From Candidatus Scalinduaceae bacterium (lineage in GTDB: Bacteria > Planctomycetota > Brocadiia > Brocadiales > Scalinduaceae), in assembly GCA_046759445.1 (NCBI GenBank), contig JBHICG010000025.1:1-42829 (forward strand): a stretch of 42,829 nucleotides of DNA, given 5' to 3'. The translations under genes and the position numbers were made by a program. The notes under the pieces were generated by a model, which was not told the DNA's origin, did no database searches, and was given only the letters and a program-made list of their open reading frames with translations. Of the stretch, positions 1 through 42,829 are shown in pieces; positions within the stretch are counted from its first letter, which is position 1; each line of letters begins with the position of its first letter.

Positions 1-772
1 CGATTTGACCAAAACCTTCCGTAATGATAAGTGTAATACTAATATCTTCTGAGCCAGTAATTGCTACACCCAAGTCATAACCAAGCAATTCCTTAATATC
101 CTCATCGTGAATACCACCAACAATTATCCCTCTCACACCAACATCCAATGCTTTTCTTATAGCATCATAATAGATGATTGAACCACCAACAATTATCTTG
201 TCTTTGTGCTCTTCTTTTAAGTCTTCTGGTTTTATAACATCACCTGGTGATTTTACGGCGATCTGCAATTCACCTGTTGTTTCTCCCCCTACACCAAAGA
301 TGCCCTGAACAAATGTTGCATACGTTTCTATTACAACACCCTCTTTTTCAATAGTTTCTATAACCCTACCGTCTATGTATGCATCAATCTGTACAGGTTT
401 TGGAGGTTCTCTTAATAATACCTGGCCTGTAACGTCTGAAACACTTTCAATACTGCCACTTATAGGAGAAAAACAAATAGACTTAAAAAACTTTATCATT
501 GGCTTCGTTTCAGCTATAGGTTCATCCTTTTCAACTATTTCACCTTCCTTCTTTAACATACAGTTATGTATGTCGTTTGGCATAATGCCAAGACGATTAA
601 TCACATTCACGGAATGGACTTTGCCAGGCAGGTTTGTTCTGGCTACTATATCACTTGCTTTAACAGCATCTCCTTTTTTGGCAATAACGTCTCCTGGAAG
701 AGGCAGATTCCTCCTTTTTTCTATTCTCATTTTTTCTGCCAGCCTTAAGCCGGGTGTATACGCATGTGTCAT
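1..772 (-). CDS. Conserved hypothetical protein, partner of GlmL-like ATPase (runs off the window start)
   Basis: Missing from the ORF track. Manual translation from ATG at 772 gives MTHAYTPGLRLAEKMRIEKRRNLPLPGDVIAKKGDAV...SPISGSIESVS...AYIDGRV...QGIFGVGGE...ITEGFGQI, open to the window edge; lies 34 nt downstream of the GlmL-like gene. Confidence 0.85.
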   Translation of the reverse strand, partial: MTHAYTPGLRLAEKMRIEKRRNLPLPGDVIAKKGDAVKASDIVARTNLPGKVHSVNVINRLGIMPNDIHNCMLKKEGEIVEKDEPIAETKPMIKFFKSICFSPISGSIESVSDVTGQVLLREPPKPVQIDAYIDGRVIETIEKEGVVIETYATFVQGIFGVGGETTGELQIAVKSPGDVIKPEDLKEEHKDKIIVGGSIIYYDAIRKALDVGVRGIIVGGIHDEDIKELLGYDLGVAITGSEDISITLIITEGFGQI

Positions 773-806
773 ATCAATTGACCCTTTGTTACTCGTTATT
801 CGTGAT

Positions 807-2600
807 TCAATCCGGGTATGCACCAAATGCCTTATTCCACTTCGTAATCTGTTCAGTCCTCCGAACTTTATCTTTATGAAGGTTAAGGGGCCTCCCTCGT
901 ACGTCAATAATGAGTCCAACTATACCCCCACTAACCTTTTCCTCCATCTTTTGCCCCTTGCCTCTACCTAAATCAAAGTGCCTGGTCGGTGTTATTTCAA
1001 TATCTGCCGTCTCTCCCTCTTTTAAATCGATGAGCTTAAGTTCTCCATACAAAAGCGAATCAACCTTTTCCTGGCCATCAGGTAAAGTTATTCTATAGTC
1101 AAGGCATTTATTTCCAAGTTTTCCAGTATTTGCTAAAGAAACACAAGTGCCAAGATTGATTAGGCAATCCTTTTCAAATACCTCAGTTGCGGCTTTTTCA
1201 TTAATAGTGGAAAGCACACCAAGATGAGGCATCATAAATATACTATCCACGGCGATCATGGTTACACCTTGAGGTTGAAATGCATCAATCATCATCATCA
1301 TCGCTTGAGTTCTTCCCGGAGCATGTGACAAGACACCACCACTACCAACAATAAGATCAAGCTTATTCATATCAATAATTGTTTCTTCTTCTGCAACCTG
1401 CTCAAATGTCTCGGATATATCCCTTTCCTTCTGAACACCCTTTAAGCCAACTGCGAGTGACTTGTGCTGTCCAAAAGCCAGTCTTAATGCCTCGCGCGCT
1501 ATCGCATGTTCTAACTTCAGATCTTCCAGCAACTGAGGTATGGTAGTGGGACGAATCATCTTGTTTTTTATTCTGTTGCGAATATCTGACTCATCTGTTT
1601 CAAAAGAAAGCCATTTCGTAATATTTTCAATGCCAGCTTCCGAGACCACGTTTGATATACTATAGCTCATTCCATAGTTAGCACTTACGGTACGGTTAAA
1701 AATTCCTCCGAATACTGAAAATACATCTGTAGTTGCTCCACCGATATCTACCCCAACTACGTTAATATTTTCTTTTTTAGCTATTGCCTGCATTATAGCG
1801 CCAACGGCGCCTGGTGTTGGCATAATGGGTGCGCTAGTCCATGACATTAATTTCTTGTATCCGGGAGCATGTGCCATTACGTGTTCTAAGAATAGGTTTT
1901 GAATCTCCTTTCTTGCCGGGTTAAGATTTTCTCTTTCTAATACAGGTCTCAGATTTTCTGTTATTCTCAGCGCCGTTTTTTGCTCCAGTGCGTCTTTTAT
2001 CTTATTCCTTGCTTCTTTATTACCAGCATATATAACGGGTAATTGAAATGTAGTTCCAAGTCGAGGTCTGGGATTAGCCGCAGCAATGTACTCTGCTAAT
2101 TCAACAACGTGGGTGACTGTACCACCATCAGTTCCTCCGGAAAGGAGTATCATATCCGGACGAAGCTGTCTTATTCGCTCAATCTTCTCGTGAGGAAGAC
2201 GCCTATCATTCGATGCAATTACGTCCATAACTATCGCACCAGCCCCCAATGCCGCTTTCTGAGCGCTTTGTGCAGTCATAGTCTTTACTGCGCCAGCGAC
2301 CATCATTTGAAGCCCACCTCCAGCGCTGCTCGTTGATATATACATGTCTACGCCAACATTATCTTCTGCAGGCGTGATAAGAGTCTCACCATCGAGTATT
2401 TTCCGGCCAGATAACTCTTCAAGCTCTGCAAATGAGTTAAGCACACCCCTTGTCACATCCTCAAAAGGCGCTTCCACGGTAGTTGGCGCTTCACCTCTGA
2501 ATGTTTGCCGATATTCGTTTCCTTTTTTTTCTATAAGTATTGCCTTTGTAGTCGTACTACCGCAATCGGTTGCAATAACTACGTTAAAATCATTAAGCAT
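807..2600 (-). CDS. GlmL/MutL (glutamate mutase L)-like ASKHA-fold ATPase
   Basis: Actin-like phosphate loops ATDCGSTTTKA and VDIGGATTDVFS, plus SSAGGGL and LSGGTDGG segments typical of the GlmL family. Confidence 0.8.
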   Translation of the reverse strand: MLNDFNVVIATDCGSTTTKAILIEKKGNEYRQTFRGEAPTTVEAPFEDVTRGVLNSFAELEELSGRKILDGETLITPAEDNVGVDMYISTSSAGGGLQMMVAGAVKTMTAQSAQKAALGAGAIVMDVIASNDRRLPHEKIERIRQLRPDMILLSGGTDGGTVTHVVELAEYIAAANPRPRLGTTFQLPVIYAGNKEARNKIKDALEQKTALRITENLRPVLERENLNPARKEIQNLFLEHVMAHAPGYKKLMSWTSAPIMPTPGAVGAIMQAIAKKENINVVGVDIGGATTDVFSVFGGIFNRTVSANYGMSYSISNVVSEAGIENITKWLSFETDESDIRNRIKNKMIRPTTIPQLLEDLKLEHAIAREALRLAFGQHKSLAVGLKGVQKERDISETFEQVAEEETIIDMNKLDLIVGSGGVLSHAPGRTQAMMMMIDAFQPQGVTMIAVDSIFMMPHLGVLSTINEKAATEVFEKDCLINLGTCVSLANTGKLGNKCLDYRITLPDGQEKVDSLLYGELKLIDLKEGETADIEITPTRHFDLGRGKGQKMEEKVSGGIVGLIIDVRGRPLNLHKDKVRRTEQITKWNKAFGAYPD

Positions 2601-2656
2601 CGTTTAAGGATACTGATTATATCAAATAAAGAAGATGTATTTAACTTAAGTAGTTT

Positions 2657-2845
2657 CTGTTGCAAAAAGTTTAAATACAAAAAGATGTCATTGGCAATTC
2701 CGCAACAGCAGAATTGCTTAGGTGATTATGCCTGTCCGAAGGACAGGCATAATCACACCTGAACTTGTTTCAGAATCTATATATACAATGTGTTAAGAGA
2801 TCCTGAAAGCGAGTTCAGGGTGACAATATAGTGTTTCCGCAATAG
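2657..2845. mobile_element. MITE-like non-autonomous element carrying REP-like hairpins
   Basis: Imperfect terminal inverted repeats CTGTTGCAAAAA (2657-2668) / TTTCCGCAATAG (2834-2845); perfect 16-bp hairpin 2722-2756; long imperfect hairpin 2753-2823; a related partial copy at 18087-18164. Confidence 0.55.
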
Positions 2846-2956
2846 ATACTCAGTAAACGTGCTTGAGTCTATAGGAAAATAAAGTGTTTTGATGTAACCT
2901 AAAATACATAAAACACTAACCAGGAGAGGAAGAATATATCTTAAAACACTGATGCT

Positions 2957-3244
2957 TGCAATCAAAAAGTCCACTTCCTGCTATTCTTTGTTTTCTATTT
3001 AATGTAGCGAAAACAAACCATATCCCATATCATTCCACGCAGTTACCGCACGCCACAACTCCAATGCAACCATGTTTTCAAAACGGGCAGCGGAATCCTC
3101 TATATTAGGAGTGTTTCGCAAGTAGACTTTGTGTTCTTTTTGAATAGCCCGGGTTATTCTCCGTGTCTATGGAGAAATGCTAAAAATTAAAAATAACTTT
3201 TCAAAAATCTATAACCAGCTATGTATAGAATTACATAATACTCG
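2957..3244 (-). pseudogene. Remnant of an AAA+ ATPase DUF4143-type C-terminal region
   Basis: Single frame reads RVLCNSIHSWL*IFEKLFLIFSISP*TRRITRAIQKEHKVYLRNTPNIEDSAARFENMVALELWRAVTAWNDMGYGLFSLH*IENKE*QEVDFLIA; four in-frame stops, with the recognisable FEN.VA and EVDF motifs. Confidence 0.75.
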
Positions 3245-3328
3245 CAAAAGTATATAAATCTAAAACTGTTAAAGACCTGAACTAAACTTCACACTCAATG
3301 CTCTATGGGCGACTCCAAACACTAGCAC

Positions 3329-4456
3329 CTACCACAGCTTCTTACGCCTTGAGGACACGAAGTCATCAAGGATGTATCTGCCTAATTCTTCGGATGTAGG
3401 ATAGAACGCCCTACCCCTGTTGACCTTTGTAAGCCTGCCCACAAAATTCGCAAGATCAAAATAGTAGTAATCATCAATCAAAGCAAATGTATTTATTAAG
3501 ATCCCATCTTTCCTGCAATTTCGGGCCTCTCGGAGGGTTTCTTTTGCTGTTCTATCATTTGGCGGGTATATGAGAACGAGTGTATCACCTTCATAATGAG
3601 CTGTTGGTTCACCATCTGTTATTAACATTATCTGCTTATTATTACAGGTTTCTTTTGAAAGAATCTTTCTTGACAATCTTAATCCTGCATGAATATTTGT
3701 AAAATGTTCAGGAATACGTCCTTTATATTCCCCCATATCTTCTTTTTTAATCTCAAGGTAAATGCATGAATCAAATATCCTCACAGGCCTTGGCATGACG
3801 TATGGCAGATCTCTGAGCTTTAGCTCTCTTGAAAATGAATAAAATCCAACAAAATACAAACGGTCGTTTGGAAATTGAGTCCGGACTATTCCCTGAAGCG
3901 CAAGCGCTACTTTTTTAGCTTCATAAAATTTACCATACCTAAACATAGATCCACTCATATCAAGCAACAAAACAGTTGCGCAACCTGGCTGCGCCTCTGA
4001 TTCATAAATCATGAAGTCCTCTTTTTCTACTTCGATTGGCAATGATGGCCCCGCACGTCTCAACGAGTTTTTCAATGTCGAATTCAAGTCAAGATTTGAA
4101 AGAGGATCACCATATTCATAATATTTGGATTCCTCTTGAATCACTGTACCATTGCCCTTAAAATTTGATTCATGACTACCACGGCTGTCCTCCTTCATTG
4201 ACGTAAAGATTTCCAGCAGCGCCTTGCGTTCCATTCTTTTTAGACCTTTTGTTGATATTATAAAACTTCCATTAAACATTTTTATATAACCTTCGTCCTC
4301 AAGGATTGATGCGTCCAAGTCTGATTGCTCAATAATCGTATTTAAGTCAACCCCATGTCTGAGTATAGAATCCGAAATTTGATCCATTAGCTGCTTTGGA
4401 TCTTTAAAATCATACTCCTGCGAACCGTCCCACTTTGAGTACCTAAACTTTTTCAT
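3329..4456 (-). CDS. VWA domain-containing protein (partner of Mg-chelatase-like ATPase)
   Basis: MIDAS motif LLLDMSGSM, TNIHAGL and ITDGEPTAH; N-terminal FRYSKWDG; start overlaps the upstream ATPase stop. Confidence 0.88.
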   Translation of the reverse strand: MKKFRYSKWDGSQEYDFKDPKQLMDQISDSILRHGVDLNTIIEQSDLDASILEDEGYIKMFNGSFIISTKGLKRMERKALLEIFTSMKEDSRGSHESNFKGNGTVIQEESKYYEYGDPLSNLDLNSTLKNSLRRAGPSLPIEVEKEDFMIYESEAQPGCATVLLLDMSGSMFRYGKFYEAKKVALALQGIVRTQFPNDRLYFVGFYSFSRELKLRDLPYVMPRPVRIFDSCIYLEIKKEDMGEYKGRIPEHFTNIHAGLRLSRKILSKETCNNKQIMLITDGEPTAHYEGDTLVLIYPPNDRTAKETLREARNCRKDGILINTFALIDDYYYFDLANFVGRLTKVNRGRAFYPTSEELGRYILDDFVSSRRKKLW

Positions 4457-5892
4457 TATATTTCAATCCTCTTTCTTTTATAAGTTGCTTTTCCTCCCAG
4501 TTCATCCTTGTTAAGTTTCTTGTTTGCGTGCAAACCATCTAGCAAGAATTCAATTAAAGGCGCAACCATTTGGGGAGTAATTTCTTTACCTATAATATCA
4601 TCTCTCATTTTACTGTTTAATTCCAGTACCATTTTTTTTATTTCTTTGTTATCATTCATAAGCTTATCATACTCCGCTAAAGGCATTTCATCAGACACAT
4701 AAATGGTCTTATCATTAAGTGACTTTATTTCTTCCTGATACATATCAATTTTAAAGAATTGATTGAAAACGTTTTTCACAGCCTTTCTTATGATCTTTTG
4801 AAGGATTGCATCTTCCCGCTCATCATCCATAGTCGTGTCCAGTTCAACCTTGCCTCTTGAAGAAGCAAAAATATGTCTTAAATCGCTTATTCTTGGCACT
4901 GCATCTTTTTCACCCACTCTGATAGCTCGACGTTCCGCATTACTTATTAGTATCTCATAATTGCAGATAGACATCCTTGCGCTTACGCCTGATGATTGGT
5001 TTATTTCCTCACTGTCCCTCGCTATGTGTGAAATCTCCTCAATTATCTCCTTCATAAAACCTGGCACTTTTACTTTAATACCGCAATTTCTATCGATCCA
5101 GGCATTTTGTTCTATAATTTTTATACCATCGTTACGAGTTAATGGATAATGAGTCGTTATTACGGAACCAATCCTGTCTTTAAGTGGGGTAACTATTCTT
5201 CCTCTATTCGTGTAATCTTCGGGGTTAGCTGAAAAGACAATCATCACATCAAGAGGCAGTCTGACAGGATACCCCCTAATCTGTATATCTCTCTCCTGTA
5301 ATACGTTAAACAGGCTTACCTGTATCTTTGGAGAAAGATCTGGCAACTCATTTATGGCAAGAATTCCCCTGTTAGTTCTTGGAATTAGACCAAAGTGCAT
5401 TGTTAATTCACTTGAAAGGTATTTACCTTCCGCAACTTTCACCAGGTCTATCTCTCCAATCAAATCTGCAACCGTAACATCTGGTGTAGCCAGTTTCTCT
5501 CTATATCTGTATCCTTGAGACAACCAGGTTATTTCAGTATAGTCGCCATGCTCATTAATTTTTTCCGTGCATGCCCTGCAAACAGGGTGGAAAGGGTTGT
5601 CATTAATTTCGCAACCCTTAATAATTGGAATCTCATCATCTAACAGGTTTATCAAGTTTCTCAAAATTCTTGTTTTTGCCTGTCCACGAAGACCAAGAAG
5701 TAGAATATCATGTTTGGAAAAAATTGCATTTTCAATCTGAGGTATCACAGTATCATCGTAACCAATAATACCGGGAAAAAATTCCTTCTTTTCTTGTAAT
5801 CCCATTATCAGATTTTTTCTCATCTCATCCTTAATAGATAATACTTTGTGACCAGATTCTCTTAATTCCTTGATTGTTTTTGGCTTTTTCAT
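4456..5892 (-). CDS. Magnesium-chelatase-subunit-I-like AAA+ ATPase
   Basis: Walker A variant GLRGQAKT, Walker B AINELPDL, FSANPEDYTNRG. Start placed at ATG 5892 (MKKPKTI) rather than 5931. Confidence 0.85.
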   Translation of the reverse strand: MKKPKTIKELRESGHKVLSIKDEMRKNLIMGLQEKKEFFPGIIGYDDTVIPQIENAIFSKHDILLLGLRGQAKTRILRNLINLLDDEIPIIKGCEINDNPFHPVCRACTEKINEHGDYTEITWLSQGYRYREKLATPDVTVADLIGEIDLVKVAEGKYLSSELTMHFGLIPRTNRGILAINELPDLSPKIQVSLFNVLQERDIQIRGYPVRLPLDVMIVFSANPEDYTNRGRIVTPLKDRIGSVITTHYPLTRNDGIKIIEQNAWIDRNCGIKVKVPGFMKEIIEEISHIARDSEEINQSSGVSARMSICNYEILISNAERRAIRVGEKDAVPRISDLRHIFASSRGKVELDTTMDDEREDAILQKIIRKAVKNVFNQFFKIDMYQEEIKSLNDKTIYVSDEMPLAEYDKLMNDNKEIKKMVLELNSKMRDDIIGKEITPQMVAPLIEFLLDGLHANKKLNKDELGGKATYKRKRIEI

Positions 5893-6015
5893 ATTACTAT
5901 ATATTCCGGGAAATATTCTGTGCCTTATCACTAAATCTACGAGGAAGGGTTTTTACGTGAGGAAACGGTTTGGTAAGCTTTTCGTTTGGGTTGCTCCATT
6001 TTACCGAGCTATGTG

Positions 6016-8478
6016 TTATTCGTCCTTCTCGGTTTGTTCTGATGTTATTTCTTCTTTAATATTACTCATAGCCCGTGCAACGGATACTAATTTATCTTCC
6101 TCTTCTAATGAAATAAGTTTTACACCTTGCGTATTGCGTCCGATTGCCCTGATGGAATTGATGGTAGTGCGAATTATCATTCCTTTCGCCGTAATCATCA
6201 TAAGCTCATCTTCATCTCTCACATTTTTTAAACCAATGACTTTGCCATTCCTTTCTGTTGTTTTGATATTAATAACACCTTGTCCCCCTCTTCGTTGTAC
6301 ATTGTATTCACTATATCCTGTCCTCTTCCCATATCCATTTTCACATACTGTCAGGAGTGTGGCTCCCTTGTCAACTATAACGATGTCTTTTACATTCTCA
6401 TCTTCTTGCAACTCAATGCCTTTTACTCCACGGGTTGCACGTCCCATGCATCTTACATCTTTTTCTGAAAACCTTATCGCTTTTCCTTTTTCAGTCCCAA
6501 TTACAATTTCCTGTTCCCCATGTGTCAATTTCACTCCTATAAGTTTGTCACCACCATCAAGAAGTATAGCAATTATTCCACCTTTTTTAGGATGGCCAAA
6601 GGCACTAAGGACAGTCTTTTTTATTATTCCATTTTTAGTTGCCATAATTAACATTCTATCATCAAACTTGCGAATGGGGATCATCGAAGAAACATTTTCA
6701 CCCTTTTCTAAATTTAAAAGATTAACTATTGCACGTCCCCTTGCCGTTCGTCCTAATTGTGGAATATCGTATACCTTTTGCCAATATACCTTACCCAGAT
6801 CTGTAAAGAAAAGTATATAGTCATGCGTTGAGGCGATAAAAAGATGTTCAACAAAATCCCCTTCTTTCATATCAGCGCCCGTAACACCTTTTCCCCCTCT
6901 ATGTTGTTTCCTGTAAGTGCTTAAGGGCAATCGCTTCGTATACCCTTCGTGAGTAACTATAACTGTTACATCTTCTTCTGAAATAAGGTCTTCCATCTCA
7001 AACTCGCCAATCTCATCGATGATCTCTGTCCTTCGTGGATCTCCGAACTTCTCTTTTATTTCATTCATATCTTTTCTGATAATATCTAAAACCAGTTTTT
7101 CATCAGCCAGAATAGCCTTGTATTCCTTAATGTTTTCACAGATTTTTTTATATTCTTCTTCGATCTTTGTTTGCTCGAGGTTTGTTAACCGTTGAAGTTT
7201 CATATCAAGGATCGCATTTGCTTGTACTTCTGTTAAGGAAAATTTAGACATTAATGAGCTTCTTGCCTCTTCGGCATTTTTAGAAGACCTGATCACCTTG
7301 ATTACCTCATCTATGATTTTAAGTGCAATCCTCAATCCTTCCAGTATATGAGCTCTTTCTTCAGCACGAGCTAATAGGAAACGTGTTCTACGTCTAATAA
7401 CATCCTTTCTATGATCGACATAAGCAACGATTATTTGCTTCAGGTTCAATGTTTGAGGTCGATTGTTTATTAAGGCAATCATAATTATACTATAAGAGTC
7501 TTGCAGTTTTGTGTGTTTATATAGCTGATTAAGTACAACTTCCTCTTCTACACCTTTTTTCACATCAATTACAATCCTGCTTCCTTCTCTATCACTTTCA
7601 TTTCTAACATCTGTTATACCCTTTATCAGTTCATCTTTAACTAATTCTGCTATTCTTTCTATTATCCTATCTCTATTAAGTTGATATGGTATTTCTGTAA
7701 TAACTATATTCTTTTTGCCGCTCTCAGTCGTTTCAATATGCGCCCTTGCCCTAACAGTTATCGTGCCGCGACCGCTTTTGTACCCTTCCTTAATGCCCTT
7801 TGTACCAGATATTAGTGCGCCAGTGGGAAAGTCGGGACCTTTTATTATATCCATAAGTTCATCTATTGTTACATCTGGACTATTAATAACTTTTACTATA
7901 CCCTCACATACCTCATTAACATTATGCGGTGGTATGCTTGTGGCCATACCCACTGCAATACCTGAACTACCGTTGCAAAGAAGGTTTGGAAATCTTGAAG
8001 GAATTACAACTGGTTCCATGCGGGTTTCGTCATAATTAGGAACGAAATTGACTGTATTCTGCTTAATGTCTTCCATCATCACAGTTGAAGCATATGCCAT
8101 CCTGGCCTCAGTATATCTCATTGCTGCAGGCGGATCACCGTCTATTGATCCAAAATTACCCTGCCCATTTATTAGGGTGTATCTACAGTTGAAGTCTTGA
8201 GCCATACGTACTAGTGTAGGGTATACTACCTGCTCACCATGCGGATGATAATTTCCCGTTGTATCACCACAGATCTTTGCACATTTCCTAAACTTGGATG
8301 TCGGGCCGAGGCCAAGATCATTCATTGCAACGAGTATTCTTCTTTGCGATGGTTTCAAACCATCTCGCACATCAGGTAACGCCCGACTCATTATTACGCT
8401 CATTGCAAATGTCAAATACGAATTCTTCATTTCCTCTTCAATGAGGATGTCTTTTATGTTTCCCTTTTTTTCTATCAT
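6016..8478 (-). CDS. gyrA: DNA gyrase subunit A
   Basis: RALPDVRDGLKPSQRR, YHPHG, AAMRYTE catalytic Tyr, GyrA-box QHRGGKG and beta-pinwheel repeats. Confidence 0.97.
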   Translation of the reverse strand: MIEKKGNIKDILIEEEMKNSYLTFAMSVIMSRALPDVRDGLKPSQRRILVAMNDLGLGPTSKFRKCAKICGDTTGNYHPHGEQVVYPTLVRMAQDFNCRYTLINGQGNFGSIDGDPPAAMRYTEARMAYASTVMMEDIKQNTVNFVPNYDETRMEPVVIPSRFPNLLCNGSSGIAVGMATSIPPHNVNEVCEGIVKVINSPDVTIDELMDIIKGPDFPTGALISGTKGIKEGYKSGRGTITVRARAHIETTESGKKNIVITEIPYQLNRDRIIERIAELVKDELIKGITDVRNESDREGSRIVIDVKKGVEEEVVLNQLYKHTKLQDSYSIIMIALINNRPQTLNLKQIIVAYVDHRKDVIRRRTRFLLARAEERAHILEGLRIALKIIDEVIKVIRSSKNAEEARSSLMSKFSLTEVQANAILDMKLQRLTNLEQTKIEEEYKKICENIKEYKAILADEKLVLDIIRKDMNEIKEKFGDPRRTEIIDEIGEFEMEDLISEEDVTVIVTHEGYTKRLPLSTYRKQHRGGKGVTGADMKEGDFVEHLFIASTHDYILFFTDLGKVYWQKVYDIPQLGRTARGRAIVNLLNLEKGENVSSMIPIRKFDDRMLIMATKNGIIKKTVLSAFGHPKKGGIIAILLDGGDKLIGVKLTHGEQEIVIGTEKGKAIRFSEKDVRCMGRATRGVKGIELQEDENVKDIVIVDKGATLLTVCENGYGKRTGYSEYNVQRRGGQGVINIKTTERNGKVIGLKNVRDEDELMMITAKGMIIRTTINSIRAIGRNTQGVKLISLEEEDKLVSVARAMSNIKEEITSEQTEKDE

Positions 8479-8653
8479 TTCATTTCCTATTTATATACTC
8501 TTTAACTTATTATCCAGCCACAAAGAAATAGATACTTCTGGTTAAGTTGTTAGGCAAAGACAAAGATGCCAGTTTGGCCTATGGGTTAAGTAGTTGATCT
8601 CCTTATCCCAACATTAGTGTCTTCGTGCGCGGCCGAGTAGTTACAAATTTAAT

Positions 8654-9298
8654 TTACCAGAAATTGAACCTTTCTTGTTCCTCTTTCACAGTAGTAGATG
8701 AACCGTGCCCAGGATGAATGAGAGTTTCTTTATCAAGTGTAAAAACATGGTTTTTTATTGATTCTATAAGCAGGTCATAGTTACCACCTGGTAAATCGGT
8801 TCGGCCAATACCTCCTGCAAAAAGAGTATCTCCTGAAAATAATATTGGAGCTTCACCATTGCTTGTTGAATCAGTATATATCCCTATTCCTCCAGGTGTA
8901 TGACCAGGGAGGTGCAAAACACTGAAGACATACTCATCAAACATAATCTTGTCATTGTGATTTAGGATTCGGTTTGCTGGTGGAGATGTATATCTTTTCC
9001 CTCCTAGAAGAGAAAGATTCTTAAATGGATCAGTTAACATCTCGGCATCGTCAATATGAATGCAGATTTGAATGTCTGGAAACTTCCTCTTTAACTCCTT
9101 GTTACCTCCTATATGGTCGCCATGGCCATGAGTATTTATTAAAACAATTGGATTTAGATCCTTTTCGGCCAGACAGCCAATTATTCTCTCTGTGTCTCCT
9201 CCTGGGTCTATAATAATAGCATCTGAATAATTTCTTAAAGAAATTATGTAACAACAAGCTTCCAGAGGTCCAACTTTTAATAATTGAATATCTAACAT
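8654..9298 (-). CDS. MBL-fold metallo-hydrolase (glyoxalase II-like)
   Basis: THGHGDHIGG, PGHTPG, FSGDTLF and PGHG motifs. Confidence 0.92.
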   Translation of the reverse strand: MLDIQLLKVGPLEACCYIISLRNYSDAIIIDPGGDTERIIGCLAEKDLNPIVLINTHGHGDHIGGNKELKRKFPDIQICIHIDDAEMLTDPFKNLSLLGGKRYTSPPANRILNHNDKIMFDEYVFSVLHLPGHTPGGIGIYTDSTSNGEAPILFSGDTLFAGGIGRTDLPGGNYDLLIESIKNHVFTLDKETLIHPGHGSSTTVKEEQERFNFW

Positions 9299-9379
9299 AA
9301 TCTGATCACTGCAAAAGGCACGGCACTTAAAAACGTCTCGGGAGTTCTTATAAAACGAGATTAGAATACATTTGTATTT

Positions 9380-10588
9380 TTATCGTCTTCGTGAAGTGCC
9401 GCTATATTTGATATATCGATTTATTATTTGCTTAACATCACAAGTCTTTTCATCTTTATCCAAACCGATGATTTTCCTTTCCCTGGTTGCGCTTTTAGTA
9501 GAATCAGATGCGTGTACGGCATTTCTCAGTATGTCCAGTCCATAAAACCTCCTGATACTAGAATACCTTGCCTTTTTTGGATCAGTGGCGCCTAAAAGTT
9601 CTCGAATAGTCTTAATTATATTTATGCCCTGGTACAATATAGCAAGACAGATAGTATTCTTCCCATCTTCAGTTTTCTTGGTTTCAGCAAAGGCAGAAGG
9701 TGCGCGGCCTGTCATATACTGTAGTATATTGCCGAATTCACCTCTTACGGTAGGTTCCTTGAGTTGATCGGCCAATTTATTCAGGATAGCATCATTCAGC
9801 TCAAAAGGAAAATCCTGCTTGTTTAACGCTGTCTTCAACTTTTCAACCAGTTTCGGTTTAAATTTATCTTCGAAACTATCATAAAAGAAATCTTTCACAG
9901 GTGCATAAAATTCTTCTGCCTGTTTAGTGCTCATGTCAATAAGTTTTATTCCAACAATAAAGAAACCGGTCCTTGCAATCATATCTATTATGTTTCCAGG
10001 ACGCGGATCATGCTTTTCAAATGGTTTTAGGATTATGAGCGAAGTTTCCGGTTTTTTGCCTTTACCAAAGTCTATAACCTTTTCTAAGACACCACCATCA
10101 CTTAATGAATATTTTGCAAATAAATTAAGTTGCTTAATGTTAGTAGCTTTATCTGCAGAAGTAAGGACTGCAGGCTCAAAATATTCAACTTTTCCGTTAC
10201 CAGCTCTTATGCTGTCACCATATGTACCCCTAATCGTATTCCCCCTTAAAGGATCTGATGCGGATCCAATCACTTTATTATGGAGGATATTAACGGCATC
10301 CTCACCTTCAACAAGAAGAAGCATGGCACGATTAGATATTCCAAGCTTGTTATTTTTCCTAAGTTTGTCATTTACATATTCTATCATGGCTTTTTTCCAC
10401 AAAGGCTTCATTCTCCGCTTCTCAATGGTTTCACAATACTCATCTAAAAACTTATCACTCGGGGTATACATTCTTGCACCAACAAGTTCCAGGTCAGACA
10501 AAGAAAGAAGCCTGCTGATTATGCCACCCGTTCTACTCTTTAATAAGCTATACGGCGTTATTAGTGCATAAGTTAATTCTTTTGCCAT
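9380..10588 (-). CDS. ndk: Two-domain nucleoside diphosphate kinase
   Basis: Two NDK-like repeats; the C-terminal one has IILKP, LGATDP, SIR and NAVHASDS (phospho-His); the N-terminal one has TIRGTYG but PAVLTS in place of the His motif. Confidence 0.85.
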   Translation of the reverse strand: MAKELTYALITPYSLLKSRTGGIISRLLSLSDLELVGARMYTPSDKFLDEYCETIEKRRMKPLWKKAMIEYVNDKLRKNNKLGISNRAMLLLVEGEDAVNILHNKVIGSASDPLRGNTIRGTYGDSIRAGNGKVEYFEPAVLTSADKATNIKQLNLFAKYSLSDGGVLEKVIDFGKGKKPETSLIILKPFEKHDPRPGNIIDMIARTGFFIVGIKLIDMSTKQAEEFYAPVKDFFYDSFEDKFKPKLVEKLKTALNKQDFPFELNDAILNKLADQLKEPTVRGEFGNILQYMTGRAPSAFAETKKTEDGKNTICLAILYQGINIIKTIRELLGATDPKKARYSSIRRFYGLDILRNAVHASDSTKSATRERKIIGLDKDEKTCDVKQIINRYIKYSGTSRRR

Positions 10589-10772
10589 ATTTTCCTATAC
10601 CTTCCTTCATCTAATTTATATCTGGATTAAGGGAATTGGCGACAAATAACATTAACAATATTATTTTTGAAATTATGGTATCGTATAAGTCCTTTTTACA
10701 TTTTACAAATAATCGAGTTATCAAGAGCTAAAATTTTTCATGTTATTTATTGCCAATTCCTAAACATAACCT

Positions 10773-13700
10773 TCACATACTCTTTGAGACCAGACATCCT
10801 TCTCCAATAAGATTTCCTATTCCATTAAACACCTTTTCGTTTAAAGTAACAGAATACTCTTCAGATGTTTTTATCTTTACAGATTTTTCGCCAGGTATCT
10901 CGAATTCTATAAATACAGGACAATGCCCTTTATTTGTTGATAAGATTTTTTTTAAACGAGAGAGAACGTCATCATTAATTTGTGAATATTTTAGCTTTAT
11001 TATAGCATTCTTGGGTGATTTGTTCTCTATTATTTTTTCTATATCTTCCGGAGTAATTATTTCTGTAACCCTTATAGAGGGTTCAGTATCTCTAAAACCA
11101 ACTTTCCCTTTAATAAAAACCACCTCATCGGCATGAAGTAAATTATTGAGAGCGGTCAATTTCTTTTCGAATAATACGCACTTCACTATTCCTTCCATGT
11201 CTTCAATCGTAAAATATACAATTGGTTTGCCTTTTTTAGTGGTTGTATTGTTAATACTATCAATTATCCCTCCTATCAAGACTTCGGAACCTTCAGATGT
11301 TTCAGGCAGATTTCCGGCTGAAGTATCTGAATATTTTTCTATTACTTTCTTATACCTTTTTAATGGATGAGAACTAACATAGAGGCCCAATGCCTCCTTT
11401 TCTGCTTTAAGTAACTGTTTTTCAGACCATTTCTCAGTATCAGTTAATTGTTGAAAAGAACTTGAATTTACTGTGTTTTCTTGTGTGCCAAAAAGGCTCA
11501 TTTGACCCATACGCCGGTCTCTGTTTGATTGAGCTCCAATTTGCAACAATGTATCTATTCCTTCAAAGAATTGGGCCCTGTATCCTGGCAAAGCATCAAA
11601 GCAACCTGATTTGATAAGGTTTTCCATTACCTGTTTATTTACCAGACGTAAGTCTACACGTTCACAAAAGTCAAATATCGAAGAAAATTCTCCATCATTT
11701 TTTCTTGCTGTTATGATTGATTCTATTGCCTTTTCACCAACATTCTTTATTGCCCCAAGACCGAACCTTATCTTTTTATCTGATACTATTGTAAAATCAG
11801 AATAGCTCTCATTTATGCATGGTGGTAGTAATTCTATGTCCATTCGATGACATTCATGCATATAGTCTACTATCTTTACGTTATTTTGCTTTTCACACGT
11901 CATCTGTGCGGCCATATACTGAGTAGGATAGTTTGCTTTTAAATAAGCCGTCTGATAGCAAACCATGGCATAAGCAGCAGAGTGAGATTTATTAAACCCA
12001 TAGCCTGCGAAGTGTTTCATTAGCTCGAAAATTTTCTCAGCAATATTTTTTGGTATTTTATTCTGTACTGATCCATTAATAAATTGGTTTTTGAATTTTG
12101 CCATAACCTCGGGCTTCTTCTTTCCCATTGCCTTTCTCAAACTGTCGGCTTCATTCAGGGTAAAGCCTCCCAGTCTGTTTGCGATGCGCATTACCTGCTC
12201 CTGATATACAATCAAGCCGTATGTTTCCTTGAGTAACGGCTCGAGCTTCTCATGAAAATATGAAACGGATTCTCTACCATGTCTGCAATTTATGAATGTA
12301 TCTACCATTCCACTCTGTAATGGTCCAGGTCTGTATAAGGCAACTAGAGGTAATATATCTTCAAATTTATCAGGTTTGAGCTTTATTAATAAGTCCCTAA
12401 AACCTCTACTTGTCTCCACCTGAAAGACACCCTTAACATCCCCTCGAGACAGCAATTCGTATGTATTTTTATCATCCAATGGAATTTTACTGACATCAAT
12501 GTCCTTACCGATTGTTGCCCTTATCAGTTTAGTTGCCTTGTCAATAACAGTGAACTTCCGTACTCCAAGGAAATCTGCCTTTAATAGACCTATCTTATCC
12601 ACAAGGGTTTCACCATCGAATTGTGTTATTACAACATCCTTATTTTTTGCCAAAGGAACGTAATTAGTTAATGGTTCATCGGAAATAACCACACCTGCCG
12701 CATGTGTAGAAGCATGCCTGCGTAATCCTTCAAGCTTTGAAGAAATATTGAATAGTTCCTGAATTTGCTTCTCATTTTTATGCATGGATTTTAGTTCCGG
12801 TTCTTGCTCAAGAGCTTCCTGCAATGTAATACCTAGAGTGGGTGGGATTAATTTCGCCACTTTATTAACAACAGGTAATGGTATATCCATTACTCTGCCA
12901 ACATCTCTAACGACTGCTTTGGCCTTCATTGTGCCAAAGGTGATAATCTGAGCGACATTGTTGTCACCTCCATATCTATTTCGTACATATTGTATTATCT
13001 TATCTCTGCCCTCAGCACAGAAATCAATATCCAGATCAGGCATAGAAAGCCTTTCAGAATTGAGGAATCTTTCAAACAGTAAATCATATTTTATAGGATC
13101 TATATTAGTAATTCCCAGTACATAGGCAACTAAACTACCTGCACCTGAACCACGTGCAATCGCTGGTATATGGTTTTTTCTTGCAAAATCAATGAAATCC
13201 CAGACTATTAGAAAATAATCAACAAAATTAGTCTCCTCTATTACGTTGAGTTCATGTTCTAATCTTTCATTTATTACGCTATCAAGCTTTTTGTATATTT
13301 CTAATGCACCGTGTTTGCAGAGTTCTCTAAGGAGATGTTTATTTGTCATACCGGGTTTGTAACAAATAGAATCTTCCTGTGGGTGAAACCTGGGCAGGCG
13401 CATTTCGTTTAAATTTAATTCAATGCAGCATCTATCTGAGATTTTTGATGTATTCATTAACGCTTCGGGTATATCTTTAAAAATTTCTTCCATCTGTTTC
13501 TGAGACTTAAAGTAAAATTCATTGGTGCTTAAACGCATTCTTTTGGTGTCTTGCAAGAGCTTTCCTGTGTTTATACACAAGAGTGCGTCATGTGCAAAAT
13601 AATCATCAGGGTTCATATAGTGTACGTCATTTGTGGCAACTGTTTTCAATCCCAAATCCTGACTAATTCTTTTTGCCATATTTACTAACTCATCTTGTCT

Positions 13701-14243
13701 TTCAATTTTATTGTCTTGTAGTTCCACAAAATAATTGTCTGTACCAAAGATGTCCTTGTATTGAGATGCAGAATTTAAAGCCTTATCATAATCATTATTT
13801 AAAAGGTTTTGATTTATTTCGGATTTCATACATCCACTCAGACAAATTATTCCTTTCGAATATTTATTTAATAATTCTTTGTCTATTCGGGGCTTATAAT
13901 AGAAGCCTTCCAAATACGAGGATGAGGCTAATTTTAATAAATTTCTATATCCATCATTGTTTTCCGCTAAAAGTGTTAAATGGTATATTTTTTGTTTACC
14001 ACCTTCTTTCGCAAATCTACTTTCCTGGGCGACATAAGACTCAAAACCGAGAATGGGTTTTATCCCATTTTTCCTTGCATATTCGTAAAACCCAATTGCC
14101 CCAAACATGTTACCATGGTCTGTCAATGCCAGACTCTTCATGTTTAAAGCCTTGGTTTTGTCAACAAGATCATTAATCCTGCATGCACCGTCTAACAGGC
14201 TATAATCACTATGAACGTGCAAATGTACAAAATTATTTTGCAT
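10773..14243 (-). CDS. dnaE: DNA polymerase III alpha subunit
   Basis: PHP motif HLHVHSDYSLLDG, RGSGAGSLV, MPDLDIDF, GYGFNKSH and C-terminal OB fold. Confidence 0.97.
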   Translation of the reverse strand: MQNNFVHLHVHSDYSLLDGACRINDLVDKTKALNMKSLALTDHGNMFGAIGFYEYARKNGIKPILGFESYVAQESRFAKEGGKQKIYHLTLLAENNDGYRNLLKLASSSYLEGFYYKPRIDKELLNKYSKGIICLSGCMKSEINQNLLNNDYDKALNSASQYKDIFGTDNYFVELQDNKIERQDELVNMAKRISQDLGLKTVATNDVHYMNPDDYFAHDALLCINTGKLLQDTKRMRLSTNEFYFKSQKQMEEIFKDIPEALMNTSKISDRCCIELNLNEMRLPRFHPQEDSICYKPGMTNKHLLRELCKHGALEIYKKLDSVINERLEHELNVIEETNFVDYFLIVWDFIDFARKNHIPAIARGSGAGSLVAYVLGITNIDPIKYDLLFERFLNSERLSMPDLDIDFCAEGRDKIIQYVRNRYGGDNNVAQIITFGTMKAKAVVRDVGRVMDIPLPVVNKVAKLIPPTLGITLQEALEQEPELKSMHKNEKQIQELFNISSKLEGLRRHASTHAAGVVISDEPLTNYVPLAKNKDVVITQFDGETLVDKIGLLKADFLGVRKFTVIDKATKLIRATIGKDIDVSKIPLDDKNTYELLSRGDVKGVFQVETSRGFRDLLIKLKPDKFEDILPLVALYRPGPLQSGMVDTFINCRHGRESVSYFHEKLEPLLKETYGLIVYQEQVMRIANRLGGFTLNEADSLRKAMGKKKPEVMAKFKNQFINGSVQNKIPKNIAEKIFELMKHFAGYGFNKSHSAAYAMVCYQTAYLKANYPTQYMAAQMTCEKQNNVKIVDYMHECHRMDIELLPPCINESYSDFTIVSDKKIRFGLGAIKNVGEKAIESIITARKNDGEFSSIFDFCERVDLRLVNKQVMENLIKSGCFDALPGYRAQFFEGIDTLLQIGAQSNRDRRMGQMSLFGTQENTVNSSSFQQLTDTEKWSEKQLLKAEKEALGLYVSSHPLKRYKKVIEKYSDTSAGNLPETSEGSEVLIGGIIDSINNTTTKKGKPIVYFTIEDMEGIVKCVLFEKKLTALNNLLHADEVVFIKGKVGFRDTEPSIRVTEIITPEDIEKIIENKSPKNAIIKLKYSQINDDVLSRLKKILSTNKGHCPVFIEFEIPGEKSVKIKTSEEYSVTLNEKVFNGIGNLIGEGCLVSKSM

Positions 14244-14354
14244 TAATTAGCTCTTCCTGTCGCTAATCTAAACTCATTTTGCGTATAAAAAAAATTCCAA
14301 TCTCTATTTTACTCTTAAGCAACCATTATATAACAATGCATAACATACTGTTTT

Positions 14355-15731
14355 CTATTTCATATTCAGGTCCTTCATCTTTTGTTGTAAGCTCTGTCTA
14401 TGCATGCCCAGTGTTTCCGCTGCCTTGCTTATATTACCATTATTCTCTTTTAGTTTCTTGCTTACAAAATCTCTTTCAAAAGCTTCAACGATCAACCTTT
14501 TCGCATCTCTGAAAGACATGTTATAGTCAATATTCGAAAACGGGTTACAATATGTATTTGAGTTTCTAATTTCTTCTGAAAAATCATTGAGTCCTAAAGT
14601 TTCTGTATTGGTCATTACAATTGCACCTTCAATCGCATTCTGCAATTCTCGCACATTCCCAGGCCAGTTATACTTTGTTAAAATTTTTGCTGCTTCATTT
14701 GATATCGGCATCATGTTTTTATTATGTTTTATAGAAAAGAACTGTACAAATTTATTTACCAACATCAGGATATCTTCCTTTCGGTCTCTCAACGGTGGAA
14801 GTATAATTTCAACAACCTTCAATCTATAATACAGATCTTCTCTGAACCTATTCTCCTTTATTTCTTTAATCAATTCCTTATGAGTCGCACTTATTACTCT
14901 TACATCAACGTGAAGGGTTTCAGTCCCTCCTAATCGTTCAAAACTTTGTTCTTGCAGGACGCGTAAAACCTTTGATTGTGTATTTGGGCTCATATCCCCT
15001 ATTTCATCAAGAAAGATAGTCCCTTTATTGGCCAATTCAAATTTTCCCAGACGTCTCTCTGTAGCGCCCGTAAAGGCACCCCTTTCATGACCAAACAACT
15101 CACTTTCGATTAATGTCTCTGGCAATGCTGCACAATTCATTATTATCATAGGCATATGTCTTCGAGCACTTCTTTTATGGATTTCCTTAGCCACCAGTTC
15201 TTTTCCACTTCCACTTTCACCCTGAATCAACACTGTTACGTCAGTCTGCCCCACTTTCTCTATCTTATTAAACACATCTTTCATGATCTGGCTTTTGCCC
15301 ACTATTTCTCCCATTGACTCTAATCTGTCAATTTCTGAACGTAACCTTGCGTTTTCCTCCTCAAGGATAAGTTTTTCAAACGCATTGTTGGCAATCAACC
15401 TAAGCTCATCGATTTCAAATGGTTTGGCAATATAATCATAAGCGCCTTTCTTCATAGCATCTACAGCTATTCTTTCAGATCCATAAGCAGTTACCATAAC
15501 AATCATAGGAGGCTTGCTCATACGACTTATTTTTTCAAGTACATTAATCCCATTAACACGTGGCATATTAATATCAAGGAAGATTATAGCAGGGTTCTCT
15601 GCTTTTATCATCTCAAAAGCAGAAATACTGTCGCCAGCTTCCTTGACAATGTAACCATCCTTTTCTAAGGCCATTTTCATTCCAAACCTTGCAGCCTTCT
15701 CATCATCCACTATTAAAACTAATTTTTTCAT
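14355..15731 (-). CDS. Sigma-54-dependent response regulator (NtrC family)
   Basis: Receiver domain (VDDE, FLDINMP), GESGSGKE, GAFTGA, FLDEIG, WPGNVREL and Fis-type HTH. Confidence 0.95.
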   Translation of the reverse strand: MKKLVLIVDDEKAARFGMKMALEKDGYIVKEAGDSISAFEMIKAENPAIIFLDINMPRVNGINVLEKISRMSKPPMIVMVTAYGSERIAVDAMKKGAYDYIAKPFEIDELRLIANNAFEKLILEEENARLRSEIDRLESMGEIVGKSQIMKDVFNKIEKVGQTDVTVLIQGESGSGKELVAKEIHKRSARRHMPMIIMNCAALPETLIESELFGHERGAFTGATERRLGKFELANKGTIFLDEIGDMSPNTQSKVLRVLQEQSFERLGGTETLHVDVRVISATHKELIKEIKENRFREDLYYRLKVVEIILPPLRDRKEDILMLVNKFVQFFSIKHNKNMMPISNEAAKILTKYNWPGNVRELQNAIEGAIVMTNTETLGLNDFSEEIRNSNTYCNPFSNIDYNMSFRDAKRLIVEAFERDFVSKKLKENNGNISKAAETLGMHRQSLQQKMKDLNMK

Positions 15732-15743
15732 AGGATTACTCCT

Positions 15744-17861
15744 TTACATGTTACTTACTAAAAAACTCTCTGATGATGGAATATCAACTACAAACTTTGT
15801 AGCTGATTCCGTACTCTCCACCTGAATCATACCCCCCACTTCCTCAAGCTTCTTTTTTACAATCGCCAATCCCAGACCAGTTCCAGTTTGTTTGGTTGTA
15901 TAGAATGGTTCAAATATTTTATTGATATTTTCTTCGGAGATACCGAGCCCTGTATCTTTAAAAATTACCCTAATATAATCACCCTCCCGTTCATAGCTGA
16001 CAGAAATTGTCAATCTTCCTCCTGTTAACATAGCTTGAATGGCATTATGAATAATATTGAAGAAGACTTCCTTCAATGACGCTTCATCTGTCATAATTAC
16101 AGGTATACTATCTGAAACTTCTAAATTTATAACAATATTATTCATTGTTGCTTCATGCTTTATAACAACAATTACTTTATTTATTACATCATCAATCTTA
16201 ACATCGGTATTTTTATCACCCTGTGGTTTAGCAAACTCCAAAAGTTGGTTTACAACTTTTGTTAAACGATCTATTTCCTCAACAATTATTGAAAGGCTTT
16301 TCTTTGTTTTATAATTATCCTTAAAATCCTCACTCAAAACCTGAACAATAGCTTTAATTGAACTCAAAGGATTCTTAACCTCATGAGCGACACTAGTAGA
16401 TAGCCTCCCCAGACTAGATAATTTTTCGTTTTCATAAATCCTCCTCTCTAACTGTAGCTTTTCATCAATGAGCTCAGCTTTGGCTATTGCAGAACTAATT
16501 TGATTTGCAATAATCATTAACTGTTCAAGGTTATCGGCTGGCAATCTTAAACCCCTTATAGATTTACCAAGAGACAGCAAGCCTATTAACTTTCTATCCT
16601 TAAAAACAGGAAATATAAAAAACGCCTCCAACTGTTTCATCTCATTTATTATGGCAACATCTGTGACTTCATGTCTGTCAAGCACCGTAATCTCACCTTT
16701 ATCAAAATTTTTTATTATATTTAAGATATCGTCTCTTGCCATAAAAGCACCCTTTCTGTATCCAATAACTTGTATTCTGCCACCCTTAAAGAGCACCAAA
16801 CTAACGTTTTTAATTGCCGTTGCCTTTTTTATCGACTCTACAACATACTCCAATAAAAGTGATAAGTTTATCAGTAAATCCGCACCAATCTGATGGCTCA
16901 AATCATTTAGAAGATATTCGCTGTCGGCGATCCTCCTAAAAAGTAATTTTCGCATTAAGCCCTGGACTTTTTCTTTCAATTTTGGAAACCAATAAACCAG
17001 TGCTATAACAAACACCGCTTCCGACACCTTTACATTAACTGAATAATTAAGTTCAAGATATTTACTCAACTGCTTTATTCCAAAATAATAAAGACAAATA
17101 ACTATCAATACCAAGAAAGAATAAAACATACTGCGCCTGAGAACAAATTCCATATAATTGTAACGATACACATAATAAGAGAATATAATACTTGGAAAGA
17201 TTGAGGAAAGCATTGTAGCCAGGATTAAGTAATCACCAATATAAGAAATAGCTCTTCCTTCAAAAAGGATCGTAAACGCAACAAGTAATGCAATGAAAAT
17301 AAGAATCCAGAAAATAGAGAAGTGGAATTTCCGCTCTTCCACCTCTTCTACCTTGGCAGAAAGTATGCGTGAGATAACGGCAGACGTAAATATCGAAAAT
17401 AGTAACCATACAACAAAAGGTTTAACAAAAGGTGACACGCTCATTAGCATACGGGTTTCTTCCGAAAATATTTGCATTTCGGCTGATAACAAGAGCGGAA
17501 TAATAGGAAGGTAGATTACGGTAACCATGGACAATCTTACTATTTTTTTGATATTCCAGCCGCTCTCTAGAAGAAACAATATAGCCGTATGCATAAGTAA
17601 GCTAGGCATCAAACCCATTCCCGCACTTGCAACTGCGTTTGATGATTGAGTGATTACATAAATATTTTTTCCAAAAAGCATTATACTAAAAAGTGAGACG
17701 GCATTACCATAATGCCACATTGCAACACTTATTACGAGACATAAAAAGACTAATTCACTTCCCTTTTTATTCTTCCTTTGGACTATAAGAATTGAAAGTA
17801 CTGTATGAAGGATGGAGCCCAGAATGAAACCTATTAATGCTACTATTTCAATCAATGTCAT
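15744..17861 (-). CDS. Multi-TM sensor histidine kinase with GAF-like domain
   Basis: Many N-terminal hydrophobic helices, H-box AHEVKNPL, N-box NAIQAM, DTGLGI, FEPFYTTK and GTGLGL. Confidence 0.93.
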   Translation of the reverse strand: MTLIEIVALIGFILGSILHTVLSILIVQRKNKKGSELVFLCLVISVAMWHYGNAVSLFSIMLFGKNIYVITQSSNAVASAGMGLMPSLLMHTAILFLLESGWNIKKIVRLSMVTVIYLPIIPLLLSAEMQIFSEETRMLMSVSPFVKPFVVWLLFSIFTSAVISRILSAKVEEVEERKFHFSIFWILIFIALLVAFTILFEGRAISYIGDYLILATMLSSIFPSIIFSYYVYRYNYMEFVLRRSMFYSFLVLIVICLYYFGIKQLSKYLELNYSVNVKVSEAVFVIALVYWFPKLKEKVQGLMRKLLFRRIADSEYLLNDLSHQIGADLLINLSLLLEYVVESIKKATAIKNVSLVLFKGGRIQVIGYRKGAFMARDDILNIIKNFDKGEITVLDRHEVTDVAIINEMKQLEAFFIFPVFKDRKLIGLLSLGKSIRGLRLPADNLEQLMIIANQISSAIAKAELIDEKLQLERRIYENEKLSSLGRLSTSVAHEVKNPLSSIKAIVQVLSEDFKDNYKTKKSLSIIVEEIDRLTKVVNQLLEFAKPQGDKNTDVKIDDVINKVIVVIKHEATMNNIVINLEVSDSIPVIMTDEASLKEVFFNIIHNAIQAMLTGGRLTISVSYEREGDYIRVIFKDTGLGISEENINKIFEPFYTTKQTGTGLGLAIVKKKLEEVGGMIQVESTESATKFVVDIPSSESFLVSNM

Positions 17862-18086
17862 AGCCTAAGAAATATGCGTCAATTTAGAAAATATTTGAAA
17901 AGTTTTTATTAAAATGTTTCACAGGTTATTGTGCTTCCGATACGTTGATTTAATAGTTGGATGGATTCTGAAAAAACAAATCAAGTGAAAATGTTTTATG
18001 CATTATGAAATAAAATTTATATTATTATTAACCAAATTATCTGTCAATAAAAAAAGGCATTCAGCTATATAAAATAATAAATCAAG

Positions 18087-18164
18087 GTGTTAAGATACCT
18101 TGAAAACGATAATGAAATACATTCAGCACAGGATTCAGGATGACAATTATAGTGTTCCCGCAAC
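18087..18164. repeat. Partial second copy of the 2790-2845 repeat element
   Basis: gtgttaagataccttgaaaacga...ttcaggatgacaattatagtgttcccgcaac aligns with gtgttaagagatcctgaaagcgagttcagggtgacaatatagtgtttccgcaat, with an internal insertion. Confidence 0.65.
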
Positions 18165-18170
18165 ATACTA

Positions 18171-19193
18171 CTAAAGATATAGATAATCATTTACTTTACA
18201 AGTATGGCAAATTGTTTCTGTTTTGTTTTTACGACCCAGAACTTCCTTACGTGCTGAAATGTATTTTTCATTATTCCATATTTCCTTAAATGAATTCTCC
18301 TTAATATTACCAAAAGAGTGAGCTTCGCTATATACAGAACAACATGGCAAAATAGAGCCATCCCAATTTATAACTGTCTCAGTCCATAATTGATTACAAT
18401 TAAATTTATTTTTTGGTTTCTTTTCAGTCATGTTAAATATGTTATACTCTGGAATAAGAGGTAACCATTTATAATCACGTTCAATTGATTTTTCAGCAGT
18501 TTCAAAAATTTCTTTGCCCATATCGGTACGCATCTTGTTTATGACTAACTTTATGCCTATTTCCTTTGCCAAGGCTCTAGCCTTTTCAATCTCATGTTCA
18601 TTATGTCTGAAGACATGAAACAACCATATTATCTCAGTATAACGATTTTTTAACTTTTTCTTTTTTTCAATTAAAAGTTTCATATTTGATATAACTCTAT
18701 TAAAGTCTCCATCAATATGATAAGTTGAATAAGTTGAATTACTGGCGCCATCGCAAGAAATATATATTTTTTGTAAATTAGCTATAATTAAGGCTTCAGC
18801 TAGAGAATCCTCAATGGGTAAACTCAGATTTGTGCTTATTTTTACGGCTATTTTTTTTTCGTTAGCATACTCTACCATTTTTATAATTTCTTTGTTTATA
18901 AGAGGTTCTCCCCAATTATACAACCTTACCAAGATTAGATTTTTACCTATTTCGTCAATAAATTGTTTAAAATCAGAAAAGGATAGGAATCCTTTTCTGG
19001 CAGAATCATCTCTTTGCCCTGTAGGACAAAGTGGACAACGAAGGTTACATATATTACCTGAATCTATAGTAATCTTGGCAGGATAGTAATAAAGGCGCAC
19101 GGAACCTATTGCATACTGAATTCTACTCATCAAAAGATTATATAATTTTCTTATACTAAAAACGCTTATGCGCCTCCACAACTTATGAGACAT
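18171..19193 (-). CDS. Radical SAM protein with SPASM/twitch domain
   Basis: CNLRCPLC motif, YNWGEPL, and C-terminal C..GSILPCC..CHTC. Confidence 0.9.
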   Translation of the reverse strand: MSHKLWRRISVFSIRKLYNLLMSRIQYAIGSVRLYYYPAKITIDSGNICNLRCPLCPTGQRDDSARKGFLSFSDFKQFIDEIGKNLILVRLYNWGEPLINKEIIKMVEYANEKKIAVKISTNLSLPIEDSLAEALIIANLQKIYISCDGASNSTYSTYHIDGDFNRVISNMKLLIEKKKKLKNRYTEIIWLFHVFRHNEHEIEKARALAKEIGIKLVINKMRTDMGKEIFETAEKSIERDYKWLPLIPEYNIFNMTEKKPKNKFNCNQLWTETVINWDGSILPCCSVYSEAHSFGNIKENSFKEIWNNEKYISARKEVLGRKNKTETICHTCKVNDYLYL

Positions 19194-19244
19194 CTTTTAA
19201 TAAGGAAATGTAAAACATCACAAATAAAAAGGATAATTTAAGAA

Positions 19245-19437
19245 AGCCATGAAGTTTTTTTGACTAATATCAAACGCGGAAAATAAACTATGTAATCCTC
19301 CTGAAAATACTTGCCTGACGGCAGACAGGGAGGAAAAACACACCTTATCTTGCGGGGAACCAGTTTTTATACAATTTTAATAATTCGTGGTGACCCGAGA
19401 GGTATGAATGTTACACAAAAAAGTGCTTTCATGGCCT
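19245..19437 (-). ncRNA. Candidate structured ncRNA (6S-like long hairpin) or structured leader
   Basis: Ends pair (GGCCATGAA..TTTTTTG with CAAAAAA..TTCATGGCT); inner stem CGCAAGATAAG..TCCTCC / GGAGGA..TTTATTTTCCGCG; begins 7 nt after a TTGACT-N17-TATCGT promoter; no ORF. Confidence 0.45.
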
Positions 19438-19443
19438 ATAGGA

Positions 19444-19472
19444 ACGATATCAAAAAGCATATTCCAAGTCAA
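19444..19472 (-). promoter_or_regulatory. Sigma70-type promoter for the candidate ncRNA / radical SAM gene
   Basis: -35 TTGACT (19472-19467), 17-nt spacer, -10 TATCGT (19449-19444). Confidence 0.6.
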
Positions 19473-19507
19473 CTCGATTAATCTCAAAAATTGACATAAG
19501 ATTGTTA

Positions 19508-19536
19508 TTGACATCTCTTTGTAAGTTTGTTAAGTT
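19508..19536 (+). promoter_or_regulatory. Sigma70-type promoter upstream of the lipid cluster
   Basis: TTGACA (19508-19513), 17-nt spacer ending TGt, TAAGTT (19531-19536); a second TTGACA at 19491. Confidence 0.55.
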
Positions 19537-19718
19537 CCCGCATCCATCTTTTTTCTGAAATGTGTAGCATATTTAATTCACTTAATTACACAAACATATC
19601 TTAATATATAATAGTGGTTTAAAACCCGAACTAAGTCAAAATAAAGTAAATTATTTGATTTCACTAAAAAGTTTGTTGTCTTAAACTTTTGTAGGTTTGT
19701 TTTTTGGGAGGTATTATA

Positions 19719-19970
19719 TTGGATATATCAAAAGAAGTCACTTCAATTGTTGCTGAAGTTACTGAGTTAGACGAAAAAGAAATATGGGAAAAAAGAGACG
19801 CCGATTTTTTTAAGGAATTAGAAATAGATTCTTTGTTGGCATTAGAAATACTGGCGCTCATTGAAAAAAAATTCAAAATCCAAATACCAGAAGAAAAACT
19901 AGTCGACATTACCTCATTAAATGCAACAATTGAAATGACAAAATCAACGTTGGAAGAAAATGCAAAATAG
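19719..19970 (+). CDS. Anammox-type acyl carrier protein (amxACP-like)
   Basis: DSL phosphopantetheine site in DFFKELEIDSLLALEI; GGAGG at 19707-19711 supports a TTG start at 19719. Confidence 0.9.
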   Translation: MDISKEVTSIVAEVTELDEKEIWEKRDADFFKELEIDSLLALEILALIEKKFKIQIPEEKLVDITSLNATIEMTKSTLEENAK

Positions 19971-20054
19971 CCATATATACTTTTTGCCTCCGCACCTCTT
20001 TCATGAATTTTAAAACAGTCCGTTTATGACCTTAAACAAGAAAGGTTTTTATAA

Positions 20055-20504
20055 ATGTCGAGTTTTGAGGAAATAAAGAAACTGATTCCTCAAAAAAATC
20101 CATTCTTATTTATTGATAAAGTTATTGATTTCCAAAAAGAAAGGAAGATTGTTTGTCTAAAAAATGTCTCTGGTAATGAACCATTCTTCGTTGGGCACTT
20201 TCCAGATTTTGCCATAATGCCAGGAGTCCTAATCTTAGAAGCCCTGGCACAAGCCTCAATCTTACTCTTCAAAAAAAGTTTTAATACCGACAAGGATAAA
20301 GATAAGGTCTTTTTATTAGGCTCTGCTGACATCCGTTTTACAAAACCTGTTTTTCCAGGCGACCAACTTATTTTAGAAATAGAGGCTGAAAAAATAATCT
20401 CTAGAGCCGCAATAATAAAGGGTATAGCCAGAGTAGGAGAAAAGGTAGTTTCAAAAGCTACATTAAGTTTTGGTATTGCAGAAAAAGAATCTCTAAATGA
20501 TTAA
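20055..20504 (+). CDS. fabZ: 3-hydroxyacyl-ACP dehydratase
   Basis: GHFPDFAIMPGVLILEALAQ catalytic His/Glu; PFLFID; RFTKPVFPGD. Confidence 0.93.
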   Translation: MSSFEEIKKLIPQKNPFLFIDKVIDFQKERKIVCLKNVSGNEPFFVGHFPDFAIMPGVLILEALAQASILLFKKSFNTDKDKDKVFLLGSADIRFTKPVFPGDQLILEIEAEKIISRAAIIKGIARVGEKVVSKATLSFGIAEKESLND

Positions 20505-20522
20505 TTCAGCTTAATAGCCAAT

Positions 20523-21755
20523 ATGCAAGAAAATCTGAATAAAAGAATCGTAATCACTGGTCTGGGAGTAATATCCCCTATTGGTTGTCAAAAGGACACT
20601 TTCTGGAATGCTTTAATCAAGGGCGCATCCGGAGTATCAGAAGTCAAGGCGTTTGACACAACTGAATTTAAGGTACATAGAGGTTGTGAAGTTAAGGACT
20701 TCAAATATGAAGACTATGCAAGTAATGGTTCAAATCGAAAAATTGGCAAGGGATCACAGTTTGCTATTGCTGCAACCAAACTTGCACTGGAGGATTCTAA
20801 GATAGACATAGTTAATGTAGATCCGGAAACAGTAGGAGTTTCAATTGGAACTACTGCAGGTGAGATTCAAATCCTAGAAAAAGTAAATCATTTAAGATGC
20901 GAAAACGGAGATGATCATGTAGACTCTGACCTATTCCTTAAGCATCCATGCAACAATATCCCTTCTAACATATCTATTGAATTTGGCTTTAAGGGCCCAA
21001 GCACGATAATTCCTACTGCATGTGCTGCGGGAAACTATGCTATTGGTTATGCATGCGACCTAATAAAATTGGGAAGAGCAGATGTAATGTTGGCCGGTGG
21101 TACCGATCCATTTTCCAAAGTAGCTTATGTTGGTTTTGGTAGACTCAATGCTATAGCACCGGAAATTTGTCAGCCTTTTGACAAAAACAGAAAAGGTATG
21201 TTAATCGGTGAAGGTGCTGGAATGCTGGTATTAGAATCTTTGGAAGATGCATTGGCCAGGAATGCAAATATCTATGCAGAAATCCTAGGCTATGGCCTAA
21301 GCTGTGATGGATATCATATCACAATTCCACAACCAGAGGGAAATGGTGTCGTATCAGCGATGAGAAAGGCATTAAAAGATGCCAAAATCAAGCCTGAGGA
21401 CGTTCAACATATAAGCGCACATGGCACTGGAACTGTCGCTAATGACAAGGCCGAAACAATATCTATTAAGAAAGTCTTTGGTGAACATTCAAAGCGTCTG
21501 GCTGTAATTTCTATAAAATCAATGATAGGGCATACTATGGGAGCTGCAAGTGCTATAGAAGCCATTGCATGTGCATTAGCTATTAAAGAAGATCTAGTGC
21601 CTCCCACGATAAACTATGAAACTGAAGACCCGGAGTGTGATTTAGATTTTGTTCCCAATGTAAAACGGGAAATGCGAGTCGATATAGCCTTAAACAATGC
21701 TTATGCCTTTGGTGGCAACAACAGCTGTCTTGTATTAAAGAAGTATACCGGTTAA
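20523..21755 (+). CDS. fabF: Beta-ketoacyl-ACP synthase II
   Basis: Intact Cys-His-His triad: [27 protein letters not shown]. Confidence 0.93.
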
Positions 21756-21784
21756 GAGAGTATAATATAATTATCTTAATTAAT

Positions 21785-21822
21785 GTTAATGGTATCTTAA
21801 AATATATGCCATTAACTTTTTT
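21785..21822 (+). terminator. Terminator-like hairpin between the two fabF homologues
   Basis: 11-bp stem GTTAATGGTAT / ATGCCATTAAC (one G-U), 10-nt loop, followed by TTTTTT. Confidence 0.45.
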
Positions 21823-21859
21823 ATTTCTAGGGAAATAATTTTGTAAGAAATAAACAACA

Positions 21860-23095
21860 ATGAATAATCGTTTGGTTATAACGGGAATTAGCATTTTATC
21901 TCCAATTGGTCTAAATAAAGATGAATTTTGGAACAATTTGATAAACGGTGTCTCTGGGATAAAGGATATTACATTATTTGATGTCTCCAAATACAGAAGC
22001 AAGAAGGCGGGTGAAATATCAGATTTTAATGCCAAGACATTTTTGGGTAAGAAAGGTATCCGCCATATAGACAGGACTTCGCTATTAGTTTCCTCAGCCG
22101 CAAAACTCGTAATGGAAGATGCAAATATTACTCACGAATCCTATACTGAGGATGACTTAGGAATTGTAATAGGTTCTACATACGGCAGTATAGATAGCAT
22201 TAGTTCGTTTGACCTGGAAGCTTTAAAAGAAGGACCGAATTACGTTAATCCAATGGACTTCCCAAATACGGTTCTAAATGCTCCCGCAAGCAGAGCCTCT
22301 ATTTTTTGTAAAGCCACTGGCCTCAACTCTACAATTTCGACAGGTGTTACCAGTGGACTTGACGCCATTATTTATGCTTCTGATTTCCTAAAGTTAGGCA
22401 GGGTAAAGGCCGTTTTAACTGGAGGTGTTCACGGTTTGACTCATGACATTTTTTGGGGTGCATATAGGTCAGGAGTATTATCAGGCAGCAAAGATAACAC
22501 GGTCGAGATTTCTGCACCATTTGACAAAAGGCGTAATGGACTTGTAATTGGTGAAGCTGCTGCATTGCTTATGATAGAAAGACTTGAAGATGCATTAAAA
22601 AGAAATGCAAAAATTTACGCTGAAATCAAAGGTTATGGAAGCGTCTTTAACCCAAAAAAGATTCATCATGACAGTTTCGATACTGAAGAAGGTGTAAGAT
22701 GCATTTCTCTGGCAATGAAAGATGCAGAACTTAATATTGACGATATTTCTTGTATATCAGCTTGTGCAAATTCCAGCAGAACTGGTGATATAATGGAAAC
22801 AAAAGTTATTAAAGATTACTTTGGCAATTATGCCGATAAAGTTCCTATAAGTGCAATTAAATCTATGACAGGAGAATGCCTTGATGCATCAGGAGCAGTA
22901 CAGTGCGTTGCAAGTATAATGGCAATCAACAACGGCGTCGTTCCCCCGACAACAAATTACCAGGAAAAAGACGATGAATGCAATTTAGATTATGTATCTA
23001 ATAAAAACAGAGAATTAGATGTAAAAAACGTCCTCGTGAACGCTTTTTCTGACACAGGTAACATCTCATCCATAATCATCTCAAGATATTCATAA
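21860..23095 (+). CDS. FabF-like ketosynthase homologue lacking the catalytic triad (chain-length-factor-like)
   Basis: Full-length KAS fold, but TAC is TGV, AHG is ACA and GH is GE relative to the adjacent FabF. Confidence 0.88.
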   Translation: MNNRLVITGISILSPIGLNKDEFWNNLINGVSGIKDITLFDVSKYRSKKAGEISDFNAKTFLGKKGIRHIDRTSLLVSSAAKLVMEDANITHESYTEDDLGIVIGSTYGSIDSISSFDLEALKEGPNYVNPMDFPNTVLNAPASRASIFCKATGLNSTISTGVTSGLDAIIYASDFLKLGRVKAVLTGGVHGLTHDIFWGAYRSGVLSGSKDNTVEISAPFDKRRNGLVIGEAAALLMIERLEDALKRNAKIYAEIKGYGSVFNPKKIHHDSFDTEEGVRCISLAMKDAELNIDDISCISACANSSRTGDIMETKVIKDYFGNYADKVPISAIKSMTGECLDASGAVQCVASIMAINNGVVPPTTNYQEKDDECNLDYVSNKNRELDVKNVLVNAFSDTGNISSIIISRYS

Positions 23096-23101
23096 CCTAC
23101 A

Positions 23102-24556
23102 ATGGCTATCTCCTTAAATGATTTCCCCTCAAACAAATCCCAAATAAAATCGAAATACGACGTAATCATATTAGGTGCTGGTATTGGCGGATTAATCTGC
23201 GGAGCTTTCTTAGCAAAAAGTGAAAAAAAAGTGCTCATTATCGAACAACACAGTATACCCGGAGGTTATTGCACTTCTTTCAAAAGAAAGGGTTTTATTT
23301 TTGATGCAGCAGTCCATCACATCGGTGGATGCGGAAAATGGAGTATAGTTGGTAGAAGTCTTAAGGAATTGGATATAAACATTAATTTTTTAAGACTTGA
23401 CCCTATGGACAGTATAAATTTTCCTTCTTTTTCTATAGATATTCCTGCCGAACTTGACGATTACATAAATTTGCTAAAACAAAATTTCCCATCCGAAAGT
23501 GAAAATTTGTCATCCTTTTTTAAAGAATTTGTCGGGCTTTATAGATCTACAGTTAGAATTGAAGGAAGCAAATTGCTAACTAAATACAAAGACACCACTT
23601 ACAAAGAAATGTTAGATAAGTTTTTTGCTGACGAGAAACTCAAAATGACCCTATCTGCACAGTGGGGTTACATAGGCTCAAAACCTCATGAGGTATCGGC
23701 TATTGGAATGTGCCAAATGCTGGTGAATTACTTAAAAGATGGAGCTTTCTACCCTATGGGAAGTACTCAAAAATTCGCAGACGCAATAGCTCAAAAATTT
23801 ATTGACTATGGTGGTCAAATTATGTTATCCTCTTTGGTAAACAAGATATACACAAAAGATGCACTTGCAAAAGGAGTTATAACAGATAAAGGGAAAGAGT
23901 TTTTTACTGATATTCTTGTCTCTAATATCGACCCAAAACAAACATTTTTCAAATTAATAGAAGAAAAGGAAGTTAATAATTCCTATCTTCACAAGATCCA
24001 GTCAATGAAAGAAAGTATTTCATTTTTTTTATTATATCTGGGTCTTGATGGAGACATTGACTTAAAATCACTAAAAAGAGGTTTCTACCATACATCTGAT
24101 GATATAAATTTTTCCAATGGATGGTTTTATATATCCATTCCTACAGAAATTGATCCAAATCTTGCCCCTGACAAAAAACAAATAATTACTATCGTTGCAT
24201 CATTAAAAAGCAAATATGATGATATAAAAGATTGGGCTGCCTTTAAAGAGAAAATGAAGAAACATACAATAAATTATTTAGAAAATTTTATTCCTAATAT
24301 CCAAAACCATATTGAGGTAATCGAAACCGCAACACCAAAGACGCTTAATCGTTACACACTTAACTCAAAAGGCGCAGCTTATGGTTGGGCTGTTACCGTT
24401 GACCAAACATGGTCTAAAAGGCTCCAGCACACAACACCCCTCAAGAATATTTTTCTGGCAGGGCATTGGACAAACCCAGGACCAGGGATATGTGCGGTTG
24501 TATCTTCCGGTTGGAAGGTTGCTAATCTGATTTTAAGTAGGAGGATAAAAAAATGA
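23102..24556 (+). CDS. Phytoene-desaturase-like FAD-dependent oxidoreductase
   Basis: GAGIGG Rossmann motif, PGGYC, FDAAVH, ATPKT..RYT, GAAYG and LAGHWTNPGPG. Confidence 0.88.
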   Translation: MAISLNDFPSNKSQIKSKYDVIILGAGIGGLICGAFLAKSEKKVLIIEQHSIPGGYCTSFKRKGFIFDAAVHHIGGCGKWSIVGRSLKELDININFLRLDPMDSINFPSFSIDIPAELDDYINLLKQNFPSESENLSSFFKEFVGLYRSTVRIEGSKLLTKYKDTTYKEMLDKFFADEKLKMTLSAQWGYIGSKPHEVSAIGMCQMLVNYLKDGAFYPMGSTQKFADAIAQKFIDYGGQIMLSSLVNKIYTKDALAKGVITDKGKEFFTDILVSNIDPKQTFFKLIEEKEVNNSYLHKIQSMKESISFFLLYLGLDGDIDLKSLKRGFYHTSDDINFSNGWFYISIPTEIDPNLAPDKKQIITIVASLKSKYDDIKDWAAFKEKMKKHTINYLENFIPNIQNHIEVIETATPKTLNRYTLNSKGAAYGWAVTVDQTWSKRLQHTTPLKNIFLAGHWTNPGPGICAVVSSGWKVANLILSRRIKK

Positions 24557-26019
24557 GGAAAATGATGCTCATAAATCCACACCCCCCAGGACGACATGGT
24601 GAGGAAAGTATAACCGTCATTGTACAAATGCCACTTAATCTGGCTTATATTGCTGCCCTTACGCCGGGAGATTGGGAGTTTGACGTAATCGATGAGAATA
24701 TAGAAAATGCTATTGATGAAAATGGTGAAATAACCTTTGAACCTGTTGATTTGGTATGTATTACTTCCGTTACCTATCAAGTAGCAAGCGCCTATAAGAT
24801 AGCTGAAGCATGTAGAAGAAAAGGTATGACCGTAATCCTTGGTGGAATACATGCCTCCGTAATGCCTGATGAAGCATCTAAATATGTTGATGCCGTGTTT
24901 ACGGGAGAAGCAGAAGCACTCTGGCCACAGGTAATAAAAGACTTTGAAAATGGTCAACTCAAAAAGGTTTATAATGGCGGTCTGCCAGCCTTGTCAGAAA
25001 TGAAGCATGTTTTTCCCAACAGAGAACTCATGAAAAAGAAATATAACTATAAGTTTTCCTCTATCGTTACAACAAAGGGTTGTCCAAATTACTGTGATTT
25101 TTGCAGTGTACCAACCTTCCAGGGAAAAAAATTCAGGGAAAGGCCGTATGAAGATGTTCTCGATGAGATGGAGGCAACTGATTACAAGGGATTAATGTTT
25201 GCTGAAGATAATTTCTACGGCCATAGTAAAAACTCCGCTAATAGAGCAAAGGCACTCTGGCGCGGAATGATTGAAAGAGGTATCGAAAAAGACTGGCTTG
25301 GATTTACGGCACTAAATATATCACAGGATTCAGAGGCACTAGACCTTATGGCCAAGAGTGGAAATTTTGGATTTCTCTGCGGAATAGAATCAACAAATGA
25401 GGTTGTCTTAAAGAAGATGAATAAAAGGGTAAATCTAAGGCTTGGCACAGATAGTTATTTTGACTGCATTCAAAAGATTCACGATCACGGTCTTATCGTC
25501 TGGGGATCTATAGTCTTAGGAGCAGATGGAGACGATAAGGATTCTTTTAAAAGGATGACAGAATTTGTATTGGAAAACAACATTGACGTTCTTACTTTTG
25601 GTATCAATTGTCCATTTCCACAAACTGAACTTTATCATAGATTAGATTCAGAAAAGAGGCTTTTCCGTAAGAATTATCCTGAAGACTGGAAATATTACGA
25701 TACCGCACATGTAGTTCACAGATTTGTTGACATGACGTTAGAAAATTTTATTGATGGTATGCAATATATGTATGACCATCTTTATGCCGGTGACAACCTG
25801 AGAAAACGCTTTAGAAAATCAGCTAAAACAATTGGTAGTACAAGACATGGCAAACGCAATGCTATGTTTGCCTTCCGTGTCGGCTCTGACTGGCAACAGG
25901 TCTTTGAACAGGTACTGGAAAATCTACATAAACTATACGATTCTGGAGACTATTATCAAGACTGGTATAAAAGCAGCACAGTATCAACTCATGTAGAAAA
26001 TGGTGTTACCGTAAGTTAA
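24553..26019 (+). CDS. Cobalamin-binding radical SAM protein
   Basis: N-terminal B12-binding-like region (LGGIHAS, GEAE), KGCPNYCDFC, GIES; ATGA overlap with the upstream gene. Confidence 0.9.
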   Translation: MRKMMLINPHPPGRHGEESITVIVQMPLNLAYIAALTPGDWEFDVIDENIENAIDENGEITFEPVDLVCITSVTYQVASAYKIAEACRRKGMTVILGGIHASVMPDEASKYVDAVFTGEAEALWPQVIKDFENGQLKKVYNGGLPALSEMKHVFPNRELMKKKYNYKFSSIVTTKGCPNYCDFCSVPTFQGKKFRERPYEDVLDEMEATDYKGLMFAEDNFYGHSKNSANRAKALWRGMIERGIEKDWLGFTALNISQDSEALDLMAKSGNFGFLCGIESTNEVVLKKMNKRVNLRLGTDSYFDCIQKIHDHGLIVWGSIVLGADGDDKDSFKRMTEFVLENNIDVLTFGINCPFPQTELYHRLDSEKRLFRKNYPEDWKYYDTAHVVHRFVDMTLENFIDGMQYMYDHLYAGDNLRKRFRKSAKTIGSTRHGKRNAMFAFRVGSDWQQVFEQVLENLHKLYDSGDYYQDWYKSSTVSTHVENGVTVS

Positions 26020-26380
26020 ACACTCTTATACCTTCATTAGAATAAAAATGATGCTATATTTGGTCATTCGTCAATAAATACTTTTTATTTTAGTCAAACC
26101 AATCTCTCCTAAATCCTCAAACAAAAACCATATAGACAGAAAGCACATAATACTAACCGTAAAATAATTGTGTTTTTGTTTTCATCTTGCAATCACGTAT
26201 ATGTATACTACATACCTTTTGTTAAGCGGTAGTTTAATGGCTTGATATTATATTTTCTCTTGCTTTGGTGATTGCATCTTTGTTAGATTAATAACTTTAT
26301 GGAAACGCTTATTAAAACCATAACTAATTGTATATTAAATGAAACTTATTATATAACCTTAAACAAATTTAGGAGGAAAA

Positions 26381-26914
26381 ATGGACAGTCTTAAAAATCG
26401 TATTATTAGGGCGGCAAAGCTGGATGCTCACCTTTATGAAGAAGTAGAGGCAGACAAGAGTGCAATGAGTCAAGCCATGTTGGTTGTTGTTCTATCAGGT
26501 GTTGCAGCAGGTCTGGGAACTCTAGTAAAAGGGGGATTTTTAGGGATTTTACTTGGAACAATAACGGCCCTTGTTGGATGGTACATATGGGCGCTTCTTA
26601 CCTTCTTGATTGGTACGAAGCTCTTGCCAGAACCTCAAACTAAGTCTGACATTGGTGAGTTGTTGAGAACTATTGGTTTCTCAAGCGCACCGGGATTGAT
26701 TAGGGTATTTGGTGTTATTCCAGGAATAGAAGAGCTAGTCTTTTTTGTTGCTGCAATTTGGATGCTGGCAGCAATGGTAGTCGCAGTAAGGCAAGCCCTC
26801 GATTACACATCAACATTACGCGCTGTAGGCGTATGTGTGATTGGCTGGATTATTCAAATTTTAATTTTCATTTCATTATTTTATATTCTGGGCGGGTCAC
26901 CAGGAACAACTTAA
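26381..26914 (+). CDS. Yip1-family membrane protein
   Basis: About five hydrophobic helices, YEEVEAD, LLRTIGFSSAPG, AVRQALD; AGGAGG RBS. Confidence 0.75.
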   Translation: MDSLKNRIIRAAKLDAHLYEEVEADKSAMSQAMLVVVLSGVAAGLGTLVKGGFLGILLGTITALVGWYIWALLTFLIGTKLLPEPQTKSDIGELLRTIGFSSAPGLIRVFGVIPGIEELVFFVAAIWMLAAMVVAVRQALDYTSTLRAVGVCVIGWIIQILIFISLFYILGGSPGTT

Positions 26915-27019
26915 TGCCACTTTTCCTAAAAATATTTAATGAGTCAACTATAGCAAATGTGTTGTTATTGTAAAAACATTTGCATGGGCGACAATGCCCG
27001 CAAACCTACCACCTTAAAA

Positions 27020-27793
27020 ATGGCATATAACAATTTAAAAGCAGTAGCTATCATACCTGCAAGATATGCATCAACCAGGCTACCCGGTAAGCTTATTAAA
27101 TACGAAGCCAAAAAATACACGGGAAAATTTCTCATAGAGCATGTGTATGAAAAGGTAAGAGAGGCAAAAAACATTCAGGAAGTCATTATTGCAACAGATG
27201 ATAAACGTATTTCCGAGGCAGTATACCAATTTGGTGGACATGTTAAAATGACGTCTGTTAATCATAAATCAGGTACTGATAGAATCGCTGAGGTAGCATC
27301 TAATTTAGATGCAGACTTTATAGTAAACATTCAGGGAGATGAGCCAGACGTTAGAGGAGACATGATAGATGCACTGATTAGGGCAATGTACGCTGAAAAA
27401 GAAGCAACCGTTTGCACACTGGCAAACGAAATAAGGTCTAAAGATGAACTCATCGATCCAAACATCGTAAAAGTTGTTCTAGACAAAGATGGTTATGCTA
27501 TGTATTTTTCCAGAGCCTCTATACCGTATATCAGGGATGGAAACAACAGCCCTAAATTTTCATCATTCCACTTCTTGAGGCACCTCGGTATATATATATA
27601 CCGTAAAGATTTCTTGCTAGGGTTCTCAAACCTTCCTGTACCAGCGATAGAAGAGGCAGAAAAATTGGAACAACTCAGGGTTCTTTCAAATGGATACAAA
27701 ATCAAGGTTGTTATCACACCTTACACATGTGAAGGCGTAGATACACCTGATGATTTTGAGAAATTCTTGGACAAATATCGGATTAAAACTTAG
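27020..27793 (+). CDS. kdsB: 3-deoxy-manno-octulosonate cytidylyltransferase
   Basis: IPARYASTRLPGK, SGTDR, NIQGDEP, EKLEQLR, VDTPDD; start placed at ATG 27020 (longest ORF starts 26957). Confidence 0.93.
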   Translation: MAYNNLKAVAIIPARYASTRLPGKLIKYEAKKYTGKFLIEHVYEKVREAKNIQEVIIATDDKRISEAVYQFGGHVKMTSVNHKSGTDRIAEVASNLDADFIVNIQGDEPDVRGDMIDALIRAMYAEKEATVCTLANEIRSKDELIDPNIVKVVLDKDGYAMYFSRASIPYIRDGNNSPKFSSFHFLRHLGIYIYRKDFLLGFSNLPVPAIEEAEKLEQLRVLSNGYKIKVVITPYTCEGVDTPDDFEKFLDKYRIKT

Positions 27794-27991
27794 ATTTTTT
27801 ACTTTCAATCTACTTACTATAAATATAAGCAAAAAAACTATAATGGGTTATATAAATTTCTTATTATTCGTTATTCGAGCTACGCAGCCGAATAACATCT
27901 GACGTTTTTAAATACAATAGCAGAATCAGGTATTGAATGTATAATTTAAGATATTCTTTGATGAAAATTTATAGAATTTCCAAGAATTAGT

Positions 27992-29593
27992 ATGACAAAA
28001 CACATATTTGTTACAGGTGGTGTTGTTTCTTCCCTCGGAAAGGGTCTTAATGCGGCATCAATCGGCATGCTTCTGGAAAGCCACGGCCTCAGCATAAGTT
28101 TACAGAAGTTTGATCCTTATGTTAACGTTGACCCAGGCACAATGAGCCCATTTGAACATGGCGAGATCTATGTTACTGACGATGGCGCTGAGACAGATCT
28201 TGATTTGGGTCATTACGAAAGGTTTACAAATGCAGTTACGAATAAGAATTGCAATTTTACTACAGGCTCAATCTATTATTCAGTAATAACAAAGGAACGT
28301 CAGGGAAAATACCTGGGTAAGACGATACAAGTAATCCCTCATATAACAAATGAGATTAAAGACTGTATAGGGAAGTTGGCAGGTCCAGGTACAGATGTGG
28401 TAATTTCTGAGATAGGAGGAATAGTAGGAGATATTGAAAGTCAGCCGTTTCTGGAAGCCATTAGACAATTTGGGCAAGAAGTAGGCAGAGAAAACGTCCT
28501 ATATATACATTTAACACTTGTACCTTATCTCCGGGCTGCAGATGAGATAAAAACAAAACCTACACAACACAGTGTTGGCATGTTACGCCAGGCGGGCATA
28601 GAACCTGACATTTTAATATGCAGAACGGAGAAACCGCTTGCCAGCGACATAAAAGAAAAACTATCCCTCTTCTGTAATGTAGACAAAGAATCAATTATAG
28701 AAGAAATGGACGTGAAACCTTACCTATATGAGATTCCTTTGCTGCTTGTCGAACAAGGACTTGACAAAATAATCTTAAGAAAACTTCAACTAAACACAAA
28801 TGGAAATACCCTTACCAAATGGACCAAGATGTTGGACACACTAAAGAATCCTCAAAATGTCACCGAAATTGCCATCGTTGGGAAATATATTGGACTCCAA
28901 TCTGCATACGAATCGATTTACGAGGCATTAATACACGGAGGCATTAGTGGTTCCGCAAGGGTAATAGAAAGGAGAATAGAATCAGAAGATATAGAGAAGG
29001 ATGGCGCAGAAAAACATCTTCAAGGATGCAAGGGAATCTTAATACCAGGTGGATTCGGGGAAAGAGGTATTGAAGGAAAGATAGAAGCGGTAAGATACGC
29101 AAGGGAGAATAAAATACCATACCTGGGATTGTGTCTGGGAATGCACTGTGCAACTATAGAATTTGCGAGAAATGTATGTAATCTGAAAGATGCAAACACT
29201 ACTGAGTTAGACATTAATACACCACACCCGGTTATATGTTTATTAGAGGAACAGAAGAATATTGTGAGTAAGGGCGCTACTATGAGGTTGGGTGCACAAC
29301 AATGCAAGTTAGAGACAAATACAATTGCTTATAAAAGTTACGGTCAGGAGTTAATTTCCGAACGACACAGGCACAGATATGAGTTTAATAACAAATACAA
29401 GGATATGTTTGCATCTGAGGGGTTTATTTTCAGCGGGTTCACGCTGGATGATGAATTAGTAGAAATAATCGAGCTGAAAGACCATCCGTGGTTTGTGGCA
29501 GTACAATTTCACCCTGAGTTTAAGTCCAAACCAACTAATCCACATCCGCTTTTCAAAGAATTTATTAAAGCTTCATTGGAAATCAATAAATGA
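27992..29593 (+). CDS. pyrG: CTP synthase
   Basis: [39 protein letters not shown]. Confidence 0.98.
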
Positions 29594-29635
29594 TATGTTG
29601 AAAAATATTTGATAAATTATGATGGAGGTTTAAAA

Positions 29636-30010
29636 ATGGGAGAAGAGGAAAAACTAGAACAGTCCGATTCGGGAAAAACTGTGGATGATGAATGGAAAAA
29701 AAAGGTTCAGGAAGAAAAAGAAAAGGTTAGCGAGAAAAAGCCATCACAAAAAACAAAGCAACAAATCCCCGAAGCAAGCTTCAGCTTATTTATATACAGC
29801 CTTGCCACACAAACATTAATAAACTTAGGGGAAGTGGAAAACCCATTTAATAAGAAAAAAGAACAGGATTTAGATCAGGCAAAATTCACAATAGATACTA
29901 TACAGATAATAAAAGACAAAACAAAAGGAAACCTTAGCGATGATGAGACTAAATATTTGGACTCTGTGCTCTATGATTTGAGCATGAAATATGTTGAAAA
30001 GAGTAAGTAA
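29636..30010 (+). CDS. DUF1844-family protein
   Basis: VDDEWK, ASFSLFI..L, LGEVENP, AKFTID, KTKGNL; GGAGG before ATG 29636. Confidence 0.78.
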   Translation: MGEEEKLEQSDSGKTVDDEWKKKVQEEKEKVSEKKPSQKTKQQIPEASFSLFIYSLATQTLINLGEVENPFNKKKEQDLDQAKFTIDTIQIIKDKTKGNLSDDETKYLDSVLYDLSMKYVEKSK

Positions 30011-30079
30011 TCTTTTCTATAGAATTCCTTTTCAATAAAATGCTGATTATCCTTTAAAAAACACGGCAACCAGGCGTTG

Positions 30080-30304
30080 TCATAATATATTACGTGCTTC
30101 TTTTAGAAAATCTTCCTGAATTATTTTCAAAAGATTTCTTGCTAGTTCGATATGACCCTTTTCTTCATTACTGATTGATTGTAAGGTATCAATGATGATT
30201 TTATCATCAAGTTCTTTGATACAATCATCGTATAATGACTTGGCATCTTCTTCAAACTTTAGAACCCTTTGGAATATACTGGAAAGTGATTCACTAGAAT
30301 ACAT
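30080..30304 (-). CDS. Small ferritin/rubrerythrin-like half-bundle protein
   Basis: Two helices with FEEDAKSLY and ISNEEKGH (E...ExxH pattern). Confidence 0.7.
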   Translation of the reverse strand: MYSSESLSSIFQRVLKFEEDAKSLYDDCIKELDDKIIIDTLQSISNEEKGHIELARNLLKIIQEDFLKEARNIL

Positions 30305-30536
30305 TTTTATTACTCTCTTTTACATCCTGTATTAATTTTTCTATTACATTTTTGTGTCTTTGTGTATCATCCCTTAATTTCGTTATTATTACCTTTATTT
30401 TCTCTTTTTTTTCTTCACTTAACCACTCGTAATATTTAAGTGAGTTAATAGTATAATCATAGAAGTGATTGTTTGCTTCTTCTTCGCATTCCAGAGCGTT
30501 AAGTAGCGTTTTGATAAGGATTTTTTTCTTAATCAT
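30294..30536 (-). CDS. Small ferritin-like half-bundle protein
   Basis: ALECEEEANNHFY and LRDDTQRH; overlaps the downstream paralogue by 11 nt. Confidence 0.62.
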   Translation of the reverse strand: MIKKKILIKTLLNALECEEEANNHFYDYTINSLKYYEWLSEEKKEKIKVIITKLRDDTQRHKNVIEKLIQDVKESNKNVF

Positions 30537-30586
30537 ATTTCATTACTATAACAAACAATCATTAAAGAAAACAAGTTTAAAAAAGA

Positions 30587-32131
30587 ATGAGTTATCCACT
30601 ATTTGTTAAGAGAGATATAGATGGTTTTTTTGGTCTTGCCATCGATAATCTTATCCAATTAATACTCATTGTGAGTTTTTGCAAGACGCTTTGCGGTATG
30701 CCTGACGAACTTGTCTTCGGTGTAATACTTCCCGGATCAGCTATTTCAATACTCCTGGGAAACCTTTTCTACTCATGGCAGGCAAGAAAGCTCGCAATCA
30801 AAACAAAAAGAAATGACGTAACAGCATTACCATACGGCATAAACACTGTTAGTCTTTTTGCCTTCATCTTCTTTATAATGCTTCCCGTTTATGAGGATAC
30901 AAAAGACCCATACCTGGCATGGAAGATTGGAATGATTGCCTGTTTCCTTAGCGGAGTGATAGAGATGTTGGGGGCGTTGATTGGGGAAAGCCTGAGGCGG
31001 ATTACTCCAAGGGCTGCCTTGCTGTCCACACTTGCGGGAATTGCAATTACATTTATTTCTATGGATTTTGCATTTAAGATATTTGAAAAACCCATAATAG
31101 CCCTGTTCCCGCTTGCGTTTATCCTTGTCCAGTATTTTTCAAAAGTAAGATTTCCATTGGGACTACCAGGAGGCCTAATTGCCATTGTCGTTGGCACAGG
31201 ATTGGCCTGGCTGCTGGGTTATATGGATGGTGGAAGCACTGTGACTGAAAATGGAGTCTTTCATTTTTCTCCACCGCACTTTAGCGGGGCAAGTATGATA
31301 GACATAATCCAGAGCAAATATATGCTTCAATATATATCTATCATTATTCCCATGGGAGTGTTCAATGTTGTGGGCTCTCTGCAAAATATTGAGAGTGCCG
31401 AGGCGGCAGGAGATAAGTATAACACATTTTCATCACTATTAACTAATGGAATAGGTTCAGTTGTAGCATCAATATTTGGCAGTTGCTTCCCCACAACCAT
31501 ATATATAGGCCATCCCGGCTGGAAGGCAATAGGCGCCAGGGGCGGATATTCAATCCTGAACGGAATCTTTATAACAACCATATGTTTGACTGGATTTATA
31601 ACCGTTATCCTCAAGGTTGTGCCACTTGAAGCGGGAATAGGGATTTTATTATGGATAGGGATCGTAATAGTTGCACAGGCATTCCAGGAAACACCTAAAC
31701 ATCATGCTCCTGCCGTCGCCGTGGGTCTCTTCCCCGCAATTGCGGCATGGGGGTTGCTGATGGTTGAAAGTACTCTCAGGTCATCCGGGACTACCCTCTT
31801 TATCCTTGGCAAGGATGCATTTGCCAACAATCTGGCCATTCATGGAATGATATCACTCGAAAGAGGATTTATATTCACGTCCATGATACTAGCATCAATT
31901 TCAGTCTTTCTGATTGAAAAGAAATTCCTGAGAGCATGTGCCTGGTCGCTTGGAGCAGCTCTGCTCTCTTACATAGGCGTTATCCATGCATACGCGCTCA
32001 CACCTAATGGCGTGGTTAGTGTATTTGGATTTGGGATGGCAAACGATTTCTCGATAGGTTATTGCTCCTTTGCCATACTATTCATTGCCATGTATTTTTA
32101 TACACGTGGGAATGAGAAGATGTGTCCCTAA
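30587..32131 (+). CDS. NCS2/AzgA-like nucleobase permease
   Basis: Polytopic membrane protein with DIDGFFGL, TALPYGIN, PRAALL, QNIESAEAAGD and YIGHPGWK. Confidence 0.82.
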   Translation: MSYPLFVKRDIDGFFGLAIDNLIQLILIVSFCKTLCGMPDELVFGVILPGSAISILLGNLFYSWQARKLAIKTKRNDVTALPYGINTVSLFAFIFFIMLPVYEDTKDPYLAWKIGMIACFLSGVIEMLGALIGESLRRITPRAALLSTLAGIAITFISMDFAFKIFEKPIIALFPLAFILVQYFSKVRFPLGLPGGLIAIVVGTGLAWLLGYMDGGSTVTENGVFHFSPPHFSGASMIDIIQSKYMLQYISIIIPMGVFNVVGSLQNIESAEAAGDKYNTFSSLLTNGIGSVVASIFGSCFPTTIYIGHPGWKAIGARGGYSILNGIFITTICLTGFITVILKVVPLEAGIGILLWIGIVIVAQAFQETPKHHAPAVAVGLFPAIAAWGLLMVESTLRSSGTTLFILGKDAFANNLAIHGMISLERGFIFTSMILASISVFLIEKKFLRACAWSLGAALLSYIGVIHAYALTPNGVVSVFGFGMANDFSIGYCSFAILFIAMYFYTRGNEKMCP

Positions 32132-32144
32132 CCAAGGGTAGGCA

Positions 32145-32236
32145 TAATCCCTGTTTAACGGTCGCTGTCCCTAGTTTCTGTCGTCCCTAGTTTCTGTCTA
32201 ATCCCTGTTTAACGGTCGCTGTCCCTAGTTTCTGTC
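32145..32236. repeat. Exact 38-bp direct repeat with an intervening 16-bp partial copy
   Basis: taatccctgtttaacggtcgctgtccctagtttctgtc at 32145-32182 and 32199-32236; gtccctagtttctgtc at 32183-32198. Confidence 0.92.
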
Positions 32237-32412
32237 AATCCTGTAGCTTTAAGATATTGAGCAGCTATTGCTTCCGGTGATGAGATTGAGCAAGGGGTTG
32301 CAGTCTAATTCGGATACAAAGATTTGATTGATGTATTAAAGGTGAAAAAATCATCATAAAAGGGTTGTATCCCTTTCAGCCCTTTTCGAAATTATTCAGA
32401 GAGTGATCCTAG

Positions 32413-33093
32413 ATGGTAAGGGCATGCGATATTATTAATAAAAAATATAATAAACTAGAAAGTAAATACGGCTCCACACGCTCAACACTCTTTGGGAGAT
32501 TTTACGAGAAGATAATATCCAAATGGTTAGAAGAAAGAGAAAAGTATACTCTAGAACGATGGCCAAATAATAAAGTAGTGCGTAAGCCACGGATTTATTG
32601 GAACAATATCTTCTTAGACAATTTTAACTTTAGTAAAGATTGGTTTGTAAGAGATGAAGTTGAGGAATCTCTGAATTTTTTGAAGAACAAAAAAAGTCAT
32701 TGCACACTCGACGGTACTTTTAAGAAAAATGACAAGTTCTACATATGGGAAGCAAAAAATTGGCCTTTGTATCCAGAAAAAGGACCAAAACATCAAATAA
32801 GGAAATATCTTACTAACAATCCTTGGATATTTGACAAGAAGTTTGACATTGGCGGTAAAAATTACGAAATATCAGGATTTTTATTTTCTTTCTGGAATAT
32901 GGAACTAAAGGATAAAACAGAAATCGAAGAAGGAGTAAACCAAATTATAGGAGAAAATAAATTTAAAATTATTCTAACTCAAGCGATATTAGATGATTGT
33001 TTAGGTAAACAATATGACTGGTATCGTGAAATAATAAAGGAAGAGAAAGCAAATATTGATGATTTTTTTGATCAGCTTCTTAGTAGAAAATAG
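32413..33093 (+). CDS. Hypothetical PD-(D/E)xK restriction-endonuclease-like protein
   Basis: GRFYEKII helix, then TLDGTF and YIWEAKNW, matching the E...D...ExK catalytic layout. Confidence 0.62.
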   Translation: MVRACDIINKKYNKLESKYGSTRSTLFGRFYEKIISKWLEEREKYTLERWPNNKVVRKPRIYWNNIFLDNFNFSKDWFVRDEVEESLNFLKNKKSHCTLDGTFKKNDKFYIWEAKNWPLYPEKGPKHQIRKYLTNNPWIFDKKFDIGGKNYEISGFLFSFWNMELKDKTEIEEGVNQIIGENKFKIILTQAILDDCLGKQYDWYREIIKEEKANIDDFFDQLLSRK

Positions 33094-33144
33094 TCCTTTC
33101 AAATAGGCATTATCACCTAATAGAGTGAACCTTCTTTAAAAAAC

Positions 33145-34017
33145 ATGAATAGTGTCAAATGGTTACAGTTTTTTGAGCGAATTAGCTGTTTTTACAGGCA
33201 AATGCTAATGCTCCCATTATGGAGTAAATATCCACATCATGTCACAGACGGATGGGACTCTTTAGCTATATTTTTAGAGGGCTATGCTTTTGAAAGACAA
33301 GGAAGACGACCGGATTATTCTCATGTAGCGATAGATGCTTTGATTGATTGCAAAAAGCAAAATAATGGTAACCTGACTACAGGCATAGTTAATTATGTTT
33401 GGCAGAGCTTTAAGGATAAACTTAGTAATAAAAGTTTAAATTATCAAAATAATCCTCTGTGTCCAAGAGGAAAGGAATATTCAAAACGTTACAAACAATC
33501 TATAAAGCATTGTCACACTCAACAACCTTCCTTAATAGAGATGTTCTTGGAAAAAATTATGCCACAGGAATTAACCTTAACATCATATTTTCAAAATCGA
33601 ATTATAGAAGATAATGAATCTCGACCTTCATACGATTTATTGAAATCTGTTCAAGGAATAGGGAAAAAGGTTTCCTCTTTTTATCTTAGAGACTTAACAG
33701 ATATGATGGATAGCATCACTCTTGAAAAGTTAAAAGATAGGCAACTGTTACAACCAATAGATATTTGGGTTGAAAGAACAGTGAAAATTTTAGCTGAAAG
33801 TAAGAATATGAAAGAAGATGAAATAGCCAAATGGATAGTCGATAATTCAATACCACATATAAATCCTGAACGGGTTAATATGGGGATTTGGTTTTTCTGT
33901 TCTTCAATAGCAGGTAGTGAGTATAGACTTAATAACGCTTTAATCAGTTTGAATAATGCTCAAACCTTAGTAAATCTTTTTATGAATAGAATTAAAAATG
34001 TGTGTAAAGATTGCTAA
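33145..34017 (+). CDS. Hypothetical HhH-GPD DNA glycosylase/lyase-like protein
   Basis: Helix-hairpin-helix LKSVQGIGKKVSSFYLRD followed by QPIDIWVER (conserved Asp). Confidence 0.65.
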   Translation: MNSVKWLQFFERISCFYRQMLMLPLWSKYPHHVTDGWDSLAIFLEGYAFERQGRRPDYSHVAIDALIDCKKQNNGNLTTGIVNYVWQSFKDKLSNKSLNYQNNPLCPRGKEYSKRYKQSIKHCHTQQPSLIEMFLEKIMPQELTLTSYFQNRIIEDNESRPSYDLLKSVQGIGKKVSSFYLRDLTDMMDSITLEKLKDRQLLQPIDIWVERTVKILAESKNMKEDEIAKWIVDNSIPHINPERVNMGIWFFCSSIAGSEYRLNNALISLNNAQTLVNLFMNRIKNVCKDC

Positions 34018-34052
34018 ACTATAGGGAAAGTTCCATCAACGCTATACATATA

Positions 34053-34196
34053 AGGACAGACACTTTTTATTGCTTATTCTGGGTCAGGAGAGCAGGAGAG
34101 GGGTCAAGTCCTTCTTTGACTACATGAAAAATATAGGGTTAGGTCTTGCAATATCACAAATAAACATAATCACATCTTTTTACCTTTGCCCCCTTT
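34053..34196. repeat. Cluster of degenerate GGGGTCA/GGGACA-type short repeats
   Basis: aggacagacactttt, gggtcagg, ggggtcaagtccttctttgac, gggttaggtcttgcaatatcaca and ttgcccccttt within about 145 nt. Confidence 0.5.
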
Positions 34197-34560
34197 ACTT
34201 CGGCAAGGAACAAATAAGGACCGTTTAAAAATTTATGAGGAAATACAATGGTAATTTGAAGTAGCTAAGAAAGAATGAAAGAAATTGTTTCGCAAGAAAT
34301 TATAAAGAATAACCTGCATGCCTGTAGATCATCGAGAAATTCTTTTTGAAAATGCGAAATTACAATCTTTTGTACAATCAGGAAATTCGCCAAATGTTAT
34401 ATAGTTGTTGATATTTGTAGTATGTTTCTACATAATTACTTACATTGATTTGATTTGTGTTAAATAATTGATGCGAGATTGCAAAAAAAATCCATCTTTA
34501 TCAAAAGAATAAAAAAAAAGTACATATCGAGTATACATTATACTTTAAGGAATTATAAAT

Positions 34561-34890
34561 ATGAAACTTTCTATAAAAGAAAGAGCGATAGTTGAAGAAT
34601 TCAGACAAATAATAAACGACAAATTCCCTGATGAAATTATAGATGTATTGGTATTTGGCTCTAAAGCAAGGGGAGACGCAACGAAAGAATCAGATATTGA
34701 TGTTTTAGTAATTACGTCATCAAATAATTGGAAAAAAGGTGATGAAATTAGAGAGATCGGTTATGGACTAGACGATGAAATAGATTATAAATTATCAATT
34801 CAAGTTATTTCAAAATCACACCTTGATTATCTAAGGCAAAATAATTTTCAGTTTGTTGCAAATATAGAAAATGAAGGTATTATTGTATGA
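34561..34890 (+). CDS. Minimal nucleotidyltransferase (MNT) antitoxin-like protein
   Basis: FGSKARGD..ESDIDVLV (GS..DxD motif). Confidence 0.9.
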   Translation: MKLSIKERAIVEEFRQIINDKFPDEIIDVLVFGSKARGDATKESDIDVLVITSSNNWKKGDEIREIGYGLDDEIDYKLSIQVISKSHLDYLRQNNFQFVANIENEGIIV

Positions 34891-35291
34891 AACATATCTA
34901 TGAGGAAGAGATAAGACTAGAGATAGAGAGAAGTAAAAAAGCATTGGATGCCGCTAAAAAGCTTTTTGAAGAAGAACTGTTTGAAGACGCAATTTCTCGT
35001 TCTTATTATGCGGTTTTACATGCAGCAAAGGCGGCTTTGCTTGGAGATCACATAATAGTTGATTCACATGAAGCAGTGAAAAGGCTCTTTGGTATGCATT
35101 TGGTCAAGACAGGAAAAGTTGATGCTAAATTCTCTAAGATTCTTCGAGAAGAGCAAGATGAACGTTTTTTGGCTGATTATGATGTATCATTTTCACCTGA
35201 AAAAGAACGCGTAGAAAAGAGAATTAAAGACGCAGTGTGTTTTTTTGATGCAATGAGTTCATACCTTAAACAAAAGGATATTGATTTTTAA
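34887..35291 (+). CDS. HEPN domain protein
   Basis: AISRSYYAVLHAAKA, SHEAV and ERFLADY; ATGA overlap with the MNT gene. Confidence 0.88.
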   Translation: MKHIYEEEIRLEIERSKKALDAAKKLFEEELFEDAISRSYYAVLHAAKAALLGDHIIVDSHEAVKRLFGMHLVKTGKVDAKFSKILREEQDERFLADYDVSFSPEKERVEKRIKDAVCFFDAMSSYLKQKDIDF

Positions 35292-35402
35292 CAATAATAA
35301 CGATTCGTTCCAAAGCTGAACGAAATACAGTCAGGCGTAATCCTATTGTTGACGAATGATTCAATCCGCCAGGGTTATCTTTGCCATTTTTTCCAACGGA
35401 TT

Positions 35403-36659
35403 TTACTGACGTATCTGCCCATTACCGTGGACGATGTATTTGTATGATGTGAGCTCGTTCAGACCCATTGGACCACGGGCATGGAGTTTGTCTGTACTGA
35501 TGCCAATTTCGGCTCCCATTCCGAATTCATAACCATCGGTGAAGCGAGTGGATGCATTTACGTACACGGCTGCTGAATCAACCTCATCTGTGAATTTCTT
35601 CGCATTAGGTTCGTTCTCGGTTATTATGGCATCCGAATGTGAGGAACCGTAAACTGTGATATGATCAATGGCCTCTTCAATAGAAGATACAATTTTTACT
35701 GAAAGTATCTTTTCCAGATACTCTGTTGACCAATCTTCTTCGGTGGCCGGTTTTATGTCAGGGAGAATCTTACGGCTCTTTTCACACCCCCTCAACTCGA
35801 CCCCAGAATCTGATATACTCCTGGAAATATCTGAAAGGAATGTTTTTGATATCTTTTCATGCACCAGCATCGTCTCCATTGCATTACACGTACCCGGTCT
35901 CTGAATCTTTGCATTGAGGCATACGTCCTTTGCCATGCTCAGATTGGCAAATTCATCTACATATATATGGCATATACCCTTAAAATGTTTAATTACGGGA
36001 ATGGTTGAGTTCTCAACCACGTTTCGTATCAAACCCTCTCCACCTCGAGGAATCACCAAATCTACATATTCATCTGCCTTAAGAAGGCAGTCAACGGCCT
36101 CTCGATCAGTAGTTTCGATTACCTGAATGGCTTTTTTGTCAAGACCAACCTTTTCAAGTGCCAAACTCATTTGCTCGTAAATGGCAATATTGGAATTTAT
36201 TGATTCCTTACCACCCCGAAGTATTGTTGCATTGCCAGTCTTCAGGCAGAGAGAAGCAGCATCTGCTGTAACATTTGGTCTGGATTCATAGATAATTATT
36301 ATAACGCCTATGGGCACTCTGACTTTTTGAATTTTTAAGCCATTTGGACGGACAATCTCTTCCAACATCTCACCAACAGGGTCTTTAAGGTTTATGACCT
36401 CTCTTATACCTTTTGCCATATCCTCTATTCGCGAATCCGTTAACCTCAACCTGTCAATCATGGCAGAAGATGAGCCAGCTTTTTCAGCGGCCTTTATGTC
36501 TTTTTCATTTTCTACCATTATGCTTGTCTTACCGTTCAAGAGATTGTGTGCCATTTGTTCAAGAGCGGCATTTTTTACTGAACTACTGGCAGTGGCCATT
36601 ATGTTTGACGCTTTTTTGGCATCACTTACGACTTTATCTACGTAATCCTTAACGTTCAT
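35403..36659 (-). CDS. proA: Gamma-glutamyl phosphate reductase
   Basis: PIGVIIIIYESRPNVT, IPRGGEGLI, CNAMET, NASTRFTDG, KLHARGPMG. Confidence 0.97.
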   Translation of the reverse strand: MNVKDYVDKVVSDAKKASNIMATASSSVKNAALEQMAHNLLNGKTSIMVENEKDIKAAEKAGSSSAMIDRLRLTDSRIEDMAKGIREVINLKDPVGEMLEEIVRPNGLKIQKVRVPIGVIIIIYESRPNVTADAASLCLKTGNATILRGGKESINSNIAIYEQMSLALEKVGLDKKAIQVIETTDREAVDCLLKADEYVDLVIPRGGEGLIRNVVENSTIPVIKHFKGICHIYVDEFANLSMAKDVCLNAKIQRPGTCNAMETMLVHEKISKTFLSDISRSISDSGVELRGCEKSRKILPDIKPATEEDWSTEYLEKILSVKIVSSIEEAIDHITVYGSSHSDAIITENEPNAKKFTDEVDSAAVYVNASTRFTDGYEFGMGAEIGISTDKLHARGPMGLNELTSYKYIVHGNGQIRQ

Positions 36660-37080
36660 ATCTATATGAAATTAACAAAAATATTGATGCTATTAATATC
36701 AAACCTGAAGGTATCTGCCATGGGAAAGGGCCTTCAAATAAAAATGAATCTATTTTACTCAACATATTTGTTTTTTCGAACTCATCATTATCAGGTTCTG
36801 AAATTGAAAATTTGTATTTTTTATAAGCAACTTCTCCTGGATTGATATACCCAAATCTCTCTCTTGCTTCTCTCTCGATTTGTATCGGATCCTTAACGAG
36901 GGCTTCTTTCTCCTTTTTGAGTTCTAAGTTTTTTTTCTTTAAAAAAGTAATCTTTTCGGCAAGATACCTTTGTTTTGCTTCAAGGACTCTTCTTTCCTCG
37001 CGTTTCTGTGTAACAATAGCAGAAAAGATGATTACGATTGATACTACTATTGAAAATGTGAAAAGGAAACGTCTTAACAT
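36649..37080 (-). CDS. ftsB: FtsB/DivIC-like septum formation initiator
   Basis: N-terminal TM, coiled coil, DP..IEREARERFGYINPGE; lies downstream of eno. Confidence 0.75.
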   Translation of the reverse strand: MLRRFLFTFSIVVSIVIIFSAIVTQKREERRVLEAKQRYLAEKITFLKKKNLELKKEKEALVKDPIQIEREARERFGYINPGEVAYKKYKFSISEPDNDEFEKTNMLSKIDSFLFEGPFPWQIPSGLILIASIFLLISYRYER

Positions 37081-37202
37081 ATAAATTAGCTCCTTTCAGT
37101 CACTAATTTATTACGATTTTACTTTGCAAAACGATTATATAAAAAAACTAATTCGGCATTGAGTATCAAGTATCTAGCATCAAGCTCTTATCAAGGATCG
37201 AA

Positions 37203-38518
<1,316 letters not shown>

Positions 38519-38595
38519 ATACTTTTCCAATAAGCGTATTGTTGACATGCTAGTTGTTATATGCTAGAAGTTAGATTTACTTCGCTAGCGCGAAT

Positions 38596-38681
38596 TAGGT
38601 AGTTGGAAATAGGTAGTAGGGAACAGAGAAAACCTGGAAAAGGTTAAAAGATTTAGAGATTTAGACGTTTATAAGAAATTA
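38596..38681 (+). pseudogene. Heptamer tract plus N-terminal remnant of a four-helix-bundle protein gene
   Basis: 7-nt periodic taggtag/ttggaaa/taggtag/tagggaa/cagagaa followed by EKVKRFRDLDVYKKL (F.DL.VY motif); no ATG and an early stop. Confidence 0.55.
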
Positions 38682-38761
38682 GAAATTCAAATTTGTCTAT
38701 TCGTGGAATGAAATATCTATTTGGTTACAATATTTTATAGAAATTCTGGAGTATAACTCGT

Positions 38762-39430
38762 ATGCGACTTCCTCTTACCGAATATGGCTACAAAGAAATA
38801 TCCTTTTTTGCAATGCTTCTGTTTGTATTTCTCATTTTAAGCCTCTTTTTTTACCCGTTGGTAAGTATCCCGGTTTCTTTTAGTATGTTTTTTGTTCTCT
38901 ATTTCTTCAGGGATCCAAATAGATTTACTCCTGAAGGGGAAGAAAAAATAATTGCTCCGGCAGATGGTAGAGTAATTGAAATTTCACATGAACAAGAGAA
39001 TAATTTTTTAAAGTGTAAGGCCATCAAGGTAGGAATATTTATGTCAATCTTCAACGTTCACGTAAACAGGATGTCTTGCGGAGGGCAAATTGAATTCATA
39101 AAACATGTGAATGGAAGATTCTTTGATGCACGTTCTCCAAAATCCTCCACACAAAACGAGCACAACATGGTAGGTATTTTGACTAATGACGGAAAAACAA
39201 AGATCCTGATAAAACAAATTGCAGGGAAGGTAGCAAGGAGAATAGTATGCAACCACTCAGTTGGTCAGAAAGTTACACGTGGCCAGAGATTCGGAATGAT
39301 TAAGTTTGGTTCAAGGTTAGAAGTTTACGTTCCCGAAACGGCAGATTTCAAACTGTCCGTAAAGGAAGGTGAAAGGGTTTACGCAGGAACTACGGTGCTG
39401 GGTATATTGAAGGGAAAAGATTTAAAATAA
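38762..39430 (+). CDS. psd: Phosphatidylserine decarboxylase proenzyme
   Basis: FFRDP.R, APADG, IFMS.FNVHVNR, QIAG..ARRI and self-cleavage motif KFGSR. Confidence 0.93.
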   Translation: MRLPLTEYGYKEISFFAMLLFVFLILSLFFYPLVSIPVSFSMFFVLYFFRDPNRFTPEGEEKIIAPADGRVIEISHEQENNFLKCKAIKVGIFMSIFNVHVNRMSCGGQIEFIKHVNGRFFDARSPKSSTQNEHNMVGILTNDGKTKILIKQIAGKVARRIVCNHSVGQKVTRGQRFGMIKFGSRLEVYVPETADFKLSVKEGERVYAGTTVLGILKGKDLK

Positions 39431-39492
39431 TTCACCGCAAAGCTGCAAAGAACGCAAAGGGAGGCAGCTAATTTATAAATGGAAATAACTCT

Positions 39493-39520
39493 CTCTACTA
39501 TCTACTTACTACTCTCTACT
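39493..39520. repeat. Four tandem nnCTACT heptamers
   Basis: ctctact atctact tactact ctctact. Confidence 0.8.
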
Positions 39521-39554
39521 TTCTCTGCAGTGGGCTGCACTTTTGGAGATCGAT

Positions 39555-40199
39555 ATGTTTACGGGTATAATCGAACATTTAGGTAAAGTAAAACAAATAA
39601 AAAGACAGGCCAACTCAGTAACTATTGCCGCAGATATAGGACAAATTTCAAAAGATGTAGATCCTGGCGATAGCATTGCAATCAACGGTGCCTGCCTGAC
39701 CGTAACAGGCATAAAAGGTTCAGAGGTAAATTTTGACGTTTCGGCAGAGACGTTAAGCAAAACAACCATTGGTGAGTTAAAAACATCTGAAGGAATAAAC
39801 GTAGAAAGATCATTAAGGATAGGTGATAAACTGGGAGGACATTTTGTCACAGGACATGTAGATGGTGTAGGTGTGATAAGTAAGAGAGAAAATCAAATAG
39901 GTCAATCTACTATGTGGTTTACGGTGAGCAAGGAGCTCTCCGATATGATGATTAAAAAGGGTTCTGTAGCAGTAGACGGGATTAGTTTAACTATTGTGGA
40001 ACTTGAAGGAAATTCATTTTCAGTTGCCCTTATTCCGTATACACTTGACGCTACTACGTTGGGTTTCAAAAACACAGGTCAGAGGGTTAATATAGAAACA
40101 GACATGTTGGGTAAATGGGTAAAAAGGATATTAACGACAGATGAGAAGGCTGGAACTGGAATAACTGAGGAAATGTTAAAGGAAAAGGGGTTCATATAA
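39555..40199 (+). CDS. ribE: Riboflavin synthase (alpha-type)
   Basis: Diagnostic MFTGII N-terminus at 39555, GDSIAINGACLT, GGHFVTGHVD, KGSVAVDGISLT. Confidence 0.96.
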   Translation: MFTGIIEHLGKVKQIKRQANSVTIAADIGQISKDVDPGDSIAINGACLTVTGIKGSEVNFDVSAETLSKTTIGELKTSEGINVERSLRIGDKLGGHFVTGHVDGVGVISKRENQIGQSTMWFTVSKELSDMMIKKGSVAVDGISLTIVELEGNSFSVALIPYTLDATTLGFKNTGQRVNIETDMLGKWVKRILTTDEKAGTGITEEMLKEKGFI

Positions 40200-40281
40200 T
40201 TTAGTTCCCTTTAGTTGTAAATTGATCATTTATATAATTTCTATAAACCCTGTCTAATTTTTATATTCGTAATTTATAAAT

Positions 40282-40302
40282 GTAGAGTGGGCAATGCTCA
40301 CT
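40282..40302 (+). repeat. GTAG-type REP-like palindrome
   Basis: GTAG followed by agtgggca-a-tgctcact hairpin (one G-U). Confidence 0.5.
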
Positions 40303-40380
40303 TTTAAAAGAATAGGTGAAGATATCTTGTGTTGCATAATTGAATTTAATAGATGTCATAAAGTTAAGCGTTTTAGCTGG

Positions 40381-40419
40381 ACTCCTCCCCCTTTATGGGG
40401 GAGGTTAGGGTGGGGGTGA
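40381..40419. repeat. Left GC-rich REP-like repeat flanking DUF559 gene
   Basis: actcctccccctttatgggggaggttagggtgggggtga; imperfect inverted copy of 40768-40805. Confidence 0.75.
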
Positions 40420-40426
40420 TGAGAAA

Positions 40427-40807
40427 ATCGATAACAAAGTTGTCACTATTGCAAGAAATCTAAGAAGAAGATCAACAAAAGAAGAAAGGTTTTTGTGGCG
40501 TTATTTAAGAGCGAAACAACTAGAAGGACTCAAATTCAGAAGACAACAACCGATAGGAAAGTATATAGTTGATTTTGTATGTTTTGAAAAACGCTTAATA
40601 ATAGAATTAGATGGAGGACAACATACAACAGAAATAGAAAGGAAAAAAGATTGCATTAGAGATAAATGGTTTACGGAACAGGGTTTCAAAGTGTTAAGAT
40701 TTTGGAATAACGACGTTTTTAAAAATATAAATGGAATATTAGAAGTAATTAGTAGCAAAAGTTTAAATCACCCTCCCCTATCCCCTCCCATCAAGGGAGG
40801 GGAATAA
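40427..40807 (+). CDS. DUF559 (Vsr-like) endonuclease domain protein, start codon uncertain
   Basis: ARNLRRRST.EE..LWRYLR, KFRRQQPIG.YIVDF, IELDGGQH, RD.WF..QGFKVLRFWN. The frame is open from 40409 but has no ATG/GTG/TTG before 40493; ATC at 40427. Confidence 0.82.
   Translation: MDNKVVTIARNLRRRSTKEERFLWRYLRAKQLEGLKFRRQQPIGKYIVDFVCFEKRLIIELDGGQHTTEIERKKDCIRDKWFTEQGFKVLRFWNNDVFKNINGILEVISSKSLNHPPLSPPIKGGE
40768..40805. repeat. Right GC-rich REP-like repeat flanking DUF559 gene
   Basis: tcaccctcccctatcccctcccatcaagggaggggaat; supplies the last codons (HPPLSPPIKGGE) of the ORF. Confidence 0.75.
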
Positions 40808-40856
40808 AGCTTACTACATTAAGTTAGGGCAATTAAGGTATATTCTGTATAATTAC

Positions 40857-41918
40857 ATGAAAATTCGTGGTGAATCATTAAAAAAGAGCTTAATCGGGAT
40901 AACTATGGGAGATCCATGTGGGATAGGTCCGGAGGTAATCCTTAAGGCATTATCACAAGATACGTTGGCTATGGCCGAATTTGTCGTAATCGGCTGTGAA
41001 AAGGTTTTTTGTGATGTTGCTGACAATCTTGGAATAAAAGAAGAAATTCAACTTTTACGACTTGATGATGCTTCTTTAAATACGGCTATGGAATCAGCAA
41101 ATGGTATAAATTTGTTAGACCTTGATAATATATCAATTCAAAATACATCATATCATAAACCCTCACCGGAATGTGGCAGGGCATCTGTTGAATACGTACT
41201 GGAGGGAACCAAGCTTGCAATGGAAGGAAAGATCGACGCACTCGTAACAGCCCCCATAAGCAAGGAAGCTATTAAGATAGCGGGTTTCGAATTTGTGGGT
41301 CATACAGAATTGTTAAAGGAAAAAACCTCTTCGGAAAATGTTGTTATGCTGATGGTAGGGAATGACCTCAGAGTTTCATTTATTACCACTCATCTAGCCA
41401 TTAAAAATGTCTCACGTTTTATAAATCAAGAAAGCGTTTTTTCTACTATATGTACAACTGCAACTGGACTAAGACAATATTTTAACATACATAAACCAAG
41501 AATTGCCGTTTGCGGTCTTAATCCTCACTGTGGCGATGGCAATCGTTTTGGTACAGAAGAAGAAGATATTATCATACCTGCAATAAAACGAGCGCAGAAA
41601 ATGGGAATTGATTGCATCGGACCTATATCAGCCGACATTGTGTTTAATAAGGCCGTTAATGGAGACTTTGACGTTGTGGTAGTACATTATCACGATCAGG
41701 GAACCATTCCAATTAAATTGCGTGCCTTCGATTCTGGAGTTAACATCACACTTGGCATACCCATTATCAGGACTTCACCCACACATGGCACCGCCTATGA
41801 CATTGCCGGCAAGGGTACTGCAAACCCTGGCTCAATGATTGAGGCCATAAAAATGGCTGTTATGATGGCAAAAGCAAGAAAATACTATAACGAACAAAAA
41901 ATGGAGACCTTAGTATGA
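40857..41918 (+). CDS. pdxA: 4-hydroxythreonine-4-phosphate dehydrogenase
   Basis: ITMGDPCGIGPE, TAPISK, GHTE, GLNPH, YHDQG, RTSPTHGTAYDIAG. Confidence 0.94.
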   Translation: MKIRGESLKKSLIGITMGDPCGIGPEVILKALSQDTLAMAEFVVIGCEKVFCDVADNLGIKEEIQLLRLDDASLNTAMESANGINLLDLDNISIQNTSYHKPSPECGRASVEYVLEGTKLAMEGKIDALVTAPISKEAIKIAGFEFVGHTELLKEKTSSENVVMLMVGNDLRVSFITTHLAIKNVSRFINQESVFSTICTTATGLRQYFNIHKPRIAVCGLNPHCGDGNRFGTEEEDIIIPAIKRAQKMGIDCIGPISADIVFNKAVNGDFDVVVVHYHDQGTIPIKLRAFDSGVNITLGIPIIRTSPTHGTAYDIAGKGTANPGSMIEAIKMAVMMAKARKYYNEQKMETLV

Positions 41919-42361
41919 AAAAGATATTAATTGCGTATTACAGTAGAACGGGTAAAACAGAGAAGATGGCAGAATATATTGCTGAAGGCATTCGCTTCAA
42001 CGGTAATAATGCCGAGATAAAAAAACTTTCAGTGATAAAAAACGAGAAAGAACTGGAAGGATACGATGGTTACGCCTTCGGTTGCCCCACTTACCATAGG
42101 GATATGACAGCGAATATGAAGACGTTTCTATTCTTAGTCGAAAAGGCAAAACTGGAAGGAAAGGCAGGTGGCGCTTTCGGCGCATACACCCACAGCGGCG
42201 ATGCTCCTAAATATATCTTTGATACCATGGAACATGTTTTCAAAATGGATATGACTCAATTGGGTTCATTTAACCTGAAAGAACATTTGATTGAAACAAG
42301 TGAGGGTATGCGGGCTTGTCAGGATTACGGCAAATCCATTGGTAAAATACTTGGCTCATAA
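41915..42361 (+). CDS. Flavodoxin-domain protein
   Basis: YYSRTGKTEKMA FMN loop, GCPTY, GAFG. Confidence 0.85.
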   Translation: MKKILIAYYSRTGKTEKMAEYIAEGIRFNGNNAEIKKLSVIKNEKELEGYDGYAFGCPTYHRDMTANMKTFLFLVEKAKLEGKAGGAFGAYTHSGDAPKYIFDTMEHVFKMDMTQLGSFNLKEHLIETSEGMRACQDYGKSIGKILGS

Positions 42362-42416
42362 CTTATTTAAATAGATAACATGTTTAATTTTTAATAAGTA
42401 AAAAGGAGAAAAAAAT

Positions 42417-42829
42417 ATGTCAACGATGGAAAATTTACAGAATGCCTTCGCAGGTGAATCTCAAGCCAACAGAAAGTACCTTGCCTTTGCCAAAAAGGCT
42501 GAGGAAGAAGGGTTTAAGCAGGTAGCAAAGCTCTTCCGCGCTGCAGCAGAGGCTGAAACCGTTCATGCCCACAAACATCTCAAGACAATGAGCGGTATAC
42601 ACAGTACGAAAGAAAATCTCCAGGAGGCCATAGAAGGAGAGATGCACGAGTTTACGAAGATGTACCCCGGGATGATTGAAAAGGCCAAGAAAGAAGGGAA
42701 CAAACAGGCCTTACAAAGTTTTGATTTTGCCAATAAGGTAGAGAGTATCCATGCAAGCCTTTATCAAAAGGCTCTGGACAACCTGGGCAATAATGAGCCT
42801 GTGGATTATTATGTCTGTCAGGTTTGTGG
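42417..42829 (+). CDS. rbr: Rubrerythrin (3' end outside window)
   Basis: Missing from the ORF track. MSTMENLQNAFAGESQANRKY..AEAETVHA..GEMHE..VESIHA..YYVCQVC; AGGAG RBS. Confidence 0.93.
   Translation, partial: MSTMENLQNAFAGESQANRKYLAFAKKAEEEGFKQVAKLFRAAAEAETVHAHKHLKTMSGIHSTKENLQEAIEGEMHEFTKMYPGMIEKAKKEGNKQALQSFDFANKVESIHASLYQKALDNLGNNEPVDYYVCQVC

Follow-up and report, generated by a model that had tools for sequence, protein, structure and literature searches.

The window analyzed here is a 42,829-nucleotide stretch of DNA from a Candidatus Scalinduaceae bacterium (contig JBHICG010000025.1). It contains six closely packed genes on the + strand at positions 19719-26019, where the initial annotation had placed them. 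They encode an acyl carrier protein of the amxACP type (ACP; 19719-19970, 83 aa, TTG start), an amxFabZ-type 3-hydroxyacyl-ACP dehydratase (20055-20504, 149 aa), the active ketosynthase (KS) subunit amxFabF2 (20523-21755, 410 aa), the triad-less, chain-length-factor (CLF)-like subunit amxFabFmut (21860-23095, 411 aa), a phytoene-desaturase-like (PDH-like) FAD flavoprotein (23102-24556, 484 aa), and a B12-binding radical SAM enzyme (24553-26019, 488 aa). The intergenic gaps are 84, 18, 104, and 6 nt, followed by a 4-nt overlap between the PDH-like stop and the radical SAM start. Pfam recovered all the domains named in the initial annotation, and the coordinates, Pfam matches, and triad alignments agree with its description of six co-oriented genes for ACP, FabZ, FabF, triad-less FabF, flavoprotein, and B12 radical SAM enzyme. 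The ACP gene is preceded by an AT-rich intergenic region of 525 nt (19194-19718), which presumably holds the promoter; the GC content is 0.306 across 18001-20000. One promoter-like site (10/12) lies in this region at 19585-19612. Such sites are not enriched (36 observed, 38.2 expected from shuffles), and the region has no Rfam match.

A Shine-Dalgarno sequence (GGGAGG, 19706-19711) is located seven bases 5' of the TTG start of the ACP gene, and the frame can be extended upstream to a TTG at 19704 in ORF calling. The ACP matches Pfam PP-binding (9e-14) and keeps the serine of the DSL motif. In the PDB search, it matched the anammox ACP structure 7qv0_D at 4e-39, sharing 69 residues over the 77 aligned (manual count), and the best canonical chain at 3e-6. 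It also aligns with the anammox structures 7auf_A and 9s5i_E. The solved amxACPs, which have an unusual long 3-10 helix, were compared with the window ACP by sequence identity. The FabZ protein matches Pfam FabA (4e-25) and the amxFabZ structures 8ayi, 7qv0_A, 8ayb, and 8ayc (1e-70 to 1e-73); the anammox chain scored 9e-73 and the best canonical FabZ 5e-33. The features of amxFabZ are the catalytic His48 and Glu62, Ile69 replacing Gly, Ser or Thr at position 96, and Val or Ile at position 115 (PMC10139942). All of these markers are present in the window FabZ (H48, E62, I69, T96, and I115), and I69 is found in 38/38 in-cluster Brocadiales FabZ rows of the alignment.

FabF2 contains the N- and C-terminal ketoacyl-synt domains of Pfam. 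Its triad (Cys167, His265, and His300) is intact in the alignments and is accompanied by Lys332, and C-H-H-K is found in 50/50 KS-type rows across the loci. FabFmut is 36% identical to the adjoining FabF2 and has lost the triad, with Val163, Lys, and Cys at the columns of Cys, His, and His. A His-His pair is seen 2-3 residues downstream of the first His column; it is not conserved in other Scalindua sequences. In the PDB search, FabF2 matched 9s5h_B at 4e-208 (best canonical chain, 7e-110), and FabFmut matched 9s5h_C at 1.5e-183 (best canonical chain, 8e-81). The stretch MDFPNTVLNAPASR of FabFmut is identical in 9s5h_C, and this region lines the substrate tunnel (preprint 10.64898/2026.05.19.726425, partial text). 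Four further loci of the Scalindua group (L001-L004) likewise have Val at the catalytic-Cys position of FabFmut. Thr is found instead in seven more loci of the Scalindua clade and is also the residue of S. brodae FabFmut (preprint 10.64898/2026.05.19.726425, partial text). FabFmut is 89% identical to the Candidatus Scalindua rubra protein. Against the NCBIfam models TIGR03150 (cut-off 493.75) and the subfamily NF005589 (cut-off 387), FabF2 scored 464.8 and 450, below the first cut-off and above the second, and FabFmut scored 345.1 and 334.6, under both. In type II PKS systems, the active KS works only as a heterodimer with its inactive partner, which shapes the tunnel. A KS/CLF heterodimer of this kind was demonstrated for the Kuenenia and Brocadia orthologues (preprint 10.64898/2026.05.19.726425, partial text).

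The flavoprotein carries the Pfam domains NAD_binding_8 and Amino_oxidase over residues 28-478. Its best PDB match is CrtI (4dgk, 1e-25), and it scored below the cut-off of the NCBIfam model TIGR02734 crtI_fam (166 against 238.1 bits). It is 72-77% identical to Scalindua orthologues (77% for the S. rubra locus) and 57-62% identical to those of other Brocadiales. The Kuenenia orthologue, kuste3607, failed to replace CrtI in a lycopene pathway (PMC4790861, partial text). The radical SAM enzyme is composed of Pfam B12-binding and Radical_SAM domains and a DUF4070 tail. Its Cys motif, C177-x3-C181-x2-C184, is invariant across the alignment of relatives. The enzyme is 92% identical to that of the S. 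rubra locus (L001) and falls inside an anammox clade of 43 rows in the tree (SH-aLRT 100%). No close solved structure was found in the PDB search, in which 9ccb_A was the best match (3e-14).

The top-ranked NCBIfam model for the radical SAM enzyme is TIGR04072 (rSAM_ladder_B12), a lipid biosynthesis B12-binding/radical SAM family that also adjoins fatty-acid synthesis genes. The score was 88.6 bits against a cut-off of 360, so the window enzyme belongs to another family. B12-binding radical SAM enzymes likewise stand beside fatty-acid synthesis genes in the Kuenenia and Desulfotalea lipid clusters of Rattray et al. 2009; no Desulfotalea locus is among the best 80 of the 546 confirmed radical SAM relatives. 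BchE, a B12 radical SAM cyclase, has the same B12-binding and radical SAM architecture (74.5 bits). BchE and the radical SAM cyclopropanase Jaw5 are mechanistic analogues that form C-C bonds or rings on a tetrapyrrole side chain or a lipid. However, the window enzyme lies far under the cut-offs of both families, and the substrates differ. The available part of a Nat Prod Rep 2026 review (PMC13459092) records no activity for the anammox radical SAM enzyme.

It is near certain, as judged from gene content, order, best matches, and marker residues, that the block is orthologous to anammox Cluster I and represents its Scalindua version. This cluster comprises kuste3603-3608 in Kuenenia stuttgartiensis (PMC4790861 Table 2 and preprint 10.64898/2026.05.19.726425, both partial text) and has orthologues in Scalindua brodae and Brocadia fulgida. 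Gene content, order, and orientation are identical in the window, which also shares the FabZ marker residues and the loss of the triad and encodes proteins matching 7qv0, 8ayi, and 9s5h. For four of the six proteins, solved anammox structures are much better matches than canonical ones. The window differs at the species level only, for example in the Val at the FabFmut Cys position, and has its own flanking genes. The block is a complete, intact copy, from the marine anammox lineage Scalindua, of a cluster that was already described, in line with the initial annotation, and its orthologues are partly characterized biochemically.

The best matches are from Candidatus Scalindua (89-92% identity), followed by Brocadia, Jettenia, and Kuenenia. 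Per-protein identity is 71-93% to other Scalindua loci and 57-85% to other Brocadiales. The six-gene order is shared by 37 of the 38 testable loci, that is, the Brocadiales-type loci with enough upstream sequence, and the conservation of the block is far beyond chance. In blastn comparisons with Brocadiales loci, similarity is confined to 19698-26020, with none outside 19600-26100; it ends exactly at the block edges. The flanking genes of the window adjoin the block in none of the other loci examined. In gene trees, the window falls inside the Scalindua group, where Candidatus Scalindua rubra is nearest by identity and path length. The trees and matches make an anammox host of this group probable; domain scans found no hydrazine-synthase genes in the window. 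Among the best 120 listed FabFmut matches, all those with an organism name are from Scalindua, Brocadia, Jettenia, Planctomycetota, or other Brocadiales-type bins. Neither a non-anammox host nor best matches to aryl-polyene or other type II PKS clusters, the outcomes that the initial annotation regarded as contrary to its reading, were found.

The match to the anammox cluster holds, whereas its description as anammox-specific goes too far. Three bins of ~69% GC (L041, L042, and L049) share the ACP-FabZ-KS-CLF-PDH-radical SAM order with the window, at 38-61% identity, and L050 holds a partial version of the high-GC cluster. The premise of an anammox-exclusive block is weakened because L041, L042, and L049, whose bins bear no anammox label, carry it. 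The record titles of the high-GC loci name Deltaproteobacteria, Spirochaetales, and Thermodesulfobacteriota; an Atlas lead for these bins points to Myxococcota. Their GC content is 0.68-0.69, compared with 0.37-0.55 in the Brocadiales loci sampled. Position 69 of the high-GC FabZ proteins is occupied by a bulky residue, Leu or Ile, and the CLF lacks the triad. In the trees, the KS, CLF, and radical SAM enzyme each branch beside the anammox clades. The CLF of these clusters has about 28 more relatives among metagenome proteins, at 67-87% identity. The high-GC clusters are richer in radical SAM genes, with two additional related paralogues (a single one in L049) and one or two B12/DUF4070 members that are more distant. 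They further encode additional KS/CLF pairs, enoyl-CoA hydratases, a 3-hydroxyacyl-CoA dehydrogenase, a TetR regulator, and a FabG of their own. The reductase in the L042 and L049 clusters is FabG (TIGR01830, 312.2 bits; cut-off 297.75) or SDR/KR, and a recognizable enoyl-ACP reductase is absent from both.

A scan of 35 ORFs of the window itself gave no match to SDR/ketoreductase or enoyl-reductase families. The initial annotation had reported the lack of these reductases for the cluster, and it extends to the whole window. The same annotation had suggested a polyene-type intermediate made with a borrowed FabG. The borrowed FabG gains indirect support because non-anammox relatives encode a true FabG in their clusters, whereas the polyene is at present the least favored of three published proposals. 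The L042 and L049 clusters give comparative support both to a borrowed FabG and to a line without an enoyl reductase.

The cluster probably takes part in ladderane synthesis. It is also fairly probable that it works as an amxACP-dedicated, ladderane-related line, as follows. The cluster would be a carrier-protein-dedicated line resembling type II FAS/PKS and running parallel to housekeeping fatty-acid synthesis. FabF2 and FabFmut would form a KS/CLF heterodimer responsible for decarboxylation of malonyl-amxACP, priming, and short-chain extension. Reduction of the 3-keto group would be carried out by a FabG encoded elsewhere. amxFabZ would then dehydrate 3-hydroxyacyl-amxACP rather than acyl groups on ordinary ACP, and the line would operate without an enoyl reductase. 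The flavoprotein and the radical SAM enzyme may subsequently act on a short (up to ~C8) acyl or enoyl intermediate bound to amxACP, with the radical SAM enzyme making or joining C-C bonds of the cyclobutane part. Provided that the cluster has a role in ladderane synthesis, split synthesis, in which the short linear part is made separately, is a tentative option, ahead of the ring-by-ring and polyene routes; other routes account for the remainder.

Several of these steps have been studied in vitro with orthologues. The structures of ACP and FabZ, the C6-C8 preference of FabZ, and its specificity for amxACP were reported (PMC10139942). Heterodimer formation, malonyl decarboxylation, acetoacetyl-ACP formation, and a C6/C8 preference were reported for the FabF pair, which did not elongate hexanoyl-ACP in vitro (preprint 10.64898/2026.05.19.726425, partial text). 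These enzyme data favor short-chain (C6-C8) chemistry over the polyene idea. Both structural papers state explicitly that Cluster I proteins have not been tied to ladderanes by experiment (PMC10139942; preprint 10.64898/2026.05.19.726425, partial text). Dietl et al. note that no detailed scheme accounts for the isotope labeling of the ladderane part (PMC10139942).

Alternatively, the cluster could make another specialized short or modified acyl product, or a shared precursor, and its association with ladderanes would be only correlative. The syntenic homologues (38-61% identity) in three loci of ~0.69 GC labeled deltaproteobacterium or Spirochaetales agree with this, as do the ~28 relatives of the high-GC CLF. 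The cluster is split in Candidatus Anammoxibacter (L055), where the radical SAM gene is located away from the remaining five. E. coli expressing kuste3603-3608 contained all six proteins at detectable levels but made neither ladderanes nor any new fatty acids (PMC4790861, partial text). However, the block is kept in 37/38 testable Brocadiales loci, it has a dedicated ACP not common to the housekeeping system, and it is reported as highly expressed (PMC4790861, partial text; PMC10139942). The high-GC carriers may also make related strained lipids themselves. We regard the absence of any ladderane role as unlikely.

Within a ladderane pathway, the ring-by-ring proposal (PMC10139942, Discussion; PMC13459092, partial text) assumes that each KS/KR/DH cycle gives a 2-enoyl-amxACP. 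The radical SAM enzyme would turn each such intermediate into a cyclobutane ahead of the following round of extension, with the straight tail coming last. The cluster encodes precisely the enzymes required, namely KS/CLF, DH, and radical SAM; it lacks an enoyl reductase, and the KR would act in trans, although L042 and L049 encode it in cis. The pairing of several radical SAM subfamilies with separate KS/CLF in the high-GC relatives would follow if each stage relied on an enzyme pair of its own. However, the labeling of the ladder part would not fit, as pointed out by Dietl et al. (PMC10139942). Late cycles would also need bulkier substrates than amxFabZ accepted, among a tested set that had no cyclobutane substrates (PMC10139942). 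We regard the scheme as rather doubtful.

The polyene route is improbable. It predicts that the KS/CLF, a borrowed FabG, amxFabZ, and perhaps the PDH-like desaturase produce a long polyunsaturated acyl-ACP, which a radical SAM cascade folds into the ladder. An enoyl reductase is missing from the window and from the FabG-bearing non-anammox clusters, and a CrtI-family flavoprotein is present, both as expected for a polyene. Type II systems that form polyenes typically contain KS/CLF pairs, and the ishigamide ketosynthase 6kxd matches FabF2 at 4e-98. However, the orthologous amxFabZ barely converts C10-C12, and the heterodimer prefers C6/C8. Polyunsaturated acids were undetected in anammox bacteria or in cluster-expressing E. 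coli (PMC10139942; PMC4790861, partial text), the labeling pattern does not fit according to Dietl et al. (PMC10139942), and the route is called unsupported by data in the Nat Prod Rep 2026 review (PMC13459092, partial text).

The type II PKS systems for actinorhodin (ActA/ActB) and ishigamide (Iga11/Iga12) also place an active KS beside an inactive paralogue, and FabF2 matches 1tqy at 7e-78. Nevertheless, the window FabFs are nearer to FabF than to PKS subunits, and their partners are FabZ, a CrtI-like flavoprotein, and a B12 radical SAM enzyme instead of cyclases and aromatases. Aromatic-PKS CLFs have Gln at the active-site Cys position, where the CLF-like subunit of the window has Val163. 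Domain scans of the window detected neither cyclase or aromatase genes nor genes for aryl starters. A KS with a triad-less partner is the hallmark of aryl-polyene and aromatic type II PKS clusters, and at the feature level the Atlas puts a related CLF close to the chain-length factors of actinomycetes. However, the reading of the block as an ordinary cluster of this kind from a non-anammox host is refuted by the FabFmut matches, the best PDB matches, and the Brocadiales synteny, and we give it virtually no weight.

It is moderately likely that the six-gene block is part of a wider modular gene family reaching beyond anammox bacteria, of which the high-GC bins hold an expanded version. If this is true, either ladderane-related strained-ring lipids are made outside anammox bacteria, or the product of Cluster I is not the ladder. 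In both cases, reconstitution would better start from the self-contained, fuller high-GC cluster than from the anammox genes on their own. Matching pieces of the high-GC cluster are also dispersed in at least some Brocadiales bins, mostly deep-branching ones. In these bins, one radical SAM subfamily occurs alone, and another is located beside a second KS/CLF pair.

Six genes lie together on the plus strand at 19719-26019, in a window with a GC content of about 0.37. The first encodes an acyl carrier protein (ACP; 19719-19970, +) with a Pfam PP-binding domain, and is followed by the dehydratase gene fabZ (20055-20504, +) with a FabA-like domain. Two genes with N- and C-terminal ketoacyl-synt domains come next, FabF2 (20523-21755, +) and FabFmut (21860-23095, +). 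A phytoene-desaturase (PDH)-like flavoprotein gene (23102-24556, +) is covered over almost its full length by NAD_binding_8 and Amino_oxidase. The last gene, for a B12 radical SAM enzyme (rSAM; 24553-26019, +), carries B12-binding, Radical_SAM and DUF4070 domains. Strand and Pfam domains agree with the six co-oriented genes proposed in the initial annotation. The genes are separated by 84, 18, 104 and 6 nt, and the last pair overlaps by 4 nt. The TTG at 19719, with GGGAGG seven bases before it, is most likely the start of the ACP gene, as first annotated.

The active-site residues distinguish the two FabF homologues. FabF2 has the set Cys167, His265, His300 and Lys332. FabFmut, which is 36% identical to FabF2, has Val163, Lys, Cys and Lys in the matching columns. 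A hint from pairwise BLAST that the first His is kept in FabFmut was dropped, as a twelve-sequence alignment places Lys in that column; a His-His nearby is not conserved across Scalindua sequences. In the rSAM, the motif C177-x3-C181-x2-C184 is invariant in the rSAM alignment.

Four of the six proteins are far closer to solved anammox-specific (amx) structures than to housekeeping homologues. The ACP matches the amxACP structures 7qv0_D, 7auf and 9s5i_E, FabZ matches amxFabZ (8ayi, 7qv0_A, 8ayb and 8ayc), FabF2 matches amxFabF2 (9s5h_B), and FabFmut matches amxFabFmut (9s5h_C). According to Dietl et al. (PMC10139942), the hallmarks of amxFabZ are Ile69 instead of Gly, Ser/Thr96 and Val/Ile115, together with the catalytic His48 and Glu62. 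Every one of these residues is present in the FabZ of the window. The flavoprotein and the rSAM are without close solved relatives, their best matches being CrtI 4dgk at 1e-25 and 9ccb_A at 3e-14, respectively. Among NCBIfam models, FabF2 passes the FabF subfamily model only, FabFmut falls under the cut-offs of both FabF models, and the flavoprotein falls under that of crtI_fam (166 vs 238.1). TIGR04072 "rSAM_ladder_B12" is the top model for the rSAM, but the score is 88.6 bits and the cut-off 360. The family bearing the ladderane-inspired name is thus not that of the window rSAM. Another radical SAM protein, P0122, is 45% identical to the window rSAM.

For FabFmut, the best 120 relatives listed range from 89% identity in Candidatus Scalindua rubra down to 66-68% in Brocadia, Jettenia and other Brocadiaceae, and the only organism names among them are Scalindua, Brocadia, Jettenia, Wujingus and Brocadiales or Planctomycetota bins. 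In trees, the rSAM, FabF2 and FabFmut of the window fall inside Scalindua clades, and the nearest row each time is Candidatus Scalindua rubra (L001 among the loci of our rSAM-based genome scan). Table 2 of PMC4790861 lists kuste3603-3608 of Kuenenia as ACP, FabZ, FabF, non-canonical FabF, phytoene desaturase plus a SAM radical enzyme, and a 2026 preprint (10.64898/2026.05.19.726425) uses the name Cluster I for these genes. The block in the window equals this set in gene list and order, and is therefore a new, intact copy, in what is most likely a Scalindua genome, of an already known cluster. The identification as the proposed anammox ladderane cluster thus holds by gene order, by anammox best matches and by synteny in Brocadiales.

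This synteny was established by scanning a single genome of each species with the rSAM alignment as query; 77 loci were obtained, and the 80 best of 546 confirmed rSAM relatives were kept. The rSAM gene is present at 70% identity or more in 46 loci. Of the 38 such loci with at least 5.3 kb of upstream sequence, 37 have all six genes in the order ACP-FabZ-FabF2-FabFmut-PDH-rSAM and on the same strand; in the remaining eight, where less is available, the order is seen as far as the sequence reaches. The sole exception is L055 (Candidatus Anammoxibacter), in which no further gene of the six lies within 10 kb on either side of the rSAM. This L055 rSAM (10001-11419) is 72% identical, and its neighbors are a SpoIIE-type response regulator, a GAF signaling protein and SCO1.

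Genes flanking the block in the window (SPASM radical SAM, a 177-aa membrane ORF, KdsB, CTP synthase and DnaE) have homologues in none of the 77 loci, and blastn similarity of the window to the loci is confined to 19698-26020. The six genes are thus the conserved unit, and its sharp limits coincide with the coordinates first assigned. The divergent SPASM-domain radical SAM gene (18171-19193, -), separated from the ACP gene by 525 nt, was considered as a seventh member and rejected because a homologue accompanies the cluster in none of the 77 loci; the sequence 5' of the ACP gene reaches 1.6 kb or more in 36 of these. The best-scoring NCBIfam model for this SPASM gene is a tungsten-cofactor oxidoreductase maturase (114 bits against a cut-off of 380). 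Downstream, the hydrophobic 177-aa ORF directly 3' of the cluster (26381-26914, +), which has no Pfam or NCBIfam match, was likewise rejected together with KdsB and CTP synthase, all of which are absent from every other locus. Many Brocadiaceae loci (L015, L017-L022, L024, L025, L028, L031, L036, L038 and L057) carry a second, distant FabZ-like gene (31-37% identical) on the minus strand about 2.5-8 kb 3' of the rSAM; it has Arg at 96 and 115, like canonical FabZ.

A scan of 35 ORFs over the 42.8-kb window gave no match to SDR, KR or enoyl-reductase families, and the claim that the cluster has no ketoreductase or enoyl reductase stands. The same gene content fits a ring-by-ring proposal equally well as a polyene route. 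The missing reductases had been put forward as consistent with a polyene-type intermediate made with a borrowed FabG, and this part of the initial annotation is weak on published data: the orthologous enzymes prefer short chains, polyunsaturated products have not been found, and Dietl et al. report that labeling does not fit (PMC10139942). The same authors describe a preference of amxFabZ for C6-C8 and activity on amxACP-bound substrate only. According to the preprint (10.64898/2026.05.19.726425), the two FabF homologues of Cluster I form a heterodimer resembling a ketosynthase (KS) with its triad-less chain-length factor (CLF). The heterodimer decarboxylates malonyl-amxACP and forms acetoacetyl-ACP; it favors C6/C8 probes and does not elongate hexanoyl-ACP in vitro. 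When Javidpour et al. (PMC4790861) expressed kuste3603-3608 in E. coli, all six proteins were detected, with no ladderanes or new fatty acids, and CrtI activity of kuste3607 was not found. All three sources (PMC10139942, PMC4790861 and 10.64898/2026.05.19.726425) stress that the tie between the cluster and ladderanes is without experiment, and the mechanism of the cluster is one that we infer.

The structural papers describe the cluster as exclusive to ladderane producers (PMC10139942; 10.64898/2026.05.19.726425). Four scan loci carry titles outside Brocadiales. Two of them, L041 (381-kb contig) and L042 (1.8-Mb contig), are titled "uncultured delta proteobacterium"; the others are L049 ("Spirochaetales") and L050 ("Thermodesulfobacteriota"). 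The GC content of these loci is 0.68-0.69, against 0.37-0.55 in 11 Brocadiales loci sampled. ACP-FabZ-KS-CLF-PDH-rSAM is present in L041, L042 and L049 in the same order as in the window. Identities to the window, in that order, are 48, 51, 56, 48, 45 and 60% for L041; 48, 51, 56, 47, 47 and 59% for L042; and 61, 47, 53, 38, 44 and 57% for L049. Position 69 of the high-GC FabZ is Leu or Ile, and the high-GC CLFs lack the triad. Restriction to ladderane producers is one of two arguments on which the proposed role of the cluster rests; at the gene-cluster level, it appears to fail.

The high-GC blocks extend over 5302-19578 in L041, 5312-20139 in L042, 1427-15783 in L049 and 268-8392 in L050, which shows the downstream part only because the locus begins inside the array. 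In L042, a CLF-like gene, a 3-hydroxyacyl-CoA dehydrogenase, an enoyl-CoA hydratase, a KS and a TetR regulator lie 5' of the block. On the 3' side are two further rSAM paralogues (52% and 45% identical to the window rSAM), a KS/CLF pair and an enoyl-CoA hydratase. Next come a FabG above the equivalog cut-off (TIGR01830, 312.2 vs 297.75) and another B12/DUF4070 radical SAM enzyme, the fourth. The gene set of L049 is similar and includes an SDR/KR, and no enoyl-ACP reductase is recognizable in L042 or L049. The radical SAM genes at L042 12857-14485 and L049 9973-11319 are assigned by tblastn only, a family search of the frames having given none. The L042 CLF shares 67-87% identity with about 28 metagenome proteins, and anammox FabFmut follows at 46-54%. 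As a lead only, an Atlas feature search places this CLF nearest to a cluster with mostly Myxococcota among its known members.

Both trees come from a quick IQ-TREE search (LG+G4, SH-aLRT support only) and carry long-branch and composition warnings on the high-GC rows. The rSAM tree contains a 61-row clade (100% support) with three subfamilies. Subfamily A joins the anammox in-cluster rSAM (43 rows, 100%) with the first rSAM of L041 and L042 and two L049 copies, at 82% support. The second rSAM of L041, L042 and L050 falls in subfamily B (97%), as do stand-alone Brocadiales paralogues (L040, L043-L047 and L052; 52-58% identical; about 10001-11400 in full-length loci). Five of these seven stand-alone loci are from bins that also have an in-cluster copy (70-75%), and none of the seven has FAS genes nearby. 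In L040 and L047, the stand-alone rSAM adjoins menaquinone-pathway (MqnC-like), APS kinase and unrelated genes. Subfamily C (100%) contains the third rSAM of L041, L042 and L050 and the second rSAM of L035, a Planctomycetota bin locus. There, a second module of rSAM (47%), KS (45%) and CLF (36%) lies at 7311-11222 (-), about 4.6 kb downstream of Cluster I and on the opposite strand, and may be the counterpart of kuste2803-2805.

For the KS/CLF tree, 54 of 100 rows were used, the anammox rows having been thinned by hand. The high-GC in-cluster KS and CLF adjoin the anammox FabF2 and FabFmut clades (85-94%), and the extra KS/CLF pair of L035 joins the high-GC downstream pair (100%). The two trees thus give the same pairing; they are unrooted, and a direction of transfer is not readable from them.

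Full-text literature searches, covering main texts, turned up no published description of a gene-for-gene Cluster I homologue outside anammox. Rattray et al. 2009 (PMC2649909) reported that Kuenenia lipid clusters are syntenic with Desulfotalea, Geobacter and Pelobacter; no Desulfotalea locus is among the best 80 of our 546 confirmed rSAM relatives. Surveys based on antiSMASH report "ladderane" clusters from Desulfobacterota, Myxococcota and further phyla and give no detail on individual genes (PMC9902471; PMC11968836). The cluster entered the literature in 2009, structural work on it dates from 2023 onward, and one more intact Scalindua copy leaves the question of how the cyclobutane ladder is made unchanged. 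The high-GC homologues outweigh this copy as a comparative lead and are the most useful new point. The non-anammox versions gather helpers that are missing from the anammox cluster, namely FabG, additional radical SAM enzymes and more KS/CLF pairs, and so offer a defined set of components with which to attempt reconstitution, or expression in a high-GC host that is genetically tractable. Such experiments are the missing step according to both structural papers (PMC10139942; 10.64898/2026.05.19.726425).

Rfam at the gathering threshold and ARAGORN gave zero matches across the window, and therefore no riboswitch was detected 5' of the operon. Neither promoter sites (36 vs 38.2) nor terminator sites (8 vs 5.5) were in excess over shuffles. 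Lipid and envelope genes are also present in the window, for phosphatidylserine decarboxylase, KdsB and CTP synthase (38762-39430, + and 26957-29593, +); other loci do not share this linkage to the cluster. Genes for a nucleotidyltransferase-domain protein (109 aa) and a HEPN-domain protein (134 aa) adjoin with a 4-nt overlap at 34561-35291 (+), an arrangement typical of a toxin-antitoxin-like pair. A 402-aa protein encoded at 9380-10588 (-) has a nucleoside diphosphate kinase domain in two stretches and is far longer than the usual NDK.

Follow-up and report, generated by a model that had tools for sequence, protein, structure and literature searches.

A 3.3-kb AT-rich island was found in the window, by which we mean the whole stretch of 42,829 nucleotides analysed. 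It holds two co-oriented ORFs, here called gene 1 and gene 2, and an adjoining MNT-HEPN gene pair. The features of the locus are the following:

32116-35400, no strand: strain-specific AT-rich island of 3.3 kb, delimited by flank matches in relatives and by GC content
32146-32237, plus strand: two copies of a short dispersed repeat with a unit of about 37 nt, at the left border of the island, recognised by reading the sequence
32413-33093, plus strand: gene 1, predicted solitary PD-(D/E)xK nuclease of 226 aa, unnamed family
33094-33144, plus strand: spacer of 51 nt between gene 1 and gene 2, with no predicted plus-strand terminator
33145-34017, plus strand: gene 2, predicted divergent HhH-GPD glycosylase/AP-lyase-like protein of 290 aa, unnamed family
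34081-34320, plus strand: decayed cassette, consisting of a 150-nt leader and the initial codons of an ORF6N-type gene, recognised by a match within the same genome
34561-34890, plus strand: MNT-type nucleotidyltransferase, antitoxin-like (PF01909 NTP_transf_2, E 7.8e-13; PADLOC PDC-S09, E 3.9e-20)
34887-35291, plus strand: HEPN-domain protein, toxin-like (PF05168, E 1.5e-16), sharing 4 nt with the MNT gene

The island is bordered on the left by a conserved membrane-protein gene ending at 32131 and on the right by a conserved minus-strand gene at 35403-36659. The GC content per 1-kb bin over 32001-35000 was 0.353, 0.318 and 0.306, and the bordering bins gave 0.440 and 0.404. The flanking segments 27992-32115 and 35401-38483 have matches in four relatives; none was obtained for the intervening DNA. 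At the same site, genome G003 carries an OmpA-family gene and genome G004 contains 11.8 kb of unrelated genes. Short copies of the repeat found at the left edge occur at seven other contig places in the same genome and also in genomes of the same genus. Gene 1 and gene 2 were each detected in one of 41 genomes, their own; the search covered this genome and 40 relatives, two of the same genus, 22 more of the same family, and others. The island is foreign.

The island is also a mosaic, the decayed ORF6N cassette separating gene 2 from the MNT-HEPN pair. The leader of this cassette (34081-34230) is 89% identical to positions 461-610 of contig C34 of the same genome, which lie upstream of an intact ORF6N gene, itself adjoining a Shedu SduA_C gene, and the start codon region of an ORF6N-type gene is still readable in the remnant. 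The layout described in the initial annotation was confirmed: the two ORFs are co-oriented and 51 nt apart, the 1-kb bins show the AT-rich island, the NTP_transf_2 and HEPN matches identify the MNT-HEPN pair, and no DNA methyltransferase gene was found in a scan of the four ORFs of the island and another three upstream.

The gene 1 protein matched no Pfam, NCBIfam or PADLOC model, gave no match to Pfam Mrr_cat at E≤1 and, as a profile, retrieved nothing from the PDB sequences at E≤10. Foldseek searches of the PDB with the models of gene 1 and gene 2 yielded no match at E≤0.001, and the fold assignments of both proteins were made with VIA-align. In the predicted model of gene 1 a restriction-endonuclease-like alpha/beta core is present, and the catalytic residues are placed on a helix (residues 21-43) and on two strands (96-105 and 108-114). 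This corresponds to the PD-(D/E)xK pattern of an acidic residue on the first helix, an Asp on strand 2 and a (D/E)xK on strand 3. The residues concerned, E32 (in GRFYEK), D100 (in TLDG; consensus CTPDG) and E113 and K115 (in WEAK), show no variation across 42 aligned sequences. The E..D..ExK layout that had been read from the sequence is real, and the fold comparison supports it.

The best structural matches of gene 1 were Mrr-type AF1548 and XisH; the VIA-align rows also include BstEII, FokI, PaqCI and HindIII, and the HinfI/HpyAIV and MunI clusters of Type II enzymes are among its language-model and structure neighbours. The 226-aa model gives no evidence of a DNA-binding or sensor domain apart from the nuclease core. 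The modelled structure identifies gene 1 as a protein of the PD-(D/E)xK nuclease fold with an intact E..D..ExK site.

The predicted model of gene 2 is a two-domain all-helical glycosylase fold, and its top 22 structural matches by VIA-align all belong to the HhH-GPD superfamily, with EndoIII, Ogg2, MutY, AlkA and AGOG as neighbours. In the family alignment of 242 rows the hairpin glycines G171 and G173 are conserved in 242 and 201 rows, the lysine K175 (GIGKK) in 241, the aspartate D206 (QPIDIW) in 239 and the tryptophan W208 in 240. K175 stands at the second position after the hairpin glycine, that of K120 in EndoIII and K249 in OGG1. The lyase-type Lys and the catalytic Asp proposed at the outset are thus both family features. 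The hairpin, the Lys and the Asp align with the Ogg structure PDB 4ejy (Lys of GVGPKVAD), a hit that is weak when taken alone (E 0.45); the profile search of the PDB sequences gave only E 0.34 and 0.45. The fold and the near-invariant Lys, Asp and Trp show gene 2 to be an HhH-GPD superfamily protein, predicted to be catalytically competent. Both fold assignments, PD-(D/E)xK and HhH-GPD, therefore hold by VIA-align and by motif.

Sequence models do not recover the gene 2 family. The protein has no Pfam, NCBIfam or PADLOC match (0 Pfam families at E≤1); among 46 family members none reached a Pfam threshold, PF00730 gave no match at E≤0.1, and PF22175 (Ogg-HhH) matched 10 weakly (best E 7.4e-4). 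Like Ogg2, AGOG and Endonuclease III (PDB 3n0u, 3knt, 1xqp, 7olb, 8a5g, 2abk), gene 2 has a G-[IV]-G-x-K hairpin with an Asp further downstream; it differs in being accessory rather than core, in falling below Pfam thresholds, and in its N-terminal motifs YAFERQG and NNP, which are specific to its family. In EndoIII and OGG1 the catalytic Lys and Asp are about 18-19 residues apart, whereas K175 and D206 are separated by 31. A KxxSxxLRD stretch of gene 2 resembles the Ogg2 motif, as far as the weak PF22175 matches show.

The absence of an Fe-S motif, as first reported, stood for the canonical EndoIII four-Cys [4Fe-4S] loop and needed refinement beyond it. No Cys column is conserved family-wide in the 242 rows, the most frequent being C252 with 104. 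A subfamily nevertheless carries five co-varying cysteines with a spacing other than that of the EndoIII loop; all five are present in 35 of the 242 rows and none in 87. The database gene call places the start of gene 2 at residue 22; the 290-aa start was preferred because homologues conserve the first 21 residues. The family comprises about 1,000 sequence clusters from many bacterial and archaeal phyla, mostly known from metagenomes, and nearly all members are stand-alone proteins of 260-310 aa. The closest homologues (53-60% identity) lie on short metagenome contigs.

The initial annotation had proposed that the two genes form one defence module. Profile searches found gene 1 in none of 49 genomic gene-2 loci (a set defined without the closest homologues on short metagenome contigs), gene 2 in none of 71 metagenomic gene-1 loci, 35 of which had at least 950 nt of room downstream, and gene 1 nowhere in 40 whole genomes that carry gene 2. 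As positive controls, the family profiles recovered both genes of the window, at 3.1e-125 and 6.7e-103, and the query used for the 40 genomes found the gene in its own genome. Failure of the two genes to co-occur had been set beforehand as the refuting result, and the module is not borne out. Since the two genes were found together in none of these other loci and genomes, two separate single-gene functions are indicated rather than a new two-part system.

Neither gene has a neighbour family common across its loci, and many upstream neighbours of gene 2 had no Pfam match. No fused nuclease-glycosylase form occurred among the matches listed. The longer gene-2 members listed (P0101, P0103, P0175, P0185, P0196) showed no nuclease domain, on the basis of a Pfam scan of two of them and of an hhalign comparison of P0101 with gene 1. 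The hhalign comparison of the gene 1 profile with P0101, a 494-aa homologue with an extra N-terminal part, and with the PDDEXK_5 neighbour of locus L001 gave probabilities of 0.1-0.2%, and thus no hint of a hidden fusion or homology. In the two closest genomic gene-2 loci, L001 and L002, a PD-(D/E)xK gene of another family (PF11645) lies directly upstream of gene 2, which leaves room for a loose pairing of a glycosylase with any nuclease.

At the locus itself, a contig from a DNase-treated RNA library spans 32995-33328 and bridges the spacer between gene 1 and gene 2. With the 51-nt gap and the lack of a predicted terminator, this contig suggests that the genes may be co-expressed and could cooperate here. 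They are probably carried on one transcript in this strain, merely as neighbours. RNA contigs cover parts of the stretch, and in run X3 positions 33329-34091 are an uninformative gap. Little of the stretch is represented in runs X4 and X5, and no habitat was assigned from them.

A defence or mobile gene was found within two ORFs on either side in 17 of 49 gene-2 loci and in 22 of 60 gene-1 loci, these being raw counts, and those for gene 2 following our own classing of Pfam and PADLOC hits. Neighbours of gene 2 include MNT/HEPN, restriction-modification methylases, AIPR, Cas4-like, Cmr3, Nmad3, PIN, integrase, transposase and recombinase genes. PADLOC, run on 64 of its neighbours, named restriction-modification methylases, Cas4, Cmr3, PDC-M05 and few others, and left most unnamed. 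Around gene 1 were found SduA_C, RES, SIR2, TIR, AIPR (two loci), Mrr_cat (three loci), GmrSD_N, OLD, Type III restriction-modification, PLD and HepT. Housekeeping genes are also frequent next to members of both families. Each family is solitary in variable neighbourhoods, often with defence or mobile genes; the expectation that homologues lie in surroundings of the defence type was supported.

Two other partnerships for gene 2 were considered and rejected. A DeoC-like aldolase gene lies 3' of gene 2 in three Planctomycetota (L003, L006, L020), and was discarded because it belongs to a housekeeping aromatic/folate cluster. DNA methylases adjoin gene 2 in four loci only (L017, L023, L033, L049), too few for a Mig/Vsr-like role as a rule.

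Taken together, these results make it rather probable that gene 1 and gene 2 are two independent, horizontally acquired, stand-alone genes that came to lie side by side in a mosaic island of the defence type, and that they do not constitute a two-component system. Gene 2 is assigned an accessory role because of its patchy distribution, its AT-rich mobile context and the three canonical HhH-GPD (PF00730) genes present elsewhere in the genome. By analogy with the Dag defence glycosylases, it would most likely serve to destroy phage DNA with modified bases: a non-canonical base would be flipped into the pocket, D206 would be used for cleavage of the N-glycosidic bond, and K175 may form a Schiff base leading to a strand nick by beta-elimination. 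Because a bifunctional glycosylase/lyase breaks the strand itself, gene 2 would need no separate nuclease.

According to Getz et al., the Dag set comprises Dag1, Dag2 and another 17 validated proteins of Vibrio integrons, and Dag1 is a stand-alone bifunctional HhH-superfamily glycosylase from AT-rich mobile contexts, for which Lys, Asp and Trp are essential (10.1101/2025.10.29.685425). Compared by that description, gene 2 is likewise a stand-alone single gene with an HhH-superfamily fold hidden from sequence searches, a Lys/Asp catalytic pair with a nearby Trp, a predicted bifunctional glycosylase/lyase activity, an AT-rich context rich in mobile and defence genes, and a patchy distribution with housekeeping glycosylases elsewhere in the genome. 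It differs in its Lys-Asp spacing (31 residues, versus K118/D184 in Dag1), in its host, an uncultivated anammox planctomycete, and in lying outside an integron. The term "undescribed" used in the initial annotation was too strong for this kind of protein, because stand-alone HhH-superfamily defence glycosylases had already been described in that report.

Gene 2 could also be an accessory base-excision repair enzyme acting on lesions of endogenous or environmental origin, such as oxidised or alkylated bases, with no part in defence and with gene 1 as an unrelated neighbour. We regard this as unlikely. Its structural neighbours are repair enzymes, 10 of 46 members match Ogg-HhH weakly, defence and mobile genes are missing from the two ORFs on either side in 32 of 49 loci, aromatic/folate biosynthesis genes adjoin it in three Planctomycetota, and a search of viral contigs yielded no homologue. 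Descriptions of new HhH-GPD repair families also continue to appear (PMC11754123). Against a repair function speak its presence in one of 41 related genomes only, its location in an AT-rich foreign island, the three canonical HhH-GPD genes that the genome already has, and the defence or mobile genes beside about one third of the homologue loci.

Cooperation of the two genes in this strain, which is the model of the initial annotation, with the glycosylase excising modified phage bases and the nuclease cutting at or near these sites, would make the pair an unfused, active counterpart of the END nucleases. Yee et al. (PMC12191111) describe END proteins as a nuclease fused to an EndoIII/Ogg-like sensor, located in defence islands and targeting hypermodified phage DNA. 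They show that a nuclease and an EndoIII/Ogg-like HhH protein, the combination also found here, can work as one unit. The spacer without a predicted terminator, the bridging RNA-library contig and the other PD-(D/E)xK gene upstream of gene 2 in L001 and L002 are consistent with such cooperation. In their description, however, END is a single fused protein, its EndoIII domain is a sensor without the catalytic residues, and the nuclease described is of the PLD type; here the genes are separate and do not co-occur elsewhere (0/49, 0/71, 0/40), K175 and D206 are near-invariant, and gene 1 is a predicted PD-(D/E)xK nuclease. In addition, the lyase lysine is retained in gene 2, which would make a nuclease unnecessary, and hhalign gave no likeness of gene 1 to the L001 upstream nuclease or to the N-terminal part of P0101. 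We consider cooperation improbable.

The Brig proteins offer a second precedent for a glycosylase with a partner. Brig1, Brig2 and Brig3 are described as single anti-phage glycosylases that excise modified bases and thereby disable phage DNA, and Brig3 works with an operon partner, BapA, which widens its range (10.64898/2026.02.25.707755). This partner is described as a glucosyl hydrolase, whereas the neighbour of gene 2 is a predicted nuclease. A search of the literature on anti-phage or restriction HhH-GPD glycosylases found END and Dag and no unfused pair of an HhH-GPD glycosylase and a nuclease. The boldest form of the cooperation proposal would make the gene-2 family a new lineage of active HhH-GPD restriction glycosylase/lyases directed against modified phage DNA, which in this strain would have come to share a transcript with a solitary PD-(D/E)xK nuclease that completes the destruction, the pair being the unfused and enzymatically active counterpart of END; we give it very little credence.

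Gene 1, on the reading of two stand-alone genes, would most likely be a restriction-type nuclease that acts by itself and is modification-dependent or otherwise kept off host DNA. The homologue loci showed no conserved methyltransferase partner. Among solitary PD-(D/E)xK nucleases of the Type IV-like kind, such as those resembling Mrr/AF1548, gene 1 would fit by its solitary, methylase-free state, and differs in lacking an Mrr_cat match and an evident sensor domain. Type IV enzymes cut only modified DNA and usually recognise it through a domain of its own. A Type II restriction-modification endonuclease whose methyltransferase is elsewhere in the genome or lost would agree with the HinfI/HpyAIV and MunI cluster neighbours and with the BstEII, FokI, PaqCI and HindIII rows. 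This is an improbable explanation: such systems have an adjacent cognate DNA methyltransferase, which gene 1 lacks in its island, no more than 5 of 60 gene-1 loci (L064, L070, L075, L077, L102) have a DNA methylase at a distance of up to two ORFs, each time beside another nuclease or restriction subunit, and the best structural matches are AF1548 and XisH. The R.PabI-type restriction glycosylases (PMC10273834) resemble gene 2 in using base excision and AP-lyase activity as restriction; they have another fold and are paired with a methyltransferase, and HhH is mentioned 0 times in that article.

It is very unlikely that gene 2 has a substrate other than DNA and uses the HhH-GPD fold to hydrolyse nucleosides or nucleotides or to modify bases, as exemplified by the queuine-salvage enzyme DUF2419 and phage PaMx11 gp46.

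If gene 2 is a defence enzyme, Dag-type glycosylase immunity would no longer be confined to Vibrio integrons and would include anammox bacteria as well as many uncultivated phyla, and phages with modified DNA would be implied to be common in those habitats. Because neither family has a Pfam, NCBIfam or PADLOC profile, current defence-finding pipelines miss both, and profile models for them would be useful. Adjacency in a single genome was insufficient here to define a system, and the pair should not be catalogued as a two-gene module.

Plasmid sequences gave no match to gene 1 and one distant match to gene 2, a hypothetical protein of M. jannaschii pDSM2661_1 (23% identity, E 4e-6). Viral contigs contained one gene-1 relative, located on the same contig as L089.

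ORF, GC and domain scans of the window showed that gene 1 and gene 2 are located in the same orientation, separated by a spacer of 51 nt, and that an MNT-HEPN pair starts 540 nt downstream of gene 2:

32413-33093, + strand: gene 1, an ORF of 226 aa
33145-34017, + strand: gene 2, an ORF of 290 aa
34561-34890, + strand: MNT nucleotidyltransferase gene (Pfam and PADLOC matches)
34887-35291, + strand: HEPN gene, overlapping the MNT gene (Pfam match)

The GC content was 0.35, 0.32 and 0.31 over 32-35 kb, compared with 0.44 and 0.40 in the flanking bins. The coordinates, spacing, composition and neighbours reported in the initial annotation, which proposed gene 1 and gene 2 as a single defence module, were all right.

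A search of 41 genomes found gene 1 and gene 2 each in their own genome only; of the 40 relatives, 2 share its genus and a further 22 its family. Four relatives match the window at 27992-32115 and 35401-38483, with nothing in between. The site of the island (32116-35400) is occupied in one relative by an OmpA-family gene and in another by 11.8 kb of unrelated genes, and the flanks are not adjacent in two same-genus genomes. The region 30587-32131 encodes a 514-aa multi-pass membrane protein with no Pfam match at E<=1; its gene is kept in four relatives with 74-84% DNA identity.

The island is a mosaic, as indicated by a dispersed repeat at its left edge and by an ORF6N remnant downstream of gene 2, ahead of the MNT-HEPN pair. 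A unit of approximately 37 nt occurs twice at 32146-32237, right after the stop codon of the upstream membrane-protein gene. This genome has short copies of the unit (24-40 nt, 81-100% identity) at 7-8 other places, and genomes of the same genus have them too; an element of the REP or MITE type is a possible reading, as is an insertion-site motif. Positions 461-610 of another contig of this genome (C34) share 89% identity with a 150-nt stretch within 34081-34320; on C34 this sequence is located upstream from an intact ORF6N/Rha-type gene, itself adjoining a Shedu (SduA_C) gene. The window retains at 34081-34320 only the leader and first codons of the ORF6N/Rha-type gene, and this region is a decayed cassette separating gene 2 from the MNT-HEPN pair.

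Two runs gave RNA-library contigs over the HEPN gene and its junction with the MNT gene (34794-35330). Several of these contigs differ by 1-3 bases, pointing to related strains present in another study.

No match to gene 1 was obtained in Pfam, PADLOC or NCBIfam at E<=1, and its 48 homologues in a collection of 5.8 billion proteins are all unnamed or "hypothetical". The motifs GRFYEK, TLDG and WEAK, previously read as a nuclease active site, correspond to E32, D100 and E113/K115, which are invariant in an alignment of 42 sequences. The AlphaFold model (pLDDT 88.6) places these four residues on the first long helix and two adjacent strands. Foldseek against the PDB gave nothing at E<=0.001 (best 0.033); the rows below threshold were McrC, Avs4, BstEII, EcoO109I, EcoRI, MunI and similar nucleases. 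Its neighbours in the ESM Atlas were unnamed clusters and clusters labelled "Restriction endonuclease", HinfI/HpyAIV, MunI and Mrr_cat. We conclude that the product of gene 1 is a small PD-(D/E)xK nuclease whose active site is intact and whose family has no model; the Mrr/AF1548-type solitary nucleases are closest to it by structure. Among 60 gene-1 loci, only 5 had a DNA methylase at a distance of up to two ORFs, and in all 5 it stood next to another nuclease; gene 1 therefore has no cognate methylase.

Gene 2 was likewise without a match in the Pfam, PADLOC and NCBIfam model libraries. A word-indexed search yielded a family of 157 proteins, and an exhaustive search yielded 1081 cluster representatives at E<=0.001, 237 of them at E<=1e-30; the proteins almost all stand alone and measure 260-310 aa. 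The gene-2 model is very confident (pLDDT 95.8). Foldseek gave a best E of only 0.037, the top rows being Ogg enzymes. Middling Z values are common for helical models, and the argument for the fold in structural alignment is an unbroken series of matches to one superfamily, HhH-GPD, followed by a drop. Sub-threshold Pfam Ogg-HhH matches were found in 10 of 46 family members (best E 7.4e-4), and no other Pfam family recurred in more than two of the 46.

The family alignment had 242 rows, the query and 241 of 255 listed homologues; 14 homologues were left out for a length outside 230-360 aa, and one of the rows kept is a shorter call of the gene in the window itself. Conservation was nearly complete for the hairpin glycine G171 (242 rows), K175 (241), R182 (237), D183 (240), P204 (241), D206 (239) and W208 (240). 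In the only PDB profile match, a weak one by itself (E 0.45), K175 is paired with the hairpin lysine of an Ogg structure and D206 with its aspartate. Gene 2 is thus apparently an active, divergent HhH-GPD enzyme and, judged from its sequence, has the lysine marking bifunctional glycosylase/lyases. Three ordinary PF00730 genes are located elsewhere in this genome, and gene 2 is therefore not the housekeeping EndoIII, MutY or Ogg. Invariant residues and structure comparison thus bear out the earlier reading of fold and motifs for both genes; the canonical Fe-S loop is absent from gene 2, as had also been noted.

Five cysteines, C15, C69, C252, C287 and C290, co-vary among gene-2 relatives: 35 of the 242 rows have all five and 87 have none. 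With a C-terminal CxxC among them, they do not form the EndoIII Fe-S loop, but might make up a metal site specific to one subfamily. On the archaeal extrachromosomal element M. jannaschii pDSM2661_1 (L142, record 23295-24575), a 426-aa hypothetical protein was found to include a stretch distantly resembling gene 2 (23% identity, 74% of the query, E 4e-6).

Profiles of both families detected the two genes of the window themselves, at 1e-125 and 1e-103. With these, no gene-1 homologue was found at any of 49 gene-2 loci from species-representative genomes (up to 6 kb each side), or anywhere in 40 whole genomes holding gene 2. Gene 2 was found at none of 71 metagenome gene-1 loci; 950 nt or more were available downstream at 35 of these and on at least one side at 51. 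BLAST clustering of neighbours showed no family common to more than 3-4 loci for either gene, and the families shared came from closely related contigs. No nuclease domain was detected in the few longer gene-2 homologues. Gene 1 and gene 2 are not a conserved pair; the proposed two-gene module failed on co-occurrence, the very outcome the initial annotation had named as counting against it.

Cooperation of the two genes in this strain is improbable, although some observations point that way. The spacer has no predicted plus-strand terminator in this genome, and a DNase-treated metatranscriptome library yielded a 334-nt contig over 32995-33328, which runs from the end of gene 1 through the spacer into the start of gene 2; DNA carry-over is possible, however, and the contig cannot prove a single transcript. 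The contig has two base differences within the spacer, and therefore a population sampled in another study, nearly identical to this one, has the same arrangement; this is not independent evolutionary support. At the closest genomic gene-2 loci (L001 and L002, 50-53% identity) a PD-(D/E)xK gene of another family, PF11645, is directly upstream, and at a distant gene-1 locus (L110) a canonical HhH-GPD fragment lies two ORFs off on the opposite strand. END nucleases show that a nuclease and an EndoIII/Ogg-like domain can be one defence protein, but their EndoIII domain, as outlined in that source, is inactive and fused (PMC12191111), and gene 2 shows neither feature.

Most likely, gene 1 and gene 2 are unrelated to each other, each a single-gene accessory function that targets DNA, and share one small island. 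Gene 1 would be a restriction-type nuclease without a methylase, and gene 2 a Dag-like glycosylase/lyase. Dag proteins, as described in a 2025 preprint, are stand-alone HhH-superfamily glycosylases undetected by sequence searches, encoded in AT-rich mobile DNA and protecting against 7-deazaguanine-DNA phages; Dag1 is bifunctional and requires Lys, Asp and Trp, and validation succeeded for 19 Dag-type proteins drawn from 24 structural clusters (10.1101/2025.10.29.685425). By this published description, gene 2 fits feature by feature. The same job is done on a UDG fold by Brig1-3, as reported in (10.64898/2026.02.25.707755), and on yet another fold, with a methylase, by R.PabI (PMC10273834). Neither family is covered by any profile library, which is useful to know, but the earlier label "undescribed" is too strong for the kind of function, which has already been described.

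Neighbours were scanned two ORFs to each side, and the counts are raw Pfam and PADLOC matches classed by us. On this basis, a defence or mobile gene was found at 17 of 49 gene-2 loci (MNT/HEPN, Type I/II/III methylases, AIPR, Cas4-like, Cmr3, Nmad3, PIN, HNH, integrase, transposase and recombinase genes). The corresponding figure was 22 of 60 for gene-1 loci with a scannable neighbour, near-duplicates L057, L063 and L069 being excluded (SduA_C, RES, SIR2, TIR, AIPR, Mrr_cat, GmrSD_N, OLD, Type III R-M, PLD, HepT, ORF6N, terminase and transposase genes). The remaining neighbours of both families were housekeeping or unnamed genes.

At L033:3290-11225, a gene-2 homologue (30% identity) is located between Type III methylase and ResIII helicase-nuclease genes, and an AlbA_2/Schlafen-type gene is also present. 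At L049:5575-11085, a RadC gene and a large Type I/IIG-like methylase gene are flanked by two equal-scoring copies of a distant gene-2-like ORF, an arrangement that may be a duplicated or composite element. An AIPR (abortive-infection-type) gene lies directly upstream of a gene-2 homologue with a 46-nt overlap (L040:4704-5948), and AIPR genes lie upstream of gene-1 homologues at L068:2805-4565 (L068/L069) and L073:1203-2987. AIPR was the only named neighbour family common to gene 1 and gene 2.
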